This document shows positions 1 to 64,000 of a DNA stretch of 64,000 nt, piece after piece (the stretch's first letter is position 1; the number at the start of each line of letters is the position of its first letter). The DNA is taken from IMG/VR virus record IMGVR_UViG_2531839524_000004; one strand, 5' to 3'. A model generated the notes under the pieces. That model searched no databases. It had not been told where the DNA came from and was given only the letters and a program-made list of their open reading frames with translations. Origin of the DNA: a virus (lineage: Duplodnaviria; Heunggongvirae; Uroviricota; Caudoviricetes). The position numbers and the translations under genes were made by a program.

Positions 1-310
1 CCTCTGTTATTACAGTGATGACGGTCTGGCGGAGGCGGATAATAATGCTGCGGAAAGAGCGCTTCGTGCAGTCTGTCTCGGAAAGAAAAACTTTATGTTC
101 TTTGGCAGCGATCACGGCGGCGAGCGTGGAGCACTGTTGTACGGGCTGATCGGCACCTGCCGTCTGAACGGTATCGATCCGGAAGCGTATCTGCGCCATA
201 TCCTGAGCGTACTGCCGGAATGGCCTTCCAACCGAGTTGATGAACTCCAGCCATGGAACGTAGTACTCACCAATAAATAAGCGTCAATACGGTGCTCCGT
301 TGACGCTTAC
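1..310 (+). mobile_element. IS66-family insertion sequence, 3' end (element continues upstream of window)
   Basis: Window opens inside a transposase ORF with an IS66 TnpC-like C-terminus; its stop (278-280) is followed by an inverted-repeat hairpin (281-310) consistent with an IS terminus. Confidence 0.7.
2..280 (+). CDS. IS66-family transposase, C-terminal fragment (5' end outside window)
   Basis: Frame open from position 2; translation ...AERALRAVCLGKKNFMFFGSDHGGERGALLYGLIGTCRLNGIDPEAYLRHILSVLPEWP... resembles the conserved IS66 transposase C-terminus (from memory, not searched). Confidence 0.85.
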   Translation, partial: LCYYSDDGLAEADNNAAERALRAVCLGKKNFMFFGSDHGGERGALLYGLIGTCRLNGIDPEAYLRHILSVLPEWPSNRVDELQPWNVVLTNK

Positions 311-568
311 GATAAGTCCAGCCTAATCTACGAAGTTAATGTAGGCGGTAATACATGGGTCGAATGCACAAGAGCTGCATACGTAAGAGCAAAAGACAAG
401 GGTGAATTAACCAGAGTTGTTACCCATCACCCAAATAATGAGCTTAAAGATCACCAGATTAGAGAACTGGTGAACGAGTTGCGGGATATTGCGGTTCAGT
501 ACCACGGAGCGCAGCAATTGCGGGAGAAGATTGCCAGAGCAGTGAACAACTCAGTCCGTAAAAAATAA
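311..568 (+). pseudogene. start-less 3' remnant of a gene apparently interrupted by the IS
   Basis: Same frame stays open from the IS boundary to TAA 566-568 (…YEVNVGGNTWVECTRAAY…QLREKIARAVNNSVRKK) with no start codon; product not recognised. Confidence 0.3.
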
Positions 569-586
569 GCAATAGTACGATAAAGA

Positions 587-611
587 GGCCCCATGCTCTT
601 GATGGGGCCTG
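587..611. terminator. GC-rich hairpin between convergent small ORFs
   Basis: aggccccat-gctcttg-atggggcct, 9-bp stem; lies just 3' of both the + strand remnant and the - strand small peptide ORF. Confidence 0.4.
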
Positions 612-623
612 TAGCAACTAGCG

Positions 624-707
624 TTATGGACGCTGGTTTACGTACTCAATGATCGCTTTGATAATCGCGAACATCGGCGGCACGATTTTGAACAGTAAGT
701 TAACCAT
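624..707 (-). CDS. small hydrophobic peptide, 27 aa (type I toxin-like)
   Basis: Own translation of the minus strand: MVNLLFKIVPPMFAIIKAIIEYVNQRP; GAGG Shine-Dalgarno about 9 nt upstream; below the 60-aa cut-off of the ORF track. Confidence 0.3.
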   Translation of the reverse strand: MVNLLFKIVPPMFAIIKAIIEYVNQRP

Positions 708-949
708 AACAGGCCTCACTTAGTGTTATCGCGCCTAGCTGCAAATACCTTTGGGCTTGCCTTTGCAGTTGCAATATCTGTAGTCGCCAGATACTTACGG
801 CACGATTTCGAGTTAAGGTAAGGTTTTAGAGTCACCAAAAACCTGGACTTAAATCTTCTTTGAGAACAACGATGTTTAGTAAATGGTCATTATTACCTGG
901 TATGACCACTCAACGTTTCTTGATGAATCCAGTACATTCGGTTAATCTT

Positions 950-1038
950 AATTCAGTCGCCAGATACTTATGGCTCAGGAACAGAGCCGCAAACTCTGTT
1001 TCCTTTTAAAAAGCCCAGCCTAGTCAACTGGGCTTTTT
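950..1038 (+). ncRNA. candidate small RNA ending in an intrinsic terminator (antitoxin-like); 5' end not defined
   Basis: Hairpin agcccag-cctagtcaa-ctgggct (1013-1035) followed by TTTTT; region contains a 19-nt repeat (955-973) nearly identical to 782-800, which would lie in the 5' UTR of the divergent small-peptide mRNA. Confidence 0.25.
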
Positions 1039-1333
1039 AATGTCTATTTTTAACCCAACATACCCTCAATACTGCAACATCAGTGTCTTGCGAATTAAGA
1101 TAGTGTGAATAGATTTTTCATGCAAGTGCATAAGCCTGTGGATAACTCAGGAAGGAAAAAGTGACTTCTGCGCACTTTAGACCGGACAAGGCGTTCGAAA
1201 AAGTCAATGGGAAGAAAAAATTTGTTAAAAATAACGTTTGTTTGAATTGTATATATTTATGCCTTTCAATAGTTAGCATCTTATTAACATCTTTTTTAAG
1301 AGATAGAGTTCAAAAATATATAGCTTCAATATA

Positions 1334-1353
1334 TACTGTATGTGTATACAGTA
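1334..1353. promoter_or_regulatory. LexA (SOS) box
   Basis: TACTGTATGTGTATACAGTA fits the CTGT-N8-ACAG LexA consensus; sits in an AT-rich promoter 16 bp upstream of the UmuD'-like start. Confidence 0.7.
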
Positions 1354-1369
1354 TTAAGAGGCGAGTATT

Positions 1370-1759
1370 ATGGGCTTCCCTTCTCCTGCGGCGGATTATG
1401 TTGAGAGCCGTATTTCTCTTGATCAGCAGATAATTAGACATCCTTCAGCGACCTACTTCATGAGGGCAGCTGATAGTCATCATCGTGAGGGAATATTACA
1501 GGGGGCATTGCTGGTGGTCGATTCCTCACTTACCCCGGTTGATGGTTCTCTGCTTGTATGCGCTCTGGATGGGGAATATCGCGTAAAAAGATACCGGAAG
1601 TACCCACGTCAGCATCTGGAGGATTTAAGAACCGGTAAGAAGGAAGCATTGCCAAAGGATGACGATGGATGCACGGGCAGCAATGCCGTGTTTGGTGTGA
1701 TCACTCACATTATCAACGACGCAAGAAGTGGCGAGTTTGATGATTGTCCCGTGATGTAG
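1370..1759 (+). CDS. UmuD'-like S24 (LexA-type) peptidase-family protein
   Basis: MGFPSPAADYVE...HPSATYF...VFGVITHII resembles UmuD; the ORF begins at the position equivalent to the first residue of processed UmuD' (in-frame stop 4 codons upstream); AAGAGG RBS. Confidence 0.8.
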   Translation: MGFPSPAADYVESRISLDQQIIRHPSATYFMRAADSHHREGILQGALLVVDSSLTPVDGSLLVCALDGEYRVKRYRKYPRQHLEDLRTGKKEALPKDDDGCTGSNAVFGVITHIINDARSGEFDDCPVM

Positions 1760-1771
1760 GAGAACTGATTA

Positions 1772-1795
1772 GGCGGTGCAATGCACCGCCTTTTT
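1772..1795. terminator. intrinsic terminator between the UmuD'-like gene and apbC
   Basis: ggcggtgc-aat-gcaccgcc hairpin followed by TTTTT on the + strand. Confidence 0.6.
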
Positions 1796-1796
1796 A

Positions 1797-2897
1797 TCAC
1801 ACTGCGCGGAATGCGATTTCGCCAGGTATTACTTCACCTTGCCAATACATTTGGGCAGCAACGCGATCTGCGAGGTCACGATAAATAGCTGTAAATTCGC
1901 TATCTGGACGACTAATAACGGTTGGTGTTCCGTTATCCAGATCTTCACGAAGAGAGATATGAAGTGGCATTTGGCCTAACAACTGCGTGTTGTATTTCTC
2001 GGCCAGTTTCTGTGCGCCACCGGTGCCAAAAATTGGCTCGTGATGACCGCAGTTACTGCAAATATGCACACTCATGTTTTCAACGATACCCAGTACCGGC
2101 ACTTCGACTTTTTCGAACATCACAATGCCTTTCTTCGCATCGATCAGCGCGATGTCTTGCGGCGTAGTTACCACAACAGCACCAGTTACAGGAATGTTCT
2201 GCGCCAGCGTCAACTGAATATCACCAGTGCCCGGCGGCATATCGAGAACAAGATAGTCCAGATCAGGCCACAATGTTTCCTGCAACATCTGCATCAGCGC
2301 CTTGCTGGCCATCGGTCCACGCCACACCATTGCATTGTCGTCGGTGACCAGATAACCAATAGAGTTGGTTGCCAGGCCATGAGACATGATAGGTGCCATG
2401 TGAGTACCGTCAGGTGAGGTTGGACGTTGGTTTTCCGCGCCCAGCATGGTTGGAATTGATGGACCATAGATATCGGCATCCAAAATACCAACTTTCGCAC
2501 CTTCAGCAGCCAACGCCAGTGCCAGGTTTACCGCCGTGGAGGATTTACCCACGCCGCCCTTGCCTGAGCTGACGGCGATAATGTTCTTAACGCCATTAAT
2601 GCCTGGTTGGTTTTTGACACGCTTAAGCGTGGCAATGTTGTACGACAGCTTCCAGTCAATAGCCTTTGCGCCAGTGATACGGAGCAGATCACCACTACAT
2701 TGCTCTTTCAGGTCTTCAAAAGGCTTATTCCACACGAAAGGCATGATTAGTTCGACATGCAGTGTGTCATCCATCAACGCAACATGGTGTAACGCTTTAA
2801 GCGTAGTCAGGTTGTGTTTCAGGGTTGGGTGCTGAAAATTAGCCAGCGTACCGGCTACCATTGCTCTCAGGGCATCCGGCGATTTGGACTCGCTCAT
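1797..2897 (-). CDS. apbC: Fe-S cluster carrier ATPase ApbC/Mrp
   Basis: 366-aa ORF with P-loop SGKGGVGKS and C-terminal CSNCGHH motif; near-identical to my recollection of E. coli Mrp; divergent from metG as in E. coli. Confidence 0.95.
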   Translation of the reverse strand: MSESKSPDALRAMVAGTLANFQHPTLKHNLTTLKALHHVALMDDTLHVELIMPFVWNKPFEDLKEQCSGDLLRITGAKAIDWKLSYNIATLKRVKNQPGINGVKNIIAVSSGKGGVGKSSTAVNLALALAAEGAKVGILDADIYGPSIPTMLGAENQRPTSPDGTHMAPIMSHGLATNSIGYLVTDDNAMVWRGPMASKALMQMLQETLWPDLDYLVLDMPPGTGDIQLTLAQNIPVTGAVVVTTPQDIALIDAKKGIVMFEKVEVPVLGIVENMSVHICSNCGHHEPIFGTGGAQKLAEKYNTQLLGQMPLHISLREDLDNGTPTVISRPDSEFTAIYRDLADRVAAQMYWQGEVIPGEIAFRAV

Positions 2898-3054
2898 CCC
2901 GTCTCCTTTATTTTAATTTGCGCAATTGTCGCCTTGTAGTGTACTCCAGCTACGACATTTAATCATTTATGAGAAATGCTGTTATCACATGGCAGACATA
3001 AGGCCATTTTGTTACTATCAAGCCCCTTTTCACTACAAAGAAGTAATGCCTACT

Positions 3055-5088
3055 ATGACCCAAGTCGCGAAGAAAATTCTGGTGACGTGCGCGCTGCCGT
3101 ACGCTAACGGCTCAATCCACCTCGGCCATATGCTGGAGCACATCCAGGCTGATGTCTGGGTTCGTTACCAGCGAATGCGCGGCCACGAGGTTAATTTCAT
3201 CTGTGCCGACGATGCCCACGGTACGCCAATCATGCTGAAAGCACAGCAGCTTGGTATCACACCGGAACAGATGATTGGCGAAATGAGTCAGGAACATCAG
3301 ACTGATTTCGCAGGCTTTAACATCAGCTATGACAACTATCACTCGACGCACAGCGAAGAGAACCGTCAGTTGTCCGAGCTTATCTACACTCGCCTGAAAG
3401 AGAACGGTTTTATTAAAAACCGCACCATCTCTCAGCTGTACGATCCGGAAAAAGGCATGTTCCTGCCGGACCGTTTTGTGAAAGGCACCTGCCCGAAATG
3501 TAAAGCACCGGATCAATACGGCGATAACTGTGAAGTCTGCGGCGCTACTTACAGCCCGACTGAACTGATCGAGCCGAAATCGGTAGTTTCTGGTGCTACG
3601 CCGGTAATGCGTGATTCCGAACACTTCTTCTTTGATCTGCCTTCTTTCAGCGAAATGTTGCAGGCATGGACCCGCAGCGGTGCGTTGCAGGAGCAGGTGG
3701 CAAACAAAATGCAGGAGTGGTTTGAATCTGGCCTGCAACAGTGGGATATCTCCCGCGATGCGCCGTACTTCGGTTTTGAAATTCCGAACGCACCGGGCAA
3801 ATATTTCTACGTCTGGCTGGACGCGCCGATTGGCTACATGGGTTCCTTCAAGAATCTGTGCGACAAACGCGGCGACACTACCAGCTTCGACGAATACTGG
3901 AAGAAAGACTCCACCGCCGAGCTGTACCACTTCATCGGTAAAGATATCGTTTACTTCCACAGCCTGTTCTGGCCTGCCATGCTGGAAGGCAGCAATTTCC
4001 GCAAGCCGACCAACCTGTTTGTTCATGGCTATGTGACGGTGAACGGTGCGAAGATGTCCAAGTCTCGCGGCACCTTTATTAAAGCCAGCACCTGGCTGAA
4101 TCATTTTGACGCTGACAGCCTGCGTTACTACTACACTGCGAAACTCTCTTCGCGCATTGATGATATCGATCTCAACCTGGAGGATTTCGTTCAGCGCGTG
4201 AATGCCGATATCGTGAACAAAGTGGTTAACCTGGCCTCCCGTAATGCAGGCTTTATCAACAAGCGTTTTGACGGCGTGCTGGCAAGCGAACTGGCTGACC
4301 CGCAACTGTACAAAACCTTTACTGATGCTGCTGAAGTGATTGGTGAAGCATGGGAAAGCCGCGAATTTGGTAAAGCGATTCGTGAAATCATGGCGCTGGC
4401 TGATCTGGCTAACCGCTATGTCGATGAACAGGCTCCGTGGGTGGTGGCGAAGCAGGAAGGGCGCGATGCCGATCTGCAGGCGATTTGCTCTATGGGCATT
4501 AACCTGTTCCGCGTGCTGATGACGTACCTGAAACCGGTACTGCCGAAACTGACTGAACGTGCAGAAGCATTCCTGAATACAGAACTGACCTGGGATGGTA
4601 TCCAGCAACCGCTGCTGGGCCATAAAGTGAATCCGTTCAAGGCACTGTATAACCGCATCGACATGAAGCAGGTTGAAGCACTGGTGGAAGCATCCAAAGA
4701 GGAAGTAAAAGCCGCTGCCGCGCCAGTAACTGGCCCACTGGCAGATGATCCGATTCAGGAAACCATCACCTTTGACGACTTCGCCAAAGTTGACCTGCGC
4801 GTGGCTCTGATTGAAAACGCGGAGTTTGTCGAAGGTTCTGACAAACTGCTTCGCCTGACGCTGGATCTCGGTGGCGAAAAACGTAATGTCTTCTCCGGCA
4901 TTCGTTCCGCTTATCCAGATCCACAGGCACTGATTGGTCGTCACACCATTATGGTGGCCAACCTGGCTCCGCGTAAAATGCGCTTCGGTATCTCCGAAGG
5001 CATGGTGATGGCTGCTGGCCCCGGCGGGAAAGATATCTTCCTGTTAAGCCCGGATGCTGGTGCTAAACCAGGCCACCAGGTTAAGTAA
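3055..5088 (+). CDS. metG: methionine--tRNA ligase
   Basis: Class I aaRS motifs ([16 protein letters not shown]) and Zn knuckle CPKC...CEVC; start taken at MTQVAKKIL (3055) rather than the upstream in-frame ATG at 2926. Confidence 0.95.
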
Positions 5089-5108
5089 TTAAGCAACCAT
5101 TCTTCACA

Positions 5109-5136
5109 ATGCCCGGCAATACGCTGGGCATTTTCA
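5109..5136 (+). terminator. metG terminator
   Basis: atgcccggc...gctgggcat hairpin followed by TTTTC, about 20 bp after the metG stop. Confidence 0.5.
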
Positions 5137-5171
5137 TTTAGACACAATCCCTTCTGATTTACACATACCCT

Positions 5172-5186
5172 AAAACAATTTGTTTT
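5172..5186. promoter_or_regulatory. operator-like palindrome AAAACAA-T-TTGTTTT
   Basis: First copy of the recurrent motif; about 65 bp upstream of the first prophage gene (5250). Confidence 0.5.
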
Positions 5187-5221
5187 CTGCCTTTTGTTGA
5201 TTGAGATAATAAACCACATAA

Positions 5222-5237
5222 GAAAACAACTTGTTTT
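5222..5237. promoter_or_regulatory. operator-like palindrome GAAAACAA-C-TTGTTTT
   Basis: Second tandem copy, 13 bp upstream of ATG 5250. Confidence 0.5.
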
Positions 5238-5249
5238 GGAGTGGTTTAA

Positions 5250-5549
5250 ATGTTGAACATTACCCAAGCCTACCAGGTGGCATTGATCAGCTCATCTCAT
5301 ACATCAGAGGAAGATGCTCGCCGATTCATGATCGCAAGCAATGAGCTGGATTGGGTTTCACAAATTGAGTACGGTTGCATTGTCCACGCCGGGTTACAGG
5401 ACGATGACTGGAAAGATGAGTTGCGTCGATATGGTATATCCGAGGGCGCGATTGCGAACATTCAGAAAGTACTTGATGTAGGCTTTGACTCTGTACATTT
5501 TGATTGTGGCGCACCGGTCGTTGAAGGGCTTGAGTGCTGGCAATGGTAA
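5250..5549 (+). CDS. hypothetical protein (first gene of the prophage early region)
   Basis: ORF track, 99 aa, acidic; preceded by two operator-like palindromes. Confidence 0.5.
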   Translation: MLNITQAYQVALISSSHTSEEDARRFMIASNELDWVSQIEYGCIVHAGLQDDDWKDELRRYGISEGAIANIQKVLDVGFDSVHFDCGAPVVEGLECWQW

Positions 5550-5585
5550 TCCGGCAATCGCTTCATACTAGATAACGGAGAATTT

Positions 5586-5771
5586 ATGCTTAAAGAAGAC
5601 TCATATCTACTAAAGGCGCTTGAAATGCGTGGCGTTGAACCTACAGTGAAAAACGCCCACGATATCTACCTTCAGTTTTCACCGGAGCTGAAACGGCTCA
5701 TAAATCAATACGGGGTTAATGACTCAAGTGTTAAAGCGATGATAGATGATGAATTAGACCATCTCATCTAA
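5586..5771 (+). CDS. hypothetical small protein
   Basis: ORF track, 61 aa; GGAG RBS 7 nt upstream. Confidence 0.4.
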   Translation: MLKEDSYLLKALEMRGVEPTVKNAHDIYLQFSPELKRLINQYGVNDSSVKAMIDDELDHLI

Positions 5772-5923
5772 TCGTTATCCTATGATAATGGTTTCACTTT
5801 GAGATTGTTATTTTTCATAGCCAAAGCTGATGTTTGTGGAAGGTGGATTGATAAACGGATGCGTATTTAGGTTATACAAGTGAGAAAATTGATAATATAT
5901 AAACGCGATTTTTATGTGATGGA

Positions 5924-6493
5924 ATGGATGTGATGGAAACCCAGAACCAACAAACAAAACCTCTGAATAACATTTATGCGTGGATTCTAGCGTTCATGCC
6001 TTTCTTCTTTGGAGTATTGCCGGAAGAGTATACCAATTACGCTATTATAATTGGGGGTGTAACTACCATCGGTTTGTTAGTAGCTGACAGAATGGCTCTA
6101 TCGGAGTCTGGCTGTGAACCACCTTCAATTCTATGGGGGGTATTCCTCCTGCCTGTCTATCTCTGGAAGCGCGCGACTATTACAAAAGGCAGCAGAGTGC
6201 CATTTATCATAATCGTTGCGTCGCTGGCTTGGATTATCTTCATCGGCATCCCACACAAGGACGAGGTTGCTCTTGAAGAAGCAGCCTGCCCTCTCGTGAC
6301 AACTATTCTGAAAGAGAATAACGGTTCGACTGCACCAAAATGTATGAAGGTGACAATAGAGGACAAGGTGACGGATAAGTTCTATAGAGCAACGGCTACA
6401 CTAGACAATGGTAATGACATTAACATTACTCTGGAACTTACCGGTGACAGGAACTTCTACGTCCGTGTTCCAAATGTTTATCTGAACAACTAA
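5924..6493 (+). CDS. hypothetical integral membrane protein
   Basis: ORF track, 189 aa; three to four hydrophobic segments followed by a soluble C-terminal domain. Confidence 0.5.
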   Translation: MDVMETQNQQTKPLNNIYAWILAFMPFFFGVLPEEYTNYAIIIGGVTTIGLLVADRMALSESGCEPPSILWGVFLLPVYLWKRATITKGSRVPFIIIVASLAWIIFIGIPHKDEVALEEAACPLVTTILKENNGSTAPKCMKVTIEDKVTDKFYRATATLDNGNDINITLELTGDRNFYVRVPNVYLNN

Positions 6494-6599
6494 CGGTTGC
6501 AACTTATTGATAATGGCGGTCACAATTTGATTCTTTTCTATAAGAATCCGTTGATCGCCACTACTCTCCTTCCATACCCGCAATCACATCCTTAAATAT

Positions 6600-7457
6600 C
6601 AATAAGTTATAGTTGTTTATACAATCAAGAAAACAACTGAATAACAGATCAACGAAACATCAACGCTTTCACCCGATTTGGTCTAAAAAATTGACGTTTT
6701 CACACATCACTGCTTATACCCGTAACTCTACGCAGCAGACAGCGCCACAGAGTCCAATTTTCACCACAGACGACTCAACACACTACCAACAAAAACACAC
6801 GCTCAAAATCGCTCCCGTTGCGTTACACAACCATATAAACAACATATTTTCAGGTATAACAAAACAACTAAATAACACATATGCCATTACCCAAAACAAC
6901 CAACCTCTTTATGGCAGGCTACCGAAAAGACCCACCTCTTCTCCCCAGGCTACCGGACAACCAACCTAACTTTCACAGGCAATCCGAAAACATTCATACG
7001 CGCGATACCCACGACACGCCATTACCCAAACAGCGAAGAAACACCTGAACCGCTGAAACCCCAACGAAGCCTGTAACCGCAAGGTTTCTCTCAATCCCAA
7101 AAGACACGAAACATAACAATCACGGGAAACGCCATTACCCAATACACGAATAACTACAAAAGCCTTTCACACACTCCAGACAAACAACTCAAACACAACA
7201 ACGAAAGGAATCGCCCACCTGCCATTACTCCATACACGGAGAAGAACAATCACCAAAACGACGAGAACACCCCATAGAAGAACCACCGCAAAACGAACGA
7301 AACCACATACACCGACAGAGAAAACAACACACCCAATTCACCAACAGAAATAGTCGCCGTATAGGACATTCTGGAAGGAGTGAGCATTAACGCCTATAGA
7401 GAGGTTGAGACAGATAAAACACAACATGTATAGCGAAGAAGCCAGGTATGTATAAGT
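6600..7457 (+). repeat. A+C-rich, G-poor non-coding region with four GCCATTAC(C/T)C-initiated repeat units
   Basis: Units begin at 6883, 7018, 7131 and 7221; the only ORF (6613-6969) translates to low-complexity T/Q/N/P/H sequence; strong strand asymmetry visible by eye. Confidence 0.6.
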
Positions 7458-7480
7458 GGGGAGGGAAGGAGGGGTGTCGC
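7458..7480 (+). terminator. intrinsic terminator closing the A+C-rich region
   Basis: ggagg-ggtgtcg-cctcc followed by TTTTT. Confidence 0.55.
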
Positions 7481-7553
7481 CTCCTTTTTCGTATTTATTC
7501 AACTCCTGATTTTATCCCCCCGTAACACCCCTACGGTCAGCCTTCGGTCCATA

Positions 7554-7696
7554 CAGGGAAAAGGCTGCATCCCGCTACAGAAACGGCTGGGTTGCCTTCG
7601 GGGAACGGCTGGAGGTTTTCAGGGAAACGGTCGAGTTGCCTGTGTGGATTTCGGGAAAAGGCTCGATGCCGGTTCAGGAACGGTGGCGTACCGGTA
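7554..7696. repeat. tandem array of about six degenerate 20-25 bp direct repeats (core GGGAAA(A/C)GGCT)
   Basis: cagggaaaaggctgcatcc / cagaaacggctgggttgcc / ggggaacggctggagg / agggaaacggtcgagttgcc / cgggaaaaggctcgatgcc / caggaacggtggcgtacc. Confidence 0.6.
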
Positions 7697-8017
7697 TAGC
7701 GAGAGGGAGAGTTGCGGCTACCCACCTGTAATGTGCGGGAAGAAGAGAGGCGCTCACGTAGGCGGACTTGCTTACCGCTGGATTCCCTCTGAATGCCCAG
7801 CTACAGCGTAATTGTGCCAGACAGCCAACGGGTCACAATCGATTTCAGTAGGTTTTTGGGGAGAGGATTACTCTGCCACCAGCCACTTTCGGCCACTAAA
7901 TCAGAATAATGTAAAAAGTGTACTCGGTACTGAACCTGAAAACTCACTGCCAAAACCACATTCACCGGAATAAAATCCTTTTTCGCCTGTGCGTTATTGC
8001 GATAATAACACCATCAA

Positions 8018-8032
8018 GAAAACATGTTGTTT
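8018..8032. promoter_or_regulatory. operator-like palindrome (variant GAAAACA-TG-TTGTTT)
   Basis: Immediately upstream of the RBS of gene 8045. Confidence 0.45.
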
Positions 8033-8044
8033 AAGGATTGCTTT

Positions 8045-8374
8045 ATGTTTACAAATATCGACATCAACCAAATCAAGAAATTAACTCAAAAAGAGTTTGA
8101 TCAGTTTTATGAGTTAGAAGGTTGGTCTTCCACTCTGATCAATTCAAGATGGGTGCTGGAACTGATGACTCGTGATGACGCACCTGCTTTGATGATCAGC
8201 GACCTGGGTGAAGATGCTGACTTTATGGATATGAGCGAATTTTGTGTGGACACATACAACCGCAGCCAGAAGTACTACTTCACATGCGATAGCGAAAATG
8301 ACGTGATTTCTAAGGTCTATCTTCACCTCGTCCAGCATTGGAACGTTCAGGAGTTTCTTGAAGTATTCGAGTAA
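8045..8374 (+). CDS. hypothetical acidic protein
   Basis: ORF track (8024-8374); start moved to MFTNIDI because ATG 8024 lies inside the operator motif and AAGGA RBS precedes 8045. Confidence 0.5.
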   Translation: MFTNIDINQIKKLTQKEFDQFYELEGWSSTLINSRWVLELMTRDDAPALMISDLGEDADFMDMSEFCVDTYNRSQKYYFTCDSENDVISKVYLHLVQHWNVQEFLEVFE

Positions 8375-8383
8375 CCCCAACCA

Positions 8384-8410
8384 AAGCCAGCATTGCTGGC
8401 TTAATTTCTC
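8384..8410 (+). terminator. hairpin after gene 8045-8374
   Basis: aagccagc-att-gctggctt followed by AATTTCTC (weak U-tract). Confidence 0.4.
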
Positions 8411-8501
8411 TATAGCCGCAGGGAAGAACCTGCATATAGCTCATGCACCTGATCAATATGCTTTGTAGCCGTTTTCTTACTGGTATTATTTACGCCATTG
8501 A

Positions 8502-8516
8502 GAAAACAAGTTGTTT
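8502..8516. promoter_or_regulatory. operator-like palindrome GAAAACAA-G-TTGTTT
   Basis: Abuts the RBS of gene 8528. Confidence 0.5.
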
Positions 8517-8527
8517 ACGGAGTTGTG

Positions 8528-8839
8528 ATGAAAAAATCATTGGTTCTTGGTCTGGACAAAGACCAGAAGAGAAAAGAGAAGCCTGCGCTGGTTGCTCAAT
8601 TAACTTTGCTGGACATCGTTGCCAATGGGACCTCTATTCGTCTGTTCCGTGAAACAGCGGTGTCTTTCGATAAAAACACCTTTACTCGTTATGTAATGAA
8701 TGTTCGTCGCCAGCGTGGAAAAGGCTGGGTGGCATTTCAAAGAATGTGGCCGGAACATCAGCTCGAACTTGCTTTGATGGAAGTTAACCGCGTGGCCCAG
8801 CAAGAGATTCAGAGAGCATCAGTGATGGCAATAGCCTGA
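8528..8839 (+). CDS. hypothetical basic protein
   Basis: ORF track (8498-8839); start moved to MKKSLVLG after RBS ACGGAG; lysine/arginine-rich. Confidence 0.5.
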   Translation: MKKSLVLGLDKDQKRKEKPALVAQLTLLDIVANGTSIRLFRETAVSFDKNTFTRYVMNVRRQRGKGWVAFQRMWPEHQLELALMEVNRVAQQEIQRASVMAIA

Positions 8840-8873
8840 TAATGTGCAAGTGGTAATTAGTCGACCGTACGAC

Positions 8874-8902
8874 AGCCCCGCCATCCTTACGGGGCTTTTT
8901 TG
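8874..8902 (+). terminator. intrinsic terminator
   Basis: agccccg-ccatccttac-ggggct followed by TTTTTT. Confidence 0.6.
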
Positions 8903-8965
8903 TATTGTAAGTACATACTTACGATCATAGAATAGAAAAATAACCAATACACTACGGAGAGTGAA

Positions 8966-9361
8966 ATGACCGCTAAACGCGAAAAACTGACAGTTGATGT
9001 TTACTATGCCTCTGAAACCGCCGAAGGTAAGAATGTGGCAAAAATCACCGTTGTTACGTACAACACCGAAACTGGTGCCGAAGTCCAGGCCAGTACGATC
9101 GTGCGTAAAGGTGATGCCTCCGGCGGCGAGTACGCGACTCAATACCAGTCTATTTTCGATGCAACTGACCCGCTGCTGCTGAAAATCGAGAACTACTTCC
9201 GCCAGGTTGATGAAGAGGTGTTTGAAACCATGATGAATATGGTTAACACCGTATTCGCCTCCAGCCTGAATACCAACACTACCTGGATTGGTCAGTACGG
9301 CCTGCGCATTACCTCCGGCATTCCTGCTGACACCTTAATCCCTGAAAGCGTATTCGCTTAA
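8966..9361 (+). CDS. hypothetical protein
   Basis: ORF track, 131 aa; RBS ACGGAGAG upstream. Confidence 0.55.
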   Translation: MTAKREKLTVDVYYASETAEGKNVAKITVVTYNTETGAEVQASTIVRKGDASGGEYATQYQSIFDATDPLLLKIENYFRQVDEEVFETMMNMVNTVFASSLNTNTTWIGQYGLRITSGIPADTLIPESVFA

Positions 9362-9370
9362 TCCTCTTTG

Positions 9371-9398
9371 AATGGCGCGTAAACCGCGCCATTTTCTT
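9371..9398 (+). terminator. intrinsic terminator
   Basis: aatggcgcg-taaac-cgcgccatt followed by TTCTT. Confidence 0.55.
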
Positions 9399-9405
9399 AT
9401 GCCCG

Positions 9406-9420
9406 ATAACAATTTGTTTT
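9406..9420. promoter_or_regulatory. operator-like palindrome ATAACAA-T-TTGTTTT
   Basis: Shares the extended sequence AACAATTTGTTTTCTGCC with the 5172 copy. Confidence 0.5.
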
Positions 9421-9478
9421 CTGCCTTATCTGATTTGTGAAAATGATTTCACTGAAGCAACTTAATAAGGAAACCATC

Positions 9479-9853
9479 ATGGGACTTGATATCTATATCG
9501 AGACACAGCCTAAAAACGATCTGAATAACGAGGCATCCAGAAAGCAGGTTGCTTACTTCCGTAAGTTCAATGCGCTCGTTGGGTGGATGGAGCGCAACGT
9601 AGGTGAAGTCGAAAATTGTGAGCTTTTAGAATTAACGATGAATGACATTTGTTTTCTGAAGGCTCATTTGATGCACATAAACGAAAGTAATTGCGAAGAG
9701 TACTTGCCTACCCGGGAAGGTTTTTTCTTCGGCAGTCAGGAGTACGATGAAGGTTACTGGCATGATGTGGGGCAGTTGAAAGAGCTTGTGGAAGATCTGA
9801 TTAAGAACCACGACTTTCACAATAACAGACTGACCTTCTGCGCCTGGTGGTAA
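9479..9853 (+). CDS. hypothetical protein
   Basis: ORF track (9437-9853); start moved to MGLDIYIETQ after RBS AAGGAAACC. Confidence 0.5.
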   Translation: MGLDIYIETQPKNDLNNEASRKQVAYFRKFNALVGWMERNVGEVENCELLELTMNDICFLKAHLMHINESNCEEYLPTREGFFFGSQEYDEGYWHDVGQLKELVEDLIKNHDFHNNRLTFCAWW

Positions 9854-9855
9854 AT

Positions 9856-9999
9856 ATGGGCGATTTCAAGAAACGCCTGAAGGAAAGAGCCGAGATGGTC
9901 AGAAAGCAAAACGCCTCTTCTGTCATCAGATACGCAAGGCAGTTTAGTCGCAACAACAAATCAGTTGAGGAAAAGATCCTTAGCGTAATCGGGCGATAA
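9856..9999 (+). CDS. hypothetical small basic protein (47 aa)
   Basis: Own translation MGDFKKRLKERAEMVRKQNASSVIRYARQFSRNNKSVEEKILSVIGR; starts 3 nt after the previous stop; below ORF-track cut-off. Confidence 0.3.
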   Translation: MGDFKKRLKERAEMVRKQNASSVIRYARQFSRNNKSVEEKILSVIGR

Positions 10000-10049
10000 T
10001 TATTAAGGCCATCAGCATTGGTGGCCTTAAATGACCATCTTGTTTCCCG

Positions 10050-10134
10050 CAGGCTAAAAACACCAACCTCTTCCCTCCAGGCAACCGACAAACCCACCTG
10101 TTCCCGTCCGGCTACCGTAACTTTCCACTTTGAC
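10050..10134. repeat. second, shorter copy of the A+C-rich element seen at 6893-6990
   Basis: Shares ...aaaacaccaacctctt..caggc.accg..acccacct.ttc..c.ggctaccg... blocks with 6893-6990. Confidence 0.5.
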
Positions 10135-10168
10135 GCCTTATTCGTACAACGATAATTAACGCCAACAA

Positions 10169-10183
10169 GAAAACAATTTGTTA
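10169..10183. promoter_or_regulatory. operator-like palindrome GAAAACAA-T-TTGTTA
   Basis: 20 bp upstream of ATG 10204, RBS AAGGAA between. Confidence 0.5.
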
Positions 10184-10203
10184 TTTACGATAAGGAATTA
10201 ATC

Positions 10204-10686
10204 ATGAATTTTATCGCTACTGTAAACGCACCCGCACATGGCAATATCGCTGTAACGTTCTCTGACATTGAAAAACGAGTACTTGGTGCATGGCGCGACA
10301 ATGAGACGGTAGAACTGTCAGCACAAGAAAAATGCATTATTGCACGCGACATCATTGGCAATCGTCGTTACTCGCGGGTATTTGAGAAAGCGTATGTGGT
10401 AAATTCTGGATTCGGAACGTTCGTCTTTCCGGTGCGCTCCGGGCGATTCTGCCAGTCCAAGCTGATTGAGTTCGCTACGCAGATTTCTGTCTGGATTAAA
10501 ACTCAATCGTCGTTCAAATTTTCCGACGATGAAGCAGTATCGCAGGGGATGCGGATCGCCAACAATGCAATTAAATGCAAAAACATTACGTATACCGCTG
10601 GCGTTGATACATGGAAACTGTTTTGCGCTAACTTTATGCTGAATGTATACGCAAGCAACCGCATCCACATCCTTGATGGCGTGTAA
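10204..10686 (+). CDS. hypothetical protein
   Basis: ORF track, 160 aa. Confidence 0.55.
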   Translation: MNFIATVNAPAHGNIAVTFSDIEKRVLGAWRDNETVELSAQEKCIIARDIIGNRRYSRVFEKAYVVNSGFGTFVFPVRSGRFCQSKLIEFATQISVWIKTQSSFKFSDDEAVSQGMRIANNAIKCKNITYTAGVDTWKLFCANFMLNVYASNRIHILDGV

Positions 10687-10694
10687 CTGAGAAG

Positions 10695-10850
10695 AGGGCC
10701 AGAAACGGCCCTTTATCTATAGCCACCAGCTGCCGCAGGGAAATTTTCAGAAACGGCGAGGAACGTATTCATGAGCCGACGGGAAACGGCCAGGATTTTT
10801 TTCGGGAAACGGCTGCATTCGCCTTTATGTAGAAAAAACATCGGGAAGCT
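10695..10850. repeat. second array of GGGAAACGGC-type direct repeats
   Basis: ccagaaacggccc / cagggaaattttc / agaaacggcgagg / cgggaaacggccagg / cgggaaacggctgc; first unit doubles as a terminator-like hairpin (agggcc-agaaac-ggccct). Confidence 0.5.
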
Positions 10851-11278
10851 GGTGGAATCCAACCAGCGGTTGTCGGACAGGTGAGCGGGGAAAATTATGA
10901 TGACTTTCGTCGCCTGAGACATCCAGATTTCTTTCGTAGCATAATCACATACGTGATTAAGTGGTGTGATTATGTGAAAAATCACGCGCACATAATACGC
11001 GAGCGGATACGGAACAAAACAAAATGCCGATCCGCGCCGACAAATAAACGCGGATCACATAGCAAGACTAAAAGCCAATGATTAACCATATTCTATAGCG
11101 CAATATAACGCGTTTTAAGCGCGTTAATGTGTTAAGTAATGGGTATGTACTGGCAAGGATATAAAAGCGCGTCTATGGCGTCATTTTGGCGCTTATTTTT
11201 ATGTTGTTGGAGTGAGTTAAAGACAATAAAAAACGCGCCAATGATGGCGCGTTATGGTGGGAGTATTGGAAACGAAAA

Positions 11279-11297
11279 AGCGCCCATAGTGGGCGCT
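11279..11297 (-). terminator. hairpin AGCGCCCA-tag-TGGGCGCT, copy 1 (end of the minus-strand operon)
   Basis: 8-bp stem; on the minus strand it is followed by TTTTTCG; sits directly 3' of the 76-aa gene. Confidence 0.55.
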
Positions 11298-11302
11298 CGA
11301 TT

Positions 11303-11533
11303 TTATTTGTGTAAACTGATTTTAAATCCCATTTCTACAAACGCTTTTAACATTAAAAATATATCAGCGTCGTTCACGTCTGCTTTTTTTCGCTCCTGGT
11401 CGCTCAATAAGTCAATTTTGCGCGTCGTTTCATCTATAAGCTCGACTGAACGCCCAGCGTAACCAGCGATCCCAGCGATGCGATTAACATAATATTCATT
11501 GTGGACGTTAACGTCAGCGATAAGAACAAACAT
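11303..11533 (-). CDS. hypothetical protein (third gene of an AT-rich operon)
   Basis: ORF track, 76 aa. Confidence 0.5.
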   Translation of the reverse strand: MFVLIADVNVHNEYYVNRIAGIAGYAGRSVELIDETTRKIDLLSDQERKKADVNDADIFLMLKAFVEMGFKISLHK

Positions 11534-11553
11534 GATTAAGCTCCTTAAAAAAA

Positions 11554-11757
11554 TTAAATAGAATTTTGAAGTTTTCCGATTAATGCGCTTAAACGTAAGT
11601 ATTCACGTTTGCGCTTGCAATCTCGCTTGCTGTTAAGCAAATCAGAAAACGTAAAATTTAATTGGTCGCGTTGCGCGATCAAATCATCGATTAATTCCAG
11701 TTTATAAGCGCGATACTTTGCGCGATATTCCGCGCGGATCTTGTCATAGCTGACCAT
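11554..11757 (-). CDS. hypothetical basic coiled-coil protein (67 aa)
   Basis: ORF track gives 11554-11802; start moved to the internal ATG (MVSYDKIRAEY) because AAAGGAG RBS precedes it and the annotated N-terminus is encoded by the hairpin repeat. Confidence 0.45.
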   Translation of the reverse strand: MVSYDKIRAEYRAKYRAYKLELIDDLIAQRDQLNFTFSDLLNSKRDCKRKREYLRLSALIGKLQNSI

Positions 11758-11778
11758 TTTTAAAGCTCCTTTAAAGCG

Positions 11779-11797
11779 CCCATAGTGGGCGCTTGAT
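11779..11797 (-). repeat. hairpin AGCGCCCA-tag-TGGGCGCT, copy 2 (intercistronic)
   Basis: Identical 19-bp hairpin plus shared flanks (aaagcgcccatagtgggcgct.gatt) between the 216-aa and 67-aa genes. Confidence 0.55.
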
Positions 11798-11805
11798 TCC
11801 ATTAA

Positions 11806-12456
11806 TTACGCTTTGAAAGCATCAGCTAAATAATTGTAGAAATCATTTTTAATGAAGCGATATTGCTGAGTACCAGCTTTGGCGCTCCCAGCTCCTTTGA
11901 CTTTTTCAACAAGTCCAAGACGTTCGCAAAGATTGATCAACTGGTTGGCTTGAGTATAGCCAGCGTCCAATTTAATTTCGCACGCTTTTTTAGCTTCATT
12001 CATTAAATCGAAAACAGCGCCATTGGTGAACGTGTCGATCTCGTCGTTAATCATATCGATTAAAGCGAATACACGAGATCCTGACATATCAGCGACGGAA
12101 TAAACACATTTACCAGCTTTAATGGATTTAACCAGATAAACCAGTTTTTCCAGTGAATAACTATTAGTCATTGCATCACGAAAAAATACTTCTGGCGCTT
12201 GTTTGCTTGCTTTAATCGCATAGTAGAAAACAGAGCATAATTTATCGTCTTCTACTGCGTTTACGACGTTGTTGATGAAGTAAGCAAGTTTAGTGGTCGC
12301 AGCTTGCATATTTGCTTTGTCTGCTTTAGTGTGCGTACCATTTTTATAATGTTCGTTATATGTTTGAGTTGCCAGATCTGCTTTTTCGCGCAGTTCATCG
12401 GATACAATGGATGCAGCTTCAATGATGGATTTTTTAGAAATGATAATGTTAGCCAT
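11806..12456 (-). CDS. hypothetical protein (first gene of the AT-rich operon)
   Basis: ORF track, 216 aa; AT-rich relative to neighbours; AT-rich promoter region 12457-12690 upstream. Confidence 0.6.
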   Translation of the reverse strand: MANIIISKKSIIEAASIVSDELREKADLATQTYNEHYKNGTHTKADKANMQAATTKLAYFINNVVNAVEDDKLCSVFYYAIKASKQAPEVFFRDAMTNSYSLEKLVYLVKSIKAGKCVYSVADMSGSRVFALIDMINDEIDTFTNGAVFDLMNEAKKACEIKLDAGYTQANQLINLCERLGLVEKVKGAGSAKAGTQQYRFIKNDFYNYLADAFKA

Positions 12457-12696
12457 GATAATTTTTCCTTATGTAAATTTAAAATTTATTGTCGTTAGCG
12501 TCTTCGCTTTCGACGAGTTCAATTATCGATACGCGAAAAAAGATTGCAAGTGTTTTTTTAAAATTTTTTGCAGGGATGAAAGTCCTAGAAATAAAAGCGA
12601 GATCGTCGAAGGTGTTCCCTAAATAAATAATCGATTCCGGCTTTCGACCTTATATATATTTAGATTATTTGATTTATAGATATAAAGAAGTGATGT

Positions 12697-12726
12697 GAAA
12701 AATAATAACCGGACTTAGCCGGTTAT
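12697..12726 (-). terminator. intrinsic terminator ending the helicase-side minus-strand operon
   Basis: ataaccgg-acttag-ccggttat; on the minus strand followed by a T-run. Confidence 0.6.
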
Positions 12727-12739
12727 TAACCTTATAGAT

Positions 12740-13048
12740 TTATTGAACAGACTCTACAGCCTTACGATTGGTGTCAAATAGCGCATCAACGAACTGTGCC
12801 GATGACTCGCTAGATTCGCAATCCAACATTGCCCGTTCTTCATTTGCCACTTTCTTACACAGTTCCACATTCTCACCTATCGCTTTTCCTGCTTTTACGG
12901 CTGCCGAAAATTGATACATGCAAACTGATACATTCTGAGACGTTGAGCACACGTCATTCATCAGCGACTGAATGACAGGCTTATAGTCCATTGCATTTGC
13001 CGCAACTGAGCAAAGTAAAAATAATGGTGGTAACAATATCGATTTCAT
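12740..13048 (-). CDS. hypothetical secreted/periplasmic protein
   Basis: ORF track, 102 aa; N-terminal signal-peptide-like MKSILLPPLFLLCSVAANA; several cysteines. Confidence 0.55.
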   Translation of the reverse strand: MKSILLPPLFLLCSVAANAMDYKPVIQSLMNDVCSTSQNVSVCMYQFSAAVKAGKAIGENVELCKKVANEERAMLDCESSESSAQFVDALFDTNRKAVESVQ

Positions 13049-13051
13049 AAC

Positions 13052-13576
13052 TCAAAAAGGCAAAATTCGTTCAACCCAATCGAACAAAACAACTATTTTT
13101 CTACCGTTCTCGACACGTAGTGTAACCTGACAAGCATCTGCGCCTGCTGACACCCCCTCAATTTCACGGCCATCCGCCATGTACACCCTTATAGATTTGT
13201 TTGCTTTGTAGGCTTGGTTGCAAATTGCAAAAAAATCGCGGCGTGATGGCCGATTATCGACATAATCAGGGTGAACTGTTAGTCGACCTTTGAAATCGTG
13301 TGCGATACTGTCAACCACACCTGATTCAATTGTACTAATGCGTTCAAGTGGGAGCCTTATACGATTTTCTTTGTCAAAAGGGGCTGGGCAAAGGTCAACT
13401 TTGTTACGAGATGGCATGAGGCCATAAACGTACATGCAAAACGCCTGGCCATCTTCGAGAGTGACCCTTACAGGAATTTGTTCTCTGCGCCAGAACATCA
13501 GTAGTTTTTCAACGTTAGTGTAATCTCGCGGCCAGAGTTCAGCTTGGATACCGTAGGTAATATCTTTGGTTGTCAT
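13052..13576 (-). CDS. hypothetical protein
   Basis: ORF track gives 13052-13654; start set at the internal Met (MTTKDITYG) to avoid overlap with the upstream lipoprotein gene. Confidence 0.45.
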   Translation of the reverse strand: MTTKDITYGIQAELWPRDYTNVEKLLMFWRREQIPVRVTLEDGQAFCMYVYGLMPSRNKVDLCPAPFDKENRIRLPLERISTIESGVVDSIAHDFKGRLTVHPDYVDNRPSRRDFFAICNQAYKANKSIRVYMADGREIEGVSAGADACQVTLRVENGRKIVVLFDWVERILPF

Positions 13577-13580
13577 GTCA

Positions 13581-14003
13581 TCACAGAGTTGTTGGCAGAA
13601 TGTCGATGTCACCAGAATTGCTGGTGAACACCCTGAACGCTTTTGTGTCTCCATTCTTCAGAGTCGTTTCTCGCTCTTGACGAGCGGGGTTTAGAGCACA
13701 TAAACCTGCACCTTCAAGAGATGCACCCACAATTAATTCTCCGGCATTTAAATGGAAAGTCGCTTTTTCGCCTGTAGCCAGTTTTGCGACAGTTTCGCCG
13801 TTGATGAAAATGGAAGCATCACATCCAGCTCCTACAAAACCTGTGTCTCTCATTACCACCAACGTAGCTGGCGCTGCGCTTTGATACTTGAACACTTTGG
13901 CCTGCGGTGCTGGTTTGGCGTCATGGATTGATATTGGGCGTGATTGGCACGCGGTAAGCATCAACACTGGTAACGTTAGTAGAGGGAGAAGCGAGTATTT
14001 CAT
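13581..14003 (-). CDS. putative lipoprotein
   Basis: ORF track (13581-14045); start at MKYSLLPLLTLPVLMLTAC gives a signal peptide ending in lipobox LTAC. Confidence 0.55.
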   Translation of the reverse strand: MKYSLLPLLTLPVLMLTACQSRPISIHDAKPAPQAKVFKYQSAAPATLVVMRDTGFVGAGCDASIFINGETVAKLATGEKATFHLNAGELIVGASLEGAGLCALNPARQERETTLKNGDTKAFRVFTSNSGDIDILPTTL

Positions 14004-14071
14004 GATAGTTTTAGAACAGAAAGTGAACAGTATGGGAGACTTCATCTTTGTCTCCCTAATTGATAGCGTGA

Positions 14072-14350
14072 TTATTTTAATCTGCTTAATAGCGTTTCGA
14101 GATCTTCCTTTGTCATATTAGAGTTCTCATAGATACGCATGATTTTCTCACGAGTCTTAGCGGAAGCCCCGACAGAAGATATAACCTTGTCAAAGTCGGC
14201 CATTGTCAATTGTTCCAGAATGGTATTTATGACTTCAGCCTTAGACATTTTGATATTTTTTTCTTTTAGTTTCACTTGAAACTTTCCAAGTTTGTCATTG
14301 GCCTTATCAGACAATGCTACCTGACAATAAGTTGTTTTCTTTTCGCTCAT
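14072..14350 (-). CDS. hypothetical protein
   Basis: ORF track, 92 aa; starts 3 nt after the helicase stop. Confidence 0.5.
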   Translation of the reverse strand: MSEKKTTYCQVALSDKANDKLGKFQVKLKEKNIKMSKAEVINTILEQLTMADFDKVISSVGASAKTREKIMRIYENSNMTKEDLETLLSRLK

Positions 14351-14352
14351 AA

Positions 14353-15912
14353 CTAATCTCGTTTCAGAACTCCAAAATCGAATGCTCCATCAATAGGCAA
14401 TACACCTTCTGCAAAGCCAGGTGTGGTGTCGATGATGTGTTTTCGCTCATAAGAGTGAGACAACAGGTATTTGTTGCTAATGTCAATGAAATCAGTGATA
14501 AAACACACGTTTGCCTGATTTTTTTTGGCTCGTAAGCCACGACCGACACGCTGCCTCATTTCAACTTCTGCTTTCCCACCACCAGCAAGAATGACCGCAC
14601 CAACGCTTGGCACATCAACACCGACATCCAGAATAGTCGAGCCTATTAAAACATCTATTTCTCCAGACGCTAAACTGTTCAGCTTTGCTTGCCTTGTCGT
14701 CTGGTTAGATTCCCCATAGATGAAATCAACTTTAAGACCTGACTCCTTCATCATCTCCATCAGGATTTGCCCGTGGCGTTTAAGACGAACCAGAGTCATG
14801 CAGTTGAGTGAATGTTGCTTATAAAGCAATGCCTCGCGCACTATGGCCTCGTTACGTCCCAAATTATACACGATCCCCAACTGATAAGCCTTTTGGTAGG
14901 CGGTGCTCATACCAACTCTAAAATTGAGGTGTTTGTTGGCAAGTTCGGCCTTGATTCTGGCCTCGTCTGGCTTGTAGGCAACTTTATGATAAAGGAAGTA
15001 CGGCTTTGCCAGAATGCCTCGATCAATCAGGTACTTTTCTGTGACTTTAATTTCAATTCGCCCGGCCACCGCCATCAGGCGCATGTTGGCTTCCGTCGAA
15101 TCCTTCATGAACGGCGTGGCTGTAAGCGCCAGACGATAGTCTGCGTTCACACATAATCTGGCAATGTCATAGAAATTAGAGCCTGAAGACTCATGCGCTT
15201 CTTCCAGAATAAGCAGAGACACACTTGAAAGGAAGCGTTTCACCAACTCCCGACGTTTGAGGTGGTAGCTCTTTTTATCTGGTGTTGCATCGCGTGGTGG
15301 TTCTTCAAGGAAACTTGCCAGAGTTTGAACTGTAGCGACGTTGATATGTCGTGATACCTGGAACTCACCCGAGCCAATGACTCCAACCTTTTGGTCTTTT
15401 AACCACGGTTCGCCATTTTCGGCGCGGTAGTCGATGGATCTCTGGAAGTTTTCGGCCATTTGAAACATCAGAACAGAGCGGGTTGTTAAAAATAATGTCA
15501 TTCGACCGATACGAGCAGCTGCTTTGCAGGCAACGTTAGATTTCCCGCCACCAGTAGCGATCTGCGCAATCATCATTCCCTCTCGAACCAGTGTTTCCAC
15601 AGTCTGATCCTGATACGCATAATCAGGATTGTATGGGAATGGGTTAACCGCAGGATTTGGTTTACCAAGCGCCGGGGCTTTGTCTTTGCGGATATGAACA
15701 CATTTGATGCCCGCCTTGTTCAAGTTCGCCGCTACAGGCTTGGCAAAGCCAGCAGGGAACGAGTTTTTACTCCAGTTGAACATCGTGCTTGTGCCCTTCC
15801 AGTCGCCAGTCTCGACTTCGTAGCTCAACATCTGTTGCACCATTTGCTTTACCTTGTCATCTGCGCCAGAAATAAGCGCATTAACTGCGTTAGATACAAT
15901 CCGAACAGTCAT
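14353..15912 (-). CDS. superfamily 2 DEAD/DEAH-box helicase
   Basis: Walker A ATGGGKS, Walker B/DEAH-like LILEEAH, motif III LALTATP; 519 aa. Confidence 0.8.
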   Translation of the reverse strand: MTVRIVSNAVNALISGADDKVKQMVQQMLSYEVETGDWKGTSTMFNWSKNSFPAGFAKPVAANLNKAGIKCVHIRKDKAPALGKPNPAVNPFPYNPDYAYQDQTVETLVREGMMIAQIATGGGKSNVACKAAARIGRMTLFLTTRSVLMFQMAENFQRSIDYRAENGEPWLKDQKVGVIGSGEFQVSRHINVATVQTLASFLEEPPRDATPDKKSYHLKRRELVKRFLSSVSLLILEEAHESSGSNFYDIARLCVNADYRLALTATPFMKDSTEANMRLMAVAGRIEIKVTEKYLIDRGILAKPYFLYHKVAYKPDEARIKAELANKHLNFRVGMSTAYQKAYQLGIVYNLGRNEAIVREALLYKQHSLNCMTLVRLKRHGQILMEMMKESGLKVDFIYGESNQTTRQAKLNSLASGEIDVLIGSTILDVGVDVPSVGAVILAGGGKAEVEMRQRVGRGLRAKKNQANVCFITDFIDISNKYLLSHSYERKHIIDTTPGFAEGVLPIDGAFDFGVLKRD

Positions 15913-15976
15913 AAACCTCTTTCCTTAGTGCCTTTTGTATGTTATTTGGCTATTATAATAAGTAAGTGATTACTTA

Positions 15977-16675
15977 GTGGATTGTAGCAATAAAATGGAT
16001 GTAAAAATCACGATTTTGCAGGTTGATGTTGCCAACCTTCGCCCGAATACCTGGAACACCAATTCGGTTGGTGCGCAGAATTTTGAAAAACTGAAAGGTT
16101 CTATCGAAAAATTGGGCTTTTTTAAGCCAATTTTGGCTCGTGAACTTGAAGATGGATTTTTTGAAATCCTCGGCGGCGAACATCGCTGGCGTGCTGCTAT
16201 TGAGCAAGGAATTTCAACGGTTCCGGTGCTTTCTGTGGGCAAAATTAGCGATGTCGTAGCTAAACAGATGTCACTGGTGGACAACGAGCGATACGGTGAA
16301 GACGACCAAATCGCATTGCAACGCTTCATTGAAGAAATTCAGTCAGAACTTGACTATCAACTGTCTGAAATCGCCCCGTATGACGACGAAATCTCGATGG
16401 TTTTAGCAAAAGAGGCGGCAATCGACCTTGAAGCACTGGAGGCGTTGTCTCGTGGTAGTGATGAGCCTGTCGATACCGACAAACGAGAGAAAACCGAACG
16501 TGTGGGTGCGGAACATCAGACCATGCGCTTCAAAGTAACTTTCGATGCGTCAGATCGTGTTGCAGAAACCATAAAAAACATCATCAAAGAGCAGGCTATT
16601 AACACCGGTAATGAAATGGAGAACGCTGGTGAGGCTCTGGTGTGGCTGGTCGACTACTACAAGGAGCGTATGTAA
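15977..16675 (+). CDS. ParB/Srx-fold nuclease-like domain protein 1
   Basis: N-terminal ParB-like core ...FKPILARELEDGFFEILGGEHRWRAA...; acidic C-terminus; start could be 15995. Confidence 0.7.
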   Translation: MDCSNKMDVKITILQVDVANLRPNTWNTNSVGAQNFEKLKGSIEKLGFFKPILARELEDGFFEILGGEHRWRAAIEQGISTVPVLSVGKISDVVAKQMSLVDNERYGEDDQIALQRFIEEIQSELDYQLSEIAPYDDEISMVLAKEAAIDLEALEALSRGSDEPVDTDKREKTERVGAEHQTMRFKVTFDASDRVAETIKNIIKEQAINTGNEMENAGEALVWLVDYYKERM

Positions 16676-17343
16676 TGACCAAAAAGTTTGAAATCGTATA
16701 TCGCGACCCGGCAGATCTTATTCCCTATGAGATGAATGCCAAAAAGCATGATGAACAGCAGATCCGAGATCTGGCCGCAGCCATTAAAAAGCGCGGATTT
16801 GACCAGCCAATTACGGTCGATAAGAACGACGTAATTATTACTGGCCACGGCCGCCGTGAGGCTGCAATTTTTGCTGGACTTGAGCGCGTACCGGTTATTG
16901 TTCGCGATGATCTCAGTGATGACGAGGTTCGTGCGAAGCGCCTTGAAGATAACCGACTTGCCAGCATTGATTACGATGCAATTAAGCTACAGAAAGAGCT
17001 TGAGTCGCTCGTTCTGGACGATATCGAGGTTTTCGGCTTTGAAGAGCGTGAGTTGAATGTTCTCGTTGGCAGTATGACAGAAGAAATGGACACCGACTCG
17101 CTAGTTATCGATCTTGGCGAAGAAACTAAACGACAGAAGGATGAACACACCGAGATCAGTCGTGAAGTTGCAGCGGAAGAAGTACGTGTTGTCGACGTAT
17201 TGGGCTTTAAAACGCTCCCTGCTGGCTCTGCCATTGTTGTTGGTGATTTGCTTGCCCACATGGAAGAAATGACGGGAGAAAGCGGGGTAGACGCATTTGT
17301 GGCATATGCGGAGAAGATCTCTTCCGGGGAGATGGCTGCATGA
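16675..17343 (+). CDS. ParB/Srx-fold nuclease-like domain protein 2
   Basis: ...FDQPITVDKNDVIITGHGRREAA...; start at MTKKFEIVY overlaps the upstream stop (TAATG), implying translational coupling. Confidence 0.7.
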   Translation: MTKKFEIVYRDPADLIPYEMNAKKHDEQQIRDLAAAIKKRGFDQPITVDKNDVIITGHGRREAAIFAGLERVPVIVRDDLSDDEVRAKRLEDNRLASIDYDAIKLQKELESLVLDDIEVFGFEERELNVLVGSMTEEMDTDSLVIDLGEETKRQKDEHTEISREVAAEEVRVVDVLGFKTLPAGSAIVVGDLLAHMEEMTGESGVDAFVAYAEKISSGEMAA

Positions 17344-18005
17344 GCAAATACATCATCAACGTATCGTTTCAGACACGCGTAAATAAAACCACGCGCACGT
17401 TGGAAATCGCTGAGTCGTTCGGGCTTGGCCTGGACGAAAAAGAGTGGACGCTTTACGACAATCTGGAGCTGGAAGTGAAGCAGGGCGATGTGGTGTACAT
17501 CACCGGCCAATCCGGTTCCGGCAAATCCGTTGTGCTGCGCGAGTTGCAACGACAGATGAAGGATGAAGGGCTGTCTGTAGCCTCCATCGATGATTTTACC
17601 TTCGATAATGAGGTTAACGTCATCGATCAGTTGGGCAAAACGACCAGTGATGCGCTTGGGTTGTTATCTATGGCTGGTCTGAACGATGCATATCTGTTTG
17701 TTCGCAAGCCTTCTGAAATGTCAGACGGCCAGAAATATCGTCTCAAGATTGCCAAACTGATTGAGTCAGGCGCTAAAGTGTGGGCTGCTGACGAGTTCGG
17801 CGCTGTTCTCGACCGTGTAACCGCTCAGGTTGTGGCGTCTAACCTCCAGCGTGCCGCGCGAAAGGTTGGTGCGACGGTAATGGTGGCGACGACTCACGAA
17901 GACCTGAAGAACGCGCTGCGCCCGGATATGCAGATCACCAAGCACTACAAAGAACGCGTGAAGGTGGAATATCACAATGGTAGTCATGATGAGGTCCATT
18001 CATGA
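17340..18005 (+). CDS. small ABC-type ATPase
   Basis: Walker A GQSGSGKS, signature-like MSDGQKYRL, Walker B VWAADEF, H-loop TTHE; start overlaps upstream stop (ATGA). Confidence 0.65.
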   Translation: MSKYIINVSFQTRVNKTTRTLEIAESFGLGLDEKEWTLYDNLELEVKQGDVVYITGQSGSGKSVVLRELQRQMKDEGLSVASIDDFTFDNEVNVIDQLGKTTSDALGLLSMAGLNDAYLFVRKPSEMSDGQKYRLKIAKLIESGAKVWAADEFGAVLDRVTAQVVASNLQRAARKVGATVMVATTHEDLKNALRPDMQITKHYKERVKVEYHNGSHDEVHS

Positions 18006-18892
18006 CGGACATCATCATTAAACGCTACCGCCCTGAAGAGTTTCCGCGTCATCTGGACTTTCTGGAGCGAATGACTGTTACAAAGGGAACTGTAGAGGAC
18101 TGGCACGCTCTTAAGTCGCTTCACTACAAAACAGACGGCAAACCTTTCGCGCCAACTTACTATCGCTGCGAACTTGATGACCGTCTGGTGGGCGTCGTGG
18201 TTATGGCTTACCCGAAACTACTGTTGGCACCTCGCCACCGCATGTTTCCTAAGTTGAAACCAACCACTAATACCACCGTGGCTAACCAGTACTGGGGTCG
18301 GTACGTGAATAACAACTTTGCGGTGATCAGTCGCTCAGTTGTGGATACTCAGTATCGTGGCGTAGGCGTCTCTTATCGAATGATTAACCTGGTTAGCAGG
18401 ATGCATGACCGGCCAATCATTGAGATCCAGTCCTCGATGAGCAAATACAATCCCTTCGCCATGAAAGCAGGGTTTAAGTTCATCCGCCCTGAGCGACCGA
18501 AGAGCTATGAAAGTGCACTGCGTGTATTCCAGCGCCATTTTCGTTCCGACCCGGGTGATAACGAGGCGATCGTCAAAGAGTTGTTCGCAATGAGCGAGTC
18601 TCGTCGTCGCCGTGCACTGCGTGATCTGGTGGCGGACTACCATAAGAACAGTTCCCTGGCAAAAGCTGGGCGGAATCGTGGCACGACGATTCAGGACATT
18701 GCCGACAGTCTGGTGGACGAGGCCAGCATTGTGAAGTTGCTCAAGGACATTCACAACCTGAGCTTTACGTCTCCGTTGTATGGGGTGTATCGAAACCCTG
18801 ACTTTGGTCGTCGACTGCCTGACACGCTGCCACTGCTGGCATTCGACAAACAACCTTTGGATAAACCGTTAGAAATTGCTTTACCGGCATAA
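18002..18892 (+). CDS. hypothetical protein, possible GNAT-type acyltransferase fold
   Basis: 296 aa; motif-A-like QYRGVGVSYRMINLV; assignment is weak; start overlaps upstream stop (ATGA). Confidence 0.4.
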   Translation: MTDIIIKRYRPEEFPRHLDFLERMTVTKGTVEDWHALKSLHYKTDGKPFAPTYYRCELDDRLVGVVVMAYPKLLLAPRHRMFPKLKPTTNTTVANQYWGRYVNNNFAVISRSVVDTQYRGVGVSYRMINLVSRMHDRPIIEIQSSMSKYNPFAMKAGFKFIRPERPKSYESALRVFQRHFRSDPGDNEAIVKELFAMSESRRRRALRDLVADYHKNSSLAKAGRNRGTTIQDIADSLVDEASIVKLLKDIHNLSFTSPLYGVYRNPDFGRRLPDTLPLLAFDKQPLDKPLEIALPA

Positions 18893-18901
18893 GGATTTGC
18901 C

Positions 18902-19168
18902 ATGACGTTAACCGATAAACAAAAGGACATCATCAAAACGCTCAATCTCGGTTATGAGCGAGGTCATCTACTTGATCTGGACGAATTGCTTGAAGTTTTG
19001 CCGTACAAGACAACCAAGCAAAGTATCCAGTTCTCAATTCGCGCTCTGATAAAAAAGGGGCTTGTGGAGAAAGGGCATACGCGCCAACGCAGTGACAATC
19101 GCTATCACCGCCGAACTCTTGGGTTAACCACTTTAGGTCGAGCCAAAGCGAAGTTACTGGTGATGTAA
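18902..19168 (+). CDS. hypothetical small protein, possible winged-helix DNA-binding fold
   Basis: ORF track, 88 aa, basic C-terminus; fold assignment is a guess. Confidence 0.35.
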   Translation: MTLTDKQKDIIKTLNLGYERGHLLDLDELLEVLPYKTTKQSIQFSIRALIKKGLVEKGHTRQRSDNRYHRRTLGLTTLGRAKAKLLVM

Positions 19169-19192
19169 TCGGTCTGGGAGCTTATTTAAAGA

Positions 19193-19249
19193 CCTGCTTC
19201 TGTATATATAAATAATAAGTAACTTATTAAATATATATACGGAAGCAGG
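19193..19249. repeat. 57-bp AT-rich palindromic repeat, copy 1
   Basis: cctgcttctgtatatataaataataagtaacttattaaatatatatacggaagcagg; identical copy at 50746-50802. Confidence 0.8.
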
Positions 19250-19286
19250 CTTAATAAGACATGCCCAGACCTAATTAAACAACCCA

Positions 19287-19301
19287 GAAAACAAGTTGGT
19301 T
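19287..19301. promoter_or_regulatory. operator-like palindrome GAAAACAA-G-TTGGTT
   Basis: First of two copies ahead of the small terminase gene. Confidence 0.45.
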
Positions 19302-19312
19302 AGAAAATGCAG

Positions 19313-19328
19313 TAAACAAGTTGTTTTA
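19313..19328. promoter_or_regulatory. operator-like palindrome TAAACAA-G-TTGTTTTA
   Basis: Second copy, about 40 bp upstream of ATG 19367. Confidence 0.5.
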
Positions 19329-19366
19329 GAGCGCATGGACGCGCTCTGTGTGTTTTAGAGGGATCT

Positions 19367-19999
19367 ATGACGGTCGAAAAAGACGAGGTAAAAACTCGCC
19401 TGACACCAGCGGAGTGGGCCGAAGCTGAAGCCAAATGGACGTCAGGCGAATATACACTCTCAAAGCTGGAGGAAGAGTACGGCATTCGTCGTGAAACACT
19501 CTCCAGACATTTCAAAAAGCGAGGATTAGAGAAAGGCGCGGACTCTGTTGGGAAGATGGTTCGTGAGTCTCTTAAATCTGACGCAGAGCTTCGCGCTAAA
19601 GCCCGTGCGGAAAAGATAGAAGAACGTCGTACACGTTATGACGGCTGGGCGTATGCGTTGGGGCAGATGGTGATGGTCGAAGTCACTACGGCCAAACGTG
19701 AGGGTAAGCCTTTAGGGGCGATTGAGGATTCTCTCAAGAGCTTACAGAGAGCCAGTAATACCCTTGCAAAATGCTTTGAAGTTTCGTCCAAAGCATTGGG
19801 CATGGATCATGCGGAAAATGACGAGGAAGAAATTCCGAACCTGGTATTTGGTGAGCTTACGCCTTCCCAGGTGGCGAAATTACGTCAGGAAGACGACGAG
19901 CCTGAAATCATCGATGACGAATTGCTTGAGACGTTGGAAGAAGAAGCTCTAAGCGAATTTGATGCGACAGATGATGGAAGTGAAGGGGAGGACGAATAA
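19367..19999 (+). CDS. terminase small subunit (putative)
   Basis: 210 aa directly upstream of the large terminase; N-terminal HTH-like region and acidic tail; call by position. Confidence 0.6.
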   Translation: MTVEKDEVKTRLTPAEWAEAEAKWTSGEYTLSKLEEEYGIRRETLSRHFKKRGLEKGADSVGKMVRESLKSDAELRAKARAEKIEERRTRYDGWAYALGQMVMVEVTTAKREGKPLGAIEDSLKSLQRASNTLAKCFEVSSKALGMDHAENDEEEIPNLVFGELTPSQVAKLRQEDDEPEIIDDELLETLEEEALSEFDATDDGSEGEDE

Positions 20000-21255
20000 T
20001 GGCAATCCCGTCCTCGCTCAGTCTTGTGCAACTGCATTCTGGACAGATGAAAGTCTTCCAGTCTCCGCATCGATTTAAAGTTGTTTGTGCTGGTCGACGC
20101 TGGGGAAAATCCCGGTTGTCGATCTCCACTATTATTCGTGCGGCGGCAAAGGAAAAAAAGCAAAGGGTCTGGTATGTCGCTCCTACTTACCAGATGGCTC
20201 GCCAGATTTTGTGGGACGATCTACAGGAAGTTCTGCCTCGTAAGTGGGTTAGGAAAAAGAACGACACCACGATGACAATCGTGTTGAAGAACGGTTCGGA
20301 GATCGCCCTCAAAGGTGCTGATAAGCCTGACACTCTGCGCGGCGTAGCGTTGCATTTTGTAGTGCTTGATGAATTTCAGGATATGAAGGCTGACACCTGG
20401 TACAAGGTGTTACGACCTACTCTTTCATCGACACGCGGCGGTGCACTGATCATTGGTACGCCAAAAGGTTTCTCGGAATTTCACAAACTGTGGACTATAG
20501 GCCAGAACGTAGAGCTGCAAAGAAAGGGACAGTGGAAGAGCTGGCAGTTTGTAACTGCCGATTCTCCGTTTGTGCCTACGGCGGAAATTGAAGCTGCTAA
20601 GAACGATATGGACCCGAAATCGTTCGCTCAGGAGTACCTGGCGAGCTTTGAGAACATGTCCGGGCGCGTTTACTACCCGTTCGATCGTAACGTGCATGTA
20701 AAACCGCTTCAGTTCAACCCTCGGTTGCCTATATGGGTAGGGCAGGACTTCAACATTGACCCGATGTCTTCAGTAATTTTGCAACCTCAGCCAAATGGTG
20801 AGCTATGGGCAATTGATGAATTGGTGCTCTTTTCCTCTAACACGGCAGAGGTTTGTGATGAGCTTGAGAGACGCTTCTGGCGCTGGAAATCACAGATAAC
20901 GGTATTTCCAGATCCGGCAGGTGCTTATCGCCAACATGCTCGCGGGGAGTCTGACGTCGACATATTCAAAGAGAAGGGATTCTTACGTGTCGATTATTCG
21001 AAAAAGCCCCCGCCAATTGCGGATCGTGTTAATGCTGTTAACCGAATGCTGATGACCGCATCTGGAGATATCCGGTTGTATATCGATCCGAAGTGCAAGC
21101 ATTTGATTGATTCACTGGAAAAAGTCATCTACAAGCCTGGAACACGAGATATGGATAAGACAGGTGGCATTGAGCATAGTGCAGACGCATTGGGCTATCC
21201 AGTACATCGTAGGTATCCAGTCAAAAACCGTGTTATTCTTGGTGGTTCTCGATAG
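19999..21255 (+). CDS. terminase large subunit
   Basis: Walker A VCAGRRWGKS, Walker B HFVVLDEF, C-terminal nuclease-like acidic residues; 418 aa. Confidence 0.9.
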   Translation: MAIPSSLSLVQLHSGQMKVFQSPHRFKVVCAGRRWGKSRLSISTIIRAAAKEKKQRVWYVAPTYQMARQILWDDLQEVLPRKWVRKKNDTTMTIVLKNGSEIALKGADKPDTLRGVALHFVVLDEFQDMKADTWYKVLRPTLSSTRGGALIIGTPKGFSEFHKLWTIGQNVELQRKGQWKSWQFVTADSPFVPTAEIEAAKNDMDPKSFAQEYLASFENMSGRVYYPFDRNVHVKPLQFNPRLPIWVGQDFNIDPMSSVILQPQPNGELWAIDELVLFSSNTAEVCDELERRFWRWKSQITVFPDPAGAYRQHARGESDVDIFKEKGFLRVDYSKKPPPIADRVNAVNRMLMTASGDIRLYIDPKCKHLIDSLEKVIYKPGTRDMDKTGGIEHSADALGYPVHRRYPVKNRVILGGSR

Positions 21256-21281
21256 GTAAGTAATTATCTAAGGTTATTCAA

Positions 21282-22856
21282 ATGGAATTGAACGACAAAC
21301 AAATTAAGGATCTGGTGGCGCGACGCCACCCGGAATACGAAAAGAAAAAAGAACATTGGGACTTCCTCGCCAGCACTTACGCTGGCGGGCGTGGTTGGTT
21401 TACAGACAATATCTTTCGTTACTTTAAAGAGGGAGATCAGGAGTTTAAGGAGCGAGTTGAGCGTGCTTATCGCTTCAACCACACTCGTGAGGTGGTAAAC
21501 CTCATCAACAAATATCTCTTTAAAGAAGACATTCATAGAAATATCGAAGAGGCACCAGAGCAGATCCGCAATTTCTGGAAACGTGCGACTCGCCAGAATG
21601 CCTCTATTGACTCATTTATGGCCGCTATTGATTTGCAGTCGTCTATTTACGGTCGCATATGGGTTGTTGTCGATAGCACGATGAGTGGTGATGTTGAGTC
21701 AGTAGCTGACGAGAAAAAGAAAGATGCTCGCGCCTACGCCTACTGGATTTCACCTCAGCAAATGCTGGATGTGGCATGGGACGACGACGGGAATATGTTG
21801 TGGGCGTTAATTGTGGAAGTCGCTCGTGATGACGCAGATCCTTTTACTTCTACAGGTCAGGAATACCAACGTTATCGTCTGTGGACACAAAACGAGTGGT
21901 ATCTGTTCCGTGAGGAAGTGAAGAAGGGCGCTGGTGGAGCAGGTCGCCGTCAGGCAAAAGTTATTTTAGAGGATAGCGGTGAGCATAATCTCGGCGTAGT
22001 TCCTGTGTTTCCTGTTGATTGTATTGGAGAAAGTGAATCACCGTATTTCAGCCCATCGTTGATCGATGATATCGCTTATCTTGATCGTGCGGTTGCAAAC
22101 TATCTGTCAAACCTTGATGCCATTATTCAGGATCAGACATTTAGCCAGTTGGCTATACCGGTACAGTCGCTTTTACCTGGTGATGAAAACCACACTAAAG
22201 TGCTTGAAATGGGCACAAAGCGAGTCTTCACCTACGATTCTGAAGGTGGAAACCAGCCGTTTTATCTGTCACCAGACCCGAAACAAGCTCAGATGATCAT
22301 CACTACGATTAAGACGGTGATTAACGAAATCTACCATTCAGTTGGTGTAGCTGGTGAGCGAACGAAGCAGGACAACGCACAGGGAATCGATAATTCATCT
22401 GGTGCCGCAAAAATGTATGACTTCCAGCGTGTAAATAGCTTGCTTGTCACAAAAGCAGAGCGTCTGGAAAGGGCTGAACGCCAAATCATGCTACTGGTTG
22501 CGAAATGGATGGGGGTAGATCTGGACGAAGACCACTCTTTAATTGCGTATCCAGAAAGTTTCGATATTCGTGGCCTTACTGATGAATTTTCTGTTGCCGA
22601 GAAACTGTCATTACTTCAGGCACCGGACTCTGTACGTCGTCACCAGATGGAAATGCTTATTGAGAAGATTTTCCCGAACATTACTGAGGCGATGAAAAAG
22701 GAATTTGATAAAGATCTCTTGAATTTTCCTCCAAAAAATGATCTAAATACCCTTGAAAATAAGTCAGTACTTACTTATGATCGTGGTGCAGCCCAAGAAA
22801 GCGGGCAAGATCAACCCCGAGGGAATGGGGACTCATCTACTCAAGAGAACGAGTGA
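21282..22856 (+). CDS. portal protein (putative)
   Basis: 524 aa immediately after the large terminase; call by size and synteny. Confidence 0.7.
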   Translation: MELNDKQIKDLVARRHPEYEKKKEHWDFLASTYAGGRGWFTDNIFRYFKEGDQEFKERVERAYRFNHTREVVNLINKYLFKEDIHRNIEEAPEQIRNFWKRATRQNASIDSFMAAIDLQSSIYGRIWVVVDSTMSGDVESVADEKKKDARAYAYWISPQQMLDVAWDDDGNMLWALIVEVARDDADPFTSTGQEYQRYRLWTQNEWYLFREEVKKGAGGAGRRQAKVILEDSGEHNLGVVPVFPVDCIGESESPYFSPSLIDDIAYLDRAVANYLSNLDAIIQDQTFSQLAIPVQSLLPGDENHTKVLEMGTKRVFTYDSEGGNQPFYLSPDPKQAQMIITTIKTVINEIYHSVGVAGERTKQDNAQGIDNSSGAAKMYDFQRVNSLLVTKAERLERAERQIMLLVAKWMGVDLDEDHSLIAYPESFDIRGLTDEFSVAEKLSLLQAPDSVRRHQMEMLIEKIFPNITEAMKKEFDKDLLNFPPKNDLNTLENKSVLTYDRGAAQESGQDQPRGNGDSSTQENE

Positions 22857-22877
22857 TAAGTAACAAAAGGAATTTTT

Positions 22878-23765
22878 ATGAATCTGTGGCAAATGCTTTT
22901 GGCCCGTCGTGGTCTGATGGATGTCGCTGAAGCGCATGAGCGTGGAGGCGCTGGCGGTGTAGCTGCTGATAATGAGCAGAGTACACAAGATCCTGACAAA
23001 CAGGGTGAACAAAAAGAGCAGCCGAAGGGCGATGACGAATACGCTGGCATGACTCAGGAAGAGTTACTGGCCGAACTTCGTAAAACCAAGAAAGCTGGTG
23101 CTGAACTGCTGAAGGAGAACATGAAGCGCAAAGAGAAAGAGCGCACATTGGCCGATCAGCTTGCTCAGTACGGTGATATCGATCCGGCTCGTGCTCGCCA
23201 GCTTTTAGAAGCTGAACAGGCCGCAGAAAACGCACGTCGTGAGGCGGAGCAAGCTGAACTGGAGCGTCGTGGGGAGTTCGATGCTGTTAAAAAACAGATG
23301 ATCGAAGCACACCAGGCAGAGCTGGCACAGCGTGACGAACGTTATGCAGCACTGGAAAGTGAAAACGCATCACTGAAATCTCAATTAGTCGAGATGACCG
23401 TGGGCGCTTCCTTCAGTAACTCTCTCTTCCTACGTGACAAAGTTCTGATGACCCCGGCAAAAGCCCGCGTGATCTACGGTTCTCATTTTGAAGTGGGTGA
23501 AGACGGTAGCGTAGTGGGTTATGACAAACCGGCAGGTCATAACGAACGAGCTGTTCTGGTTGACGGTGAAGGTAAGCCGTTGCCGTTTGAATCCGCGATT
23601 GAACGCATTGTGCGGGCAGATCCGGAAGCTGACGCATTGATGCGTAGCGAAGCCAAGCAGGGTGTAGGCTCACATTCCAAATCGACCTACACAATATCCC
23701 AACCGAAGAACAAGTCGACTATGGATAAGTTGGCCTCCGGTCTGGGGAAAATTGGACTTAAGTAA
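22878..23765 (+). CDS. scaffolding protein (putative)
   Basis: 295 aa, charged coiled-coil-like core (...AELERRGEFDAVKKQMIEAHQAELAQRDERYAALESENASLK...) between portal and capsid. Confidence 0.6.
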   Translation: MNLWQMLLARRGLMDVAEAHERGGAGGVAADNEQSTQDPDKQGEQKEQPKGDDEYAGMTQEELLAELRKTKKAGAELLKENMKRKEKERTLADQLAQYGDIDPARARQLLEAEQAAENARREAEQAELERRGEFDAVKKQMIEAHQAELAQRDERYAALESENASLKSQLVEMTVGASFSNSLFLRDKVLMTPAKARVIYGSHFEVGEDGSVVGYDKPAGHNERAVLVDGEGKPLPFESAIERIVRADPEADALMRSEAKQGVGSHSKSTYTISQPKNKSTMDKLASGLGKIGLK

Positions 23766-23790
23766 CATCTAAATCAAAGGGAATTGATAG

Positions 23791-24666
23791 ATGCCATTAC
23801 TGCGTGAAGAAGCTGAAAAGCTGTCTAACAACGAACTTGAACAGGGTGTGATCGAAACTATCATCGATCGCGATGACCTGTTTGCCATCCTGCCTTTTAT
23901 GAAAATTAATTCAAAGGCATATCTGTACAACCGTGAAAAAACGCTGAGTGAAGCTACCTTCATCGACGTTAACGACACCATCCCTGAAGGTGCGGCAACC
24001 TTCGAAGAATGCGTTGCGAAACTGCGTATTCTGGCTGGTGACGTAGACGTTGATAAATTCCTGGCGACCACTATGGCCGACACCAACAACCAGTTGGCTA
24101 TTCAGGTTCGTCAGAAAGTTAAAGGTCTGGCTCGTGCGTTCCGTCGCAACCTGATTTTGGGTGACTCCAGCTCCAACAACAAGGCGTTTGACGGCATTCC
24201 ACGCCTGATGCACGCAGATCAGAAGATCGATATCGCCGGTGCATCTATGACTTTCTCTATGTTCGACGAACTGGTCGATGCGGTGAAAGATCTTGGTGCT
24301 GACTGCATCATGATGCGTTCAGAGCACCTGCGTGCTTACCGTGCGCTGCTGCGTACAGTAAACGTAGGTCCGTCTGAAATCATGATGGAGAACTTCGGTC
24401 GTCCGATGCTGTGTCATAACGGCGTTCCGTTCATCATCAACGACTTCATCCCGACCGATTCTGGCAAAGCAAGCATCTACTGCCTGCATCTGTCAGAAGA
24501 GAACGGCGTTACTGGTCTGTATGGCGGCGACAACGCAGGTATCGTTGTTGAAAACATTGGTACTGTACAGAACAAAGACGCAGTACGTACCCGTGTGAAG
24601 TGGTACTGCTCTCTGGCGAATAAGCACGATAAGGCTATCGCTGCACTGACCAATGTAAAAATTTAA
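23791..24666 (+). CDS. major capsid protein (putative)
   Basis: 291 aa after scaffold; followed by a strong terminator; call by synteny. Confidence 0.6.
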   Translation: MPLLREEAEKLSNNELEQGVIETIIDRDDLFAILPFMKINSKAYLYNREKTLSEATFIDVNDTIPEGAATFEECVAKLRILAGDVDVDKFLATTMADTNNQLAIQVRQKVKGLARAFRRNLILGDSSSNNKAFDGIPRLMHADQKIDIAGASMTFSMFDELVDAVKDLGADCIMMRSEHLRAYRALLRTVNVGPSEIMMENFGRPMLCHNGVPFIINDFIPTDSGKASIYCLHLSEENGVTGLYGGDNAGIVVENIGTVQNKDAVRTRVKWYCSLANKHDKAIAALTNVKI

Positions 24667-24698
24667 TCAGTGTAGTAGATAAGTAGTTATCTATGTTA

Positions 24699-24727
24699 AA
24701 GGGTGGGCTATACGCCCACCCTTTTTG
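24699..24727 (+). terminator. intrinsic terminator after the capsid gene
   Basis: gggtgggc-tatac-gcccaccc followed by TTTTTG. Confidence 0.7.
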
Positions 24728-24739
24728 TAGGAGCGAGAA

Positions 24740-25660
24740 ATGCCAGAACAAAAGATGAAGATTACGGAAGAGGCATTTTCGGATTTTACGGGGCATATGT
24801 GCCGTGCCGGATTTACCAATTCTATCTCCGATGAACCTTTAACCGAGCGGCAACAAAGTCAGCTATCTGCTTGTTTGCAGGCGGTTCCCCTCTCCCAATC
24901 CGTAAACATAACCCCGGCTTCACCGTCAGTTTTGGTTGGGAAAACTGTTCAACTTAGTGCAGGTATTAGTATGGGTAAGAGTGCCAGTTCATTCACCTGG
25001 AAGTCAGCCAATGACCAAATTGCAACCGTTAACGGCACTGGATTAGTAACTGGCGTAGCCCCAGGCAAAGTAAAAATTACTGCAACTGATCAGGAAACCC
25101 AGCTTTCCGCTTCAGTGGAAGTCACCGTAAATCCGGTAGCCGTTCAATCCGTAACGGTAACGCCAGACTCAACCTCTGTTGAGAAAGGAAAATCAGTCAG
25201 TCTGAAAGCGAATGTTCAGCCGTCAAATGCGACGAATAAGGCTGTTACCTGGTCTTCCAAAAATGAAGATAAGGCAACGGTAGACCAGAGCGGGAACGTA
25301 ACTGGTGTAGAAGTTGGCACTGCGACGATTGAGATCGTTTCCCAAGATGGTAGCAAAAAGGCAACTGCAACGGTGGAAGTAACTGCGCCTGTTGTGGCTG
25401 TTACCGGCGTCGAAATCGACCCAAATAGCACAACCGTTGAGGCAAACAAAACTGTTCAGCTGACAGCAAATGTCGAGCCGGCAGGAGCCACAAATAAAAC
25501 CGTTACTTGGGAATCTAAAAATACCGAGTTTGCAACGGTTGACAGCGAAACCGGTGTTGTAACTGGTGTTGCGGCTGGTACTGCCACAATCGAGGTTACT
25601 ACCCAAGATGGTAGCCACAAAGCGACAGCGACCGTAGAAGTCACTGCTGCACAGGAATAA
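24740..25660 (+). CDS. Ig-like (Big_2-type) repeat protein, likely head decoration/fibre
   Basis: Three tandem about 85-aa repeats each ending ...ATVD.(S/T)G.VTGV..G.A.I...; same repeat type recurs at the C-terminus of the major tail protein. Confidence 0.7.
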   Translation: MPEQKMKITEEAFSDFTGHMCRAGFTNSISDEPLTERQQSQLSACLQAVPLSQSVNITPASPSVLVGKTVQLSAGISMGKSASSFTWKSANDQIATVNGTGLVTGVAPGKVKITATDQETQLSASVEVTVNPVAVQSVTVTPDSTSVEKGKSVSLKANVQPSNATNKAVTWSSKNEDKATVDQSGNVTGVEVGTATIEIVSQDGSKKATATVEVTAPVVAVTGVEIDPNSTTVEANKTVQLTANVEPAGATNKTVTWESKNTEFATVDSETGVVTGVAAGTATIEVTTQDGSHKATATVEVTAAQE

Positions 25661-25704
25661 TCAATATTGGGCGGCGAAAGCCGCCCATGTAGAGAGAATG
25701 CGTT

Positions 25705-26139
25705 ATGAAACCAGCAAAAATTGTTTTATTAGAACCGCAATTTTCCGGTTATTCGGGAATGTTGTGCGGCGTTCAGTTCGAGAACGGGGTGTCCGTAGCG
25801 GAGTTGCCTTTTATCGATCAGCAAAGGATTTGTGCCTCAATGCGAGCATCAACAGTCGAGGGCAAAAATGTTTCTCCGTCTGCCGCATACAGTGATCGTG
25901 GCGAGTTGACCGCAGACCTGATTACCGAGCCAGCAGCACCTGACATTGTGCCAATGAAACGTGGGACACCAGATGAACCGGCCAAACAGATCCAGACTTT
26001 CACACGAGAAGAGTTGGAGTCAATTGCAGACAATGAAGGCATTGCCGGTCTACGTGTGATTGGTAATCAGGTTGGTGTCAAAGCGAAAGGAATTGTCGAG
26101 ATGATTGAAGGCATCCTGAAAGCACAAGGCGGTGAGTAA
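25705..26139 (+). CDS. hypothetical head-module protein
   Basis: ORF track, 144 aa. Confidence 0.4.
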   Translation: MKPAKIVLLEPQFSGYSGMLCGVQFENGVSVAELPFIDQQRICASMRASTVEGKNVSPSAAYSDRGELTADLITEPAAPDIVPMKRGTPDEPAKQIQTFTREELESIADNEGIAGLRVIGNQVGVKAKGIVEMIEGILKAQGGE

Positions 26140-26972
26140 TGGCGCAGATCGACTCGTATCGCAGCGGTGAAGCTGTTTCCCTTTCATTTGCCTTCAACGT
26201 GCTGGATATCGAATCTGCTACCTACACAGTAAAGGACAGCACCGGGGCTATTCTCGTTGATGGCGAGCCGCTAGAAATTACCAGCGGTCAAATGTCGATT
26301 CCGGTTGTCGTGTCGGCTGAATATAACCAGCTCTCTGAGAAAGAGCGAGATCTGCGGTACGTCATTGTGAAGGCTGTTGCATCGGGTCTGACGCATGAAG
26401 AGCGGCAAATGTATGTTCTGCTGAATAGTTTTGAACTGTCGATACCAGAACAGTCGTTTGCAACTGTCGCTGATGCTCAAATGCAGGCGATCGATATGCT
26501 GAATGGGGACACTTTGCTGTCGGATGGTGAAGGCTTAATGCGCAAGCGTCTCATTGAGGCTACCAGACGAATTAAAACTTTACCGTTCTCAATCCGCAAA
26601 ATTCTACGTATCGACTTTGACCGATACGATCGCCCTCAAAATATGCTGAATGTGTATGACATTCCGTGGGGAGCAGATGGAGCGTACCGGCATGATTTAG
26701 TCGATTGGGAAAAGATGACGCAGGAGAAGTTTGAAGAGTTCCCTGACTACTTCAAAGAAGCGTTGATGCTTGCCGTTGTCAACGAAGCGTGTGAGATCGC
26801 AAATGGCAATGATGTAGCCGCAGCACGAGAGGATGGCATTTTGTCAGAGTCCATCGGTGAAACAACCAACATGTACCGTACCGGTAAAGCTGCAAACGTG
26901 CATGTGGCTCGTAGTACCTGGCGCTTGCTGGTCAGTTACATCAACAACCGTATGATTGTTCGCCGTGCGTAA
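26139..26972 (+). CDS. hypothetical head/connector-module protein
   Basis: ORF track, 277 aa; start overlaps upstream stop. Confidence 0.4.
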   Translation: MAQIDSYRSGEAVSLSFAFNVLDIESATYTVKDSTGAILVDGEPLEITSGQMSIPVVVSAEYNQLSEKERDLRYVIVKAVASGLTHEERQMYVLLNSFELSIPEQSFATVADAQMQAIDMLNGDTLLSDGEGLMRKRLIEATRRIKTLPFSIRKILRIDFDRYDRPQNMLNVYDIPWGADGAYRHDLVDWEKMTQEKFEEFPDYFKEALMLAVVNEACEIANGNDVAAAREDGILSESIGETTNMYRTGKAANVHVARSTWRLLVSYINNRMIVRRA

Positions 26973-27051
26973 CGCCAGTCGCATTATTTACTTTTGGTCG
27001 AAAGGGTTTTTGGCCAGTAATGAGAGCGACCGACAACAACAGGGAGAGAGC

Positions 27052-27396
27052 ATGAATATTTCATGGCAAACAGAAATTGCGATCTACCGCTTTGGCGCAA
27101 AGAACGTATACGGCGAGGCGCAATTACAATTCGTCAGGAAGACGAATGTCGGCGTGGTTAAGTTCGAACAGAGTAATGAGAAATCGTCAGTTCGTGCTGA
27201 TAGCTCTGGTAGTCGTGGTAAGGCGAGTCTGGAGCTGTTTGATGCTGTGTTAGTTGTCCCTTTAGAAGCGGCTGTACAACTTGATGATGTGCTGATCCTT
27301 GAAGGTCAAAAATTAAAGGTGTCCAGTGTTCATCGCCGCTGGGGGCTACGAGGAAGACCTGGGCATCTTGAAGTGGGGGCGAATATATGGGTCTGA
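27052..27396 (+). CDS. hypothetical head-tail joining protein
   Basis: ORF track (26956-27396); start moved to MNISWQ after RBS GGGAGAGAG. Confidence 0.4.
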   Translation: MNISWQTEIAIYRFGAKNVYGEAQLQFVRKTNVGVVKFEQSNEKSSVRADSSGSRGKASLELFDAVLVVPLEAAVQLDDVLILEGQKLKVSSVHRRWGLRGRPGHLEVGANIWV

Positions 27397-27860
27397 AATA
27401 CGATGCGCATCAGTTCAAACGTGCGGGGAATAGACTCAATAACAGCCAGAAAGCATTTAAGCGATATCTTATTCGGGACATGGAAAAGCTGGCGCGTTTG
27501 GTTGAGCGTCTCAGCCGTGCAATGGCCCCGCTGGAAACCGGATCTCTGGAGACAGCCATCTTTGCCAGGGTGATTAAAGAAGGTTATTCAGGGCTGCGCA
27601 TTGAGCTTTCTGTGTCTGGAGCAAAACCACGTCAGGGGCATCCGGGCGTAGAAGTCGGTGACTATGCTAAGTACATGGAGCTGGGTAAATACCGACTCGG
27701 TTATCTTTCTCGAATGAAGAACGTGACAAACCCACCAATTGCCGGTGTTAAACCTCGTGTTGGGCCACACTTTCTGGAAAGAGCGGTGGAAATTAGCGAG
27801 AAGCAGTTCTCAGAAGCGATTCTTGAGGCTGCCAGAAAAGCCGGTTTTACGAGAGGTTAA
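27387..27860 (+). CDS. hypothetical head-tail joining protein
   Basis: ORF track, 157 aa. Confidence 0.4.
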   Translation: MGLKYDAHQFKRAGNRLNNSQKAFKRYLIRDMEKLARLVERLSRAMAPLETGSLETAIFARVIKEGYSGLRIELSVSGAKPRQGHPGVEVGDYAKYMELGKYRLGYLSRMKNVTNPPIAGVKPRVGPHFLERAVEISEKQFSEAILEAARKAGFTRG

Positions 27861-27861
27861 T

Positions 27862-28245
27862 GTGTTTATTGAAGCGTTTGCAAGTTTGATGCAGAAGGCA
27901 AAGATTGGCACGGTCGGGGCTGACATTTTCTGTCACTACTTGCCTGCCAATGTGAAATCTGGCGTCCTGCTTATTAACCCAAATACCGGTATCAGCATCG
28001 ATCATGAGCTACAGGGCTTTTACCACGAATCATTCACAATAATTGTGCGTGGTTCGTCAATTACTACGACGGTTGAGAAAGCCAATAAAATCATTGAGAT
28101 GTTTCCAGTAGAGGAAACGGAATCTGGTGGTGTTTATTTTCGACTGGTACGACCGATGGCGATGCCAATCATTTATCCCAAAAATGATGGAGCATTAATA
28201 GAAGCAGGCATTCCTGTTGAATTTGCTGGCTATTTATTGAATTAA
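27862..28245 (+). CDS. hypothetical tail completion protein
   Basis: In-frame GTG right after the upstream stop (VFIEAFASLMQ...); the ATG at 27739 would overlap the preceding gene. Confidence 0.4.
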   Translation: MFIEAFASLMQKAKIGTVGADIFCHYLPANVKSGVLLINPNTGISIDHELQGFYHESFTIIVRGSSITTTVEKANKIIEMFPVEETESGGVYFRLVRPMAMPIIYPKNDGALIEAGIPVEFAGYLLN

Positions 28246-28319
28246 GTTAATCGGTAAGTATATACTTATTGTTAGCGCAATGAATGCGTAGAATTAACGG
28301 AAAAAGGAGTTTTCCATCA

Positions 28320-29066
28320 ATGTCTAATACCCATGTAAAAAACATCAAACTTGGTGCCTGTAAGGTGTCGTTTGGTGGTGTGGATTTGGGTTACACCAAA
28401 GGTGGGGTTCAGGTTGAAGTAGCCACTGAAACGCTGAAAGTCACCGTCGATCAGTTGGGGCAGACCGTAATTTCCGAATTAGTTCAGGGGCGCAACATTA
28501 CCATCACCGCGCCTCTGGCTGAGTCTGTACTCCAAAACATGGTTGACCTGATGCCTGGTTCTACTCTGAGCGAAGATGACAACTCTGTCACGATCACATC
28601 TGCACAGGGCGTTAATCTGATTGATGTGGCGAAGGAGCTGGTTCTGACTCCGCAGGACACCACCGACTATGTGTTGACCATCCCGAAAGCGGCAACCGCG
28701 GGCAACTTCACTATGACCTACCAGTCTGATGATGTTCGTGTGTTCTCTGTTCAGTTCAGCGCATACCCGGATGATGAAGGCGTTCTGGGCAAAATGAGCG
28801 GTCCTAAACCGGTAAAAACTGTGTCGATCTCACCGGAATCTCCAACCGTAAAAGCTGGAGAAACTGTGCAACTGACAGCCGAAATCACTCCAGCTGATGC
28901 CGCAGACAAAACCGGTGTTTGGGAATCCGAAGACCAGGAAAAGGCCACGGTAGATCAAACGGGTCTGGTACGTGGTGTGGCGCAGGGTTCTACAAATATC
29001 TCCTTCACCAGCAATAGCGGTGGTAAGAAGGCAACTAAGTCAGTAACGATTAACTCCGCAGGTTAA
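28320..29066 (+). CDS. major tail protein with C-terminal Ig-like domain (putative)
   Basis: Start at MSNTHVKN after RBS AAAAAGGAG; C-terminal about 85 aa repeat of the Big_2-type domain; precedes chaperone and tape measure genes. Confidence 0.65.
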   Translation: MSNTHVKNIKLGACKVSFGGVDLGYTKGGVQVEVATETLKVTVDQLGQTVISELVQGRNITITAPLAESVLQNMVDLMPGSTLSEDDNSVTITSAQGVNLIDVAKELVLTPQDTTDYVLTIPKAATAGNFTMTYQSDDVRVFSVQFSAYPDDEGVLGKMSGPKPVKTVSISPESPTVKAGETVQLTAEITPADAADKTGVWESEDQEKATVDQTGLVRGVAQGSTNISFTSNSGGKKATKSVTINSAG

Positions 29067-29079
29067 TCAGTAATTAAGC

Positions 29080-29106
29080 AGAGGCTCAGGATGAGCCTCT
29101 CTTTTA
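29080..29106 (+). terminator. hairpin after the major tail gene
   Basis: agaggctca-gga-tgagcctct followed by CTTTTAAAA. Confidence 0.5.
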
Positions 29107-29121
29107 AAAGGATTTTAACCA

Positions 29122-29439
29122 ATGACCAAATTACTCGATCTCGATTCCATTCTGCCTCCGAAGAAAAGCATCAAATTTGGCGGTCAGGAATATCCCATCG
29201 TTGAAATGACGGTAGGTCTGTTCGTTTCCATCAAGCAGATGGAAGGCAAAGATCTCATGAACATGTCTCCTGTTGAGCAAGTGACAGCTTATGCAGATCT
29301 GGTTCGTAAGGTTATCCCTTCAGTACCTGACGAAGTTCTTGAAAAACTGACTGTTCCGCAACTCCAGCAGATCTTCACCTTCGCTATGGAAGTGATTGAT
29401 GAAGAAAACGAAAAAGCGGCTGGCGAAGGGGCAAAGTAA
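29122..29439 (+). CDS. tail assembly chaperone (G-like, putative)
   Basis: 105 aa, acidic, immediately upstream of the tape measure gene. Confidence 0.55.
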   Translation: MTKLLDLDSILPPKKSIKFGGQEYPIVEMTVGLFVSIKQMEGKDLMNMSPVEQVTAYADLVRKVIPSVPDEVLEKLTVPQLQQIFTFAMEVIDEENEKAAGEGAK

Positions 29440-29789
29440 TTTCCCGCGATGAATCCGGGACAAGGACCGTCTCAATAGATCTCGGATTCTATTTCAGTCG
29501 TGTAGTTGCTCACTACGCCGTGTCGCCATTAGAGCTACTGAACGTTCCTCTCACGATGTTCTGGATGCTCAGTCGCAATATAGACCGTCTGCGTGCGGAA
29601 GAGGATGTCCGCAACTTACAAGTCGCTCGTGCGTCCCAGGCGGATGGCGAGGCTGTGAAGGCGTTCATGGAGGGTTTGCAACTCAGGATTGGAAGACCAG
29701 TCGTAACAGATAAAGTCTACGATCCAAGCCAGGATAAGGCAGACCCTGACGCCAAAGAGCAACTGATGCAAATATTTGGCAGAGGATGA
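29403..29789 (+). other. possible -1 frameshift extension of the tail chaperone (GT-like)
   Basis: The -1 frame is open from 29403 to 29789 and bridges chaperone and tape measure genes; A-run GAAAAAG at 29410-29416 near the chaperone 3' end could be slippery; alternatively an independent GTG-initiated ORF from 29520. Confidence 0.3.
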
Positions 29790-32700
29790 CAAGGGAATGT
29801 CACAAAACGTAGAGTTTATCCTGTCGCTGGAAGACAAACAGTTTACAGCGTCAATCGATCGTGCGGGGAAACTGCTTACTCGATTTGGTGAGCAGGTAAC
29901 AAAGCCTGCTCAAAAAATCCAAACCTTTGAACGCTCTTTGGGTTCGGTCGCCCGTATCATTGGCGTTCTGGAAAGCAAGCTCGATTCTACGGCAGATAAA
30001 CTACAGGATGTAGCTGCCTGTTTTGAGCTTGCTTCAGATGCTACGCGTAAAATGCGTGGCAACATCACCAGCCTCAATTCTGGTCTTAAAGCCCTGATTG
30101 AGCGCGTCGATACGACAACTTCTTCAGTAGATAAACTCACCGCGTCATTACGTAAAGTGCAATCAGAGCTAAATGATTTCTCTGATTGGGCGCCCTATGC
30201 AAGCAAAAGCGCAAGCCGCTTTGGTACGGAGGTCAAAGAAGCCTCTGCGTCCGTGAGTGGCATGAATACGCGCCTTAATACCACGACGAAGCGACTCAGT
30301 AATTGGGGTGTCACAACGAGTCAGGCTGCCGAGGGACTGAAAAAGGTTCGTGAGCAGATGGACGAAGTTATCGGACGTCAGCAACTGATTAGCAAGCCGG
30401 TACGCGTTCGTACATCTGGAAGTGGTGATGGTGGTAGCGGGCGGCGTAGCGGCGCTTCTGGCCATAGCGGTAAAAGTAACGAAGGAGGTATGTTCTCTGG
30501 CCTGCGTGGCAACATTTTCCTGCTTGGCGAGATCGGAGATGCAGCCAGAACGGTTACTGACATCATGTTTGGGTGGCAGAAGCCTATTGTTGAAGCTGCG
30601 GCCGAAATGGAACGTATGCGGGTGATGCTTCGAGGGTTGAATAAGGAGAAGTCCAACCCGGGCCAGGCTGCCGCTGATGATATGAAGTACATCGTAGACA
30701 TGGCTCAAAATGCGCCGTTCGCGATGCAGGCGTTAACAGACTCCTTCGTGAAGTTTCGTTCTGCTGGCTTAGATCCAACCGATGGTTCTCTGAAGGCGCT
30801 GGTGGACTCCGTTGCTCGTTTTGGTGGTGATAGTGAGCTGTTGAAACGTGCGGCTGTGGCCGTTCAGCAGATGTCCGGTAAGGGCGTTGTGTCAATGGAA
30901 GAGCTACGTCAGCAATTAGGTGAAGCAGTTCCTAACGCGATGCAGGCAATGGCAGACGCCGCAGGCATCACTATGGGGGAACTGACTAAAGCCGTTGCCA
31001 GCGGTACGGTTGAGGCAAAACAGGCGTTGTCTCTGATGTTTGTTGGTCTGCGTGCGGAGAATGAGAACGCAGCGAAAGACATGATGCAAACCTACACAGG
31101 TGCGCTGGCGCAACTTCAGACGTCATTCACGTTATTTGCTGATCGGGTTGGTCAGGCCGGATATCTGGATTCTCTATCGAAGGGGATGAAAGAACTGGCT
31201 TCAATCATGAATAGCGCCGAAGGGATTTCGTTTGCCAATTCTGTAGGTTCGGGGTTAACAACGGCAATCGATGGGTTGCGTCAGCTTGCTCAATGGTTAG
31301 CAAAGAACCAAGAGCTGGTAATTAATCTCGGTAAGGTCGTGGCCGCGATGGTTGCGTTCAAACTGATGCGAGCAGGGATCATGGGGGTAGTTGGCGCTGG
31401 GAGCCAGATGGTTAGCACCTTTGCCACGATGGCGACCGCCATACAGACTCCATTTAACCTCGGCGCTACAGCAGTAACTCGATTCAATCGTGCGGCACGT
31501 ATGGGGCTGGCTCCGATCCCCTCTCTTATTTTCGCCATCCGTGGGGCGATTACGGGGCTTAAAGGCGCTTTTGCTGGATTAACGGCGTTCATTGCAGCAA
31601 ACCCTATAGGGGCAGCATTTACAGTTGCCACTGTAGCTGTTGCTGGCCTAATCACGTACATGACCATGCTCCGCAGCGAAACTTCAAAGGTCGTTGACGA
31701 GATTAGGAAAATACCAGAAGCGATGACAGCGGCCAAACGTGCACAAATGGCCGACCGCGCAGAAAAGCTCGAAAAGCAGATTCTTGCTGATCAACGAGCA
31801 TTAAAAACTGGTGAGGGTGTTAATTACGTATCTAACTCTGCCGGTGTTATTACTCACAAAGAGTCGAAGGCTGACATCGAAGCACGCCTGAAAAAAAATC
31901 AGGAGGAGTATCAAAAGATAACCGGCACGATAGCTCTTGGTGACGGCGCTGTAGCAAAGCGTTTGGCTAAAGAGGCTGCCGAATCTCAGATTGAGAAAAT
32001 TCGAGCGGAAAACCAGATTTTCGCGGCAACATTCGTGAAAGCCCGGCAAGAGGCTCTGGATAAGATCCAGAAAATCAATGATGACGGTTCACTTTCAGAT
32101 GACGAAAAGAACAAGCTATTGGCACCGTTACGTGAAACGGTAAACAAAAGCTATCTGGAGCCTGCGCAAAAACTGGTTGATTCACTTTCTTCTCGTAAGA
32201 ATGCGACCGAGAAGCAAATTGCGACTCTTAATGATCAGCTTGAAAAAGCCAAAAAGGATGGAAATACCGAGCAGATCCAGAAACTGCAAGGCAGTATTCG
32301 TGGTTATCAGGAGCATTTGGAAGCCGTTGCTCAGGAGCTGACTCAGGCAGAGTTCGAGAGAGATAACGCGGCCAAAACTGGTAAGGGCGTAATGTCAAAC
32401 CAGGGGACTGTTCTTGGGTTAGGTACAACTGATAAAGCTGCTCAGAAGGCGCTGGCGCAATATATGCGAAACCAGATGGATTCTGCGACTTATCAACGTA
32501 CTTTGCCTGACGGCACTCCGATGATGGACTTCGAAGGTAAGCCGATTATTGGGCCTAAACAACTCAAGACGCAGCTTAATTTGCAGAAAGCATCCAGCGC
32601 CAGCTCTCTGGAGAAAATGAGCGATGAAGAGCGTGCCGCAGCCATTGCTGCACTGACTAAAGCTCGTGAACAGGATGCCGCAGCCGCCGAGAAAGCAGCC

Positions 32701-34368
32701 CAACGATCAGCTAACGCCTCGCAGCGTGCGGCCAAGAAGGAACAGGCAGCGCAACAGAAACTGGCAGCCGGATACCAGAAGGCTCTGGACAAAGCCGATC
32801 AGCTTATGGGGCAAATGGGGGAAAGCTCTAAGGCTACGGTATCGTTTGATCAGTCTCTTCGCGATACAACGAAATCGCTGACAGATTTGGCTAATGCGGT
32901 TCCTAACGAGTTCATCACTCAAGAGATGATCGACAAGGCGAAAAAACGTCTTGAAGACCTCAAAAATGCGACACCTGAATATCGCGAGATGTTTAATCGC
33001 CGCAATGTTGAGCAGATGATCTCCACCTGGGCGCCGGAGGCGGATTCCATTATTAGTGCTGGCTATACGCCGTCTCGCGAAGAGAAAGTTGCTGATTTCG
33101 AAGACACCTACAACCGCAATCTCAAAGCGTTGATAGAACTTCGTGATAAGGCGTCTGATCCTAAAGTTGTGGCGCTTTATACAAAGAAAATCAATCAACT
33201 GATTGCTGCTGGCAATACCGCGCTTATTAAAGAGACGGGGACTGCGACGCAGAAGTTGGCACTGGAATACGAAAACCTGGCAGAGCAGATCGAAAGCACC
33301 TGGACTGATTTGTTTAGTGGCTTAACTGATGTCCTGACTGATTTCGTTATTAACGGGAAGATGAGCTTCTCCAGCCTATCTCAGTCCATTTTGAAAGATA
33401 TCACCAATATGGTCGTGAAGTCGCAAATCACGCTGCCTCTAATGAACATGTTGGGGATGGGAACCACCGCAGCTGGTAGTTCACAGAGTGGCAATTTGCT
33501 CACTGGAGTTGCTTCTGCCGTTGCCAATCAAGGTGTACGAATGGGCAACACTGTTAATGGCGACAAGTCGGTAGGAGAAGCCACGAAGGAGACGTCCAGT
33601 TCGGGAACTGGATTGGGGCAAACAACACAGCAGACCACCAGCGCAATTGGCACAGCAACAAATGCGATTGGTAGCTGGGTATCGGGGCTATTTGATAGCA
33701 CCGAAGCCAAAGATGCTGAGACAAAAGCAGTGAAGGACTCCATCTTCTCGATGCAGAACCTCAGCTCTGTTACCGGCGCTCTGTCTGCCGCGTTTGCAAT
33801 GCTTGGAGCTAATGCTTCCGGCTCTGGTAATAAGTGGTTGAATTTCGGCGCGACAGTTGCATCTGGTTTGGTTTCAGTATGGGCTGGTGGTGGATTCGAT
33901 GGATTGATGTCCGGTTCTTCTGGCTCAACTTCCGGGTTCAACAATCTGACCAGTTCTGCTGCCGATGGCACGAATGGTATTCCTGCAATTCCGAAGTTTG
34001 CAAATGGTGGCATATTCGGAAAAGACGGCGTGATCCCGCTCCGGGCATACCAGAAAGGCGGTATCGCCAACTCACCTCAATTGGCGTTGTTTGGGGAAGG
34101 CGATATGAATGAGGCGTATGTTCCATTGCCTGATGGTCGAACAATCCCTGTAACGCTCAGTACCGATGGTATGAGTGGAGGAGGAAATGTTCTTTCTCCG
34201 GTATCAATTGAGATCAACGTCCATAGTGACGGTAGCACAACTGAATCCGGCGATACAGAAAGCATATGGAACAATGCCGCTCAACGGATGAAAGCAATCG
34301 CGCTTGAGACTATCGCTCAAGAGAAACGCCCTGGCGGATCACTCAACCCAAACACTCAACGTAACTAA
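29776..34368 (+). CDS. tail tape measure protein
   Basis: 1530 aa, long helical regions and glycine-rich C-terminal stretches, placed between chaperone and M/L/K/I/J-like genes. Confidence 0.9.
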   Translation: MAEDDKGMSQNVEFILSLEDKQFTASIDRAGKLLTRFGEQVTKPAQKIQTFERSLGSVARIIGVLESKLDSTADKLQDVAACFELASDATRKMRGNITSLNSGLKALIERVDTTTSSVDKLTASLRKVQSELNDFSDWAPYASKSASRFGTEVKEASASVSGMNTRLNTTTKRLSNWGVTTSQAAEGLKKVREQMDEVIGRQQLISKPVRVRTSGSGDGGSGRRSGASGHSGKSNEGGMFSGLRGNIFLLGEIGDAARTVTDIMFGWQKPIVEAAAEMERMRVMLRGLNKEKSNPGQAAADDMKYIVDMAQNAPFAMQALTDSFVKFRSAGLDPTDGSLKALVDSVARFGGDSELLKRAAVAVQQMSGKGVVSMEELRQQLGEAVPNAMQAMADAAGITMGELTKAVASGTVEAKQALSLMFVGLRAENENAAKDMMQTYTGALAQLQTSFTLFADRVGQAGYLDSLSKGMKELASIMNSAEGISFANSVGSGLTTAIDGLRQLAQWLAKNQELVINLGKVVAAMVAFKLMRAGIMGVVGAGSQMVSTFATMATAIQTPFNLGATAVTRFNRAARMGLAPIPSLIFAIRGAITGLKGAFAGLTAFIAANPIGAAFTVATVAVAGLITYMTMLRSETSKVVDEIRKIPEAMTAAKRAQMADRAEKLEKQILADQRALKTGEGVNYVSNSAGVITHKESKADIEARLKKNQEEYQKITGTIALGDGAVAKRLAKEAAESQIEKIRAENQIFAATFVKARQEALDKIQKINDDGSLSDDEKNKLLAPLRETVNKSYLEPAQKLVDSLSSRKNATEKQIATLNDQLEKAKKDGNTEQIQKLQGSIRGYQEHLEAVAQELTQAEFERDNAAKTGKGVMSNQGTVLGLGTTDKAAQKALAQYMRNQMDSATYQRTLPDGTPMMDFEGKPIIGPKQLKTQLNLQKASSASSLEKMSDEERAAAIAALTKAREQDAAAAEKAAQRSANASQRAAKKEQAAQQKLAAGYQKALDKADQLMGQMGESSKATVSFDQSLRDTTKSLTDLANAVPNEFITQEMIDKAKKRLEDLKNATPEYREMFNRRNVEQMISTWAPEADSIISAGYTPSREEKVADFEDTYNRNLKALIELRDKASDPKVVALYTKKINQLIAAGNTALIKETGTATQKLALEYENLAEQIESTWTDLFSGLTDVLTDFVINGKMSFSSLSQSILKDITNMVVKSQITLPLMNMLGMGTTAAGSSQSGNLLTGVASAVANQGVRMGNTVNGDKSVGEATKETSSSGTGLGQTTQQTTSAIGTATNAIGSWVSGLFDSTEAKDAETKAVKDSIFSMQNLSSVTGALSAAFAMLGANASGSGNKWLNFGATVASGLVSVWAGGGFDGLMSGSSGSTSGFNNLTSSAADGTNGIPAIPKFANGGIFGKDGVIPLRAYQKGGIANSPQLALFGEGDMNEAYVPLPDGRTIPVTLSTDGMSGGGNVLSPVSIEINVHSDGSTTESGDTESIWNNAAQRMKAIALETIAQEKRPGGSLNPNTQRN

Positions 34369-34410
34369 CTATCGACTGCCCCGGTCGGGGCAGTCTCACA
34401 AGGATGTGAG

Positions 34411-34746
34411 ATGGAAAGACAAACGTTTAATTGGTATCCAGATTACGAATCTGAAAAAAGCGTAAAACCGAATGTAACGGTACTTAATTTTGGTGATGAC
34501 TACGAGCAGCGACAGGCTCAAGGTCTTAATCGTATTAAAGAAGAATGGTCGTTAACCTTTACCAGATCATACAACGAAATTAATGCAATCGATGACTTCC
34601 TGACTGAGCGATCAGGCGTTGAATCGTTCTATTGGGTTAATCCAAGAGGCAAGCAGATTGTAGTTGTATGTGACAGTCATACGGTCAAGCGATATCAGGG
34701 GTACTGTGTCTTAACTGCTACATTCAGACAAGTATTTGAGGCTTAA
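34411..34746 (+). CDS. minor tail protein (lambda M-like)
   Basis: 111 aa, first gene after the tape measure; size and order as in lambda M-L-K-I-J. Confidence 0.65.
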   Translation: MERQTFNWYPDYESEKSVKPNVTVLNFGDDYEQRQAQGLNRIKEEWSLTFTRSYNEINAIDDFLTERSGVESFYWVNPRGKQIVVVCDSHTVKRYQGYCVLTATFRQVFEA

Positions 34747-34825
34747 GTATCTGGATAAGTAAGTACTAATTTACTATCATTGTGGCGCTGACAGGATGTT
34801 AGCGCCTACTTATTTCAAGGATGAA

Positions 34826-35527
34826 ACAATGGGAATTAAAGCTGATATTCAGAGCTTATCTCCCTCTGCACTCATTGAGTTGTTCGTACTGGATATGTCG
34901 AACACAACTTCAGGGGGGAAGCTATTCTTCCACGCCGGAACAAACGAACTGATGCAACCGGTCGTCTGGCAAGGAGTGACATACGAGCCGTGGCCAATAA
35001 AAGCATCAGGCTTTGACAAAACGGGCCAGGGAACGTTGCCACGTCCAAAAATTCAGGTATCGAACTTTGCCGGAACCGTCTCTGCGGAAGTTCAGGCAAA
35101 CGACGATCTTGTTGGCTGCCGCATTATTCGCAAGATGACGCTGGCTCGCTTCCTCGATGCCGTTAATTTTAAAGACGGTAATCCAACAGCAGATCCAAAC
35201 CAACATTTCCCGGATGAAATGTGGTTTATCGAACAGAAAACGCTCGAAACTCATCAGGTTGTCGAGTTTGAGTTGTCCAGTGTGTTCGATTTGATGGGGG
35301 TGCAACTGCCGTATCGTCAGATCATTAAAAACACCTGCCCGTGGAAATACCGAGGGCCAGAATGCGGCTATACCGGTCCATATTTCGACAAAAATAACCA
35401 GCAGACGTCTATGTCTGGTGCTGATTACTGCACAAAACGTTATGACGCCTGTAATGCGCGTCGGAATTATTTTGCCAACGGAGTGATCCATTTTGGCGGG
35501 TTTATTGGAGCTACGCGATATGGGTAA
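34826..35527 (+). CDS. minor tail protein (lambda L-like)
   Basis: ORF track (34796-35527); start at MGIKADIQ after RBS AAGGA; C-terminal cysteine cluster CPWKYRGPECGY as in L-type proteins (from memory). Confidence 0.7.
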   Translation, partial: TMGIKADIQSLSPSALIELFVLDMSNTTSGGKLFFHAGTNELMQPVVWQGVTYEPWPIKASGFDKTGQGTLPRPKIQVSNFAGTVSAEVQANDDLVGCRIIRKMTLARFLDAVNFKDGNPTADPNQHFPDEMWFIEQKTLETHQVVEFELSSVFDLMGVQLPYRQIIKNTCPWKYRGPECGYTGPYFDKNNQQTSMSGADYCTKRYDACNARRNYFANGVIHFGGFIGATRYG

Positions 35528-36317
35528 TAAAGCAATCCCTGAGCTTGGCTCTGATGTTATGCAGCAAATCTATCTCTGCGCCATAAATCGCTACCCTAAT
35601 GAAGCGTGTGGCTTTCTGGTGAGAACTAATGGCGACAAATATCGCTTTATGGAAGCGCGAAATGTTTCGGAGAACCCGCAGAACACTTTTGTAATGCACG
35701 TTGACGACATTATAGCGGCAGAGGATGCAGGTGACGTAATCGCAATCTGGCATTCACATACTGATGAATCAGCAGAAGCATCTGATGCCGATCGTGCAGG
35801 CTGTGAAGCGACGGAAGTTCCGTGGATGATTCTGGCTATTCGCAAGAATGTTGAGGGAGATGCCCCTTTCCATTTTAGCGAGATGAATGTGATCACACCT
35901 GATGGTTTCGAAATGCCATACCTGGGTAGACCGTATGTATTTGGCGTATTCGATTGCTGGATGTTGTGTCGGGACTATTTGAAGCGTGAGTTTAACGTCG
36001 AGCTTAACCCGAACGCACACCTGCATATTCCATCGTGGTACACCGGCGATAACGACATTCTCGACCAGAACTACCGAAACGAAGGGTTGGTACGGCTTGC
36101 GCCTGGAACAGAGCCTCAACGTGGGGACGTCTTCTTTATTCAATACGGGAAAATGCCAGATCACTGCGCGGTTTATATCGGCGATGGAATGATTCTTCAT
36201 CACCAGATCGACCGTCTTAGTTGTCGTGCTTATTACGGCGGAATGTATCAGAAACATACGACGCATCACTTGCGTCACAGAGACTTGCTCAAGGGAGATG
36301 AGACGTGTCTGAGTTAG
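35520..36317 (+). CDS. tail assembly protein (lambda K-like; JAB/MPN plus NlpC/P60-type)
   Basis: HSH..ESAEASDADR metalloprotease-like motif and downstream Cys/His (CWMLCRDY ... HCAVYIGDGMILHH); start uncertain (35493/35520/35562). Confidence 0.65.
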   Translation: MGNKAIPELGSDVMQQIYLCAINRYPNEACGFLVRTNGDKYRFMEARNVSENPQNTFVMHVDDIIAAEDAGDVIAIWHSHTDESAEASDADRAGCEATEVPWMILAIRKNVEGDAPFHFSEMNVITPDGFEMPYLGRPYVFGVFDCWMLCRDYLKREFNVELNPNAHLHIPSWYTGDNDILDQNYRNEGLVRLAPGTEPQRGDVFFIQYGKMPDHCAVYIGDGMILHHQIDRLSCRAYYGGMYQKHTTHHLRHRDLLKGDETCLS

Positions 36318-36898
36318 TTCATGTGCAGCTTGGCGGACCTATGGCTAAACATTTTGGTCGCCACTGGCATCTAAAGGTGCGCAATACAAAACAGGCTCTG
36401 GATTTAATTGAAGCCAACAAGCCTGGGTTTAAAGCATGGATGAAGCGCAATATCAAAACCTATGACAGTTACCACATCCAGATCACCAATAAACAGGGCC
36501 ACAAGTGGTCTGTTGACGAAAGTGAATATCAGATGATGGGGCAGTCTGACAACATTGCCAAAATCCGCATTACACCTGTTCCGCGAGGAAGCGGTGGATC
36601 TGCTTTTGGGTGGTTTCAGACGGTAGTAGGGGCCGCTTTGTTGGTTGTATCGGCGGTAGTGATGCCTGCTTTAGCACCTCTCGGTTTGTCACTGATGATG
36701 GGCGGCATATCACAAATCATATCGCCGCAAGCCACTAACGAAAGTGTGAGACAGGCAGATAACTCGAACTCTTATTATTTCGACGGCCCTCAAAATACAG
36801 AAAACCAGGGCAACCCAGTACAACTTATCTATGGCGAGGAAATTCTGGTTGGCTCACAGGTTGTGAGTTCTTCAATCACGATTGACCAGCTAATGTAA
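36305..36898 (+). CDS. tail assembly protein (lambda I-like)
   Basis: 197 aa with C-terminal hydrophobic segment, between K-like and J-like genes. Confidence 0.6.
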   Translation: MSELVHVQLGGPMAKHFGRHWHLKVRNTKQALDLIEANKPGFKAWMKRNIKTYDSYHIQITNKQGHKWSVDESEYQMMGQSDNIAKIRITPVPRGSGGSAFGWFQTVVGAALLVVSAVVMPALAPLGLSLMMGGISQIISPQATNESVRQADNSNSYYFDGPQNTENQGNPVQLIYGEEILVGSQVVSSSITIDQLM

Positions 36899-36909
36899 AC
36901 AAGGATTTT

Positions 36910-39900
36910 TTGAACATGGAACAGTTCAAGAAGAAAAAGCTACCGCTGTTTATTGCCGGTGCGGGTGGTAAAAAAAGCAGCAAAAGCTCCAGTCGTACAC
37001 CGGTTGAAGCCGACGATACCGTAAATTCTCGTGCAATGGCCGCTATCCTCGATCTTCTTGGGGAAGGGGTAATTGGCGGCTTAGTAAATGGCGCAAGATC
37101 TATTTTTATCGACGATCTGCCGATTGTAAATGAAGACGGTTCCTCCAACTTCAGCGGAATCACATGGGATTTTCGCGACGGTTCACAAGACCAGACTCCA
37201 ATGTCTGGCTTTGATTTCGTTGAAACGCCTAAATCCGTCAATATCCAGTTAAAAAAAACACATTATGTAACGGTTTCAATCGATAACGATGAAGCTGATC
37301 GGGTTCGTGTCATCATGAAGTTTCCTTCTTTGCGAAGCATAGATAAAAAAACTGGTGACACGAACGGTACGACTGTTGAGTACAAGTTCCAGATAGCAAA
37401 TGGCGACTCAACATTTGTAGATGTGGTCGCGGAAGGGGAAAAAAGCGTTGGCATTAAGCTAACAGCAAAGAAGACCGGCGTTTATTACCGTAGCTATGAG
37501 CTGAAGCTGCCTAAGCCTGGACGCGCATACAAGGTTCGTGTAGTCCGTATTACCGATGATAACAGTAGCCAGTATCTCTATAACGATACATGGGTGGATT
37601 CAATCGGGGAAATTGTCGATACACCGATGAACTATCCAAACTCTGTTTTGGTTGGATTGAAGGTAAACTCTGAGCAATTCGGCAGCACCATGCCATCTCG
37701 CTCTTATCTGGTGCGTGGCCTAAAAATTCGAGTACCTTCAAACTATAACGAGTCCAGTAACACTTACGCTGGGGTATGGGATGGCACTTTTAAGCTGTTG
37801 TCTTCTTCGAACCCCGCGTGGATTCTCTTTGATTTGCTGACCAATGCTCGATATGGCCTTGGTCAGTATGTGTCGGAATCTATGATTGACCTTGGCCAGT
37901 TGTACCAGATTGGTCGATATTGTGACGAAGAGGTCGATGATGGCTTTGGTGGCAAAGAGAAACGCTTTGCAATCAATACGCAGATCACCAGTCGACAGGA
38001 CGCATACCGGCTAATTCAGGATATTGCTGGAGCATTCCGCGGCATGGTGTTTTGGGCTGGTGGGATGGTTAACATCATGCAGGATAGCCCATCAGATCCG
38101 GTAATGATGTTTACCAACTCTAACGTCAAAGATGGATTGTTTACCTATAAAGGTTCTGCGCGTAAAGATCGCCCATCCGTTGCGCTCGTAACCTACAACA
38201 ACAAGGAGGACGGTTATAAGCAAAACATCGAGTACGTTGAAGATCAGGACGCAATGCGCCGTTATGGTGAGCGTAAGACAGAAGTCGTAGCATTTGGCTG
38301 TACAAGCCGAGGGCAGGCTCACCGAGTTGGTTTATGGCTTTTATATACCGCCAGAATGGAGTCGGATGTAATTACATTTACTGCCGGCTTAGACGCGTCA
38401 TTTCTGATGCCTGGTGAAACCGTTCTGATTCAGAACAAATATCGCGCAGGCAAACGTAACTCAGGTCGAATTGTGGCGTTTACCAAAAACAGCGTCACAC
38501 TCGATGCGCCTGTGTCGTTAGCCAAAGGCGGCTGCTTTATTCGAATACTGAATCAGGAAGGCAAAATCGTTGAACGCGATGTTCTTGAAACTGGCGAAAA
38601 TATAACAAAAGTTACGTTTTCAAAAGCCCTGTCTTCGGCTGAAACGCCTGTTTTGAACGGCGTCTGGACTATTACAGAACCAGACCTCGAACCTATGCGC
38701 GTTCGCATCGTTAACATCGCGCAGGGGGAAACGCCGGGTAGCTTTGACATCACCGCTGTTGAGAACAATCCGTCTAAATATGAGGCGATCGACAATGGTG
38801 CAACGCTTATCCCGCAAAATACGACGGTATTGGACCCGACTTACTCCAAGCCGTCTAATTTGCAAATCACCGAAGGGACTTATCTCTCAAGCCCTGGCAA
38901 CCTGTCAGTAAAACTGACTGCAACATGGGAAGGGAAATCTCCAGAGTATTGGATCAGTTGGCGACGTTCTGATGAAAACAATGTATCGAACTGGCAATCG
39001 GCGCGTGTAACCGAAGAGCAATACGAAATCGTTAATGTTGCGGAGAATGGACGCTACGACTTCCAGCTGTATGCGGTTTCATTCAACGGTAAAAAAACAG
39101 AGATTATCAGTACCGTTTATCAGGTGCTGGGCACAATGACACCGCCAGATGCCCCAACGTCATTAACGGCCGTTGGAGACTATCGTAATGTGATACTGAA
39201 TTGGGTTAATCCAGATTCGGTAGACCTTGATCACATTAATGTTTACGCGTCCCAGACCAATAATCTGGATACGGCGAAACTGATCGCAGAGTCTGCAAGC
39301 ACCACCTTTACACATGCTGGTCTTGGGGATAGCGAAACGTGGTATTACTGGGTTCGAGCATCGAACAAGCGAGGTATGTTAAGTCCTCCGAACTCAAACT
39401 TGGGTACAGAGGCGACAACTCGCGATGTACTGTCGTTCCTGACTGGCAAAATTACATCTTCCGAGCTTGGTCAGGCTCTGCTTGAGGACATCAACAGCAA
39501 AGCCTCTCAAGAAGCCGTTGACGAGTTAAATGAGCATATCAACCAGAGCGTCGAATCTTTGGAGGGGGCGGTAAACGACGTTAAGGAAGATATAGCTGAA
39601 TTAGATAAGCAGTTCAGCGATAACCTCGCGGATTTTGAAATAAAATTCAACGAGCGTAGCGATGCTTTGGAGAACGCACAAACCGAGCTTAAAGGGGAGG
39701 TTTCGGCAACGATCGACAAGGTCAATGAAGCGTTTGAAAAAATTGATGCTACTGATGCTGCAATTGTTGAAATCGAAAATACAGTATCTGAACACGATAA
39801 AGCTCTCGCTAATACAGTCGAGGCAATAAAGGCTGCAAGAGATGAAGCGGCGGCTCTTATTGCTAAGGAAAGCGAGGCTCGTGTTGAAGGCGATGCTGCA

Positions 39901-41643
39901 AACGCTAAACAACTGGAAGTGTTGCAGTCAACGGTAGAGGAAAGCTCCGCTGCCGTTGAAGAAATGAAAAAGACGGTTGCAGAGGTCGATCGTGCAAGTG
40001 CAGAACTGACTACGAACATTGAGGCGTTAGCCAAAACAAATATTGACCTGGCTCTTCGTCAAGATGAAGACCAGCACAAGCAGATGGTCAATAACGCGAA
40101 GATCGCAACAACACAGAAAACCTTTGCTGATGATATGTCTGCAATGGCTACGAAGGTTGAAGAAATTCGCGTAGAAATTGGCGAAGACATTAAGGCCAGT
40201 ATTCTGGAAGAGTCCACCGCGCGTGCCGATGGCGATGAAGCGTTAGCAAAGCGTGTCACTCAGCTGCAATCTAAGTTTGAAGGAGATATCAGCGCGGCGA
40301 TTAGTACAGAACAGGAGGCTCGTACATCTGCCGATGAAGCTTTGACGAAACAAATAACTCAGCTTGAGTCGAAAGTAAGCAACGATATTGTCGCAGCCAT
40401 TAAGGAAGAGCAAGAAGCCCGAGCAACGGAAGATTCGGCTCTGGCAAGCCAGATCACCCAACTTCAGGCAAAAGTTGATGATGATATTTCTGCTGCAATA
40501 CGCAGTGAGCAGGAGGCTCGTGCGAGCGGAGACTCTGCGTTAGCTAAACAAATAAACCAGCTTCAAGCAAAGGTTGACGGTGATATATCCGCCGCCATCA
40601 CTCAGGAGCAGGAGGCCAGAGCAAGTGCTGACGAGGCGCTCTCACGAGAAATTAACAGCCTGCGGGCGCAGACCGGAACTGACATTGCCGCAGCCGTTGC
40701 TGTAGAGACAAAGGCAAGGACTGACGCTGATAGTGCATTGTCCAGCCAGATTACATCTCTTACAGCAAAAGCTAATGATCTCGAGGCGTCTCTTGCCAAA
40801 GAAACAACGGCTCGTGCAGATGGGGATACCGCTTTAACAAAAGAGGTTTCAAGTTTAAAAGCACAGACTGCGAAAGATATTAGTGCGGCCGTTGCAGTGG
40901 AAACGCAGGCTCGAACTGATGCTGACTCGGCGTTGTCATCTCAGATCACCAAGCTGACCTCTCAATACAAAGAGGATATTAAAGCGGCTGTGGCAACCGA
41001 AACGAAAACGCGTACAGAGCAAGATGCGGCATTGGCGACCCAAATCACAAACTTAGAGTCTCAAACAGCAGCCAACATTTCTGCGGCGGTCACAACTGAA
41101 ACGACAGCGAGAACGCAGGCAGATAATGCTCTAAGTGGGCGAATCGATACTCTGAAAGCAGAGGTGGATGGAAATACCGCGACAATTCAACAGCAGGCAA
41201 CAGCTATTGCTGATACCAACAAAAAAGTGTCAACCGCGTGGACGTTGAAAATGGAGACTTCAACGAGCGGAGGGCAGAAGTATGTTGCCGGTATTGCGCT
41301 TGGTATTGACACCACTGGGCTATCTCAGTTTTTGGTTCAGGCGGACAGGTTTGGTTTGGTCAACTCTGTCAACGGGAAGATCACCACGCCATTTGTTATC
41401 GAAAACAGTATTGCCTATATGAATGGTGCTTATATCAAGGATGGCACAATCACCAATGCAAAGGTAGGCGATCTGCAATCTACCAATTTTGTTAGCGGTA
41501 GATCTGGATGGCGATTCGGTAAAAATGGAACGCTTGAAATAAACGGTAATAGCGGCGGCAATGGGCGATTGGTCATTAATGGTCAGCGGATTGACGTTTA
41601 TGACGATAACAACGTCCTACGAGTAAGAATTGGCCGTCTGTGA
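36910..41643 (+). CDS. tail tip / host specificity protein (lambda J-like) with internal tandem coiled-coil repeats
   Basis: 1577 aa; conserved J-like N-terminal two-thirds by order and size; residues about 1115-1420 hold nine or more tandem about 30-aa repeats (DISAAI..EQEARA..D.AL..QITQLQAKV). Confidence 0.8.
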   Translation: MNMEQFKKKKLPLFIAGAGGKKSSKSSSRTPVEADDTVNSRAMAAILDLLGEGVIGGLVNGARSIFIDDLPIVNEDGSSNFSGITWDFRDGSQDQTPMSGFDFVETPKSVNIQLKKTHYVTVSIDNDEADRVRVIMKFPSLRSIDKKTGDTNGTTVEYKFQIANGDSTFVDVVAEGEKSVGIKLTAKKTGVYYRSYELKLPKPGRAYKVRVVRITDDNSSQYLYNDTWVDSIGEIVDTPMNYPNSVLVGLKVNSEQFGSTMPSRSYLVRGLKIRVPSNYNESSNTYAGVWDGTFKLLSSSNPAWILFDLLTNARYGLGQYVSESMIDLGQLYQIGRYCDEEVDDGFGGKEKRFAINTQITSRQDAYRLIQDIAGAFRGMVFWAGGMVNIMQDSPSDPVMMFTNSNVKDGLFTYKGSARKDRPSVALVTYNNKEDGYKQNIEYVEDQDAMRRYGERKTEVVAFGCTSRGQAHRVGLWLLYTARMESDVITFTAGLDASFLMPGETVLIQNKYRAGKRNSGRIVAFTKNSVTLDAPVSLAKGGCFIRILNQEGKIVERDVLETGENITKVTFSKALSSAETPVLNGVWTITEPDLEPMRVRIVNIAQGETPGSFDITAVENNPSKYEAIDNGATLIPQNTTVLDPTYSKPSNLQITEGTYLSSPGNLSVKLTATWEGKSPEYWISWRRSDENNVSNWQSARVTEEQYEIVNVAENGRYDFQLYAVSFNGKKTEIISTVYQVLGTMTPPDAPTSLTAVGDYRNVILNWVNPDSVDLDHINVYASQTNNLDTAKLIAESASTTFTHAGLGDSETWYYWVRASNKRGMLSPPNSNLGTEATTRDVLSFLTGKITSSELGQALLEDINSKASQEAVDELNEHINQSVESLEGAVNDVKEDIAELDKQFSDNLADFEIKFNERSDALENAQTELKGEVSATIDKVNEAFEKIDATDAAIVEIENTVSEHDKALANTVEAIKAARDEAAALIAKESEARVEGDAANAKQLEVLQSTVEESSAAVEEMKKTVAEVDRASAELTTNIEALAKTNIDLALRQDEDQHKQMVNNAKIATTQKTFADDMSAMATKVEEIRVEIGEDIKASILEESTARADGDEALAKRVTQLQSKFEGDISAAISTEQEARTSADEALTKQITQLESKVSNDIVAAIKEEQEARATEDSALASQITQLQAKVDDDISAAIRSEQEARASGDSALAKQINQLQAKVDGDISAAITQEQEARASADEALSREINSLRAQTGTDIAAAVAVETKARTDADSALSSQITSLTAKANDLEASLAKETTARADGDTALTKEVSSLKAQTAKDISAAVAVETQARTDADSALSSQITKLTSQYKEDIKAAVATETKTRTEQDAALATQITNLESQTAANISAAVTTETTARTQADNALSGRIDTLKAEVDGNTATIQQQATAIADTNKKVSTAWTLKMETSTSGGQKYVAGIALGIDTTGLSQFLVQADRFGLVNSVNGKITTPFVIENSIAYMNGAYIKDGTITNAKVGDLQSTNFVSGRSGWRFGKNGTLEINGNSGGNGRLVINGQRIDVYDDNNVLRVRIGRL

Positions 41644-41736
41644 TGGTGGAAAAAAAATTTTATATCGGTAAGAATAGGTAAGTACTTACTTAATGGCGGG
41701 CAAGGATAGCCCGCCAAATCAAGGAGCATATTCAAC

Positions 41737-44700
41737 ATGTGGTACAGGGAAGGTACTATCACATTTACACAGGGTAGCAATACTCTGGTTGGGGCAGGGA
41801 CAGCCTGGAACGTAACAGCTAATGGGGTGTTGCCTGGGATGATCGTCATTGGCCCCGACAACAAGCTGTATGAGATCAAGCGCGTAACCAGTGATACGAA
41901 CATTGTTCTCTCAGAACCTTATACCGGCGAAACTCAGTCTGAAGTTCCGTGCCGAATCATTACGACCTATGAAGGCGACTTAACACAGTTTAGCGCGCGC
42001 TTTACTGCACTAATGTCGCGTATGTCGGCTGATTCCAAGTCCATGCGCAGTTGGTTGACTGCTCTGGATGAGGTGACAATCGAGCGTGAAGACGGTACAG
42101 AAGTGACCGTTAAGCCGCTAATGCAGATCGTCAACGAGCACAACGAAAACGTTGAGTGGTATAAAAATAACACTGACGCGATTGATGCTGCTGGCGACAA
42201 AGCTCGTGAGGCGGCGGCCAGTGCTGCCGCAGCAGCAGAAAGCGCCAATACCGCTGGAGAAAAAGCCTCTCAAGCGTCTCAAAGTGCATCCGCTGCGGCA
42301 TCCTCACAAAGTGCTGCAAGTGCGAGCGCAACTGCTGCGAAAAAATCTGAAACGAACGCACAAGCCGCAAAAGAAGCGGCAGCAGAATCAGCATCTTTAG
42401 CGTCGGCCAAAGCATCGGAGGCAGCAACATCTGCGTCCAGTGCCTCTGCATCTAAGGATGCAGCCAAAGCATCAGAGACTAACGCTTCATCGAGCGCAAA
42501 CGCGGCAGCATCATCGGCAACAGAAGCTGCAAATTCGTCTAAGGCAGCAAAAACGTCAGAGGCAAACGCAAAAGCATCTGAAACGGCAGCCGAACAGAGT
42601 GCATCGTCTGCAAACAGTTCGAAATCTGCGGCAGAAGCGTCAGCAAGCGCAGCCTCAGCAAGTGCGGATAGTGCTTCATCAAGTGCAACAGCGGCAGGAA
42701 AATCTGCGGATAGCGCATTGTCATCAGCGACAACAGCTACCACAAAAGCGACAGAGGCGACGAGTCAGGCTACAGCTGCTAAAAATTCAGCATCTGCAGC
42801 AAAAACCTCTGAAACAAATGCAAAGACTTCAGAAGACAATGCTGCTTCCTCTAAGGCGGCAGCTGCTGAATCTGCAAGTTCTGCGTCTGCATCAGCCTCC
42901 TCAGCATCCGCTTCAAAAGATGAGGCGACCAAGCAGGCATCAGAAGCGAAGGGCAGTGCTTCAACGGCATCCACGAAAGCAACAGAGGCGGCAGGCAGTG
43001 CGACGGCTGCATCTCAGAGCAAAACTGCTGCTGAATCCGCTGCGACCCGTGCGGAAGCTGCTGCTGATCGTGCTGAAGAGATTGCCGGTGCAGTTGCGAT
43101 GGAAGACGCAAGCCTTACAACTAAAGGTGTTGTGAAACTTAGCAGTGCTGTCGATAGCACCAGTGAATCGCTGGCCGCAACGCCAAAAGCAGTTAAAGCA
43201 GCCAATGACAATGCGAATAGCAGGGTGCCATCTAACCGAAAAATTAACGGAAAAGCACTGACTGCGGATATAACATTAACGCCGAAAGATATTGGTACTT
43301 TAAATTCAGTAACGATGTCTTTCTCTGGCGGGGCTGGGTGGTTCAAACTGGCTACGGTTACCATGCCACAAGCGAGTTCCATCGTTTACATCACATTGAT
43401 TGGTGGTGCTGGATATAATGTTAACTCCCCTATGCAGGCTGGTATATCTGAACTTGTTCTTCGTGCGGGAAATGGAAATCCAAAAGGTCTTACTGGTGCG
43501 TTATGGCGAAGGACATCGGTTGGATTTACTAATTTTGCATGGGTGAATACATCCGGCGATACATATGATATTTATGTTGAGATTGGCAATTATGCGACGA
43601 GTGTAAATGTCCACTGGGATTGTACTGCAAATGCGTCAGTTTCTATTTATACATCGCCAACATATTCAGCGAGTAAGCCTGCCAGCGTTACCGATGGTGT
43701 TGTTTATACGATGTATAGCTCACATCAGAAACCTACGCCATCAGATATTGGAGCACTGCCAACAACCGGAGGAACAGTTTCTGGTCCGTTGTCTGTTACA
43801 GGCGGATTAACTGGTTCATTGAATGGTAATGCAAGTACAGCAACGAAATTACAGACGACAAGAACTATCGGCGGCGGGAGCTTTGATGGTACTGCAAATA
43901 TTAATTTGCCAGGTGTTAATACGACTGGTAATCAGAATACAACAGGTAATGCGGCTACTGCTACGAAGTTGCAGACTGCGCGTACTATTAATGGGGTGTC
44001 GTTTGACGGTTCGGCAAATATTTCCTTGTCACCAGCAAATATAGGTTGCCCGGCATCTCCTACTGGTTGGTTAACTACAGGAAGTAATGGCGGAGCAATA
44101 ACAACAGCCCAGTTAGTGACGTTATTGCAAAATAATGGAGCCTTTAACACAAAGGCATGGATTGCTCGATGTGCGTGGGCCTATGCCAATAGCGCAACCA
44201 TACCAAATAGTGAAACTGGTTGTGGCGTTATTCCATTGGCAGGAGCTGTTATAGAAGTATTTAATAACGGTAGTAGTTCAAATAATTATACGATCCGCAT
44301 AACAACGGCCACAACGACAAGTGTTTCCGGTGCTCTCACTAATGCGGAGTTTATCTATGTATTTAATGGCACAGATTATTCTCCAGGATGGCGAAGAGTA
44401 TATAACACGAAAAACAAACCAACTGCATCTGACGTTGGTGCATTACCTCTTACCGGTGGTACATTATCTGGAGGTTTGACATCTTCTGGTGAGATCGTTT
44501 CAAAATATGCAAATGGTTTCCGCATTGCTTACGGTAGCTTTGGGTTCTTTATCCGTAATGACGGCGGCAGCACATATTTCATGCTAACAGCATCAGGAGA
44601 TACGTTAGGTTCATGGAACGGCTTGCGACCGATTACAATTAATAATACTAGCGGGGTTGTGTCTATTGGTAATGGACTAAATGTTACTGGTGGCGTAAAT

Positions 44701-45645
44701 GGTAGTTTGAACGGTAATGCTTCAACAGCTACGAAGTTGCAAACAGCGAGAAACATCAATGGTGTTAAGTTTGATGGCTCAGGCGATATCAACATTAATA
44801 CATTGGTATCTCGTGGCCGAGTTACGGCGTTAAGCGGCTCTACTCAAGGCACTGCTGGCATTCAAATGTACGAGGCGTACAACAATAGCTATCCGACCAC
44901 GTATGGCAACGTATTGCACATGAAAGGTGCGAGTGCTGCTGGCGAGGGTGAGTTGCTTATTGGCTGGAGTGGTACGAGCGGTGCACATGCGCCGGTTTTC
45001 ATTCGCTCCCGAAGAGATACCACTGATGCAGCATGGTCAGCGTGGGCACAGGTATATACCGCTAAGGATTCAATCCCTGGTGTGAATACAACCGGTAATC
45101 AGAACACTACTGGTAATGCTGCCACCGCCACAAAATTGCAGACAGCAAGGAAAATTGCTGGTGTGGCGTTTGATGGCTCTGCCGATATTACTTTGACTGC
45201 GGCTAACCTTAATGCCTATACGAAAACAGAGGTAACAAACCTTCTAAGTTCCTATGTGAAGAGCAGTTCTCTTCCAAGCATGACTGTGCGAACTTCCTCT
45301 GTTTCAGGTGGGGATATGGGCATGAGTTTGTCCGCATTCATTAGCCACCTTAAATCAAATGGGGCGTTTAGCAAAAGTTATTGGATTGGCTTTGGCGATG
45401 CTATGGGATTCAATGCTGGCAGTATCAACAATATAACGGGATTTGGTGCTGTAGAATTAGCAGAATCCATAATCGAAGTTTTTAATCTACCTAATGGTGA
45501 TTATACAATTCGTTTAACGACGTCACACAAAGCTGACTACGGTGGGATTACAAACGCAATCCTCGTTTATCACTACCGCAGTAATAGAAACCCGGCAGGT
45601 CAATGGCTTAAATTTGCCGGTACTCTTGGGGCTACAAACAACTGA
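41737..45645 (+). CDS. tail fibre protein
   Basis: 1302 aa; about 300-aa Ala/Ser-rich repeat region and four copies of GN(A/S)(A/T)TATKLQT(A/T)R.I.GV.FDGS. Confidence 0.8.
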   Translation: MWYREGTITFTQGSNTLVGAGTAWNVTANGVLPGMIVIGPDNKLYEIKRVTSDTNIVLSEPYTGETQSEVPCRIITTYEGDLTQFSARFTALMSRMSADSKSMRSWLTALDEVTIEREDGTEVTVKPLMQIVNEHNENVEWYKNNTDAIDAAGDKAREAAASAAAAAESANTAGEKASQASQSASAAASSQSAASASATAAKKSETNAQAAKEAAAESASLASAKASEAATSASSASASKDAAKASETNASSSANAAASSATEAANSSKAAKTSEANAKASETAAEQSASSANSSKSAAEASASAASASADSASSSATAAGKSADSALSSATTATTKATEATSQATAAKNSASAAKTSETNAKTSEDNAASSKAAAAESASSASASASSASASKDEATKQASEAKGSASTASTKATEAAGSATAASQSKTAAESAATRAEAAADRAEEIAGAVAMEDASLTTKGVVKLSSAVDSTSESLAATPKAVKAANDNANSRVPSNRKINGKALTADITLTPKDIGTLNSVTMSFSGGAGWFKLATVTMPQASSIVYITLIGGAGYNVNSPMQAGISELVLRAGNGNPKGLTGALWRRTSVGFTNFAWVNTSGDTYDIYVEIGNYATSVNVHWDCTANASVSIYTSPTYSASKPASVTDGVVYTMYSSHQKPTPSDIGALPTTGGTVSGPLSVTGGLTGSLNGNASTATKLQTTRTIGGGSFDGTANINLPGVNTTGNQNTTGNAATATKLQTARTINGVSFDGSANISLSPANIGCPASPTGWLTTGSNGGAITTAQLVTLLQNNGAFNTKAWIARCAWAYANSATIPNSETGCGVIPLAGAVIEVFNNGSSSNNYTIRITTATTTSVSGALTNAEFIYVFNGTDYSPGWRRVYNTKNKPTASDVGALPLTGGTLSGGLTSSGEIVSKYANGFRIAYGSFGFFIRNDGGSTYFMLTASGDTLGSWNGLRPITINNTSGVVSIGNGLNVTGGVNGSLNGNASTATKLQTARNINGVKFDGSGDININTLVSRGRVTALSGSTQGTAGIQMYEAYNNSYPTTYGNVLHMKGASAAGEGELLIGWSGTSGAHAPVFIRSRRDTTDAAWSAWAQVYTAKDSIPGVNTTGNQNTTGNAATATKLQTARKIAGVAFDGSADITLTAANLNAYTKTEVTNLLSSYVKSSSLPSMTVRTSSVSGGDMGMSLSAFISHLKSNGAFSKSYWIGFGDAMGFNAGSINNITGFGAVELAESIIEVFNLPNGDYTIRLTTSHKADYGGITNAILVYHYRSNRNPAGQWLKFAGTLGATNN

Positions 45646-45848
45646 TTTAGGGATTATTTATATGGCTGTGTGGTTTAAAAATGCGATTTCACAGCCGCAA
45701 TCATAGGGATATATTAGTGAGTTACTAGATGCGAATATGAACAACCGTTAAACGGTATATGTATAGGTAGGTAAGTATATACCTACAATTAAAAGGAGAA
45801 GTGTGATATAAATCCGCCATCCCGATTTGACTTTTCACGGAGGAAAAC

Positions 45849-46172
45849 ATGTCGAACGAGATGGCGGGCGTTACAACAGAGCAAGTTGAGCGTATTGCCG
45901 CGATCGTTGCTCGGGAGGTTGTTGGCAAATTAGGCAAAGAGCTACGTGAAGAAATTGGCCAGGAGGTCAATGATCAGCTGAAAACCTACTTTGGTGATAT
46001 GACCCCGGCGCAACATAGTATTCAACACTCCAACCTGGACAAGCTCCTTAACCGGTTAGATTCCATCTCCAGTGGGTTCTTTGGCGGCATTGTTTCTAAA
46101 ATAACGTCGTTCATTATTACTGCACTGCTTTTGGGGTTAGCCGCGTATGGCGTAAAAAATGGACTGCAATAA
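45849..46172 (+). CDS. hypothetical protein with C-terminal transmembrane helix (possible holin)
   Basis: 107 aa; single hydrophobic segment ITSFIITALLLGLAAYGV near the C-terminus; first gene of the apparent lysis cassette. Confidence 0.35.
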   Translation: MSNEMAGVTTEQVERIAAIVAREVVGKLGKELREEIGQEVNDQLKTYFGDMTPAQHSIQHSNLDKLLNRLDSISSGFFGGIVSKITSFIITALLLGLAAYGVKNGLQ

Positions 46173-46185
46173 CAGGAGATCAAGG

Positions 46186-46878
46186 ATGAAGACTCCGAGA
46201 GGCATTCGTAATAATAACCCCGGTAATCTTGATAAAGGATCACCGTGGCAAGGTCTGGTTGCGAATCCAGATGAACCGCGCTTTTGCACGTTTAAAGACC
46301 CTGTTTGGGGGATTCGTGCGTTGGCGGTGACTCTAATTACCTACCACGACAAACGTCGCGCAAAAGACGGCTCAAGTATCGATACCATTCGTGAAGTTAT
46401 TGAACGTTGGGCACCGCCGAATGAAAACAACACTGACGCCTACATTAATGAGGTGTCTAAAGCCGTTGGTGTAACCGCAGACATGATCATCGATCTGCAT
46501 GATTACGACATTCTTCGACCTTTGGTTGAGGCAATCATTCGCCATGAGAATGGGCGAGGTCCGCTAAAAACGCTGAACACCTGGTATGCGGCAGAAGTTA
46601 TTGAGGAAGGTCTGCGTCGAGCTGGCGTCGTTAAGCCGGTGAAAACCGTGAAGGCTGTTCCTGTAACTAAAGAAACAGCAGGCGCAACTGTCACAGCAGG
46701 TATTGGTCTGGCGCAGCTGGCCGATGTTATGCCGCAGGTTTCCGCTGCTATGGATAAAGCACAAGGTCATATCTCTAGCGGGGATACAGTACGCATCATC
46801 TTCGGTATTGCCACTATTGTTGTGGCTGGATTTATCGCCTGGTCGCAGGTAAGAAGACACCAGAAAGGGATGGTCTAA
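46186..46878 (+). CDS. hypothetical lysis-cassette protein, possible cell-wall hydrolase with C-terminal membrane anchor
   Basis: ORF track (46159-46878); start at MKTPRGIRNNNPGNL after RBS AGGAG; enzymatic family not recognised; C-terminal hydrophobic helix. Confidence 0.35.
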   Translation: MKTPRGIRNNNPGNLDKGSPWQGLVANPDEPRFCTFKDPVWGIRALAVTLITYHDKRRAKDGSSIDTIREVIERWAPPNENNTDAYINEVSKAVGVTADMIIDLHDYDILRPLVEAIIRHENGRGPLKTLNTWYAAEVIEEGLRRAGVVKPVKTVKAVPVTKETAGATVTAGIGLAQLADVMPQVSAAMDKAQGHISSGDTVRIIFGIATIVVAGFIAWSQVRRHQKGMV

Positions 46879-46879
46879 T

Positions 46880-47131
46880 ATGCTAGGCAGCCTGATGACA
46901 AAGCTCAAAGTTGCTTTGATTACGCTGGCTGCCGTTCTTTTCGTTCTGGTCGGCGCTTACACGATGGGCGGAAATGCGGCGCGACGAGCAATGGAAGAGA
47001 AGGCAAAACAGGAAGACAGGAAACGACTTCAAAGCACAGTGGACGTCAAAAATGAAACACTTGATGAGTTACGGCGCAAGGATGCTTCTACTGTTCATCA
47101 TGAGTTGCACAATAAGTGGTTGCGTGATTAA
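46880..47131 (+). CDS. i-spanin (Rz-like)
   Basis: 83 aa; N-terminal TM helix then charged coiled-coil region. Confidence 0.6.
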   Translation: MLGSLMTKLKVALITLAAVLFVLVGAYTMGGNAARRAMEEKAKQEDRKRLQSTVDVKNETLDELRRKDASTVHHELHNKWLRD

Positions 47132-47282
47132 GCCTCAATCCTCTGGTGTGCTTTTCTGCGATGCGGCTACACCGCTATACATCAGCCGTGATGATCTCAT
47201 GACCGAAGAGACTGAAAGGGAAGTACTTTTTCACAATATGATAGGGGAGCGATTGTGTGGATGGGGCAGAAAAGTGCCATAA
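47052..47282 (+). CDS. o-spanin (Rz1-like), overlapping the i-spanin gene in another frame
   Basis: MKHLMSYGARMLLLFIMSCTISGC: lipoprotein signal with lipobox; begins inside the Rz-like gene and runs past its stop. Confidence 0.6.
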   Translation: MKHLMSYGARMLLLFIMSCTISGCVIKPQSSGVLFCDAATPLYISRDDLMTEETEREVLFHNMIGERLCGWGRKVP

Positions 47283-47456
47283 TAAAAGCGGAATTTTCTA
47301 ACATAAAATTTGCATATTATTAGAGCACAAGGTAGATTTGAAGCATGGATGTCAAGTAAATCATACCTTGTTTTAATAAATCGACGCATACTCGTAGCCT
47401 CTAAACCGACAAGGTCGCCGCTATGACATAAAGTTATTACCGGCTAAGGTGGAAAC

Positions 47457-47855
47457 ATGCATACTGCACTTAACGCATCTCGTTCTATTCAGACGATAAG
47501 AGACTGTACCAAGATGATCGCATCGGTTCCGTTGCGACATTGGAATGACTCGCTCCAAATTCGTGAAATGAACAAACCGGGTATGCTTAAGGATCAGCGT
47601 TTCATCGTTAACCTTAAAAGTGACGTTGAAGAAGGCAAGTTTACCATCAAATTGTTTGCAGAAATGATGGTGCTCAACAATCGGTTACGTTTTCTTGTTA
47701 AGCCAGAAAAACAGTTTCCCGATGTTGTGCGTTGTGAACAGGATGCTTTCTATGAGATTGAAAGCAAAATAGCTAAATTTATCAAAGATAAATACCGCGT
47801 AGATGTTAAAATAGCGAAACTGGATTCATCTACGGATATGCGGCTTGCTAACTAA
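47457..47855 (+). CDS. hypothetical protein
   Basis: ORF track, 132 aa. Confidence 0.45.
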   Translation: MHTALNASRSIQTIRDCTKMIASVPLRHWNDSLQIREMNKPGMLKDQRFIVNLKSDVEEGKFTIKLFAEMMVLNNRLRFLVKPEKQFPDVVRCEQDAFYEIESKIAKFIKDKYRVDVKIAKLDSSTDMRLAN

Positions 47856-48632
47856 ATGTCACCATCATTCATAGCAGAGTATTCAAAAGTACTGTCTGGT
47901 TTCCCTGAATGTGAAGCAAGAGAGAAAATCAGAGTTGGCTACATGGTTAACTCTGATTTTTCTGTTTTACGGCTCACAGAGTGGTCCTTGATCGGGTCTA
48001 ATTATGATTACTGTTTGACAGTGTCATTTGTAGGCGACCCTGATGCAGATTGGCTTCAAGAACATGCAATGGATCTTGACGAGCAGGGGTATTCAGAAGC
48101 AGAGATAGTTCATAGTGTTCGTGAATTAGTTGGTGATGAGCAAGAAGATGATGACGGCATTCAGATCGCCAGGTTCGTCTACAAACGATTCCAGTTTCGC
48201 TCACAAAAAGGCTCTCATCTTGGGGTCCAGATTAAAGGGGCATTTGTAACCCCTTCAAAGGAACAAAAGGGACTTGCTAGAAGAGTTTACAATTTCCTTC
48301 TCAATTGGCATGACCATGTGGTATGTGATGACCATCAGACGGTTTACGGTGCCAGAATTTGGGCGGTCGGTATGCTTCTGGTCGGGCGTGTCCAAATCTA
48401 TGACAATTTAAACAAAGAATTTATAGATGTCCTTGTTGAAGGTGGTATTGGGCAGAATGGCGTCAAACCGTGGGACGCGCTGCTATTGAGCAGCGAGGCC
48501 CAGTTACGTCACTGGAACCCTATGGCCGTCAGCATAGACCCATCTAGTCAGATTCTCGCCATCATCTCCAAAGAAGACCGTCACATTGAAGTGGGCGTTA
48601 CAACTTTTGACGCCAGGTCTACCAACCATTAA
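47856..48632 (+). CDS. hypothetical protein
   Basis: ORF track, 258 aa; starts directly after the previous stop. Confidence 0.5.
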   Translation: MSPSFIAEYSKVLSGFPECEAREKIRVGYMVNSDFSVLRLTEWSLIGSNYDYCLTVSFVGDPDADWLQEHAMDLDEQGYSEAEIVHSVRELVGDEQEDDDGIQIARFVYKRFQFRSQKGSHLGVQIKGAFVTPSKEQKGLARRVYNFLLNWHDHVVCDDHQTVYGARIWAVGMLLVGRVQIYDNLNKEFIDVLVEGGIGQNGVKPWDALLLSSEAQLRHWNPMAVSIDPSSQILAIISKEDRHIEVGVTTFDARSTNH

Positions 48633-48637
48633 TTCCT

Positions 48638-48660
48638 AAACCCGCTTCGGCGGGTTTTTG
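48638..48660 (+). terminator. intrinsic terminator
   Basis: aaacccgc-ttcg-gcgggttt followed by TTG. Confidence 0.65.
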
Positions 48661-48737
48661 ATGTTTCAGTTTCTTTATCAACCTACTAATTAACCTTTAC
48701 ACCGCAGCCGTAGGCATTTAGGCTATATCACATATAA

Positions 48738-48753
48738 GAAAACAAGTTGTTTC
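48738..48753. promoter_or_regulatory. operator-like palindrome GAAAACAA-G-TTGTTTC
   Basis: 35 bp upstream of the parA-like start. Confidence 0.5.
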
Positions 48754-48787
48754 AGACGATAATTATATACGCAAAGGGAACTCTCCA

Positions 48788-49456
48788 ATGACCAAGATCT
48801 TTGTGGTTGGCGGCACAAAGGGCGGGCCTGGCAAATCCACCGTTGCCCAGCAAATTGCCGTTTGCCTGAAAGTCAAAAAGAAGAAGAAGGTTTATATCAC
48901 TGATATAGATATTCAGCGCACGACAACAAGCTGGTGTGAAGACCGTCGACAGAACGAAGACCTTGAGCTGATTCCTTTTGCATACGTTCAGGATGACATC
49001 ATTAAGCACCTAAAATCGCTTCAGGGTAGAGCTGAGTTTGTAGTGGTAGATGCTGGTGGCTTTGACTCCGAAATTCAGCGACAAGCGATGCTGATGGCCG
49101 ACGTTATCATTATCCCGCTGCGTCCTAAGCGTCGTGATTTGAAATCTTTACGTGACATCGATCCTATTATCGACAATGTTCGTAATGTAAACGATAAAGT
49201 GAAGGTCCGCGCGGTCATGAACCAGTGCCCGGCTTTGCCATCACAAGTGTCTCGCATTTTGGCGGCTAAAGAGATTGTCGAGACGTTTGGCATCGAGTCT
49301 GCGCCAGTCAATTTATATAACCGCAACGTCTATGATGATGCGGAAGAGTCTGGTCGTTCTATCTTTGAAATGACCGGTAGCGAGCGCGACAAAAAGGCGG
49401 AAGCCGAGTTTGAAGAATTTGTAGATTATCTGTTGAGTCTGGAGGAAGAAGAATAA
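48788..49456 (+). CDS. ParA-type partition ATPase
   Basis: Deviant Walker A GGTKGGPGKST, Walker B-like FVVVDAGG; 222 aa. Confidence 0.85.
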   Translation: MTKIFVVGGTKGGPGKSTVAQQIAVCLKVKKKKKVYITDIDIQRTTTSWCEDRRQNEDLELIPFAYVQDDIIKHLKSLQGRAEFVVVDAGGFDSEIQRQAMLMADVIIIPLRPKRRDLKSLRDIDPIIDNVRNVNDKVKVRAVMNQCPALPSQVSRILAAKEIVETFGIESAPVNLYNRNVYDDAEESGRSIFEMTGSERDKKAEAEFEEFVDYLLSLEEEE

Positions 49457-49815
49457 TGTCCATGAAAATGGGTGACCTAGCAAAGCGCAAAGAGCCTGAT
49501 GCACCGGCTAAGAACACAACTCCTTTGCGCCAACCAGTCAGACCACAGGGACGCCCGACTCGTGGCAAAGAGAAAATTAAAAGCCGCACAATGTCACTGG
49601 AGGACGAATACTTCGAACTGCTGGAGATGATGAAGTTCATCCCTCGCTTCGAGAAGTTCACTCGTTCTGACGTGATTCGAGCAGCCATTTTCCATCTGGC
49701 AGAGAAGTCACCGCAGGAAATCGAGGACATCGTGAAATTGAATGAGGCGATCACCGCTGCCGATGTCACGATGCGTACCGATGAAATCAAACGAGAGTTG
49801 ATGAAGAAAGGTTAA
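49456..49815 (+). CDS. small partition partner, ribbon-helix-helix-like (ParG-type, putative)
   Basis: 119 aa translationally coupled to parA (TAATG); basic disordered N-terminus then RHH-like MSLEDEYFELLEMM...RSDVIRAAI. Confidence 0.55.
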   Translation: MSMKMGDLAKRKEPDAPAKNTTPLRQPVRPQGRPTRGKEKIKSRTMSLEDEYFELLEMMKFIPRFEKFTRSDVIRAAIFHLAEKSPQEIEDIVKLNEAITAADVTMRTDEIKRELMKKG

Positions 49816-49867
49816 AAATCATGCATTGGCGCGTACATTGCGCCAATGCATAACTACAGTGTCAGCT

Positions 49868-50635
49868 TTATGCCGCGCTAACACTATGTTCAGTCCTAAC
49901 CACCCCAACCTTCACAAAAGGGCTACCGTAGCTTGGTGGCTTCTTGATTAATTTGCCTACATACAGTTTTCTAATATGCTCATCGGCTATTCTGCCAACA
50001 AATTCATAACGTTTTGTGTCGGGGCCAAGAGCTATATCCCTTGTAAAGTACTGCTGAGAACCGGCTTTGACCCAGCATTCAATCTGATAAACTTCCATTA
50101 TCAGCCCACCATATGTAGCGTAGGCATATTTGAGATTCTCGTCTCTTGGAACCTTTGCCCATACGCCACGCGTAGCTTCATATAATGCCAGAGCGGACAT
50201 TCCTGACTTGTAGGTGCTGTTTAGCAGGAAGGCAAGACCGGCGTGCTCAGGAGCAATTTCAGTTTCCTCTTGCAGCACTAAGTGATGGTAGGCGTCCAGT
50301 GATATTCTGCCCATCATGGAACCACTTCCTCGTACCTTATTCGTAAGCTCTCCGACCCCCATAAGGTCGATGCATGTCGCCTCAACAAGTTTGGCTGTGG
50401 TTTCATCCATACCATGACGAAGTATATCTATGCCTAATTTTTTATTAGCCAAAAGTTCTTTGATCCGCATGGATTTGGGAGAGTCATCGGGATACTTGAT
50501 GTGATCGAGACAACGAGTCGATTTGCCTTTTCCTATGTAAAACGGTCTTTTCATCTTGTCTTCTGTATCATAGAGACAGTAAACATAGTATTTAGCCTTA
50601 TCCAATGATCTCGCGTATACCGATAAATCGTCCAT
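49868..50635 (-). CDS. GIY-YIG nuclease-domain protein
   Basis: N-terminal YYVYCLYDTEDK..KRPFYIGKGKSTRCLDH matches the GIY-(10-11)-YIG...R...H layout; 255 aa. Confidence 0.65.
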   Translation of the reverse strand: MDDLSVYARSLDKAKYYVYCLYDTEDKMKRPFYIGKGKSTRCLDHIKYPDDSPKSMRIKELLANKKLGIDILRHGMDETTAKLVEATCIDLMGVGELTNKVRGSGSMMGRISLDAYHHLVLQEETEIAPEHAGLAFLLNSTYKSGMSALALYEATRGVWAKVPRDENLKYAYATYGGLIMEVYQIECWVKAGSQQYFTRDIALGPDTKRYEFVGRIADEHIRKLYVGKLIKKPPSYGSPFVKVGVVRTEHSVSAA

Positions 50636-50745
50636 TATTGCATCTCTTTGCTACTGACTAATGCGTTCTATTTTACACATAAGTTTTTAATCAATTTAAC
50701 AGGCTCAAAGTGTAGAGCTTCTGGGCGTCTAAGACGACAAGTTAG

Positions 50746-50802
50746 CCTGCTTCTGTATATATAAATAATAAGTAACTTATTAAATATATATACGGAAGCA
50801 GG
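50746..50802. repeat. 57-bp AT-rich palindromic repeat, copy 2
   Basis: Identical to 19193-19249; lies in the divergent promoter region between the GIY-YIG gene and gene 50910. Confidence 0.8.
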
Positions 50803-50909
50803 TCTTTTAAAAGACACCACCAGAACAACTCCCTTCCGTTTCCACTTCCAAAAACTGCCACCAGTCGCTATCATCCGCTCATTGTGATAAGTAAGTAACT
50901 ACCTACCAG

Positions 50910-51659
50910 GTGAGCCACATGAGCCAAATCTTTTTCGATACCATCGACAACGACCAGTACGACTTCATGACAGAGTGGAATACCGCTGTTATGGACAAGT
51001 GGGTCGCTGAAAACATTGGTTTGTCGCGCTGTAAAGACGAGGCTGAACTCTTCGAGACGAAGTGGTTTGATTACCGCGACATGCATCCTCTCATGGCCAC
51101 CTGTCTTTTTACGGAGGCATACAAACGTCAGTACTCAAATATCATGCTGACGCACGGTCGCGAACACTTTGAAACAGCTCCGTTCACCACCGGGTTAAAA
51201 CGCCTGCCTTATCAGGAGTTGTCGACTGCCAATAAAACGTCGCTATGGAAAGCACGCCAGTTTGCGGATCGCTATTGCTGCTCATACGACTACTTTATCT
51301 CCACCGTTCTTTCCGCAGCTGCACGACGGCTGTGGGACAAGCTGCCGCGCCCACAGCATTTGTGGCAGCCAGAACTGATTGAGATATTTGAAGAGAAATT
51401 AGCCAGACGCGCAACAACCCGTCTGGATGACTCTCTGGTTAGCTTTAAGCATATGGGAGACATGCAGTTCAACCCGATTCAGGAAAGCTATTTTGAGTGG
51501 ATTCTGGAGCGTTTGCGCACCATCCCTCGCAGCAAGCGCATACGCGCAATTTTCTCCGCTATCTGGCTAATGGAAATCGTTCCAGAGCGCCTTATTTCCG
51601 CCCACTTTCCAGAAGAACTGGAAGAAGCACGGCGGTTTATTGATCCCCTATCTAATTAA
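50910..51659 (+). CDS. hypothetical protein (replication module; initiator or helicase loader is possible)
   Basis: ORF track, 249 aa, immediately upstream of the DnaB-like helicase. Confidence 0.45.
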   Translation: MSHMSQIFFDTIDNDQYDFMTEWNTAVMDKWVAENIGLSRCKDEAELFETKWFDYRDMHPLMATCLFTEAYKRQYSNIMLTHGREHFETAPFTTGLKRLPYQELSTANKTSLWKARQFADRYCCSYDYFISTVLSAAARRLWDKLPRPQHLWQPELIEIFEEKLARRATTRLDDSLVSFKHMGDMQFNPIQESYFEWILERLRTIPRSKRIRAIFSAIWLMEIVPERLISAHFPEELEEARRFIDPLSN

Positions 51660-51668
51660 CTAATACTA

Positions 51669-51684
51669 GAAAACAATTTGTTTA
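51669..51684. promoter_or_regulatory. operator-like palindrome GAAAACAA-T-TTGTTTA
   Basis: 19 bp upstream of the helicase start. Confidence 0.5.
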
Positions 51685-51702
51685 AAAAACAAAGGAAAGC
51701 AC

Positions 51703-53043
51703 ATGACCGAACTTTGCCATACAGGACGCGGGCTGTCCGAAGAGTTTGATGAAGATTTCCAGAACAGACTGACGGCATATTTTTGTCGTGATCACGAGTT
51801 TCTTACTCGTGCGGGAGATCTGGTTGTGCCTAGCCAATTTGCCAATGCGGCCAATGCCATATTGGTTAATATGGTTTCGGGCTATTACCGTATGTACAAG
51901 AGCGCGCCCTCTTCATCTGCAATTCTGGATATGCTTAAGCGTGCGAAACGCGATAAGACTATCCGTGAGGAACTATTCGCCGATGTTGTTGCTGCGTTTA
52001 AGCGCATTCTTGCAGAAAAATTGTCCGATACCTCGTACATGGTTGACCAGGTATCAACCTTCGCAAAAAGTGTAGCGTTTGATGATGCTCTGATTAAGGC
52101 TGCTGAACTGAAAGAGAAAGGCGACTTTCACGGGGCGATGGCAATCATGGCCAAGGTTCAGCAGATTGGATCGAACGAAGCGACCGGAATCTATGACTAC
52201 TACACCTCCGCAAGTGAGCGATTGAAAGCGCGTGAATATGAGGCTTCAGAGGAGTATGTACCAAACAGTATTACAACTGGACTCCCTCTTCTCGATAGGT
52301 TGCTGTACCAAAAAGGCTGGGCAAAGCGCGAAATGGTGCTCTTCATGGGGTTCGCTAAATCCGGTAAATCGACCGCAATGGGTGAGTTTTCCATAAACGC
52401 AACACTTGCTGGCTACAATGTTCTGTATCTCTCGCTGGAGGTTCACACCACCATTTTATCCGACCGTTTTGATGCAAGATTGTCGGAGACGGAAATGTCC
52501 AAGTTGGTGGAACGGCGCGATGAAGTTCATCGCAAGTTGGCAGAGTTGGGAGCTACGAAGGGTATTGGTAGTTTGTGGGTTGTTGAGCGTCCGTCAGGAA
52601 GTATGTCACCGGCAGATCTGGACCGTATGCTTAACAGCATGAAAGCCAACGGCATGGTGCCTGACATGGTTGTTGTCGACTACGCAGATTTGATGCGTGC
52701 CAGTTATGACCTTCGTGATGATCGCGCCAACATTCGTAGTATCTACACCGATTTACGTGCTCTTTATGACAAGCATAACGTTGCTGGGATCACGGCATCG
52801 CAGACAAACCGTGAAGGTGGCGCGTCAGAAGTTGCCACAATGATGCACGCTGCCGACAACATCGAAAAAGTACGTATTGCTGACCTGGTAATAACGATCA
52901 ACAAAACCGAAGAAGAAGAAGCGAAAGGAGAGGCTCGTCTCTACTTTGCTGGTTCACGTAACCAGCAGGGAGGGATCAGCATTCGCGTTAAACAAAACCT
53001 CGAACAAATGCGCTTCATTGAGCGAATCTTAGACGTTACCTAA
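51703..53043 (+). CDS. DnaB-like replicative helicase
   Basis: Walker A GFAKSGKST, Walker B MVVVDYADLM, SQ.NR-like ASQTNREG, as in DnaB C-terminal domains. Confidence 0.7.
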   Translation: MTELCHTGRGLSEEFDEDFQNRLTAYFCRDHEFLTRAGDLVVPSQFANAANAILVNMVSGYYRMYKSAPSSSAILDMLKRAKRDKTIREELFADVVAAFKRILAEKLSDTSYMVDQVSTFAKSVAFDDALIKAAELKEKGDFHGAMAIMAKVQQIGSNEATGIYDYYTSASERLKAREYEASEEYVPNSITTGLPLLDRLLYQKGWAKREMVLFMGFAKSGKSTAMGEFSINATLAGYNVLYLSLEVHTTILSDRFDARLSETEMSKLVERRDEVHRKLAELGATKGIGSLWVVERPSGSMSPADLDRMLNSMKANGMVPDMVVVDYADLMRASYDLRDDRANIRSIYTDLRALYDKHNVAGITASQTNREGGASEVATMMHAADNIEKVRIADLVITINKTEEEEAKGEARLYFAGSRNQQGGISIRVKQNLEQMRFIERILDVT

Positions 53044-53124
53044 AAAATAAGCGTGGAGAACACCTCCACGCTTGATTCATTGGTGAAACAACTTTTCTTT
53101 TGCCAAACCACAAAAGAAAAACAC

Positions 53125-54306
53125 ATGAGCCTTTATGTTATATCAACATTTAGGTTGGTCACAATATTGCCTGTTAAAAGTGGAATTATCGTGAGCGAGC
53201 TGAAAGAGCTAATTACCGAATTAGATTTTGAACAATGGTTGGATACTGAAGGTATCGTTTATCGACGTGGAGGCGTGAGTACTCGCGGTCGTGAAGTGAA
53301 TATCAAGGAGTGTCCGGTATGTGGCAGCTCCAACTGGAAGGTATATTTCAATCTGACCAGTGGCGTCGGTAAATGCTTCGCTGGTGATCATCCCGAAGAG
53401 ATTCAGTTCAATAAGCTGGTCTTCCTCAAGCACTACAGCGGCAAATCACGACGACAGTTCGAGGAATATGTGCAGAACGCCCTTCTTTCCCAGGGGTGGG
53501 CACCAAAGAAAGAAGAGCTAGTGCTTGCAAGCACAGTCGAGTTAGAGGGGCCAGTTGCACTCCCTCGTCATTACGAGCTTCCTATAGATGGTCGTCTTCC
53601 AGACTATCTGGTTGAACGAAACATATCGCCTGAAATGGCAAAGTATTTTGACCTACGATACTGCGTCGAAGGCAAGCACGCCTATGTAGATCCGTATACA
53701 GATCAGGTTAAAGGACAGATATTCGATATGCGAATACTGATACCGGTTTACGATCTGGATGGGGTAATGAAGACATTTCAGGGACGAGACATTACCGGTA
53801 CAGCAGAACGTCGCTACCTCTTTCCTATGCAGCTTCCAGCTTCAGGTAAGTTTCTCTACAACGGCCATAATGCAGTCGGCAAACAGACGGTAGTTGTCTG
53901 TGAGGGGGCGTTCGATGTTATGGGGGTCAAACGAGCTATTTTTGACGAAGAAACATTACGTGATTACGTGGAACCAATAGGAACGTTCGGGATGCATCTA
54001 TCTGGCAACACCACTCAGGATGCAGAAGATCAGCTGGGCGCGTTCCTGACGCTCAAGGCGCGTGGATTACGTAATGTGATCATGATGTGGGATAGTGAAA
54101 AGCAAGCTATACGCAACACTATGGCCGCAGCTAGGCGACTCACAAGTATTGGCCTTAATGTCAAAGTTGCGTGTTTGGGCGAGGAAGGACTCGACCCCGG
54201 CGATGCGACACCGGGGCAGATTATCAAAGCCTACTATTGCGCAAAACCTTATTCACGACAGCTTGAACTCTTAAGCAAGGTGAAAGGCATTGCAGCACTA
54301 GTTTGA
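53125..54306 (+). CDS. DNA primase (zinc-ribbon plus Toprim)
   Basis: Zn ribbon CPVCGSS...GKCFAGDH; Toprim-like VVVCEGAFDVMGV and MMWDSE; start uncertain (53053/53125/GTG 53191). Confidence 0.7.
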   Translation: MSLYVISTFRLVTILPVKSGIIVSELKELITELDFEQWLDTEGIVYRRGGVSTRGREVNIKECPVCGSSNWKVYFNLTSGVGKCFAGDHPEEIQFNKLVFLKHYSGKSRRQFEEYVQNALLSQGWAPKKEELVLASTVELEGPVALPRHYELPIDGRLPDYLVERNISPEMAKYFDLRYCVEGKHAYVDPYTDQVKGQIFDMRILIPVYDLDGVMKTFQGRDITGTAERRYLFPMQLPASGKFLYNGHNAVGKQTVVVCEGAFDVMGVKRAIFDEETLRDYVEPIGTFGMHLSGNTTQDAEDQLGAFLTLKARGLRNVIMMWDSEKQAIRNTMAAARRLTSIGLNVKVACLGEEGLDPGDATPGQIIKAYYCAKPYSRQLELLSKVKGIAALV

Positions 54307-55335
54307 ACCAGTATTAGTCACGTAAACATTGACCGAAAATGATTTAACTTCTGTGTTGAAGTTGTCAGTCATTACCGCGAGGTAGGCATTCTTGGTATCT
54401 CTGAATTGCTTCAGGATGATTTGAACGTTATCGGTGCAAACAAACGAGGTAGCCAGATTGCCTCCTTTCTCTGAAAAATCCTTTAGGAAAGTGCAGTCAA
54501 TTTTGCCATCATTAGCGGTGAAGGTGGCATCATCACCCTGCCAGGTAAATGTTGCGTTAACGCCTTTATCAATGGATTTAGCAATAAGTCGCTGAGTGGA
54601 GGATTTTGCTTTAGATCTTGCTGCTGATGGTTGGTATTTACCGCTTTCTTTTAGTTCTGCAATGTAATCACAGCCATTTTTATCTTCTTTATCGCAAGCT
54701 GCCTGATAAAGCTCAGCTGCTTTTTTATAATCTTTTTTAACCCCTTCACCATACTCATACATAATGCCAAGATTCGCCAATGCAGATGCACTGCCTAGTT
54801 CGATTCCTTTTTTATAATACTCTATTGCCTTTTTGTAGCTTTTTGGCACGCCTGCGCCAACATAATATAACTGTCCTAGATATGACGCAGATTCAGGGTC
54901 GCCAGCCTCTACTGCAAGTTTGTGATATTTCAGGGAAAGTTTTTGGTCTTTCTTACCCGCAAGTCCTTTATGATAAATAACACCCAGATTGTGATAAGAG
55001 TTGCCTCCAGCTGCATCACCAGCTTTCTTAAAGAGTTCCTCTGCCTTTTTGAAATTTTTATCAACCCCATACCCAAGGGCATACATTATACCTAGAGCAT
55101 TAAACGCTTCTTTGTTCCCCTTAGAAGTCGCCAGTTCAAGCCATTTTCTGGCTTCATCGTAGTTTTTTTCGACACCATGAATACCTTTCATATAGTCGAT
55201 ACCTAAAGCACTCTGTGACTCAACGTCGCCTGCTTTTGCCGCATCGATCAGCTTTTGTATTTCATAGGCATGTGCACTCCCCGAAACAAGTAATAGCGAC
55301 AACATAAAGAAAGATATTGGTTTGAAATGTTTCAT
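54298..55335 (-). CDS. secreted Sel1-repeat protein
   Basis: Signal peptide ...LLLVSGSAHA; at least six Sel1/TPR-like repeats (A..G...A.LG.MY..G.GV.K(D/N)YKKA...Y.KA); unrecognised about 110-aa C-terminal domain. Confidence 0.8.
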   Translation of the reverse strand: MKHFKPISFFMLSLLLVSGSAHAYEIQKLIDAAKAGDVESQSALGIDYMKGIHGVEKNYDEARKWLELATSKGNKEAFNALGIMYALGYGVDKNFKKAEELFKKAGDAAGGNSYHNLGVIYHKGLAGKKDQKLSLKYHKLAVEAGDPESASYLGQLYYVGAGVPKSYKKAIEYYKKGIELGSASALANLGIMYEYGEGVKKDYKKAAELYQAACDKEDKNGCDYIAELKESGKYQPSAARSKAKSSTQRLIAKSIDKGVNATFTWQGDDATFTANDGKIDCTFLKDFSEKGGNLATSFVCTDNVQIILKQFRDTKNAYLAVMTDNFNTEVKSFSVNVYVTNTGSN

Positions 55336-55516
55336 TTTTGGATTTTCACAAGATGGTTAGGTGGTTGTGGCTACTCGGTGTAAGGCTTTGTAATCACCGA
55401 TTGGTAAGGTTACTTCAATTTAGCTTAACTGTCAGCATACCCAATCGCCGAAAAGATAAGTAGATGATTACTTATTAGTGTGTAAGAATACTGCCATCTG
55501 TTAGCTAGGAGTTGGT

Positions 55517-56299
55517 ATGAAAGAAGAAATTAAGAGATTAGCCTGCAACATCATTGATAAAACTGGTTTAGAAATCAGCGAGAGCAATCGGCTAGACATC
55601 ATTGAAAAAGCCGTCAATACGGCAATGGATCATATCGCCACTCGTTTGGTCGAGATCCCGCTACCGGGGCTACCTTATCTGAAGGTTAAGTTGCGCGTAT
55701 GGGGCGAACCTGCACATGCACGACGTTCTGCATTAGTTGTTTTTGTACGCAAAGAAAACTTACGAACTCTAAAAGTGCAGGTTGGGGCGTGGTTTGATGG
55801 CAGAGTCATCTATACAGATACCATTATCTGTCCTCCAGGTGACGAACATATTGAAGCCGTCATTCGAGAATCAATTCGAGCTATGCGCAGTTTAGCTTTG
55901 CTGGAAGACAAGCAAAACTTTGAAGATTACTTGCTGTCGGTAAAAGCTGAACCAACATTGTCTCTGAAAGCCGATTTCGTCACCCCGACAAATCTGTTGG
56001 AGGTTTTGATTAATAAAGGGGCTAATGATGCTGTAAACCTAATCAGGGAAAGCGAATATTCGACTCTTTGCGACATGTGCAAAAGCCAGTTGGATCTGGT
56101 GCATATCGTTATTGATGCTGGGAAGGCATGTGATGGCGTAATGGCTGAATTTGCTGGGAAGATGGTCAGGATTGCTAACGAATTACCGATGATAGAGCAA
56201 GAGGCCAAATCATACGCCACCAATCATGTCACAGAGCTTCTTGCCCCCTATCGCTTAGAAAGCGATCAGCGCAAGATGATTAGCTGGGGAAGTTGGTAA
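55517..56299 (+). CDS. hypothetical protein
   Basis: ORF track, 260 aa. Confidence 0.5.
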   Translation: MKEEIKRLACNIIDKTGLEISESNRLDIIEKAVNTAMDHIATRLVEIPLPGLPYLKVKLRVWGEPAHARRSALVVFVRKENLRTLKVQVGAWFDGRVIYTDTIICPPGDEHIEAVIRESIRAMRSLALLEDKQNFEDYLLSVKAEPTLSLKADFVTPTNLLEVLINKGANDAVNLIRESEYSTLCDMCKSQLDLVHIVIDAGKACDGVMAEFAGKMVRIANELPMIEQEAKSYATNHVTELLAPYRLESDQRKMISWGSW

Positions 56300-56366
56300 G
56301 CTCTCTGTGTGTCGTTTTTTACGCAAATAATGATAGGTAAGCACAAGATTATTTCTGGCGGTAATT

Positions 56367-56837
56367 GTGAAAGCTGATTTGTCAAAAATCCCTTCTATTT
56401 CAGGAAATAACGGTTATTCACTTCGTTGTGAGGAAGTAAAGATAAACGGTGAGTCGGCATATTGCAGCTATTCCGTTTGCCAGCACACCATTCTTGCCTT
56501 CAAAGAAAACCGTCTTCCTCGAACTTCTTTCCAGTCGTGCGCAACCGCTATCAAAGCAGGCAAATGCAAGGCGTTAAAAATGATGGTTGAAGAGATTCGT
56601 AAAGGAGAATCTCTGTATTTCGAAGATATGACCGCGCTCATTAAGGAGGTTGAAGAACGGAATAAACAAGCCAGAACTATAAAACGAAAACGTGACAGTG
56701 TAACGATTAATAGCATGGTTAAGAAGAGCACCACATCACAAACAGCGATCACTGACGTGTATGCGGCGTTGCTTGAAGAAACAACAAAAGAAACACATGA
56801 GCAAATCGATCAACATATGGAGGCAAAACAACAATGA
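56367..56837 (+). CDS. hypothetical cysteine-rich protein
   Basis: ORF track, 156 aa (GTG start); C-x-x-x-C and C-x-x-C spacing near the N-terminus. Confidence 0.4.
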   Translation: MKADLSKIPSISGNNGYSLRCEEVKINGESAYCSYSVCQHTILAFKENRLPRTSFQSCATAIKAGKCKALKMMVEEIRKGESLYFEDMTALIKEVEERNKQARTIKRKRDSVTINSMVKKSTTSQTAITDVYAALLEETTKETHEQIDQHMEAKQQ

Positions 56838-58156
56838 AAAAGTTGATCGCACTTAAGCATAAGCTGGACGAAATGAAAGCTATGGGAACCAATGCAAAAA
56901 AAGAGGCATTGGCCAACATGGATGACTTCGAGCAAAGCATGGTTTCATTGATGCTCAACCCTTTCATCCGTTTTGGGGTAAAGAAATACAAAGTGGCAGA
57001 GCCGCTTAGTGAGTCCGTCCCAAGTGACGAAAAAGCCATTGATATACTGAATAAGCTGGCCTCTCGCGAGCTGACGGGGAACGCAGCAATAGCTGCTGTT
57101 GAGTCTATCGTGGCGTCAATGTGCGCCGATGGGCAGGACGTGTTCCGTCGTTTCCTCTTAAAAGATCCGAAAGCTGGCGTTGGGATTAGCCTATGTAACA
57201 AGGTTTTTGAAAATCCCATTCCGAAATTCGAGGTGCAGCTGGCGTCACCGTATAAAGAAAAAGGCGACAAATACCCCTTCAAGCCAAATCCTAAAGCCAA
57301 ATGGCCGATGATTGGCAGTCTTAAGCTCGATGGTTTGCGAGTAATTTGCGAGGTTATTGTTGACGAGGAAGAGGTTAACTTCCTTTCTCGTACTGGTAAT
57401 CCAATCACGTCTCTCGATCACCTAAAGCCAGCCATGCTCGAATTAGGCAAACTTTCAGGCCACAAACACATCTTCTTCGATGGTGAAGGAACTGCCGGTT
57501 CATTTAACCAGTCCGTATCTGCATTGCGCAAAAAGAACGTGCAGGCAATTGGCGCTATTTATCATGTTTTCGACTTCTTCCTACCGGAATGGCGAGCACA
57601 GGCTAAATCCAAAGAGTATGCAAAGACAGGTATGAAGCTGAAAGAGCGCCTGGCTATGCTGGTGGCGTTGTTCAAAAACGATCGCAGTGAAGGCTACACA
57701 CAAGACATTCACCTGCATCCGTTCTATATCATCCATAGCCACGAAGACTTCATCGAACGCTTCATGAAACGCCTGGACGATAACGAAGAAGGGGAGATGG
57801 GCAAAGATCCGAACTCTGTTTACGAGTTTAAACGTACCCGCAGCTGGTGGAAGTTAAAAGACGAAGATTCAGAAGATGGTGAAATTATCGACTTTGAGCC
57901 GGGCGACCCGGACTCTGGTTTTGCCAACACACTTGGAAAAATTGTTATTCGTCTTGAAAACGGCGTCATCGTTCGTGCGAGCGGTATTAAGCATAAATAT
58001 CTGGACGAGATCTGGAACAACAAAGAGAAGTACCGTGGTCGTATTGTTGAGGTTCATTGTCACGAGAAAACACCGGATGGCAGCTTACGCCACCCCCGAC
58101 TGAAATGGCCGCGTTGCTTACGCGATACAGAAGATCGAATCGGAGATAAAGAATGA
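56834..58156 (+). CDS. ATP-dependent DNA ligase
   Basis: Motif I KLDGLR, motif III-like FFDGEG, motif V WWKLK, C-terminal LRHPRL...R.D (motif VI-like); 440 aa. Confidence 0.75.
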   Translation: MKKLIALKHKLDEMKAMGTNAKKEALANMDDFEQSMVSLMLNPFIRFGVKKYKVAEPLSESVPSDEKAIDILNKLASRELTGNAAIAAVESIVASMCADGQDVFRRFLLKDPKAGVGISLCNKVFENPIPKFEVQLASPYKEKGDKYPFKPNPKAKWPMIGSLKLDGLRVICEVIVDEEEVNFLSRTGNPITSLDHLKPAMLELGKLSGHKHIFFDGEGTAGSFNQSVSALRKKNVQAIGAIYHVFDFFLPEWRAQAKSKEYAKTGMKLKERLAMLVALFKNDRSEGYTQDIHLHPFYIIHSHEDFIERFMKRLDDNEEGEMGKDPNSVYEFKRTRSWWKLKDEDSEDGEIIDFEPGDPDSGFANTLGKIVIRLENGVIVRASGIKHKYLDEIWNNKEKYRGRIVEVHCHEKTPDGSLRHPRLKWPRCLRDTEDRIGDKE

Positions 58157-58332
58157 TGCTCGGCTGGATGATTGCATTTTTAGCAGTTGGGTTTTTCATA
58201 GGTATTGTGGTGATGTCCAGTTGCATCAATGACTACATTAAAAGCGGTGTTATAGAAAGACGCGGTCGTATTTATCGCATTGTAGAAATAACCAACACCC
58301 TGAAGGAGATTAAGGATGATCGTATTAAGTAA
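58153..58332 (+). CDS. small membrane protein (59 aa)
   Basis: Own translation MMLGWMIAFLAVGFFIGIVVMSSCINDYIKSGVIERRGRIYRIVEITNTLKEIKDDRIK; start overlaps the ligase stop (ATGA). Confidence 0.4.
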   Translation: MMLGWMIAFLAVGFFIGIVVMSSCINDYIKSGVIERRGRIYRIVEITNTLKEIKDDRIK

Positions 58333-58531
58333 ACGGGAGAAGGAAACGCTTCATGAAATCAGTAAGTGGCCGGAGTTCCCTGAGTACTGGAAGCCTAAAA
58401 CGCGAGCTAAGTTAGAGCGTTTAGGGTTGGTTGCAAACGTTTCTGAAACGTGGTGTTCGGCCAACTACCAGTTAACTGATAAAGGGAAAGTATTGCTACA
58501 GCAATTAGTAGAATCAGGAGTGTTAAAATGA
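58316..58531 (+). CDS. hypothetical small protein
   Basis: ORF track, 71 aa. Confidence 0.4.
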   Translation: MIVLSKREKETLHEISKWPEFPEYWKPKTRAKLERLGLVANVSETWCSANYQLTDKGKVLLQQLVESGVLK

Positions 58532-58680
58532 TTCCATACATCTCATTAGCTTTTATGGGTGGCTTCCTTATCGGCTTCGGCATCTGTCGTGATTTAATTA
58601 AGCAGGAACTTAAAACCAAAACACTGTGCATCGGAAAGCGTGTGTATCGGGTAGTTCATGAAACAAAGGTGAAAAAATGA
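58528..58680 (+). CDS. small membrane protein (50 aa), paralogue of 58153-58332
   Basis: Own translation MIPYISLAFMGGFLIGFGICRDLIKQELKTKTLCIGKRVYRVVHETKVKK; shares TM plus G(R/K)R.YR.VE.T with the 59-aa protein. Confidence 0.4.
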   Translation: MIPYISLAFMGGFLIGFGICRDLIKQELKTKTLCIGKRVYRVVHETKVKK

Positions 58681-58967
58681 GCAATTTAACTTCTTGGGAA
58701 TGGTGGTTGGCCACCTATTTCTTAGCGGCCGGAGTCGCATTCGCCTTTTACGTAGGTCAGTTAGTCGTAAAACTGTTGCTGATTAAATTTGCTAGTCATA
58801 AACGTATCGATGATGGTCTGTGGCGTCTTGGCACCCTGGTGGAAACTCGCTACGGGCAACTTAAGGAGAACGAAACCATTACTATCCAAGCGAAACGATT
58901 CACTGCCACCATTACAAGAACACCTAGTCGTAGAGTGGCCTTGATCAAAAAAGTCACAACCGAATAA
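58677..58967 (+). CDS. hypothetical membrane protein
   Basis: ORF track, 96 aa; N-terminal TM helix. Confidence 0.4.
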   Translation: MSNLTSWEWWLATYFLAAGVAFAFYVGQLVVKLLLIKFASHKRIDDGLWRLGTLVETRYGQLKENETITIQAKRFTATITRTPSRRVALIKKVTTE

Positions 58968-59172
58968 AAACATATTGATAAGTATTTACTTACTTATCTT
59001 TTGTGTATAAGATGACTTTGTTTTCGTTGAGACGCGACTGTTTGAACTTAAATACAAGTGCAAACGAAGAAGTCTATCTGGCAGTAGCCTAATAAGCCAA
59101 ACACCAGCGAGGTCAGTTTCCAGCCTCGTTACCGAAATGGGACACACTGAGCGAGTGGGATTGCAGAACGCA

Positions 59173-59196
59173 GGAGGGAACATTCATGTTCCCTCC
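59173..59196. repeat. perfect 24-bp palindrome GGAGGGAACATTCATGTTCCCTCC
   Basis: 11-bp arms with 2-nt centre; first of three inverted-repeat structures upstream of the tRNA cluster. Confidence 0.7.
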
Positions 59197-59202
59197 GATG
59201 AA

Positions 59203-59280
59203 GTAACAGAATGGGCGGTTGGTATATTTTCAACTCCATATGACTCCCGGATTCTTAGCCACTGACCGCCCATTCTGTTA
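59203..59280. repeat. long-range inverted repeat AACAGAATGGGCGGT ... ACCGCCCATTCTGTT
   Basis: 15-bp arms separated by about 45 bp. Confidence 0.7.
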
Positions 59281-59745
59281 CGTCATTTTGTTCAATTATG
59301 TCGTTTATACTGGGTTAAAAAGCGGCGACGTAGCCCGGCTGGTATGGTTAGCCAGCACACAACGTTGAGGCCATTACATTTTTATCAATTCTAAGGTTCT
59401 ATTCACAGAGATACCGGCGAGCGTTGATATGTAACATGTTGGGCAAACATTCAATCGGAGTAGTGGCCTCAACGTTGTGAAGACGGGATTGTTGTGTAGG
59501 TTTAACCACTGTTGCCATTGGTGCCTGTTTTCACAACAAATGATTCCATACATCACATTGTATAAATTACAAAGTAGGTGCTGTCCTCAGAAACATCATC
59601 TACTTAAAGATTTTGCCTTCTACTATTGAGCGAAGTCGAAAGCGTCTGGCACTAACGAAAAGTGCAAGTAGCGGTGCGTTTCCTGGCAGAAACTAAACCG
59701 TCGCGATTGGCACTGTTGAGTAATAAATACTGGCAGTGCTGAATT

Positions 59746-59820
59746 GATGGTGTAGCTCAGCGGTAGAGCAGTTGGCTGTTAACCAACTGGTCGGTGGTTC
59801 GAATCCACCCACCATCGCCA
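59746..59820 (+). tRNA. tRNA-Asn (anticodon GTT)
   Basis: Manual cloverleaf: acceptor GATGGTG/CACCATC, D-arm GCTC..GAGC, anticodon loop CTGTTAA, T-loop TTCGAAT, 3' CCA. Confidence 0.8.
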
Positions 59821-59825
59821 ATTTA

Positions 59826-59912
59826 GGGGAGTTAGTCCGTAGAGGTAGCGGTGTAGACTGTAAATCTACTGTCATGGCGACTCGGGTGGTTCGACTCCAT
59901 CACTCCCCACCA
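59826..59912 (+). tRNA. tRNA-Tyr (anticodon GTA), long variable arm
   Basis: Acceptor GGGGAGT/ACTCCCC, anticodon loop CTGTAAA, long variable arm, T-loop TTCGACT, 3' CCA; D-arm non-canonical. Confidence 0.6.
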
Positions 59913-59916
59913 AATT

Positions 59917-59992
59917 GCCGGTTTAGCTCAGTTGGTAGAGCGCCTGCCTTGTAAGCAGGATGTCAGCGGTTCGAGTCCGTTAACCGGCACCA
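59917..59992 (+). tRNA. tRNA-Thr (anticodon TGT)
   Basis: Acceptor GCCGGTT/AACCGGC, D-arm GCTC..GAGC, anticodon loop CTTGTAA, T-loop TTCGAGT, 3' CCA. Confidence 0.8.
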
Positions 59993-60209
59993 ACACAACA
60001 GGAAAGAGCATTGAAACCCGCCGAGACTGCCCTGTTTTAAGCGTAAGTCCGTGCAAACGTCATACAGTGCTCTTTTCGTTGTGGTTGATGCGCAGACTGA
60101 TGCGCGGAAAGAAATGCCCCAGCGACACACGAGGCGAGTTCACACACTGCAATGCAGTCAGTAGCCGGGGTCGCTAAGCCGGAGATCAGTACCGGTAACC
60201 ACAACAATT

Positions 60210-60296
60210 GGAGAGTAGGGAGCATGGTGCTCAAGCGGTCTTGAAAACCGTCCCATTGTGCAAACGATGATGGTTCGATTCCATTACTCTCCGCCA
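60210..60296 (+). tRNA. tRNA-Ser (anticodon TGA), long variable arm
   Basis: Acceptor GGAGAGT/ACTCTCC, anticodon loop CTTGAAA, long variable arm, T-loop TTCGATT, 3' CCA. Confidence 0.65.
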
Positions 60297-60488
60297 GACA
60301 CAGCGTTGAGCGGTTTGGCCTTTTAATCAACTCGATTAAGACTCCGCTAACATAAACCAGACCGCTCAACGCTGTGATAGATAATTACGGCAGACGTTCT
60401 TAACCATAGCTTGCTAACATCCTAGCAACACTTTTTTCAGCGCAAAATTCAAAGGGGCTTCGGCCCCTTTTTTGTTGAACAGTGCAAT

Positions 60489-61751
60489 TTACTTTGCATA
60501 GTCGCCCAATTTTAATATTTCGCGCTTATATTCATTAACCATGCTACTGGATTCAGTATAAATTCGATTTAAAAGATTATCGTTATCTTTATTTTCATTT
60601 ATCTTAATTAGTGCTAATTTATATTCATAGTCATCAAATGCCACAATTAAATGGTGGCCTGGGATTATATCTTCGTCACTCTTAAAGTATATATCTTCAA
60701 GTATGTAATCTAGTTGATTAGATTTTCTTTTCTCGATGTAATCTTCAGCCATAGCTATTACATCATTCCTGTCATTTAACCTGTTTTTTTCGGAAGGCAC
60801 ATCTTCGTAATGTTGCACGATTGAACAACCAATAAGGCGTGGGATGTAAACGTCAAAATGAGTAACTCTATCATTCGCGGTTTTAAGTAGTTCCTCAAAG
60901 TAGTTTCTTACATGTAAAGGCAACTTCTCAAAGTAATCATTAATTATAGGAGAACAAGGAGTTTTATAATTCATAAGAACCGACGGTACGAGCTTTGGGT
61001 GTCGAAACATCCAGTCCCTTTTAACGTCCGATGGAACATAATAACTTTTAATGATATTATCAAAATAATTTATCATTCGAGATTTGAATATTTTGTTGAA
61101 TCTAAGGTTTATGAATGTATCCAGATAAGGCATATTTGAATAAGCATCATCAAAAAATATTTCATCATTGAAAAAATCATATTTATTCAATAAACAACAC
61201 AGTTTTTCCGAATTAATATGTTCACAATAATCGATTTTTAATCCAAAGATAGCAATGATCAACTTCATCTGAGGTGGGATTTTAAAAATTAATTGTGACA
61301 CATACGCTCTTTTTTCCTTGAGACATTCCCCATCAATATAAAATGAACCATCCACATACTCAAATATATTAATAATATGCTTCACATACTGTATTACCTC
61401 ATGCTGTCTTACCAATGGATAATATAGTCTATGTAACTCATCGCTGTTTAAATTAATTTTGTGTTTATCGATAATTTGTTTTGCAAGAAGACATAACTCA
61501 TCATGTTGATTTAATAAGGAATCAAACCATTGTTTAAATGCACTCTTTCGCATTTCGAACAATGATTCAGTTGTTAATTGAAGGGCTGAAAAAGCTGCTT
61601 TTGCACTTTTTCTCGCTTCGTAGGCATTCCATGCTGTTGCTATAAAAGCAAATGCTGTAGCCAATGTTCCAACAGTTTGACCATTTAAAACAACCCAATC
61701 CCAAAAAATGACGGTGAGCAGTAGTATAATAATGAAAATTAAAAAAGGCAT
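60489..61751 (-). CDS. hypothetical AT-rich membrane-anchored protein (cargo gene)
   Basis: ORF track, 420 aa; two N-terminal hydrophobic segments then a large soluble domain; markedly AT-rich versus flanking genes. Confidence 0.6.
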   Translation of the reverse strand: MPFLIFIIILLLTVIFWDWVVLNGQTVGTLATAFAFIATAWNAYEARKSAKAAFSALQLTTESLFEMRKSAFKQWFDSLLNQHDELCLLAKQIIDKHKINLNSDELHRLYYPLVRQHEVIQYVKHIINIFEYVDGSFYIDGECLKEKRAYVSQLIFKIPPQMKLIIAIFGLKIDYCEHINSEKLCCLLNKYDFFNDEIFFDDAYSNMPYLDTFINLRFNKIFKSRMINYFDNIIKSYYVPSDVKRDWMFRHPKLVPSVLMNYKTPCSPIINDYFEKLPLHVRNYFEELLKTANDRVTHFDVYIPRLIGCSIVQHYEDVPSEKNRLNDRNDVIAMAEDYIEKRKSNQLDYILEDIYFKSDEDIIPGHHLIVAFDDYEYKLALIKINENKDNDNLLNRIYTESSSMVNEYKREILKLGDYAK

Positions 61752-61925
61752 GTATGTATTTCACTCTACTAACTATAAAATATTAGGCTAATGTTAACCA
61801 AACAATGCCTTAATTAATAGATTGATCGAGGCTTTAATAGCTTTATAATGCAGACTGTAAAGATAAGTATGCACATACCTATCTTCTTTGTAAGTAAAGT
61901 TGCATATCAATTCTATGAGGTAACA

Positions 61926-62171
61926 ATGACGATCACTATCTACGGACGAGATAACTGCTCATACTGCAAACGTGCGGTCGAGCTGGCGAAGCAACTAAAG
62001 GGACATGGCTACGGTGATTATGAGTACATCGACATCACCACTGCCGGTATCGACAAGGAAAAACTAAGTGAAATTGTTGGTAAACCGGTAGAGACTATCC
62101 CCCAAGTGCTGATCGATGGCCAACCGATTGGCGGATACACAGAACTGGCTGCATACGTCAGCACCCTCTGA
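61926..62171 (+). CDS. glutaredoxin
   Basis: Active site CSYC and C-terminal ...GKPVETIPQVLIDGQPIGGYTEL resemble E. coli GrxA (from memory); start at MTITIYG after RBS GAGG; ORF-track start 61848 is an N-terminal extension. Confidence 0.75.
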   Translation: MTITIYGRDNCSYCKRAVELAKQLKGHGYGDYEYIDITTAGIDKEKLSEIVGKPVETIPQVLIDGQPIGGYTELAAYVSTL

Positions 62172-62180
62172 TTTTAACGG

Positions 62181-62203
62181 CTCACAGGAGCCGTTTTTAT
62201 TCC
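62181..62203 (+). terminator. intrinsic terminator after the glutaredoxin gene
   Basis: acggctc-acag-gagccgt followed by TTTTAT. Confidence 0.6.
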
Positions 62204-62251
62204 CACCAAACTCACTCCCGTTTCCCTTAAAATTCAAAAAACAACGTCAAA

Positions 62252-62282
62252 ATGATTCCATACCTACTATGTATGGAATCAT
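62252..62282. promoter_or_regulatory. perfect inverted repeat ATGATTCCATA-N9-TATGGAATCAT upstream of the integrase
   Basis: 11-bp arms; the half-site AATGATTCCATACA also occurs at 58527-58540 and 59539-59552. Confidence 0.5.
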
Positions 62283-62381
62283 TACTGAAAATGAGTTACT
62301 TTGACTCTTGATCCTATAAGAATCTATGCCTAATATACTGTTTACTTATACAGTGAATCGGCGTAACTCGGTGATTGTCAT

Positions 62382-63485
62382 ATGAAAAATAGCTTTGACA
62401 GAGCACGCGCTGCGGAGAACACCTCAAAAGAGGCGATTGAGTATCTCGAAAGAGCATCTCAAATGCAGGCCGTTATGATCTCGCAGGTTAGCAATGATAT
62501 GAGATTCTCGGACGCATTCATGTTATTTACTCGCTTATCTCTGCTGATAACAAGACGTCGGCCGGAGATCGCTGTTCATTGTATTTTGATACATGTTTTG
62601 CCGCACATTGCTGATGTAAAAGTAAGTGACATTAATAGGTTCATGGTGAACCAACTGGTCAACCCCCTAATACTGGATGGCAAAATTGTTATGGGCCGCC
62701 GCGTTTTCTCTCTGATGAAGCAGTTCCTTAGCTGGTGTGCCTTCCAGGGGATGATCGACGTGTCACCGTTAAACGATATGTCACTAAACAAAGTTGCCGG
62801 TGGCGCAAAGCCCACGCCTCGCGAGCGGAAGCTAACCGACGCAGAGGTATGGGTGTTCTGGAATATATGGGACTACTTCAATGTGTGCGCTGGTACAAAA
62901 TGGGCGGCCAGGCTATGTCTTGTATCCGCAAGACGACCTGACGAAGTACTGCGGGCTAAAAAAAGTGAGTTCAACCTCCAGCGTGGGGTTTGGAATCAAG
63001 GCAAGAGAAACAAATCAGCCCGTGAGCATTCTCTGCCTTTAAGCACATTAATGCGCACATGCATTGAAGAGTTATTCGAATATGGTAAAGGCAGCCAGTG
63101 GCTTGTGCCTTCGAATAAAAAAATCGGGAAAGATCTTCCGATGTCTAAAGTGGCAATAGCCCAGGCATTACGCCGTATCCTGGAACGACCAGAACTGATG
63201 GAGCTTGAGCCATTTACACCACGAGATTTGCGTCGTACTGCGCGTAGTTACTTCCCAGCATTAGGCATAAGCCAGGAGGTATCACGTAAAATCATGAACC
63301 ACAGTCTTGAGGGGATAGATCGGGTCTACGACCGGCACGATTATATGGACGAGATGCGAGACGCCTTAGAAAGTTTCTCGACGTACATCGCATCAATCGT
63401 AGAGCAACCGGATTTAGACGAAATTGACCACAAATTCAAGGGAGATCGTCTATCGACAGAGCTTATTCGTGTAAATTTTTCATAG
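62382..63485 (+). CDS. tyrosine-type site-specific recombinase (integrase)
   Basis: 367 aa; C-terminal catalytic-domain residues in expected order (...TPRDLRRTARS...HS...VYDRHDY...). Confidence 0.85.
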   Translation: MKNSFDRARAAENTSKEAIEYLERASQMQAVMISQVSNDMRFSDAFMLFTRLSLLITRRRPEIAVHCILIHVLPHIADVKVSDINRFMVNQLVNPLILDGKIVMGRRVFSLMKQFLSWCAFQGMIDVSPLNDMSLNKVAGGAKPTPRERKLTDAEVWVFWNIWDYFNVCAGTKWAARLCLVSARRPDEVLRAKKSEFNLQRGVWNQGKRNKSAREHSLPLSTLMRTCIEELFEYGKGSQWLVPSNKKIGKDLPMSKVAIAQALRRILERPELMELEPFTPRDLRRTARSYFPALGISQEVSRKIMNHSLEGIDRVYDRHDYMDEMRDALESFSTYIASIVEQPDLDEIDHKFKGDRLSTELIRVNFS

Positions 63486-63866
63486 AGACTTTATGGCCTC
63501 AACAACCTTTTGTGATGCGCCTTTCTCTTTACCGAATCGCTCGTTATATGCAGCAAGAACCTGTTTTTCGTCCTCGTTAAGAGGAGCAGTGCCTTCTTTG
63601 TATAAAAATGCTGCGAGTTCGGGTTGGCGTTCTTCCAGCACCATCATCATAAGACGACTTGGCTCAATACCCAGTGCCAGCGCCAGCGGACGAACCTTAT
63701 CGATAGGCAAAGGAATTTTGCCGCTTTTAATTAAAGAAAGGTTGTTGGCGTTTTTATACCCAATTGTTTTGGCTATCTGGGCCTGGCTCATAGGTGAGGA
63801 TTCAATCAACCCTGCGATAAAAGCAGCGTAGCGACTTTCTATAAATTCAATCTTGTTGTCAGACAT
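63480..63866 (-). CDS. XRE-family helix-turn-helix transcriptional regulator
   Basis: 128 aa; HTH ...MSQAQIAKTIGYKNANNLSLIKSGK...; convergent with and overlapping the integrase 3' end by 6 nt. Confidence 0.7.
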   Translation of the reverse strand: MSDNKIEFIESRYAAFIAGLIESSPMSQAQIAKTIGYKNANNLSLIKSGKIPLPIDKVRPLALALGIEPSRLMMMVLEERQPELAAFLYKEGTAPLNEDEKQVLAAYNERFGKEKGASQKVVEAIKSL

Positions 63867-64000
63867 TGTTACAACCTTTGCGCGTTCAATTCTCTCTGGT
63901 AAGTGCTTACCGATATTACATCAAAGGTTAGGGTTGTAAAGCTATTATCATTTTTTTCGATAGGCACTTAAAAGACCGGTTAAAGGCCATTGCACGGAGA

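Follow-up and report, generated by a model that had tools for sequence, protein, structure and literature searches.

A repeated terminator-like hairpin and its exchangeable small genes in SSU5-like phage-plasmids

Why should a short, AT-rich group of three minus-strand genes on a viral genome carry the same hairpin twice, once behind its first and once behind its last gene? An earlier note on this DNA, a stretch of 64 kb that we refer to as the window, had read the arrangement as a recently acquired cassette and had conjectured a form of RNA-based regulation, be it through attenuation, processing or an RNA antitoxin. Here, we find the locus to be a neat case of known phage mosaicism, with no new RNA-based system behind it. 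Quite probably, the three genes form an operon that is silent in lysogeny and whose duplicated terminator hairpins both attenuate transcription and act as homology patches for the exchange of cassettes.

The window derives from an SSU5-like phage-plasmid: it shares 99% identity with the 108-kb E. coli plasmid NZ_CP117002.1, and the phages CMS-2020a, Cyrano and SSU5 are 83-97% identical to the element. In PLSDB, 763 plasmids match this 2-kb region. The three minus-strand ORFs of 216, 67 and 76 aa (hereafter g1, g2 and g3) were confirmed, PGAP calling the same three in NZ_CP117002.1, as was their AT-richness: GC content amounts to 38.6% in the operon compared with a window mean of 46.3% and is equally low in only 3.6% of equal-sized windows. 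A 616-nt noncoding region separates the operon from a convergent gene (10204-10686). The proposal of a recently acquired cassette survives for g2 and g3, which are acquired and exchangeable, but had to be given up for g1 (11806..12456, minus strand; phrog_1513, an unknown-function family). This is a core gene of SSU5-like phage-plasmids, syntenic throughout the SSU5 group and in relatives whose match depended on a profile (E-values of 1e-28 to 1e-53). Its AT content exceeds that of the surroundings in five of six related loci examined and, since low GC is thus common to nearly every lineage checked, g1 is not a recent acquisition.

The AF2 model of g1 (pLDDT 83, pTM 0.72) predicts an N-terminal helical bundle followed by a C-terminal winged-helix domain, and the C-terminal ~90 residues matched winged-helix domains at a probability of 0.97-0.99, none with E<0.001. 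Searches by sequence in the PDB yielded nothing for g1, whether a single sequence or a profile was used, and an exhaustive profile search among 1.84 billion proteins recovered 23 representatives, all from one narrow family. Distant relatives of g1 were not found in IMG/VR and were recovered from Logan assemblies instead. For all three proteins, Pfam, NCBIfam and PADLOC returned no match, and PHROGs offered only unknown-function families plus one implausible name. Remote homology and structure prediction, proposed earlier as a check, gave a predicted winged helix for g1 and no known function for g1-g3.

The other two are accessory cassette genes and fit their previous description as a small basic protein with a small partner: g2 (11554..11757, minus strand; phrog_6145) encodes 67 aa with a pI of 9.7, and g3 (11303..11533, minus strand; phrog_1585) encodes 76 aa and is mildly acidic (pI 5.6). 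The source name of phrog_6145, 'MIT family metal ion transporter', can hardly be right for g2, a 67-aa soluble basic protein, and we correct this database label here. Occurrence of g2 is confined to ~100-115 kb contigs from Enterobacterales; it is absent from Cyrano, as is g3 from SSU5. In the lineage at 62% identity, the slot contains a related protein of the length of g2, about 30% identical as judged by eye rather than computed. A variant of g3 (g3') with 45-51% identity can stand in tandem with g3, whose own AF2 model is unreliable (pLDDT 53) and too poor for a structure search. All matches of g2 and g3 lay on SSU5-type contigs and no other genomic context was found for either, the single chromosomal match in this search being a decayed integrated copy.

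The repeated hairpin, which we call H, is a 19-nt sequence, AGCGCCCActaTGGGCGCT (AGCGCCCACTATGGGCGCT), of which the 64 kb contain exactly two copies, both on the minus strand, where 0.01 would be expected by chance. The earlier note had placed the distal copy exactly (11279-11297) and the proximal one 4 nt off (11779-11797 instead of 11775-11793); it was also right about common flanks, which extend the repeat to 31 nt at 90% identity. Both copies have a stem of 8-9 bp with six G-C pairs and a 3-nt loop, at -15.5 kcal/mol each. Proximal H (11775..11793, minus strand; AGCGCCCA-cta-TGGGCGCT) follows the g1 stop codon after 12 nt, and its tail, in place of a U-tract, is UUUAAAGGAG, the ribosome-binding site of g2. 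We infer that it serves as an attenuator or 3'-end stabiliser and, besides, as the homology patch that bounds the cassette slot on the left. Distal H (11279..11297, minus strand) follows the g3 stop codon after 5 nt, is preceded by AAAA and runs into UUUUUCGUUU, the U-tract that had been described as a T-run on the minus strand. With a GC-rich, short-loop stem at the 3' end of the unit, it has the appearance of a canonical intrinsic terminator, and as it scored as a terminator on both strands, it is probably bidirectional. Between g2 and g3, the window has a 20-nt spacer with a T-run and AAGGAG and without a hairpin, so that not every junction here consists of an ORF followed by H.

The two further hairpins reported previously are both present. 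The first (11232..11253, minus strand), AACGCGCCA-tcat-TGGCGCGTT plus UUUUUAUU, combines a stem with a T-run and is the putative second tandem terminator, T2; the hairpin AACGCGCCAtcatTGGCGCGTT plus T-run amounts to -15.7 kcal/mol, and T2 is kept in Cyrano and SSU5 with its loop flipped or changed. The second (11105..11125, minus strand; TAACGCG-cttaaaa-CGCGTTA) is weak, having a 7-bp stem, a 7-nt loop, -8.1 kcal/mol and no U-tract, and is probably not a terminator; by eye only, the noncoding block around it shows a similar motif, GCTTACAGCGCGTTTTA, in related lineages. A permissive Rfam search over 10000-13500 produced nothing but sub-threshold chance matches.

How constant this anatomy is was assessed in 79 loci found through g1 and in 153 copies of H. 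As to the co-occurrence of hairpin and genes that the earlier note had wished to see checked, the hairpin starts 12-13 nt past the g1 stop codon in 78 of the 79 loci. In almost every locus, TTTTTT(C)GT comes after the last H. Internal copies carry the tails TAGTTTTAA or TTTAAAGGA, and internal junctions run from H through TTTAAAGGAG or TTTTAAGGAG to ATG. Most internal copies are without a U-tract; those of the SSU5 type retain TAGTTTT or TATTTTT tails. As to the stem, the inner seven pairs are invariant in all but two copies (151/153), with no compensatory change among the 153, and the outer pair is A-T in 141 copies, G-T in six, G-C in two and mismatched in four. The loop is free and occurs in both orientations. 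We read this pattern of conservation as selection for pairing. A plain terminator, though, does not obviously need so strict a stem (the canonical form accounts for 151 of 153 copies of the H inner stem versus 47 of 65 for T2), and gene conversion or sequence-specific recognition could contribute.

An exact-match scan recovered the same 19-mer even where the g1 protein is only 48-49% identical. One lineage at 53% has a bulged variant of H, and distant g1 relatives possess terminators of other sequence at the same place; in L191, one of these, a 29-aa ORF sits between two unrelated terminators. H is confined to one locus, ~108-kb contigs giving a single stretch with one to three copies, and some relatives have three tandem 44-nt units containing H, the tandem units of L063 standing with no gene after them.

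Between the first and the final H lies a slot of variable content. It can be empty, hold g2, g3, the 45-51% variant of g3, or g2 together with g3, or accommodate two cassettes with three hairpins, amounting to at least eight architectures in 78 loci; g2 alone was seen in 23 loci, g3 alone in 15 and neither gene in nine. In empty-slot loci (L158, L171-175), a single H with a U-tract is directly followed by T2. Copies of H thus flank variable orphan ORFs and coincide with the endpoints of their insertion, deletion or replacement. In L144-147, the stretch from the g1 spacer to the g3 ribosome-binding site sees identity to the window rise from ~77% to 94-99%. Similarly, L148-150 contain a g3 cassette that is 90-93% identical within a backbone of ~76%, and its right-hand breakpoint falls inside the 5' arm of T2. 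By these alignments, recombination breakpoints map to hairpin junctions. Because the left breakpoint intervals also take in the shared ribosome-binding site, H itself is a candidate for the crossover point.

What might drive the operon? A consensus scan revealed a putative sigma-70-type promoter (TTGCAA, 16-nt spacer, GATAAT; 12522..12549, minus strand), presumably active, which is preceded by an A/T tract (~12550-12570) and found in the same layout in the lineage with 48-49% identity. Further upstream, conserved motifs (12579..12740, minus strand) lie in a stretch of 31% GC. They comprise two 16-mers, TTATTTCTAGGACTTT (12579-12594) and TTTAGGGAACACCTTC (12608-12623), with no other close match within the 64-kb window, and two WMTATAAGG motifs (12648-12656 and 12730-12738), of which the window has one further copy only (13187-13195). 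As they recur upstream of g1 homologues in L034 and L184 and in the distant relatives L189 and L191, these motifs are probably binding sites of a regulator. In published RNA-seq data of a Cyrano lysogen (strain LF82), g1 reached 5.9 and g3 5.0 (4.99) normalised reads at a floor of 4.99 (PMC9928086 S1 Table), whereas the putative repressor of Cyrano had 96, and its known toxin-antitoxin genes were expressed; g3 is not on that plasmid's moron list (PMC9928086). Thus, g1 and g3 are silent in this lysogen. The LF82 data pertain to a relative whose g1 is 97% identical and which lacks g2, and we found no transcript data for an induced SSU5-type element in the literature.

Based on the above, we propose that the operon is silent in lysogeny and probably expressed in the lytic cycle, when the near-consensus sigma-70 promoter and its AT-rich, motif-laden upstream region would drive g1. 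H would be the intrinsic terminator of g1, and directly behind it, different relatives would have taken up one or two promoterless units, each consisting of a ribosome-binding site, a short ORF and a copy of H. In becoming internal, an H would have shed its U-tract, with TTTTAAGGAG and the next ORF now coming after it; the U-tract would remain on the last H alone, which has T2 as a backup. Internal H may then halt or delay a fraction of the transcripts and shield the 3' end of g1, leaving g1 in excess over the co-transcribed g2 and g3, and the last H and T2 may insulate the operon from the convergent genes. Finally, H, the adjacent ribosome-binding site and T2 would constitute islands of near-identity in diverged DNA, which homologous recombination between co-resident phage-plasmids could use to insert, delete or swap cassettes. 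Of the RNA-based regulation conjectured previously, this retains hairpins that plausibly attenuate or terminate and that resemble ordinary terminators; the proteins, for their part, match no known housekeeping function.

Other explanations deserve consideration. Internal H copies combine a perfect stem with a tail that is no U-tract (three U, then AAAGGAG), which would also suit an element of mRNA processing or stability. The operon would then give rise to one RNA, on which H either blocks 3' exonucleases or is itself a nuclease target and so sets the half-life of g1 versus that of the cassette. Such hairpins between cistrons are well known from E. coli, examples being the malE-malF REP elements and the sib/tI retroregulator of lambda. 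We regard it as doubtful that this is the main role of internal H, given that the SSU5-type TAGTTTT and TATTTTT tails could still terminate; from sequence alone, processing would look the same as attenuation, and it is largely compatible with, not opposed to, attenuation and cassette exchange. H could also be recognised by its sequence, as an 8-3-8 palindrome bound by a dimeric DNA-binding protein (e.g. g1) or by a cassette-capturing recombinase, termination being secondary. The inner stem, which is stricter than that of T2 and unchanged in 151 of 153 copies across lineages with g1 DNA at no more than 72-79% identity, is consistent with such a role, as are the persistence of the 19-mer at 48-49% g1 protein identity, the predicted winged helix of g1, the constant 12-13 nt between g1 and H, the restriction of H to a single locus and a free loop that, in either orientation, fits a symmetric site. 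The location of H at 3' ends of genes, the U-tract on its last copy and the tolerated outer G-U wobble, however, point to an RNA terminator. Moreover, the stems in distant g1 relatives are unrelated, the 53% lineage has its bulged variant, the annotation of three relatives shows no recombinase gene in the ~4-5 kb to each side, and purifying selection on a short stem together with frequent recombination would also yield an invariant stem. Recognition by sequence is hence unlikely. An extension of this idea takes in the four GCCGTTTC(CC/TG) repeats (10700..10813, minus strand) in that part of the 616-nt noncoding region which lies farthest from the operon. They are part of the conserved locus (five matches in the window versus 0.55 expected, four of them within 10700..10813) and are kept in SSU5, in the 48% and 62% lineages and in distant relatives. 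Further GCCGTTTCCC repeats lie at 7556-7690. There is a slim chance that g1, invariant H and the noncoding region downstream, which is deeply conserved and contains GCCGTTTCCC-type repeats, make up one cis/trans unit, in which g1 binds H, the repeats or both. If true, g1 could, for instance, be an initiator with a lytic replication origin or mark H as a site of cassette capture, and the sequence of H would be conserved for protein recognition, beyond termination. At the locus, cumulative GC skew showed nothing that would clearly indicate an origin.

It is most improbable that g1-g3 and the repeats form an addiction or defence module, whether a toxin-antitoxin pair or, in the manner of type III systems, a toxin with an RNA antitoxin made of the hairpin repeats. 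Basic g2 and acidic g3 do adjoin, repeated structured elements flank them, and some relatives have the three tandem 44-nt units with H. But either of g2 and g3 can be present without the other, and nine loci have neither; no toxin, antitoxin or defence model of Pfam, NCBIfam or PADLOC was matched, and Rfam gave no match either; the repeats sit after genes, the tandem units of L063 preceding no gene at all, and no toxin gene with a tandem RNA array upstream is seen; and g1 and g3 are silent in the Cyrano lysogen, whereas the known toxin-antitoxin genes are expressed. The RNA antitoxin considered in the earlier note was rejected on these grounds. An integron cassette was likewise dismissed. Integron attC sites, next to an IntI integrase with attI, are imperfect palindromes that measure 57-141 nt and have extrahelical bases. 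H is a 19-nt palindrome with a perfect stem, and three annotated relatives have no integrase listed in the ~4-5 kb to the left or right of the locus.

Attenuating hairpins that double as cassette junctions have a counterpart in the PeSL (promoter-early stem-loop) of T4-type phages, a repeat comprising a strong sigma-70 early promoter with an AT-rich upstream region and a GC-rich terminator/attenuator stem-loop that ends in a ribosome-binding site, with ~50 copies over several hyperplastic regions (Arbiol et al. 2010, PMC2839356; Comeau et al. 2014, PMC4122927). In both cases, a conserved stem-loop repeat leading into a ribosome-binding site flanks small orphan genes, which recombination between copies may insert, delete or replace; at internal copies of H, too, the stem-loop leads to a Shine-Dalgarno sequence and then to the next start codon. 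Unlike PeSL, however, the H repeat spans only ~31 nt, our scan revealed nothing promoter-like in or beside the two copies, one to three copies (two in the window) sit at a single locus per ~108-kb genome, and the host is a temperate siphovirus-type phage-plasmid. The morons of lambdoid phages are extra genes between conserved ones that have their own promoter and terminator and are expressed from the prophage. Like them, g2 and g3 are present or absent between conserved neighbours and have a terminator hairpin at 3' ends, but no cassette promoter was found in the scan, and g3 of Cyrano does not rise above the RNA-seq floor and is missing from the moron list. REP elements are a family of imperfect palindromes of ~35 nt that are dispersed genome-wide. 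As with these and sib/tI, a stable hairpin after the upstream cistron could raise its expression over that of downstream genes; H differs in having a perfect 8-bp stem at one locus and is known here from its sequence. Lastly, the loops of H and T2 vary between a sequence and its reverse complement while the stem stays the same (CTA/TAG, TTA/TAA, CAA/TTG, TCA/TGA and ATA/TAT for H; TTGT/ACAA, TCAT/ATGA and TTGA/TCAA for T2). This is reminiscent of the hairpin-associated minute inversions, or loop flip-flop, reportedly described by Kelchner and Wendel in 1996 for chloroplast noncoding DNA, although the hairpins here are phage-plasmid terminators with stems of 8-9 bp. The flips may have arisen through template switching or recombination between the arms.

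SSU5-like phage-plasmids are widespread in clinical Enterobacterales. Their g1, a conserved, lysogeny-silent orphan with a predicted winged helix beside conserved repeat arrays, should be a reasonable target for work on the lytic programme. Besides, with many natural variants that place breakpoints to within tens of bases, this compact and well-sampled locus offers a view of how phage-plasmids trade small genes, with conserved terminator hairpins as the junctions.

The minus strand of the window carries the AT-rich three-gene operon that the earlier note had described, with ORFs g1 (216 aa, 11806-12456), g2 (67 aa, 11554-11757) and g3 (76 aa, 11303-11533) and a GC content of 38.6% vs 46.3% for the window, a value as low being reached in just 3.6% of equal-sized windows. 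The 19-mer hairpin AGCGCCCACTATGGGCGCT, hereafter H, occurs exactly twice (0.01 expected by chance), each copy folding at -15.5 kcal/mol. Its distal copy, after g3, lies at 11279-11297 as reported before, but the proximal one, after g1, was placed 4 nt off and actually spans 11775-11793. The shared flanks noted earlier amount to a repeat of 31 nt with 90% identity. Proximal H is followed by UUUAAAGGAG, the g2 ribosome-binding site, and distal H, which is predicted as a plus-strand terminator too, by UUUUUCGUUU. The two further hairpins were also recovered, one being a second terminator (T2; 11232-11253, -15.7 kcal/mol, with a T-run) and the other weak and without a T-run (11105-11125, -8.1 kcal/mol). 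Besides, ∼30 nt downstream of a promoter-like TTAAAA-17-TAGAAT (11118-11090, minus strand) lies a strong hairpin resembling a terminator (11057-11028, -18.3 kcal/mol), with GCAUUUUGUUUUG after it. This 11028-11118 block, limited to E. coli-type relatives and without an Rfam match, could give rise to a ∼60-nt small RNA.

Homologues of g1-g3 occur almost exclusively on 100-115 kb contigs of Enterobacterales, which points to one and the same element family. The 2-kb region of the window is 99.2% identical to the non-mobilizable 108-kb E. coli plasmid p108_MLI108-3 (NZ_CP117002.1), matches 763 PLSDB plasmids (hosts Klebsiella, Escherichia, Enterobacter, Yersinia, Salmonella) and shares 97-83% identity with phages CMS-2020a, PhiR41_1, Cyrano and SSU5; the window thus belongs to an SSU5-type phage-plasmid. 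Annotated relatives list g1-g3 as hypothetical, except for the 67-aa gene of SSU5, whose name, 'MIT family metal ion transporter', is implausible. The three fall into PHROGs families phrog_1513, phrog_6145 and phrog_1585, none with a credible function, and have no match in Pfam, NCBIfam, PADLOC or PDB sequences. Remote homology searches and structure prediction, both proposed earlier, yielded a modelled winged helix in g1. Searched exhaustively by profile, 1.84 billion representatives yielded just 23 relatives of g1, 8 of them with E below 1e-30. Its structure model is good (pLDDT 83, pTM 0.72) and comprises a long-helix bundle (residues 8-114) and the winged helix (∼130-213). Fold searches found no specific relative, the C-terminal ∼90 residues giving generic winged-helix matches (Orc1/Cdc6 WH, TubR, RTP, PadR/LmrR, MarR; probability 0.97-0.99 but E>0.07). 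For g3, no reliable model was obtained. The predicted pI is basic for g2 (9.7) and mildly acidic for g3 (5.6). A 9-nt tandem repeat in g3 (11462-11479, minus strand) encodes IAG, present once, twice or three times (IAG, IAGIAG, IAGIAGIAG) among homologues, which suggests slippage. For g2, some database entries (P0203) call an 82-aa form (11554-11802, minus strand) from an ATG upstream of the hairpin, in which H would code for 'SAHYGR'; the start conserved across lineages is that of the 67-aa form, with an AAGGAG site.

A scan of public collections for exact copies of the hairpin returned 94 stretches on viral contigs and 10 in genomes, 4 of the latter being lone copies in MAGs of unrelated organisms (Nitrosomonadales, Chloroflexota, Actinomycetota); by a rough calculation, chance alone would give about four such matches in 596 Gb. 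As contigs of ∼108 kb contain just one such stretch each, H is specific to a single locus. To counter ascertainment bias, 80 loci were retrieved via g1 instead of via the hairpin, 79 of which reach past g1. H begins 12-13 nt past the g1 stop codon in 78 of these, bearing out the co-occurrence elsewhere that the earlier note had wanted checked; the exception, L156, keeps this stem but has a loop of 4 nt. The order is invariable: a FljA-like gene, g1, H, a variable slot, H, T2, ∼600 nt of noncoding sequence and a convergent 160-aa gene. The slot holds g2 in 23 loci, g2-g3 as in the window in 15, g3 in another 15 and nothing in 9; it holds g3', a g3 variant of 45-51% identity, in 4 loci, g2-g3' in 3 and g3'-H-g3 in 2. 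In 4 loci of a lineage with g1 at 62% identity, g2b, a distant relative of g2, precedes two H copies, and in a lineage with g1 at 49% identity two or three H copies follow one another at 44-nt intervals without any gene in between. A decayed chromosomal copy (E. coli CP125919.1, 388706-396936) has a disrupted g1 pseudogene and an intact g3 (70% identical), distal H and T2.

What follows H depends on position: TTTTTT(C)GT after the last copy in nearly all loci, and TAGTTTTAA, TTTAAAGGA or TTTTAAGGA, then the next start codon, after internal copies. The unit thus consists of ribosome-binding site, small ORF and H, placed right behind the stem of g1's putative terminator, and its insertion separates the U-tract from that stem. 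Sharp mosaics among relatives, compared with the window segment by segment, bear on the edges of this unit. In six loci (L144-147, L153, L154), identity is ∼77% in the 5' half of g1 and 93-99% from g3 to the convergent gene; in L145, the g1 3' end and spacer are still of SSU5 type (50-nt bins), and junction strings place the switch within H + TAGTTTT + AAGGA. L148-150 combine a g3 cassette 90-93% identical to that of the window with a backbone at 76-78% on either side, g3-type sequence extending up to 'ccaccataacgcgcca', the 5' arm of T2, and backbone type resuming from the T2 loop. By these breakpoints, both edges of the exchanged unit lie in conserved hairpin junctions. The g1-H-g3 arrangement of Cyrano can be derived from that of the window by deletion between two TTAAGGAGCTT ribosome-binding sites.

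Across 153 copies of H, the inner seven pairs are unchanged in 151, with no compensatory changes; at the outermost position, 141 copies have A-T, 6 G-T, 2 G-C (both sides changed) and 4 a mismatch. The loop is free (CTA 122, TAG 18, others 13), and its variants form reverse-complement pairs (CTA/TAG, TTA/TAA, CAA/TTG, TCA/TGA, ATA/TAT), implying that the loop, or the entire palindrome, flips repeatedly. Since the T2 loop behaves likewise among L108-L187 (TTGT/ACAA, TCAT/ATGA, TTGA/TCAA), flipping is a general property of such short perfect palindromes, not one peculiar to H. The T2 stem is canonical in only 47/65 loci, which argues that H is under tighter constraint than its neighbour. A lineage with g1 at 53% identity has a bulged H variant at the proximal position, and in distant relatives recovered from Logan assemblies the stem behind g1 differs altogether (ACGCGCCCA-gtg-TGGCGCGT in L189, GATCCGCA...TGCGGATC in L191). 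Deep conservation hence concerns a terminator at the position behind g1 plus the slot after it, rather than the sequence of H. In the AT-rich L191 (3640-3830), a 29-aa hydrophobic ORF (MKSLFTKVFQFILIGVLVVPLVWWWMLAF) sits between two unrelated terminators after g1; this position hosts small genes recurrently even without repeated hairpins.

Upstream, the operon has a promoter-like TTGCAA-16-GATAAT (12549-12522, minus strand) with an A/T tract upstream of it, preceded by two or three AAWMTATAAGG motifs ∼80 nt apart (12579-12740, minus strand), accompanied by TTTAGGGAACACCTTC and TTATTTCTAGGACTTT, 16-mers with no further close match within the 64-kb window. These motifs are kept in L189 (2640-2830) and L191 (2520-2700) and persist even where g1 is matched by profile alone (E-values 1e-28 to 1e-34). 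Such conservation in an AT-rich region fits tight regulation, and the motifs are probably operator or activator sites. In LB, Cyrano CYRAN_113 (g1, 97% identical) and CYRAN_112 (g3) have 5.9 and 5.0 normalised reads at a floor of 4.99, the putative repressor CYRAN_45 96 and CYRAN_43 7084 (PMC9928086, S1 Table); g1 rises to log2 ∼5.5 at most, 6 h in macrophages (PMC9928086). With g1 and g3 at or near the floor, the operon is silent in the plasmid state, though its promoter is near-consensus; we infer that it is expressed lytically. An ORF of 102 aa (phrog_9536; 12740-13048, minus strand), whose N-terminus resembles a signal peptide, precedes this region both in the window and on NZ_CP117002.1. 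Cyrano and SSU5 have none, their FljA-to-g1 gap being ∼300 nt vs ∼600 nt with the ORF, and this interval is a second variable slot. Two genes upstream of g1, the product of 13052-13654 (minus strand) matches FljA, the repressor of phase-1 flagellin (PF03614, E=2.5e-84), and weakly an Hfq-like protein; the phage-plasmid thus carries its own copy of this RNA-binding translational repressor. The gene is highly mosaic, with 100, 78, 72 or 67% nucleotide identity among relatives with near-identical g1.

How, then, is the locus to be read? The earlier suggestion of a toxin or an RNA-antitoxin-like arrangement did not hold up, as g2 and g3 occur independently, match no such family and are silent in the lysogen. 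We likewise rejected an integron cassette, and also a classical moron, since a cassette promoter and prophage expression are both absent. Recent acquisition of an AT-rich cassette survives solely for g2 and g3, as exchangeable genes; g1 has low GC in 5/6 related loci checked (41% vs 54% in L189). A role of the winged-helix protein g1 in recognising H or the GCCGTTTC(CC/TG) repeats of the downstream noncoding region seems rather improbable to us. In its favour, the inner stem of H is held more strictly than that of T2, without compensation, and the repeats are kept out to the most distant relatives: the four at 10700-10813 (minus strand), shortly upstream of the convergent gene's end, recur in SSU5, in lineages with g1 at 48% and 62%, and beyond (at least seven copies in L189, GGGAAAAC-type in L191). 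A second cluster of ∼six copies (7556-7690, minus strand), 3 kb from the first, would also fit; it lies in a 1.5-kb noncoding stretch (∼6500-8020) with GGGTAATGGC repeats and strong AT skew. These repeats resemble iterons or another kind of protein-binding array and are possibly origin-related.

The reading with the best support is that of an ordinary mechanism put to instructive use. H would be the intrinsic terminator of g1, and its duplicated copies flank promoterless accessory ORFs; without their former U-tract, the internal copies may act as attenuators or 3'-end stabilisers, and the last H together with T2 may insulate the unit against convergent transcription. The nearest described system is PeSL of T4-type phages, where a stem-loop and ribosome-binding-site repeat likewise stands beside orphan ORFs and at recombination endpoints (PMC2839356). 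Unlike PeSL, the present locus has neither a promoter component nor genome-wide dispersal, and by analogy it would work like PeSL without being one. In SSU5-type phage-plasmids, the conserved hairpins would provide the homology for exchange of small-gene cassettes.

Follow-up and report, generated by a model that had tools for sequence, protein, structure and literature searches.

A FljA-family protein flanked by interchangeable envelope cargo in the helicase module of an E. coli phage-plasmid

The window, a 64,000-nucleotide stretch of DNA, comes from an E. coli phage-plasmid of the SSU5/pHCM2/pMT1 type. It carries five closely spaced genes encoding a helicase, a 92-aa protein, a lipoprotein, a 174-aa protein and a 102-aa protein, and an intrinsic terminator closes the set (Table 1). 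In these phage-plasmids the module order is helicase, 92-aa gene, slot A, FljA-family gene, slot B and terminator, and the region studied here is the distal part. What is conserved at this locus is the cytoplasmic 174-aa protein rather than the envelope proteins. This was overlooked by an earlier note on the same DNA, which had drawn attention to the envelope-targeted products, although its gene order, strand and ORF positions were right for all five genes. The lipoprotein and the 102-aa protein are interchangeable accessory cargo in two slots flanking the 174-aa gene. Our best overall reading, which we favour with modest confidence, is that the 174-aa product is a FljA-family RNA-binding translational regulator whose target is probably other than flagellin alone, with envelope cargo alongside. 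The intergenic gaps, in helicase-to-102-aa order, are 2, 26, 4 and 3 nt, so the five genes are probably co-transcribed in the window element. The parts of the module already carry annotations in public records.

Table 1. Features of the module and its surroundings, in window coordinates
Feature	Position	Strand	Evidence or remark
Candidate promoter/operator upstream of helicase	15952..15975	-	candidate, read from the sequence
SF2 helicase, 519 aa	14353..15912	-	first gene of the module, conserved backbone; ResIII, DEAD, Helicase_C and PHROG 16 matches
92-aa backbone protein	14072..14350	-	full-length match to PHROG 1466
Cargo lipoprotein, slot A	13581..14045	-	ORF of 154 aa; 140 aa from alternative start at 14003
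FljA-family protein, 174 aa	13052..13576	-	conserved core; predicted tandem Sm/Hfq-like RNA-binding regulator
Cargo protein, slot B, 102 aa, secreted	12740..13048	-	signal peptide encoded at 12992-13048
Intrinsic terminator closing the module	12697..12728	-	hairpin, z = -4.35
Conserved non-coding blocks, then promoter of the next gene (TTGCAA-16-GATAAT)	12522..12700	-	invariant blocks, unique in the window
Next gene, 216 aa	11806-12456	-	promoter TTGCAA-16-GATAAT upstream

The earlier note had held that nothing in these sequences identified a known family, which was wrong for two of the products. The 174-aa protein matches PF03614 (Flag1_repress) over profile positions 1-170 of 170 (E = 1.5e-84; 282.4 bits, cut-off 24), and the lipoprotein belongs to PHROG 890, a family recurring in temperate phages. 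Against Salmonella FljA, the 174-aa protein shows 34% identity over 175 residues (BLASTP E = 2e-37). An N-terminal D-I-x-Y-G-x-x-A-E-x-W-P-R-D-Y motif and a C-terminal F-D-W-V-x-R-I motif are common to it and bona fide FljA, and the SSU5 GenBank record names the homologue "putative repressor of phase 1 flagellin". Canonical fljA genes were pulled from plasmid records with a bait sequence, and the real sequences retrieved in this way were used in all comparisons. A genome-contig search based on the FljA-like alignment recovered only six loci, Salmonella fljA not among them, owing to overly specific patterns. No match to the anti-phage defence or exclusion systems of PADLOC was found for the 174-aa protein, and our literature search found no paper linking fljA with SSU5, phage-plasmids or pMT1.

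The structural model of the 174-aa protein predicts two Hfq/Sm-like modules in one chain, with the N-terminal helix and subsequent five-stranded, strongly bent beta-sheet of that fold superposing on Hfq. Residues 120-162 gave a sub-threshold Hfq match, and the Hfq family thresholds were not reached by the protein (19.6 versus 27 bits for PF17209 and 13 versus 61.7 bits for TIGR02383). An internal duplication was aligned in register by hhalign, although weakly (E = 0.0012, probability 19.5%), and was not significant by BLASTP (E = 0.26). The predicted two-module architecture is therefore weakly supported by sequence. Judged by homology and by the predicted fold, the 174-aa protein would bind the leader of a specific mRNA and block its translation, as FljA does.

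The distinction between core and cargo is drawn from plasmid records and from the arrangement of the locus in related elements. The helicase is present in 1002 plasmid records, and ~820 PLSDB records match both it and the FljA-like gene. The FljA-like gene and the helicase match in record numbers across the six largest genera of enterobacterial hosts, Y. pestis among these hosts, with counts of 345 and 346 for Klebsiella, 229 and 228 for Escherichia, 92 and 92 for Enterobacter, and 62 and 62 for Yersinia. Against these ~820 elements, 421 records have the lipoprotein and 259 the 102-aa gene. The FljA-like gene is syntenic across SSU5, pMT1, Cyrano and three Klebsiella lineages, with a dN/dS of 0.08-0.14; all five genes are under purifying selection, with dN/dS of 0.05-0.14 wherever dS is unsaturated. 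The two slots vary among SSU5, pMT1, Cyrano and the three Klebsiella elements by presence or absence at one site, the pattern of a moron. The occupant of slot A is the window lipoprotein, a 27%-identical one on the opposite strand, a lipoprotein of 266 aa that is unrelated, or a signal-peptide protein of 118 aa; slot B is either empty or filled by the 102-aa gene or by a distant Cys-rich secreted protein of 100 aa. The 102-aa gene has its junction precisely at the point where the FljA-like stop codon gives way to the conserved ATCTATAAGG. The cargo genes of the window are closely packed within the module and lack a clear promoter of their own.

The two genes upstream of slot A belong to the backbone. 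The helicase homologue of Cyrano is annotated as a UvsW helicase. The 92-aa protein is kept in every lineage examined, at 34-85% identity, and has no significant Pfam or PDB match; our impression from its residues is of a ribbon-helix-helix-like N-terminal pattern. Upstream of the helicase, a perfect candidate -10 element, TATAAT at 15957-15952, abuts the palindrome AAGTAAtcacTTACTT at 15975-15960. The consensus promoter scan did not flag this TATAAT because a good -35 element is absent.

At the other end of the module, the terminator that had been proposed proved to be real. A 10-bp G+C-rich stem at 12728-12703 is followed by TTTTT, the fold energy is -12.6 kcal/mol, and the hairpin is conserved in seven lineages, with 17 predicted stem pairs of which one is kept via a two-sided change. 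In Cyrano, RNA stands at log2 6.9-8.1 in the FljA-like gene but at 2.8-5.7 in the gene that follows, the drop expected of an intrinsic terminator. The non-coding blocks beyond are invariant even where the FljA-like protein is only 36% identical, and their sequence is unique within the window. An RNA element in these blocks was considered and rejected, as RNAalifold supported the terminator only and no Rfam match was found.

Transcription in the carrier state was read from Cyrano/pLF82, a relative in which the FljA-like protein is 78% identical, the gene arrangement differs and the upstream region is its own. Strain LF82 carries Cyrano at ~5.5 copies (PMC9928086). Expressed as log2(FPKM+5), for overnight LB and then for the other four conditions, values were 4.2 and 6.9-8.1 for the FljA-like gene CYRAN_114, 5.0-5.9 and 7.2-8.4 for the helicase, 6.3-7.2 and 8.6-9.9 for the 92-aa gene, and 4.7-5.0 and 7.9-9.4 for Cyrano's own cargo lipoprotein, which is unrelated to that of the window. 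The 92-aa homologue, CYRAN_117, reached 12-fold over background in the lysogen. The structural genes of Cyrano were mostly at ~3-4 in the carrier state, near the floor. The designation of the module as an early operon is thus unsupported, given that these four genes are transcribed in carriers while the structural genes are close to silent.

Both cargo products bear conserved export signals. The lipobox LTAC of the lipoprotein is encoded at 13947-13958, with its cysteine at position 33 in the 154-aa numbering, and most homologues begin at the equivalent of Met15, which corresponds to the 140-aa form. This lipobox, already pointed out in the earlier note, takes the form L-x-[AG]-C without exception in 13 homologues, and does so too in distant relatives from phages, lambdoid ones included; the signal peptide ends in the [LVI][ASTVI][GAS]C pattern of bacterial lipoproteins. 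The residue that follows the lipid-modified Cys is Gln in the window protein, and Gln or Ser rather than Asp overall, so by the Lol rule an outer-membrane location is predicted. The mature lipoprotein, of ~121 aa, looks like a beta-sandwich in which a pair of Cys is conserved. The gathering threshold of DUF2846 (PF11008), 34.3 bits, was not reached by the window protein at 17.8 bits, nor by P0122 at 16.1 bits.

The 102-aa protein begins with a predicted 19-residue signal peptide, MKSILLPPLFLLCSVAANA. In relatives that are 65-88% identical, its frame, length and AxA site are kept while the sequence varies, the composition being MK, a hydrophobic core and then ANA, VSA or ASA. The n-, h- and c-regions and the AxA site, in frame in divergent homologues, point to Sec export. 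After cleavage, the product would be 83 aa long, its four Cys being residues 34, 43, 64 and 77. The NCBI annotation of a 99.9% identical plasmid begins this gene at an internal Met, and the signal peptide is lost; in Klebsiella pY9645-105 the gene, which begins 4 nt past the FljA-like stop, is unannotated. The family is confined to these phage-plasmids and is very narrow, with 12 clusters and only five relatives when 1.84 billion representative proteins were searched with a profile. The signal peptide recognised earlier in this protein thus stands, and the conserved signals bear out the predicted envelope targeting of both products.

Every FljA homologue of tested function represses flagellin, which makes flagellin the default functional transfer for the 174-aa protein. 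It would then silence flagellin through the host fliC mRNA leader, in carriers or after induction, and carriers that lost their flagella in this way would be closed to flagellum-dependent phages, conceal a TLR5 ligand or spare resources. FljA and FljA(z66) block translation of fliC mRNA, and plasmid-borne FljA with a disrupted partner flagellin gene rendered motile E. coli non-motile, so that the action of FljA crosses species and does not require its partner flagellin (PMC2652032). The full-length family match and both terminal motifs favour the same function here, as do the availability of an E. coli fliC leader in the host and the transcription of the Cyrano homologue in carriers. We nevertheless consider flagellin silencing unlikely. 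Identity to functional FljA is only 32-37% overall, and the canonical FljA genes retrieved (L015, L016 and L017) all lie directly downstream of flagellin, an arrangement seen in none of the seven phage-plasmid loci. Neither the window nor the complete 99.9%-identical plasmid contains a flagellin homologue. The gene is also intact, matched in number to the helicase and under purifying selection in Klebsiella (345 records) and Y. pestis (62), both non-motile, non-flagellate hosts. Furthermore, LF82 is motile despite expressing the Cyrano homologue; it swims in soft agar (PMC8956108), as recorded by other laboratories under conditions unmatched to the RNA-seq. A target present in every host, whether the element's own mRNA or a conserved host mRNA, is more likely than host flagellin alone. 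When the promoter, leader and start region of E. coli fliC were matched against the window and against the complete 99.9%-identical plasmid, nothing beyond chance-level 12-mers emerged (E 0.48-0.84), and the one at 5772-5783 precedes merely a 20-codon ORF. With translation-initiation regions ranked by their likeness to that of fliC, the 216-aa neighbour came 4th of 148, a rank that does not single it out.

For the cargo, the conserved export signals suggest that it most likely changes the envelope of the carrier cell. The lipoprotein in the outer membrane and the 102-aa protein in the periplasm, if exported as predicted, would bring about lysogenic conversion and possibly phage exclusion; given where its homologues lie in other temperate phages, a conversion or exclusion role for the lipoprotein is plausible. 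The narrower proposal, that one or both are superinfection-exclusion or receptor-masking factors like T5 Llp or lambdoid Cor, we regard as possible but somewhat doubtful. It draws on the conserved export signals of both, on their accessory status in slots that hold other exported proteins in other lineages, and on the transcription of Cyrano's unrelated cargo lipoprotein in the lysogen. The lipoprotein has homologues in siphophages of E. coli and Pseudomonas, where they lie inserted between the tail genes K and I, adjoining J, and the homologue of Vibrio phage Her comes immediately after a cI-like repressor in the same orientation. Positions near tail-tip genes or a repressor are typical of prophage-expressed exclusion genes, which lends circumstantial support to exclusion for the lipoprotein only; the 102-aa family, restricted as it is to these phage-plasmids, offers no independent context. 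Against exclusion, the lipoprotein has no Pfam, NCBIfam or PADLOC match at the thresholds used and no informative structural match, the 102-aa protein has no Pfam, NCBIfam, PADLOC or PDB match, and the literature search found no experiment on any family member. Roles in serum resistance, envelope stress or adhesion are compatible with these facts as well. A more radical alternative is that the small ORFs are chance or decayed remnants and the helicase alone is genuine, and the uneven annotation, with the 102-aa gene called as 83 aa or left uncalled in many records, could be taken that way. We regard it as highly improbable, and the conservation data refute it: the frames are kept across lineages with saturated synonymous sites at the low dN/dS given above, each of the four small ORFs is a full-length member of a PHROG family, and the Cyrano homologues are transcribed.

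If the preferred reading of the 174-aa protein as a regulator with a target beyond flagellin is followed further, the FljA family is perhaps native to phage-plasmids, as a tandem-Sm core regulator of the SSU5/pHCM2/pMT1 lineage, and the FljA of Salmonella and E. coli would be a domesticated offshoot. We offer this tentatively and with less than even confidence. It fits the greater depth of the phage-plasmid FljA clades (33-82% identity, versus 68-83% in the canonical clade), the co-occurrence with the helicase whatever the motility of the host, and the mosaic divergence of the FljA-like gene (73%, versus 96-99% for the flanking backbone genes). The mRNA under its control would then be that of the phage, of the plasmid or of a conserved host gene, and the regulator might supply a second layer of immunity or maintenance with exchangeable alleles.

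These phage-plasmids are common in clinical Enterobacterales, as the PLSDB records with both genes attest, and the 99.9% identical plasmid bears blaCTX-M-15. Should the 174-aa protein silence flagellin, carriage would shift motility, H-antigen expression, TLR5 signalling and sensitivity to flagellum-dependent phages in several genera. Should it have another target, FljA, which to our knowledge has for decades been known solely as a flagellar phase-variation repressor, would be a specialised branch of a wider family of Sm-like-domain phage RNA-binding regulators, and an unstudied control layer in phage-plasmids would be exposed. Slots A and B are the lineage's loading sites for envelope cargo, and thus a practical place to search for lysogenic-conversion or exclusion genes.

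Among known systems, the cargo lipoprotein recalls T5 Llp, the Cor proteins of phi80, N15 and HK022, and lambda Bor, which are prophage lipoprotein cargo genes; like them it is a small accessory lipoprotein of a temperate element, and in other phages its homologues occupy the places usual for such genes. It matches no curated family at the thresholds used, however, and its mature form of ~121 aa is an apparent beta-sandwich with a Cys pair. The closest relatives of the 174-aa protein are FljA of the Salmonella enterica fljBA operon and FljA(z66) of the linear plasmid pBSSB1, with which it has in common PF03614, its size (174 versus 174-179 aa) and the terminal motifs, and, in the case of FljA(z66), carriage on a mobile element. 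Its identity to these is only 34-36%, however; its gene is never beside a flagellin gene, the loci examined showed no invertase switch, and it is part of the core of a phage-plasmid lineage that includes elements in non-motile hosts. Hfq has one module per subunit and forms a hexameric ring, whereas the 174-aa protein is predicted to have two modules per chain and scores below the Hfq family threshold. Finally, although unrelated to it in family and fold, the 174-aa protein would follow the same logic as T4 RegA, a phage-encoded translational repressor, if its target is the element's own mRNA, namely the shut-off of translation by leader binding.

The five minus-strand ORFs that an earlier note had assigned to one helicase-led operon are all in place, with gaps of 2, 26, 4, and 3 nt from the helicase to the 102-aa gene. 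We take them to be real genes on sequence grounds, since dN/dS was 0.05–0.14 in comparisons with unsaturated synonymous sites and all five match PHROG families along their full length. The clean terminator proposed at the 3' end was also borne out: a hairpin with a 10-bp stem precedes a T-run, is far more stable than shuffled controls (z = -4.35), and is kept in seven lineages, with one stem pair preserved despite change on both sides. This conserved terminator appears functional; in the related phage-plasmid Cyrano (pLF82), less RNA was recorded for CYRAN_113, the first gene past it, than for the FljA-like gene CYRAN_114.

Positions of the module genes and of other features
Feature	Record	Position	Strand
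Helicase	window	14353-15912	minus
92-aa protein	window	14072-14350	minus
Lipoprotein	window	13581-14045	minus
174-aa FljA-like protein	window	13052-13576	minus
102-aa protein	window	12740-13048	minus
102-aa gene	Klebsiella element L012	4526-4831	
102-aa gene	locus L003	4141-4392	
Terminator stem	window	12728-12703	
Non-coding blocks	window	12560-12700	minus
TATAAT and palindrome	window	15952-15975	minus
Shine-Dalgarno-region match	window	5772-5783	minus
Tail-fibre region	window	43300-47300	
tRNA genes	window	59746-60296	plus
FljA-like gene as annotated	SSU5 (L001)	3042-3488	
G+C-rich hairpin	SSU5 (L001)	about 4000-4057	
G+C-rich hairpin	pMT1 (L011)	about 3515-3573	
ISEcp1-blaCTX-M-15 and restriction-modification system	p788309_2 (L018)	19797-22190 and 27144-33182	

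From the terminator to the promoter of the 216-aa gene, the non-coding blocks TATATAAGG..., ATTTATTTAGGSAACACCTTC, and TTATTTCTARGACTTT each occur once in the window and are invariant between it and loci L001, L002, and L011–L014, even where the flanking Klebsiella proteins are 36–49% identical. They have no supported RNA structure or Rfam match and could be bound by a protein or give rise to a small transcript. A perfect -10 TATAAT 5' of the helicase was passed over by the promoter scan because it has no good -35; with the adjoining palindrome AAGTAAtcacTTACTT, it looks like a candidate operator-controlled promoter of the module. From the 92-aa gene to the lipoprotein gene, a G+C-rich hairpin is present in SSU5 (GGCGCCttgaGGCGCC) and pMT1 (GGCGTCgcaaGACGCC) and absent from the window. 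Expression of the Cyrano 92-aa gene far exceeds that of the gene next downstream, and such elements may commonly terminate or attenuate transcription 3' of the 92-aa gene.

The module is surrounded by ParB-like, terminase, portal, and tail genes; with the identities given next, this makes the element a phage-plasmid of the SSU5/pHCM2/pMT1 type. Window 12600-16000 is 99.9% identical to p788309_2 and similar ~110-kb non-mobilizable E. coli plasmids, 99.3% to Escherichia phage CMS-2020a (name as deposited), and 79% to Salmonella phage SSU5. Both ISEcp1-blaCTX-M-15 and a type I restriction-modification system are present on p788309_2 (CP091393.1). By coordinate offset, the restriction-modification genes adjoin the window's low-coordinate end, where megablast aligns the plasmid only from position 1324 onwards. 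Identity to p788309_2 is 82–94% in the tail-fibre region and 96–99% in the remaining window, which suggests independent exchange of the host-range genes. Elsewhere, the window encodes four clustered tRNAs (Asn, Tyr, Thr, Ser).

Across the main enterobacterial genera in PLSDB, record counts for the FljA-like gene and the helicase match (Klebsiella 345 and 346, Escherichia 229 and 228, Enterobacter 92 and 92, Yersinia 62 and 62, Cronobacter 10 and 10), and 826 of the 835 FljA-like records match over 80% or more of its length; the lipoprotein has 421 records and the 102-aa gene 259. SSU5, Y. pestis pMT1, Cyrano, and three Klebsiella lineages all share the order helicase, 92-aa gene, slot A, FljA-like gene, slot B, terminator, 216-aa gene, although the FljA-like protein of one Klebsiella lineage is no more than 36% identical. 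In slot A, the window, SSU5, and pMT1 have the window-type lipoprotein; one Klebsiella lineage has a lipoprotein 27% identical to it, encoded on the other strand; another has three genes, one encoding a 118-aa signal-peptide protein; and Cyrano has a 266-aa lipoprotein, unrelated to that of the window, along with a 199-aa protein. Slot B is occupied by the 102-aa gene or by a gene for a 100-aa cysteine-rich secreted protein with distant similarity, or is empty. Given the matching counts, the kept order, and the variable slots, we conclude that what the locus conserves is the cytoplasmic FljA-like protein, with the envelope proteins as cargo on both sides. Between Klebsiella elements L012 and L013, the FljA-like proteins share 73% amino-acid identity compared with 96–99% for flanking backbone proteins, which indicates, from sequence comparison, that the allele itself has been exchanged among lineages together with the cargo slots. 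FljA-like dS is saturated compared with about 0.19 in the backbone genes on either side, a divergence excess that covers L012 versus L013 and the window versus L002.

The envelope targeting suggested earlier for the cargo stands as far as export signals are concerned, as these are conserved in both proteins. The lipobox L-T-A-C is an instance of L-x-[AG]-C, invariant among homologues, as are two further cysteines. The usual start among homologues corresponds to Met15 (140 aa), while Met1 in the window has an AGGGAG Shine-Dalgarno 6 nt upstream; both starts give the same mature protein. Neither cargo protein matched Pfam, NCBIfam, or PADLOC at useful thresholds (DUF2846 was sub-threshold for the lipoprotein), and the lipoprotein structure model was poor and its fold search uninformative. 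Its family comprises 58 phage records from temperate phages, including 25 Vibrio, 18 Pseudomonas, and 9 Escherichia. Homologues lie between tail genes K and I, adjoining J, in the E. coli lambdoid phages mEp390 and CharmingMan and Pseudomonas phage vB_Pae_CF183a, and directly behind a co-oriented cI-like repressor in Vibrio phage Her. Such sites are typical for prophage-expressed accessory genes, which lends circumstantial support, by analogy, to the superinfection exclusion proposed for the lipoprotein.

The 102-aa protein has a 19-residue signal peptide, variable in sequence, that is in frame with its AxA site kept in 65–88%-identical relatives. The NCBI annotation of a 99.9%-identical E. 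coli plasmid covers the 83-aa mature part alone, omitting the signal peptide, and the gene is unannotated in most Klebsiella and Salmonella records listed. The family is limited to the phage-plasmid group (12 clusters; 5 matches in 1.84 billion representative proteins). Three of its four cysteines never vary, and one homologue lacks the fourth; conserved cysteines in a secreted protein would fit a disulfide-bonded periplasmic protein.

To place expression, we used RNA-seq of E. coli LF82 carrying Cyrano. Virion output of Cyrano is low (PMC9928086), so the module RNA signal comes from carrier cells, and the module is transcribed in the carrier state. The "early operon" of the earlier note is thus not supported, and an early lytic operon does not fit, at least for Cyrano, where most structural genes stay low.

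Cyrano RNA as log2(FPKM+5), from PMC9928086 S1 Table; the other conditions are B1, B6, MB1, and MB6, with MB read here as bacteria inside macrophages
Gene	Overnight LB	Other four
Helicase	5.0-5.9	7.2-8.4
92-aa gene	6.3-7.2	8.6-9.9
Cargo lipoprotein	4.7-5.0	7.9-9.4
FljA-like CYRAN_114	4.2	6.9-8.1
CYRAN_113, past terminator	2.3-2.8	2.8-5.7
Putative repressor	6.4-6.8	7.4-10.4
Most structural genes	about 3-4	about 3-4

The earlier view that nothing identifies a known family fails for the 174-aa protein, which matches the whole Pfam profile PF03614, "repressor of phase-1 flagellin" (E 1.5e-84). Genuine fljA genes were obtained from records of plasmids (an IncF plasmid, a linear plasmid that is pBSSB1-like, and a hin-fljB-fljA segment of Salmonella). 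Full-length alignment of the 174-aa protein with their products gives 34–36% identity (E 2e-37), and it shares with them N-terminal D-I-x-Y-G-x-x-A-E-x-W-P-R-D-Y and C-terminal F-D-W-V-x-R-I. The SSU5 gene is annotated at 148 aa, although tblastn aligns window protein residues 5-174, and its start is probably too far downstream. FljA-like genes 55–67% identical on Bacillota-labelled metagenome-assembled genome contigs and one Gemella record (L009, L010; P0079) probably come from phage-plasmid contigs of enterobacteria that were mis-binned or are contaminants.

By transfer from FljA, host flagellin would be the default target, and there is a precedent: a pBSSB1 derivative carrying fljA, its partner flagellin gene disrupted, rendered motile E. 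coli non-motile (PMC2652032). We nevertheless consider flagellin silencing by the FljA-like protein unlikely. All canonical fljA copies retrieved lie directly behind a flagellin gene, whereas those of the phage-plasmid clade never do, and the complete 111-kb relative plasmid lacks a flagellin homologue. Klebsiella and Y. pestis are non-motile hosts, yet their elements keep the FljA-like gene intact, at helicase-matching record counts and under purifying selection. Wild-type LF82 swims in soft agar despite Cyrano at about 5.5 copies and a transcribed homologue, and identity within the phage-plasmid clades is 33–82%, more diverse than in the flagellin-linked clade (68–83%). Because of this orphan context, the non-motile hosts, motile LF82, and clade diversity, we argue that the protein targets something other than flagellin, or something in addition to it; a target common to all hosts, element-encoded or conserved in the host, is the likelier reading.

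No fliC-leader-like sequence was found on the element when the window and the complete relative plasmid were compared, and none of its translation starts was distinctive in its similarity to the fliC start. One 12-nt stretch (ATAGGATAACGA) matches the Shine-Dalgarno region of the fliC leader exactly and precedes an ATG and a 20-codon ORF; this match was attributed to chance (E 0.48).

Both FljA and FljA(z66), which is plasmid-borne, prevent fliC mRNA from being translated (PMC2652032), and the predicted tandem Sm-like architecture of the FljA-like protein fits this action. The literature searched contains neither that architecture, nor the carrier-state transcription of the Cyrano homologue, nor the orphan FljA clade with helicase-matching counts regardless of host motility. 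The parts of the module are already annotated in public records, and the name "repressor of phase-1 flagellin" already stands in the SSU5 GenBank record and the pHCM2 annotation.

Follow-up and report, generated by a model that had tools for sequence, protein, structure and literature searches.

What a pair of ParB-like proteins, a small ABC ATPase, a GNAT-like protein and a small winged-helix protein do together, directly upstream of the terminase genes, is the question raised by the five-gene operon located at 15995-19168 of the window (the whole stretch of 64,000 nucleotides analysed). The window is an SSU5-like phage-plasmid with 98-99% identity to the Escherichia phages CMS-2020a, Cyrano and PhiR41_1. 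We favour, at a little less than an even chance, a DNA modification that takes place late, ahead of packaging, depends on ATP and acyl-CoA and is assisted by the ParB proteins. This agrees with an initial annotation in its proposal of DNA modification or anti-restriction near packaging, which is a leading reading here, as well as in the acyltransferase and the exclusion of a partition role; its statement that the module matches no described system did not hold, and its option of a defence cassette is disfavoured.

Organization of the operon

The five genes are transcribed in the same direction, with a UvsW-like helicase divergent upstream and terS/TerL downstream (Table 1). All the ORFs initially described were recovered, and direct reading of the sequence bore out the junctions initially reported: the stop codon TAA of ParB1 (16673-16675) overlaps the ATG of ParB2 (16675-16677) as TAATG, and the ParB2/ABC and ABC/GNAT junctions are both ATGA (17340-17343 and 18002-18005). 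The GNAT gene stops at 18892 and is separated by 9 bp from the ATG of the winged-helix gene at 18902. Shine-Dalgarno-like motifs (AAGGAG, GGGGAG, GAGG and AAGGA) are found within the preceding gene for all downstream starts. ParB1 had been started at GTG 15977, but ATG 15995, which gives 226 residues and agrees with the Cyrano annotation, is the most likely start, and ParB2 starts at 16675 (222 residues) instead of the upstream GTG 16642. Overlaps between start and stop codons are frequent in phage operons and unremarkable by themselves. The neighbourhood was found to be syntenic in relatives; however, the ABC/GNAT overlap spacing is not universal and appears in only 17 of about 80 close relatives, the others having an extra ORF between both genes.

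Table 1. Features of the operon and its surroundings (window coordinates).
Feature	Coordinates	Strand	Evidence or remark
UvsW-like SF2 helicase, 519 aa	14353..15912	-	ResIII, DEAD, Helicase_C; phrog_16; Cyrano annotation UvsW helicase
Short palindrome	15959..15976		read from sequence
ParB1, 226 aa, pI 4.6	15995..16675	+	ParB_N; phrog_723 full length
ParB2, 222 aa, pI 4.5	16675..17343	+	ParB_N; phrog_930 full length
Soluble ABC-type ATPase, 221 aa	17340..18005	+	ABC_tran 50.1 bits
GNAT-fold acyltransferase, 296 aa, pI 9.8	18002..18892	+	
Small basic winged-helix protein, 88 aa, pI 10.2	18902..19168	+	phrog_900 full length
101-bp imperfect palindrome	19171..19271		57-bp core 19193-19249 identical to a second copy
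terS-like DNA-binding protein, 210 aa (context only)	19367..19999	+	phrog_867 full length; Cyrano annotation terminase small subunit
Large terminase TerL, 418 aa (context only)	19999..21255	+	Terminase_6N, Terminase_6C
Second exact copy of the 57-bp palindrome	50746..50802		upstream of replication operon (phrog_2500, DnaB-like helicase, primase)

The ABC and GNAT proteins as halves of one unit

The small ABC ATPase of the initial annotation was confirmed, and its motifs are kept in orthologues: Walker A GQSGSGKS, signature SDGQ(K/R)YR, Walker B/E ADEF, D-loop LDR and H-loop ATTH. Its N-terminal extension, RT..(I/V)AE(S/A)FGLGL, matches the N-terminus of fused proteins of about 485 residues, and no gene for a membrane partner is present. 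The fourth protein, initially called a putative acyltransferase, indeed adopts a GNAT fold; its CoA loop is conserved, its core is highly basic, and a helical insertion of about 90 residues lies between alpha4 and beta6. The loop and the core speak for DNA modification. The same holds for the 887 library proteins that match the GNAT profile, many of which have 440-500 residues, ABC_tran covering their N-terminal half and the GNAT profile their C-terminal half. The consensus of these fused proteins repeats the ABC protein of the window motif by motif, and the fused protein P0185 aligns over both window genes (96% coverage). Hundreds of viral contigs, bacterial and archaeal, encode this fused form of about 485 residues. 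End-to-end homology to single fused proteins indicates that the ABC and GNAT genes encode a single functional unit, whose catalytic motifs are intact in both parts.

An ABC-ATPase-GNAT family, with Tenacibaculum phage pT24 as exemplar, has been predicted to acylate a DNA nucleobase (Iyer and Aravind, PMC7824862), a prediction first made by Iyer, Zhang, Burroughs and Aravind (NAR 2013 gkt573), as cited in Viruses 2021 (PMC7824862). The ABC protein of pT24 matches an HMM from this module at 3.9e-21, in favour of DNA modification, and the Cyrano annotation uses the COG-type name 'MK0520, ABC-type ATPase fused to a predicted acetyltransferase domain'. The ABC and GNAT proteins are thus a split member of a described family, with the same N-terminal extension and motifs in the ABC part and the same helical insertion in the GNAT part. 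In contrast to that family, the unit is here divided over two overlapping genes and shares a fixed operon with the two ParB paralogues and the winged-helix protein, immediately before terS/TerL. The function of the family is itself predicted, therefore the comparison is with a prediction and not with a mechanism.

The GNAT-fold enzyme Mom of phage Mu (PDB 8bv8) turns adenine into N6-carbamoylmethyladenine. Among viral proteins, those that match the GNAT best in structure include Mom and endonuclease-like proteins of 534-713 residues from myoviruses, and Mom-nuclease fusions are also structural neighbours, which favours DNA modification. Like Mom, the GNAT of the operon would be a late gene product acting on DNA after replication; however, no sequence similarity is detectable between them, and Mom needs neither an ABC ATPase nor a ParB partner and has no counterpart of the helical insertion. 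Mom-nuclease fusions occur in jumbo phages (Iyer et al. 2021, PMC7824862).

The ABC-GNAT unit is fused once to a family B DNA polymerase, within a viral replication module. In 38 of 72 metagenomic viral loci, among which Bathyarchaeia proviruses are numerous, it is the next gene after TerL. Its neighbours include ASCH (five members), Amidoligase_2, N6/N4 and C5 DNA methylases and Formyl_trans_N. Furthermore, ParB and ABC genes upstream of the terminase recur in Streptococcus phage Javan511 (ParB_N, ABC, ASCH, TerL) and Gordonia phage AnClar (ParB-like, HNH, ABC+GNAT, formyltransferase, terminase). The fusion, the neighbours and these gene orders argue for DNA modification, although TerL adjacency could mean late timing or a permissive insertion site instead of function.

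TmcA and NAT10 are RNA cytidine acetyltransferases that combine a P-loop ATPase with a GNAT and produce N4-acetylcytidine. An analogous modification of RNA, or of phage or host tRNA, by the operon is improbable. It would share with them the logic of a P-loop ATPase coupled to a nucleobase-acetylating GNAT, and ASCH domains, present among the neighbours, include an N4-acetylcytidine amidohydrolase; the phage also carries tRNA genes and MetRS, and in phage nickie tRNA-Met and tRNA-Asn are located just upstream of the helicase. However, the ATPase of TmcA/NAT10 is a RecD-like helicase domain instead of an ABC protein, their substrate is RNA and they show no sequence relation to the operon proteins, while the ParB partners, the polymerase fusion and the TerL adjacency indicate DNA, and the tRNA genes of the window are 40 kb away from the operon.

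The two ParB-fold proteins

ParB1 and ParB2 score 49.9 and 35.0 bits with the ParB_N profile (cutoff 26.3) and are full-length paralogues, with 33% identity over 116 residues by BLASTP and a probability of 99% (E 3.5e-18, 208 columns) by hhalign, which upholds the two paralogous ParB/Srx-fold proteins initially described. ParB1 shows the ParB/Srx fold (ParB-CTPase fold): an acidic linker joins its N-terminal nucleotide-binding domain to a short conserved C-terminal domain, and ParB2 repeats this layout. The motifs LRPNxWNxN and GGxHR of ParB1 are kept in five of six distant orthologues, and PY..N.K.H and GHGR of ParB2 do not vary among six orthologues. Matches of ParB1 are limited to the N-domains of Spo0J/ParB/Noc, alignment past residue 100 or so being unreliable. 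Both proteins are very acidic, with no recognisable DNA-binding domain, which counts against DNA modification. Ribbon-helix-helix-like C-termini were also considered and found no support.

ParB2 matches the N-terminus of phrog_498 'DNA methyltransferase' (5e-32) and, N-terminally, PADLOC MTase_II (2.7e-17). Its type forms the N-terminus of ParB-methyltransferase fusions and also adjoins an ABC gene in Streptococcus phages, the ParB_N protein of Javan511 matching the ParB2 HMM at 1.6e-36. ParB-methyltransferase and ParB-acetyltransferase fusions are documented, and ParB-fold proteins have been shown experimentally to be partners or activators of DNA-modifying enzymes (PMC13229309, PMC10164549); both favour DNA modification. 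In 5mYOX176/ParB176, a ParB-dependent phage thymine dioxygenase (O'Toole et al., PNAS 2026, PMC13229309), the gene of a ParB-fold protein adjoins that of the DNA-modifying enzyme, often near terminase genes. ParB1 and ParB2 resemble ParB176 in fold and layout, with an N-terminal nucleotide-binding domain, a C-terminal domain and no obvious DNA-binding domain; however, its partner is a Fe/2OG dioxygenase instead of ABC-GNAT, and that system has one ParB instead of two paralogues. A ParB-like NTPase likewise assists, or is fused to, a base-modifying enzyme in the 7-deazaguanine DNA modification by DpdA/DpdB (PMC10164549) and in phage ParB-methyltransferase fusions (PMC12704722), to whose ParB domain ParB2 is similar, but the chemistry and the catalytic partner are different and ParB2 has no methyltransferase domain.

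Conservation and expression

Carriage of the GNAT gene coincides exactly with a TerL clade (at least 53% identity) in 31 of 31 cultured phage records, and the clade includes virulent Pseudomonas, Rhizobium and Stenotrophomonas phages. Synteny of the operon is fixed across about 80 close and five distant loci, and the operon belongs to the conserved core of this clade. In published RNA-seq of the Cyrano lysogen, the operon genes show values of 5-9.5 against a background of 9.8; the operon is off in the lysogen. The virulent carriers, the fixed synteny and this silence favour DNA modification. In the same data, the ParA-like CYRAN_99 reaches 92, and true morons are 6- to 700-fold over background.

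Silence of the operon while the ParA gene is expressed disfavours both partition and prophage-expressed defence. A second partition or segregation system of the plasmid prophage, suggested by two ParB-family proteins that databases name 'chromosome partitioning protein ParB' and that share the N-terminal fold and GxxR motif of canonical ParABS (type Ia ParB), is hardly credible, as initially argued. Unlike ParABS, both proteins lack an HTH, a ParA-interaction motif and an adjacent ParA; ParB1 scores 43.3 with TIGR00180, under the cutoff of 58.45, as ParB2 also falls below it; and virulent phages that are not plasmids carry the operon as well. The separate ParA reported at 48.8 kb was confirmed at 48788-49456 (phrog_164).

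A prophage-borne anti-phage defence or superinfection-exclusion cassette built on the ABC ATPase, which the initial annotation had left as an option, is very improbable. Several defence systems are anchored by ABC ATPases, and the ABC protein weakly matches PADLOC mad3/mad8 and PtuA, mainly at the P-loop only. However, PADLOC gave no match for the GNAT and only N-terminal methyltransferase-domain models for the ParBs, and the operon is a fixed core gene set of virulent phages that, unlike true morons, stays at transcriptional background in the Cyrano lysogen.

In a Rhizobium phage, a Tad2-like anti-Thoeris gene separates the ABC and GNAT genes, and further small accessory genes occur within the operon of relatives. 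The former is in line with DNA modification, and both fit host takeover or anti-defence, where the GNAT would acetylate a host protein, a defence protein or a signalling nucleotide, with ABC and ParB as regulatory NTPases. The substrate of the GNAT is read only from context, and enzymes of this fold can also have proteins, RNA or small molecules as acetylation targets, which counts against DNA modification; the Rac protein of phiKMV, for example, acetylates RNA polymerase. Phage GNATs modifying host proteins are already known (PMC7824862). Such a role is nevertheless rather unlikely: the conserved and fusion partners are all DNA-related (ParB fold, PolB, TerL, winged helix), the strongly basic core fits a nucleic-acid substrate, and takeover genes are usually early and variable instead of a fixed core beside the terminase.

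Winged-helix protein, helicase and palindromes

The winged-helix protein gives weak Sta1/Lrs14 and LexA_DNA_bind matches. Of five distant relatives, four have the start of its gene overlapping the GNAT stop, and in the fifth, L005, the start follows the stop without a gap. As last product of the operon it is a candidate DNA reader or regulator. The helicase gene invariably lies beside the operon in divergent orientation, whether the relative is close or distant, yet in the Cyrano lysogen it reaches 46, about 4.7-fold over background, whereas the operon stays at background. It is a conserved neighbour with different regulation, and by synteny a candidate member of the module.

The 82-bp helicase/ParB1 intergenic region, where no consensus sigma-70 promoter was flagged, contains the palindrome TAAGTAA-GTGA-TTACTTA (15959-15976). 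Its ATAATAAGTAA recurs in the large ones at 19212 and 50765, and the shared motif is only weakly above chance in the window (five against 1.0 expected; 1 of 100 shuffles equal). The short palindrome may be the operator of the operon promoter. The 101-bp palindrome marks the operon/terS boundary; more than 50 close relatives keep its half-sites at this location, the distant relatives L005, L002 and L003 have AT-cored palindromes there, and the database records of SSU5 and Cyrano end within it, at window 19229-19230.

This palindrome could be the packaging start near which the ParB pair binds in a packaging accessory, with ABC-GNAT as a helper in the assembly, remodelling or regulation of the terminase, portal or DNA complex; a packaging protein might then be the target of acetylation, and the DNA would be left unmodified. 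We consider this unlikely. In its favour are the conserved palindrome between operon and terS, the one-to-one carriage with the TerL clade, the position of ABC-GNAT directly beside terS/TerL in three unrelated architectures, and AnClar, whose cohesive ends lie within the span of the ParB-like gene. However, the palindrome is also found at two other operon boundaries and is therefore not packaging-specific, the polymerase fusion lies in a replication module with no nearby terminase, ABC-GNAT is away from the terminase in many phages, such as pT24 and L110 (3.5 kb and several genes between), and ASCH, methylase, amidoligase and formyltransferase neighbours are typical of base-modification pathways.

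Proposed DNA modification before packaging

In the favoured DNA modification, the operon would be expressed late and act after replication. The ABC ATPase may form an ATP-driven dimer that clamps or scans double-stranded DNA and so offers a base to the GNAT subunit, itself strongly basic, which would transfer an acyl group from acyl-CoA to an exocyclic amine, such as N6 of adenine in the case of Mom. The two acidic ParB-fold paralogues could be a nucleotide-gated hetero-oligomeric activator or loader, as modelled on ParB176 for the thymine dioxygenase 5mYOX176 (on dsDNA), DpdB for DpdA, or methyltransferase-fused ParB domains; the nucleotide gating is uncertain because 5mYOX-associated ParBs did not need NTP-binding residues. 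The winged-helix protein may serve in sequence reading or autoregulation. The searchable literature yielded no chemical evidence for modified DNA in SSU5-like or Nickievirus phages. Elsewhere the phage encodes a Dam-type N6-adenine methyltransferase. Both points count against this reading.

Concatemeric phage DNA would thus be marked just ahead of packaging by the adjacent terminase, and the injected genome would then be shielded from host restriction or other DNA-sensing defences. The operon belongs to a widespread viral gene set for which DNA-base acylation has been predicted from genome comparisons.

Gene organization of the operon

The sequence in the window is that of an SSU5-like phage-plasmid. 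Across positions 14000-21300, its identity is 98.9% with Escherichia phage CMS-2020a, 98% with Cyrano (plasmid prophage pLF82 of E. coli LF82) and 97.5% with PhiR41_1, against about 83% with Salmonella phage SSU5 and about 80% with Klebsiella phage-plasmids. This region carries an operon of five co-oriented genes encoding two ParB-like proteins (ParB1 and ParB2), an ABC ATPase, a GNAT protein and a small winged-helix (wHTH) protein. The open reading frames and junctions described in the initial annotation were all present on reading the sequence, so its gene layout stands, except that the start codons of ParB1 and ParB2 had to be corrected to those in the table. Every internal start of the operon is preceded by a Shine-Dalgarno-like motif within the upstream gene. 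A consensus scan for promoters gave no excess over shuffled sequences and flagged none in the helicase/ParB1 intergenic region.

Coordinates of the features in the window and in related loci (L numbers), with RNA-seq values of the corresponding Cyrano genes in the LF82 lysogen (PMC9928086)
Feature	Sequence	Coordinates	Strand	Remarks	Cyrano gene	RNA-seq value
Putative methionyl-tRNA synthetase	window	near 3055-5088
92-aa protein	window	14072-14350	-	phrog_1466; directly downstream of helicase	CYRAN_117	114
UvsW-like SF2 helicase	window	14353-15912	-	divergent, 82 bp upstream of operon	CYRAN_118	46
ParB1	window	15995-16675	+	ATG start as in the Cyrano annotation; GTG at 15977 possible	CYRAN_119	5.0
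ParB2	window	16675-17343	+	TAATG overlap with ParB1	CYRAN_120	9.5
ABC ATPase	window	17340-18005	+	ATGA overlap with ParB2	CYRAN_121	9.2
GNAT	window	18002-18892	+	ATGA overlap with ABC gene	CYRAN_122	8.0
wHTH protein, 88 aa	window	18902-19168	+	9-bp gap after GNAT	CYRAN_123	7.8
terS-like	window	19367-19999	+	downstream of operon across 198-bp spacer
TerL	window	19999-21255	+	after terS-like; portal genes beyond
ParA-like	Cyrano				CYRAN_99	92
ABC/GNAT junction	window	18002-18005		insertion hotspot
57-bp palindrome, first copy	window	19193-19249		outer palindrome 19171-19271
57-bp palindrome, second copy	window	50746-50802
tRNA cluster	window	59746-60296
Junction insert	L024	7741-7995
Junction insert	L053	7453-8004
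Junction insert	L005	5043-5345
Junction insert	L002	6961-7999
dCMP deaminase	L002	1108-1569
dCMP deaminase	L003	2695-3183
Polymerase-fused ABC+GNAT (P0205)	L007/L008	8001-11783
Fusion, intein and TFIIB variants				P0205, P0176, P0166, P0154
Thymidylate synthase and N6-adenine methyltransferase	PhiR41_1 (L253)	7981-9084 and 12818-13411

A 57-bp palindrome (CCTGCTTCTGTATATATAAATAATAAGTAACTTATTAAATATATATACGGAAGCAGG) is found in two identical copies, one between the operon and terS, within a larger outer palindrome, and the other upstream of the replication operon (phrog_2500, DnaB-like helicase and primase). PhiR41_1 shows a further half-site just past a Dam-type methyltransferase gene. More than 50 close relatives keep half-sites at the position next to terS, distant relatives show unrelated AT-cored palindromes at the same position, and the database records of SSU5 and Cyrano terminate within the palindrome. 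Its function may be that of an operator or a bidirectional terminator, or the site may be related to pac, cos or an origin. The 11-mer ATAATAAGTAA, shared with the palindromes, is only marginally enriched in the window.

The ABC ATPase and GNAT proteins as a split enzyme

The window ABC protein matches ABC_tran with 50.1 bits (cutoff of 25), and six orthologues show no variation in Walker A, signature SDGQ, Walker B-Glu, D-loop or H-loop. The operon contains no membrane protein gene, either in the window or in any relative examined; a transporter was therefore rejected, the permease partner or domain being absent, and the database name "ABC transporter" is a label transferred from the ATPase domain.

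The AlphaFold model of the GNAT protein (pLDDT of 86) predicts a GNAT fold, with a helical insertion of about 90 residues between alpha4 and beta6 and a core net charge of about +10. Together with a CoA-binding loop, R119-x-x-G122, that is invariant, the modeled fold agrees with the putative acyltransferase of the initial annotation. Matches among viral predicted structures include Mom and endonuclease-like proteins of 534-713 residues from myoviruses. A sequence search of the PDB with the GNAT protein returned only chance matches.

A GNAT-family profile retrieved 887 proteins from a library of 1.8 billion. Many of them have 440-500 residues, with the match located at the C-terminal and ABC_tran in the N-terminal half. 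The consensus of 22 of these fused proteins matches the window ABC protein motif by motif, with a family-specific N-terminal extension (RT..VAEAFGLG.DEK) followed by GD.VYITG.SGSGKS, LSDGQKYR, DEF..LDR and ATTH, and the alignment of one fused library protein, P0185, spans both window genes with 96% coverage. The Cyrano GNAT gene itself is annotated as [quoted passage not shown]. At the level of sequence, these comparisons showed that ABC and GNAT make up a single conserved enzyme unit with its predicted ATPase and acyl-CoA motifs intact.

In their passage on ABC ATPase-GNAT proteins, Iyer et al. refer to Iyer et al. NAR 2013 and mention Tenacibaculum phage pT24 by name (PMC7824862); the system was predicted in 2013, by comparative genomics, to be a DNA acyl-modification system (cited in PMC7824862). 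The pT24 protein gp038 matched our ABC HMM (3.9e-21) and fused-protein HMM (1.1e-32), and was also found by tblastn with a fused member, although our HMMs did not detect the GNAT part in pT24. As judged from these matches, the window ABC protein belongs to the same family as the pT24 ABC protein. The initial annotation could not match the module to any described system; by profile, HMM and alignment, it is instead a split, ParB-embedded new member of a computationally known family, and not a categorically new module.

ParB1 and ParB2

Both ParB-like proteins exceed the Pfam gathering cutoff of ParB_N (26.3 bits), with 49.9 bits in ParB1 and 35.0 bits in ParB2. The putative nucleotide-binding motif GxxR reads GGEHRWRAA in ParB1 and GHGRREAA in ParB2, and is kept in orthologues with the exception of ParB1 of phage ANB28, which shows GEHT. 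They are full-length paralogues (hhalign probability of 99% over 208 columns), strongly acidic (pI of 4.5), and share a layout of N-domain, acidic linker and short conserved C-terminal domain. The ParB2 type is also found at the N-terminus of phage ParB-methyltransferase fusions (phrog_498, PADLOC MTase_II).

Unlike the canonical partition ParB of ParABS systems, neither protein has a Pfam match to an HTH or an adjacent ParA gene, and their scores with TIGR00180 (ParB/RepB/Spo0J; 43.3 and 43.0 bits) are under the cutoff of 58.45. Alignment with Spo0J was reliable over the N-domain only. A strand-helix-G-x-S/T-helix pattern in the C-termini, seen in the orthologue alignment, suggested a ribbon-helix-helix, for which a PDB profile search gave no match. 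The AlphaFold model of ParB1, built from a shallow alignment, has a mean pLDDT of 60, with less than 40 at the C-terminus, and is too poor to judge this likeness. The homologues listed for ParB1 were all near-identical proteins from Klebsiella and E. coli.

Distribution and synteny

By tblastn, the GNAT gene was found in 31 cultured phage records: 12 SSU5-like phages, 10 of Rhizobium, six of Pseudomonas (Nickievirus), two of Stenotrophomonas and one of Xanthomonas. Their genomes range between 84 and 122 kb, mostly 105-122 kb, and they are exactly those records whose TerL is at least 53% identical to that of the window; the next TerL relatives, with at most 45% identity, belong to small phages. 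The gene order is fixed: helicase on the minus strand, ParB1, ParB2, ABC, zero to three small inserts, GNAT, small wHTH, spacer, terS, TerL and portal. With protein identities of about 41-44%, nickie, RHph_N1_15, ANB28, an Ectothiorhodospira contig and a 3.3-Mb metagenomic contig retain this order, as do virtually all of the 80 close IMG/VR loci whose flanks are long enough. Since several carriers are virulent, the operon belongs to the core of its lineage, which makes it neither a function of the plasmid nor an island that varies.

The junction between the ABC and GNAT genes is a hotspot for insertions. In close relatives it contains an 84-aa ORF or an ORF of about 183 residues with a HEALH motif (metalloprotease-like); in distant relatives, a Tad2-like anti-Thoeris gene, a Phage_gp49_66-family gene or a RyR-domain gene. 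Two distant loci, L002 and L003, also carry a dCMP deaminase gene a few genes past the helicase, and L002 a radical SAM gene nearby.

A first scan of viral contigs returned close relatives only, and a second scan used the fused proteins. In IMG/VR, at least 566 loci with the fused form and 367 with the split form were found, and the unit extends over phages of Proteobacteria, Firmicutes and Actinobacteria and proviruses of Bathyarchaeia.

Genomic contexts of the fused gene

TerL lies directly upstream of the fused gene in 38 of 72 viral contigs, for example in the order tail tube, other tail genes, TerL and ABC+GNAT, and genome matches assign many of these loci to Bathyarchaeia proviruses. In MAGs and proviruses of Bathyarchaeia and other Thermoproteota the fused form is frequent (L173-L211 from genomes and L090-L169 from IMG/VR), and there it typically ends a tail-to-TerL operon. 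Other neighbours are ASCH genes (five cases), N6/N4 and C5 methylases, an archaeal integrase, and an Amidoligase_2 gene, in whose locus ParA is upstream and TerL and portal are a few genes downstream. Among metagenomic viral proteins, fusions to a family B DNA polymerase were seen (1260 residues); one such protein, P0205, is encoded within a replication module of a virus, alongside primase-polymerase, RecA and SbcC-like genes. Another fused copy carries an intein with a LAGLIDADG domain inside the ABC domain, and another a terminal TFIIB repeat.

Phages that are unrelated also show ParB and ABC upstream of terminase. In Streptococcus phage Javan511 the order is ParB_N, ABC, ASCH, DUF5681 and TerL, and its ParB_N protein matches the ParB2 HMM (1.6e-36). 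In Gordonia phage AnClar, a ParB-like gene across the cohesive ends is followed by HNH, the fused ABC+GNAT, a formyltransferase and terminase. These contexts showed that the ABC-GNAT unit is repeatedly linked with DNA polymerase, terminase, DNA methylases and ASCH "reader" domains. A terminase-accessory role, which the adjacency to terminase would suit, appears unlikely for the operon.

Expression in the Cyrano lysogen

Transcription was taken from the RNA-seq of Cyrano in LF82 grown in LB (Misson et al. 2023, Supplementary Table S1; PMC9928086), with a median background of 9.8 for the prophage and a cutoff of 49 for morons. The operon genes are at or below background and are thus silent in the lysogen, whereas the partition ATPase is on. 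The helicase is regulated separately from the operon. The gene of the 92-aa protein is among the most highly expressed prophage genes in the lysogen, which classifies it as a moron.

This silence argues against partition and against a prophage-expressed defence, and fits a role in the lytic cycle; the operon set was shown to be a lytic-phase core of its phage clade. Partition, which the initial annotation already doubted, is scarcely credible: the operon lacks ParA, which is 30 kb away, and its values of 5-9.5 contrast with 92 for CYRAN_99. It was rejected on the sub-cutoff TIGR00180 scores, the lack of HTH and adjacent ParA, and lysogen silence. The phage-borne defence cassette that had been proposed also had to be abandoned and is extremely improbable, since PADLOC models were unmatched as a set, the operon is silent in the lysogen and the clade that has it as a core includes virulent phages. 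In PADLOC, GNAT had no match, the ParBs matched only N-terminal domains of MTase_II, and the ABC protein matched mad3/mad8/PtuA at the P-loop level.

Predicted function of the operon

Precedents exist for ParB-like proteins in DNA modification. On dsDNA, a phage thymine dioxygenase requires a ParB-like activator, and the genes most often neighbouring such dioxygenase-type enzymes include those for terminases and ParBs (PMC13229309). DpdB operates together with DpdA (PMC10164549), and ParB-methyltransferase and ParB-acetyltransferase fusions are known (PMC12704722). In the literature searched, we found neither experiments on the ABC-GNAT family nor data on whether SSU5-like or Nickievirus DNA is modified.

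The operon co-encodes two ParB-fold paralogues and a wHTH protein with the ABC+GNAT unit. We tentatively favour, at somewhat below even confidence, that their complex adds an acyl group to a base of replicated phage DNA ahead of packaging, with ParB assistance, as a protective mark. ATP-driven ABC dimerisation would handle the DNA and GNAT would transfer the acyl group. The ParB pair would function as an activator or a loader, and the wHTH protein would either read the sequence or act as a regulator; the injected genome would be shielded by the mark. A more specific form of this acylation reading is doubtful: the mark would be chemically new, e.g., N-acetyl or a different N-acyl group on the exocyclic amine of C, A or G, and its synthesis would use acyl-CoA, with an ABC clamp hydrolysing ATP and a heterodimer of ParB-fold proteins serving as the loader. 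Many bacterial and archaeal tailed viruses would share the enzyme family, the enzyme sometimes riding on a DNA polymerase or lying beside terminase. In that case both the class of enzymatic DNA modification and that of ParB function would be new. Protein or small-molecule acetylation for takeover or anti-defence is quite unlikely, and RNA or tRNA modification very unlikely.

Among the other genes of these phages, the window tRNA cluster consists of Asn-GTT, Tyr-GTA, Thr-TGT and Ser-TGA, and the putative methionyl-tRNA synthetase was assigned by correspondence with PhiR41_1 and Cyrano annotations. PhiR41_1 encodes, in a part that lies outside the window, a 367-aa thymidylate synthase with insertions, which was rejected as a hypermodification hydroxymethylase because its score is that of a genuine thymidylate synthase (TIGR03284, 222 bits; cutoff of 108). 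This phage also encodes a phage N6-adenine methyltransferase (TIGR01712, 112 bits), RNR, DHFR and a Pol III alpha subunit.

Phages with the operon grow on E. coli K-12 (PhiR41_1) and Salmonella LT2 (SSU5), so the predicted DNA modification is directly testable. If the prediction is false, attention would turn to a role linked to terminase, for a pair of enzymes that is just as uncharacterised. If true, the operon would bring a base chemistry that is new for DNA, together with a new logic of the enzyme, in which ABC ATPase, GNAT and a ParB loader are combined. SSU5-like phage-plasmids are common in clinical E. coli and Klebsiella, and the modification, if it is made, could account for their evasion of restriction.
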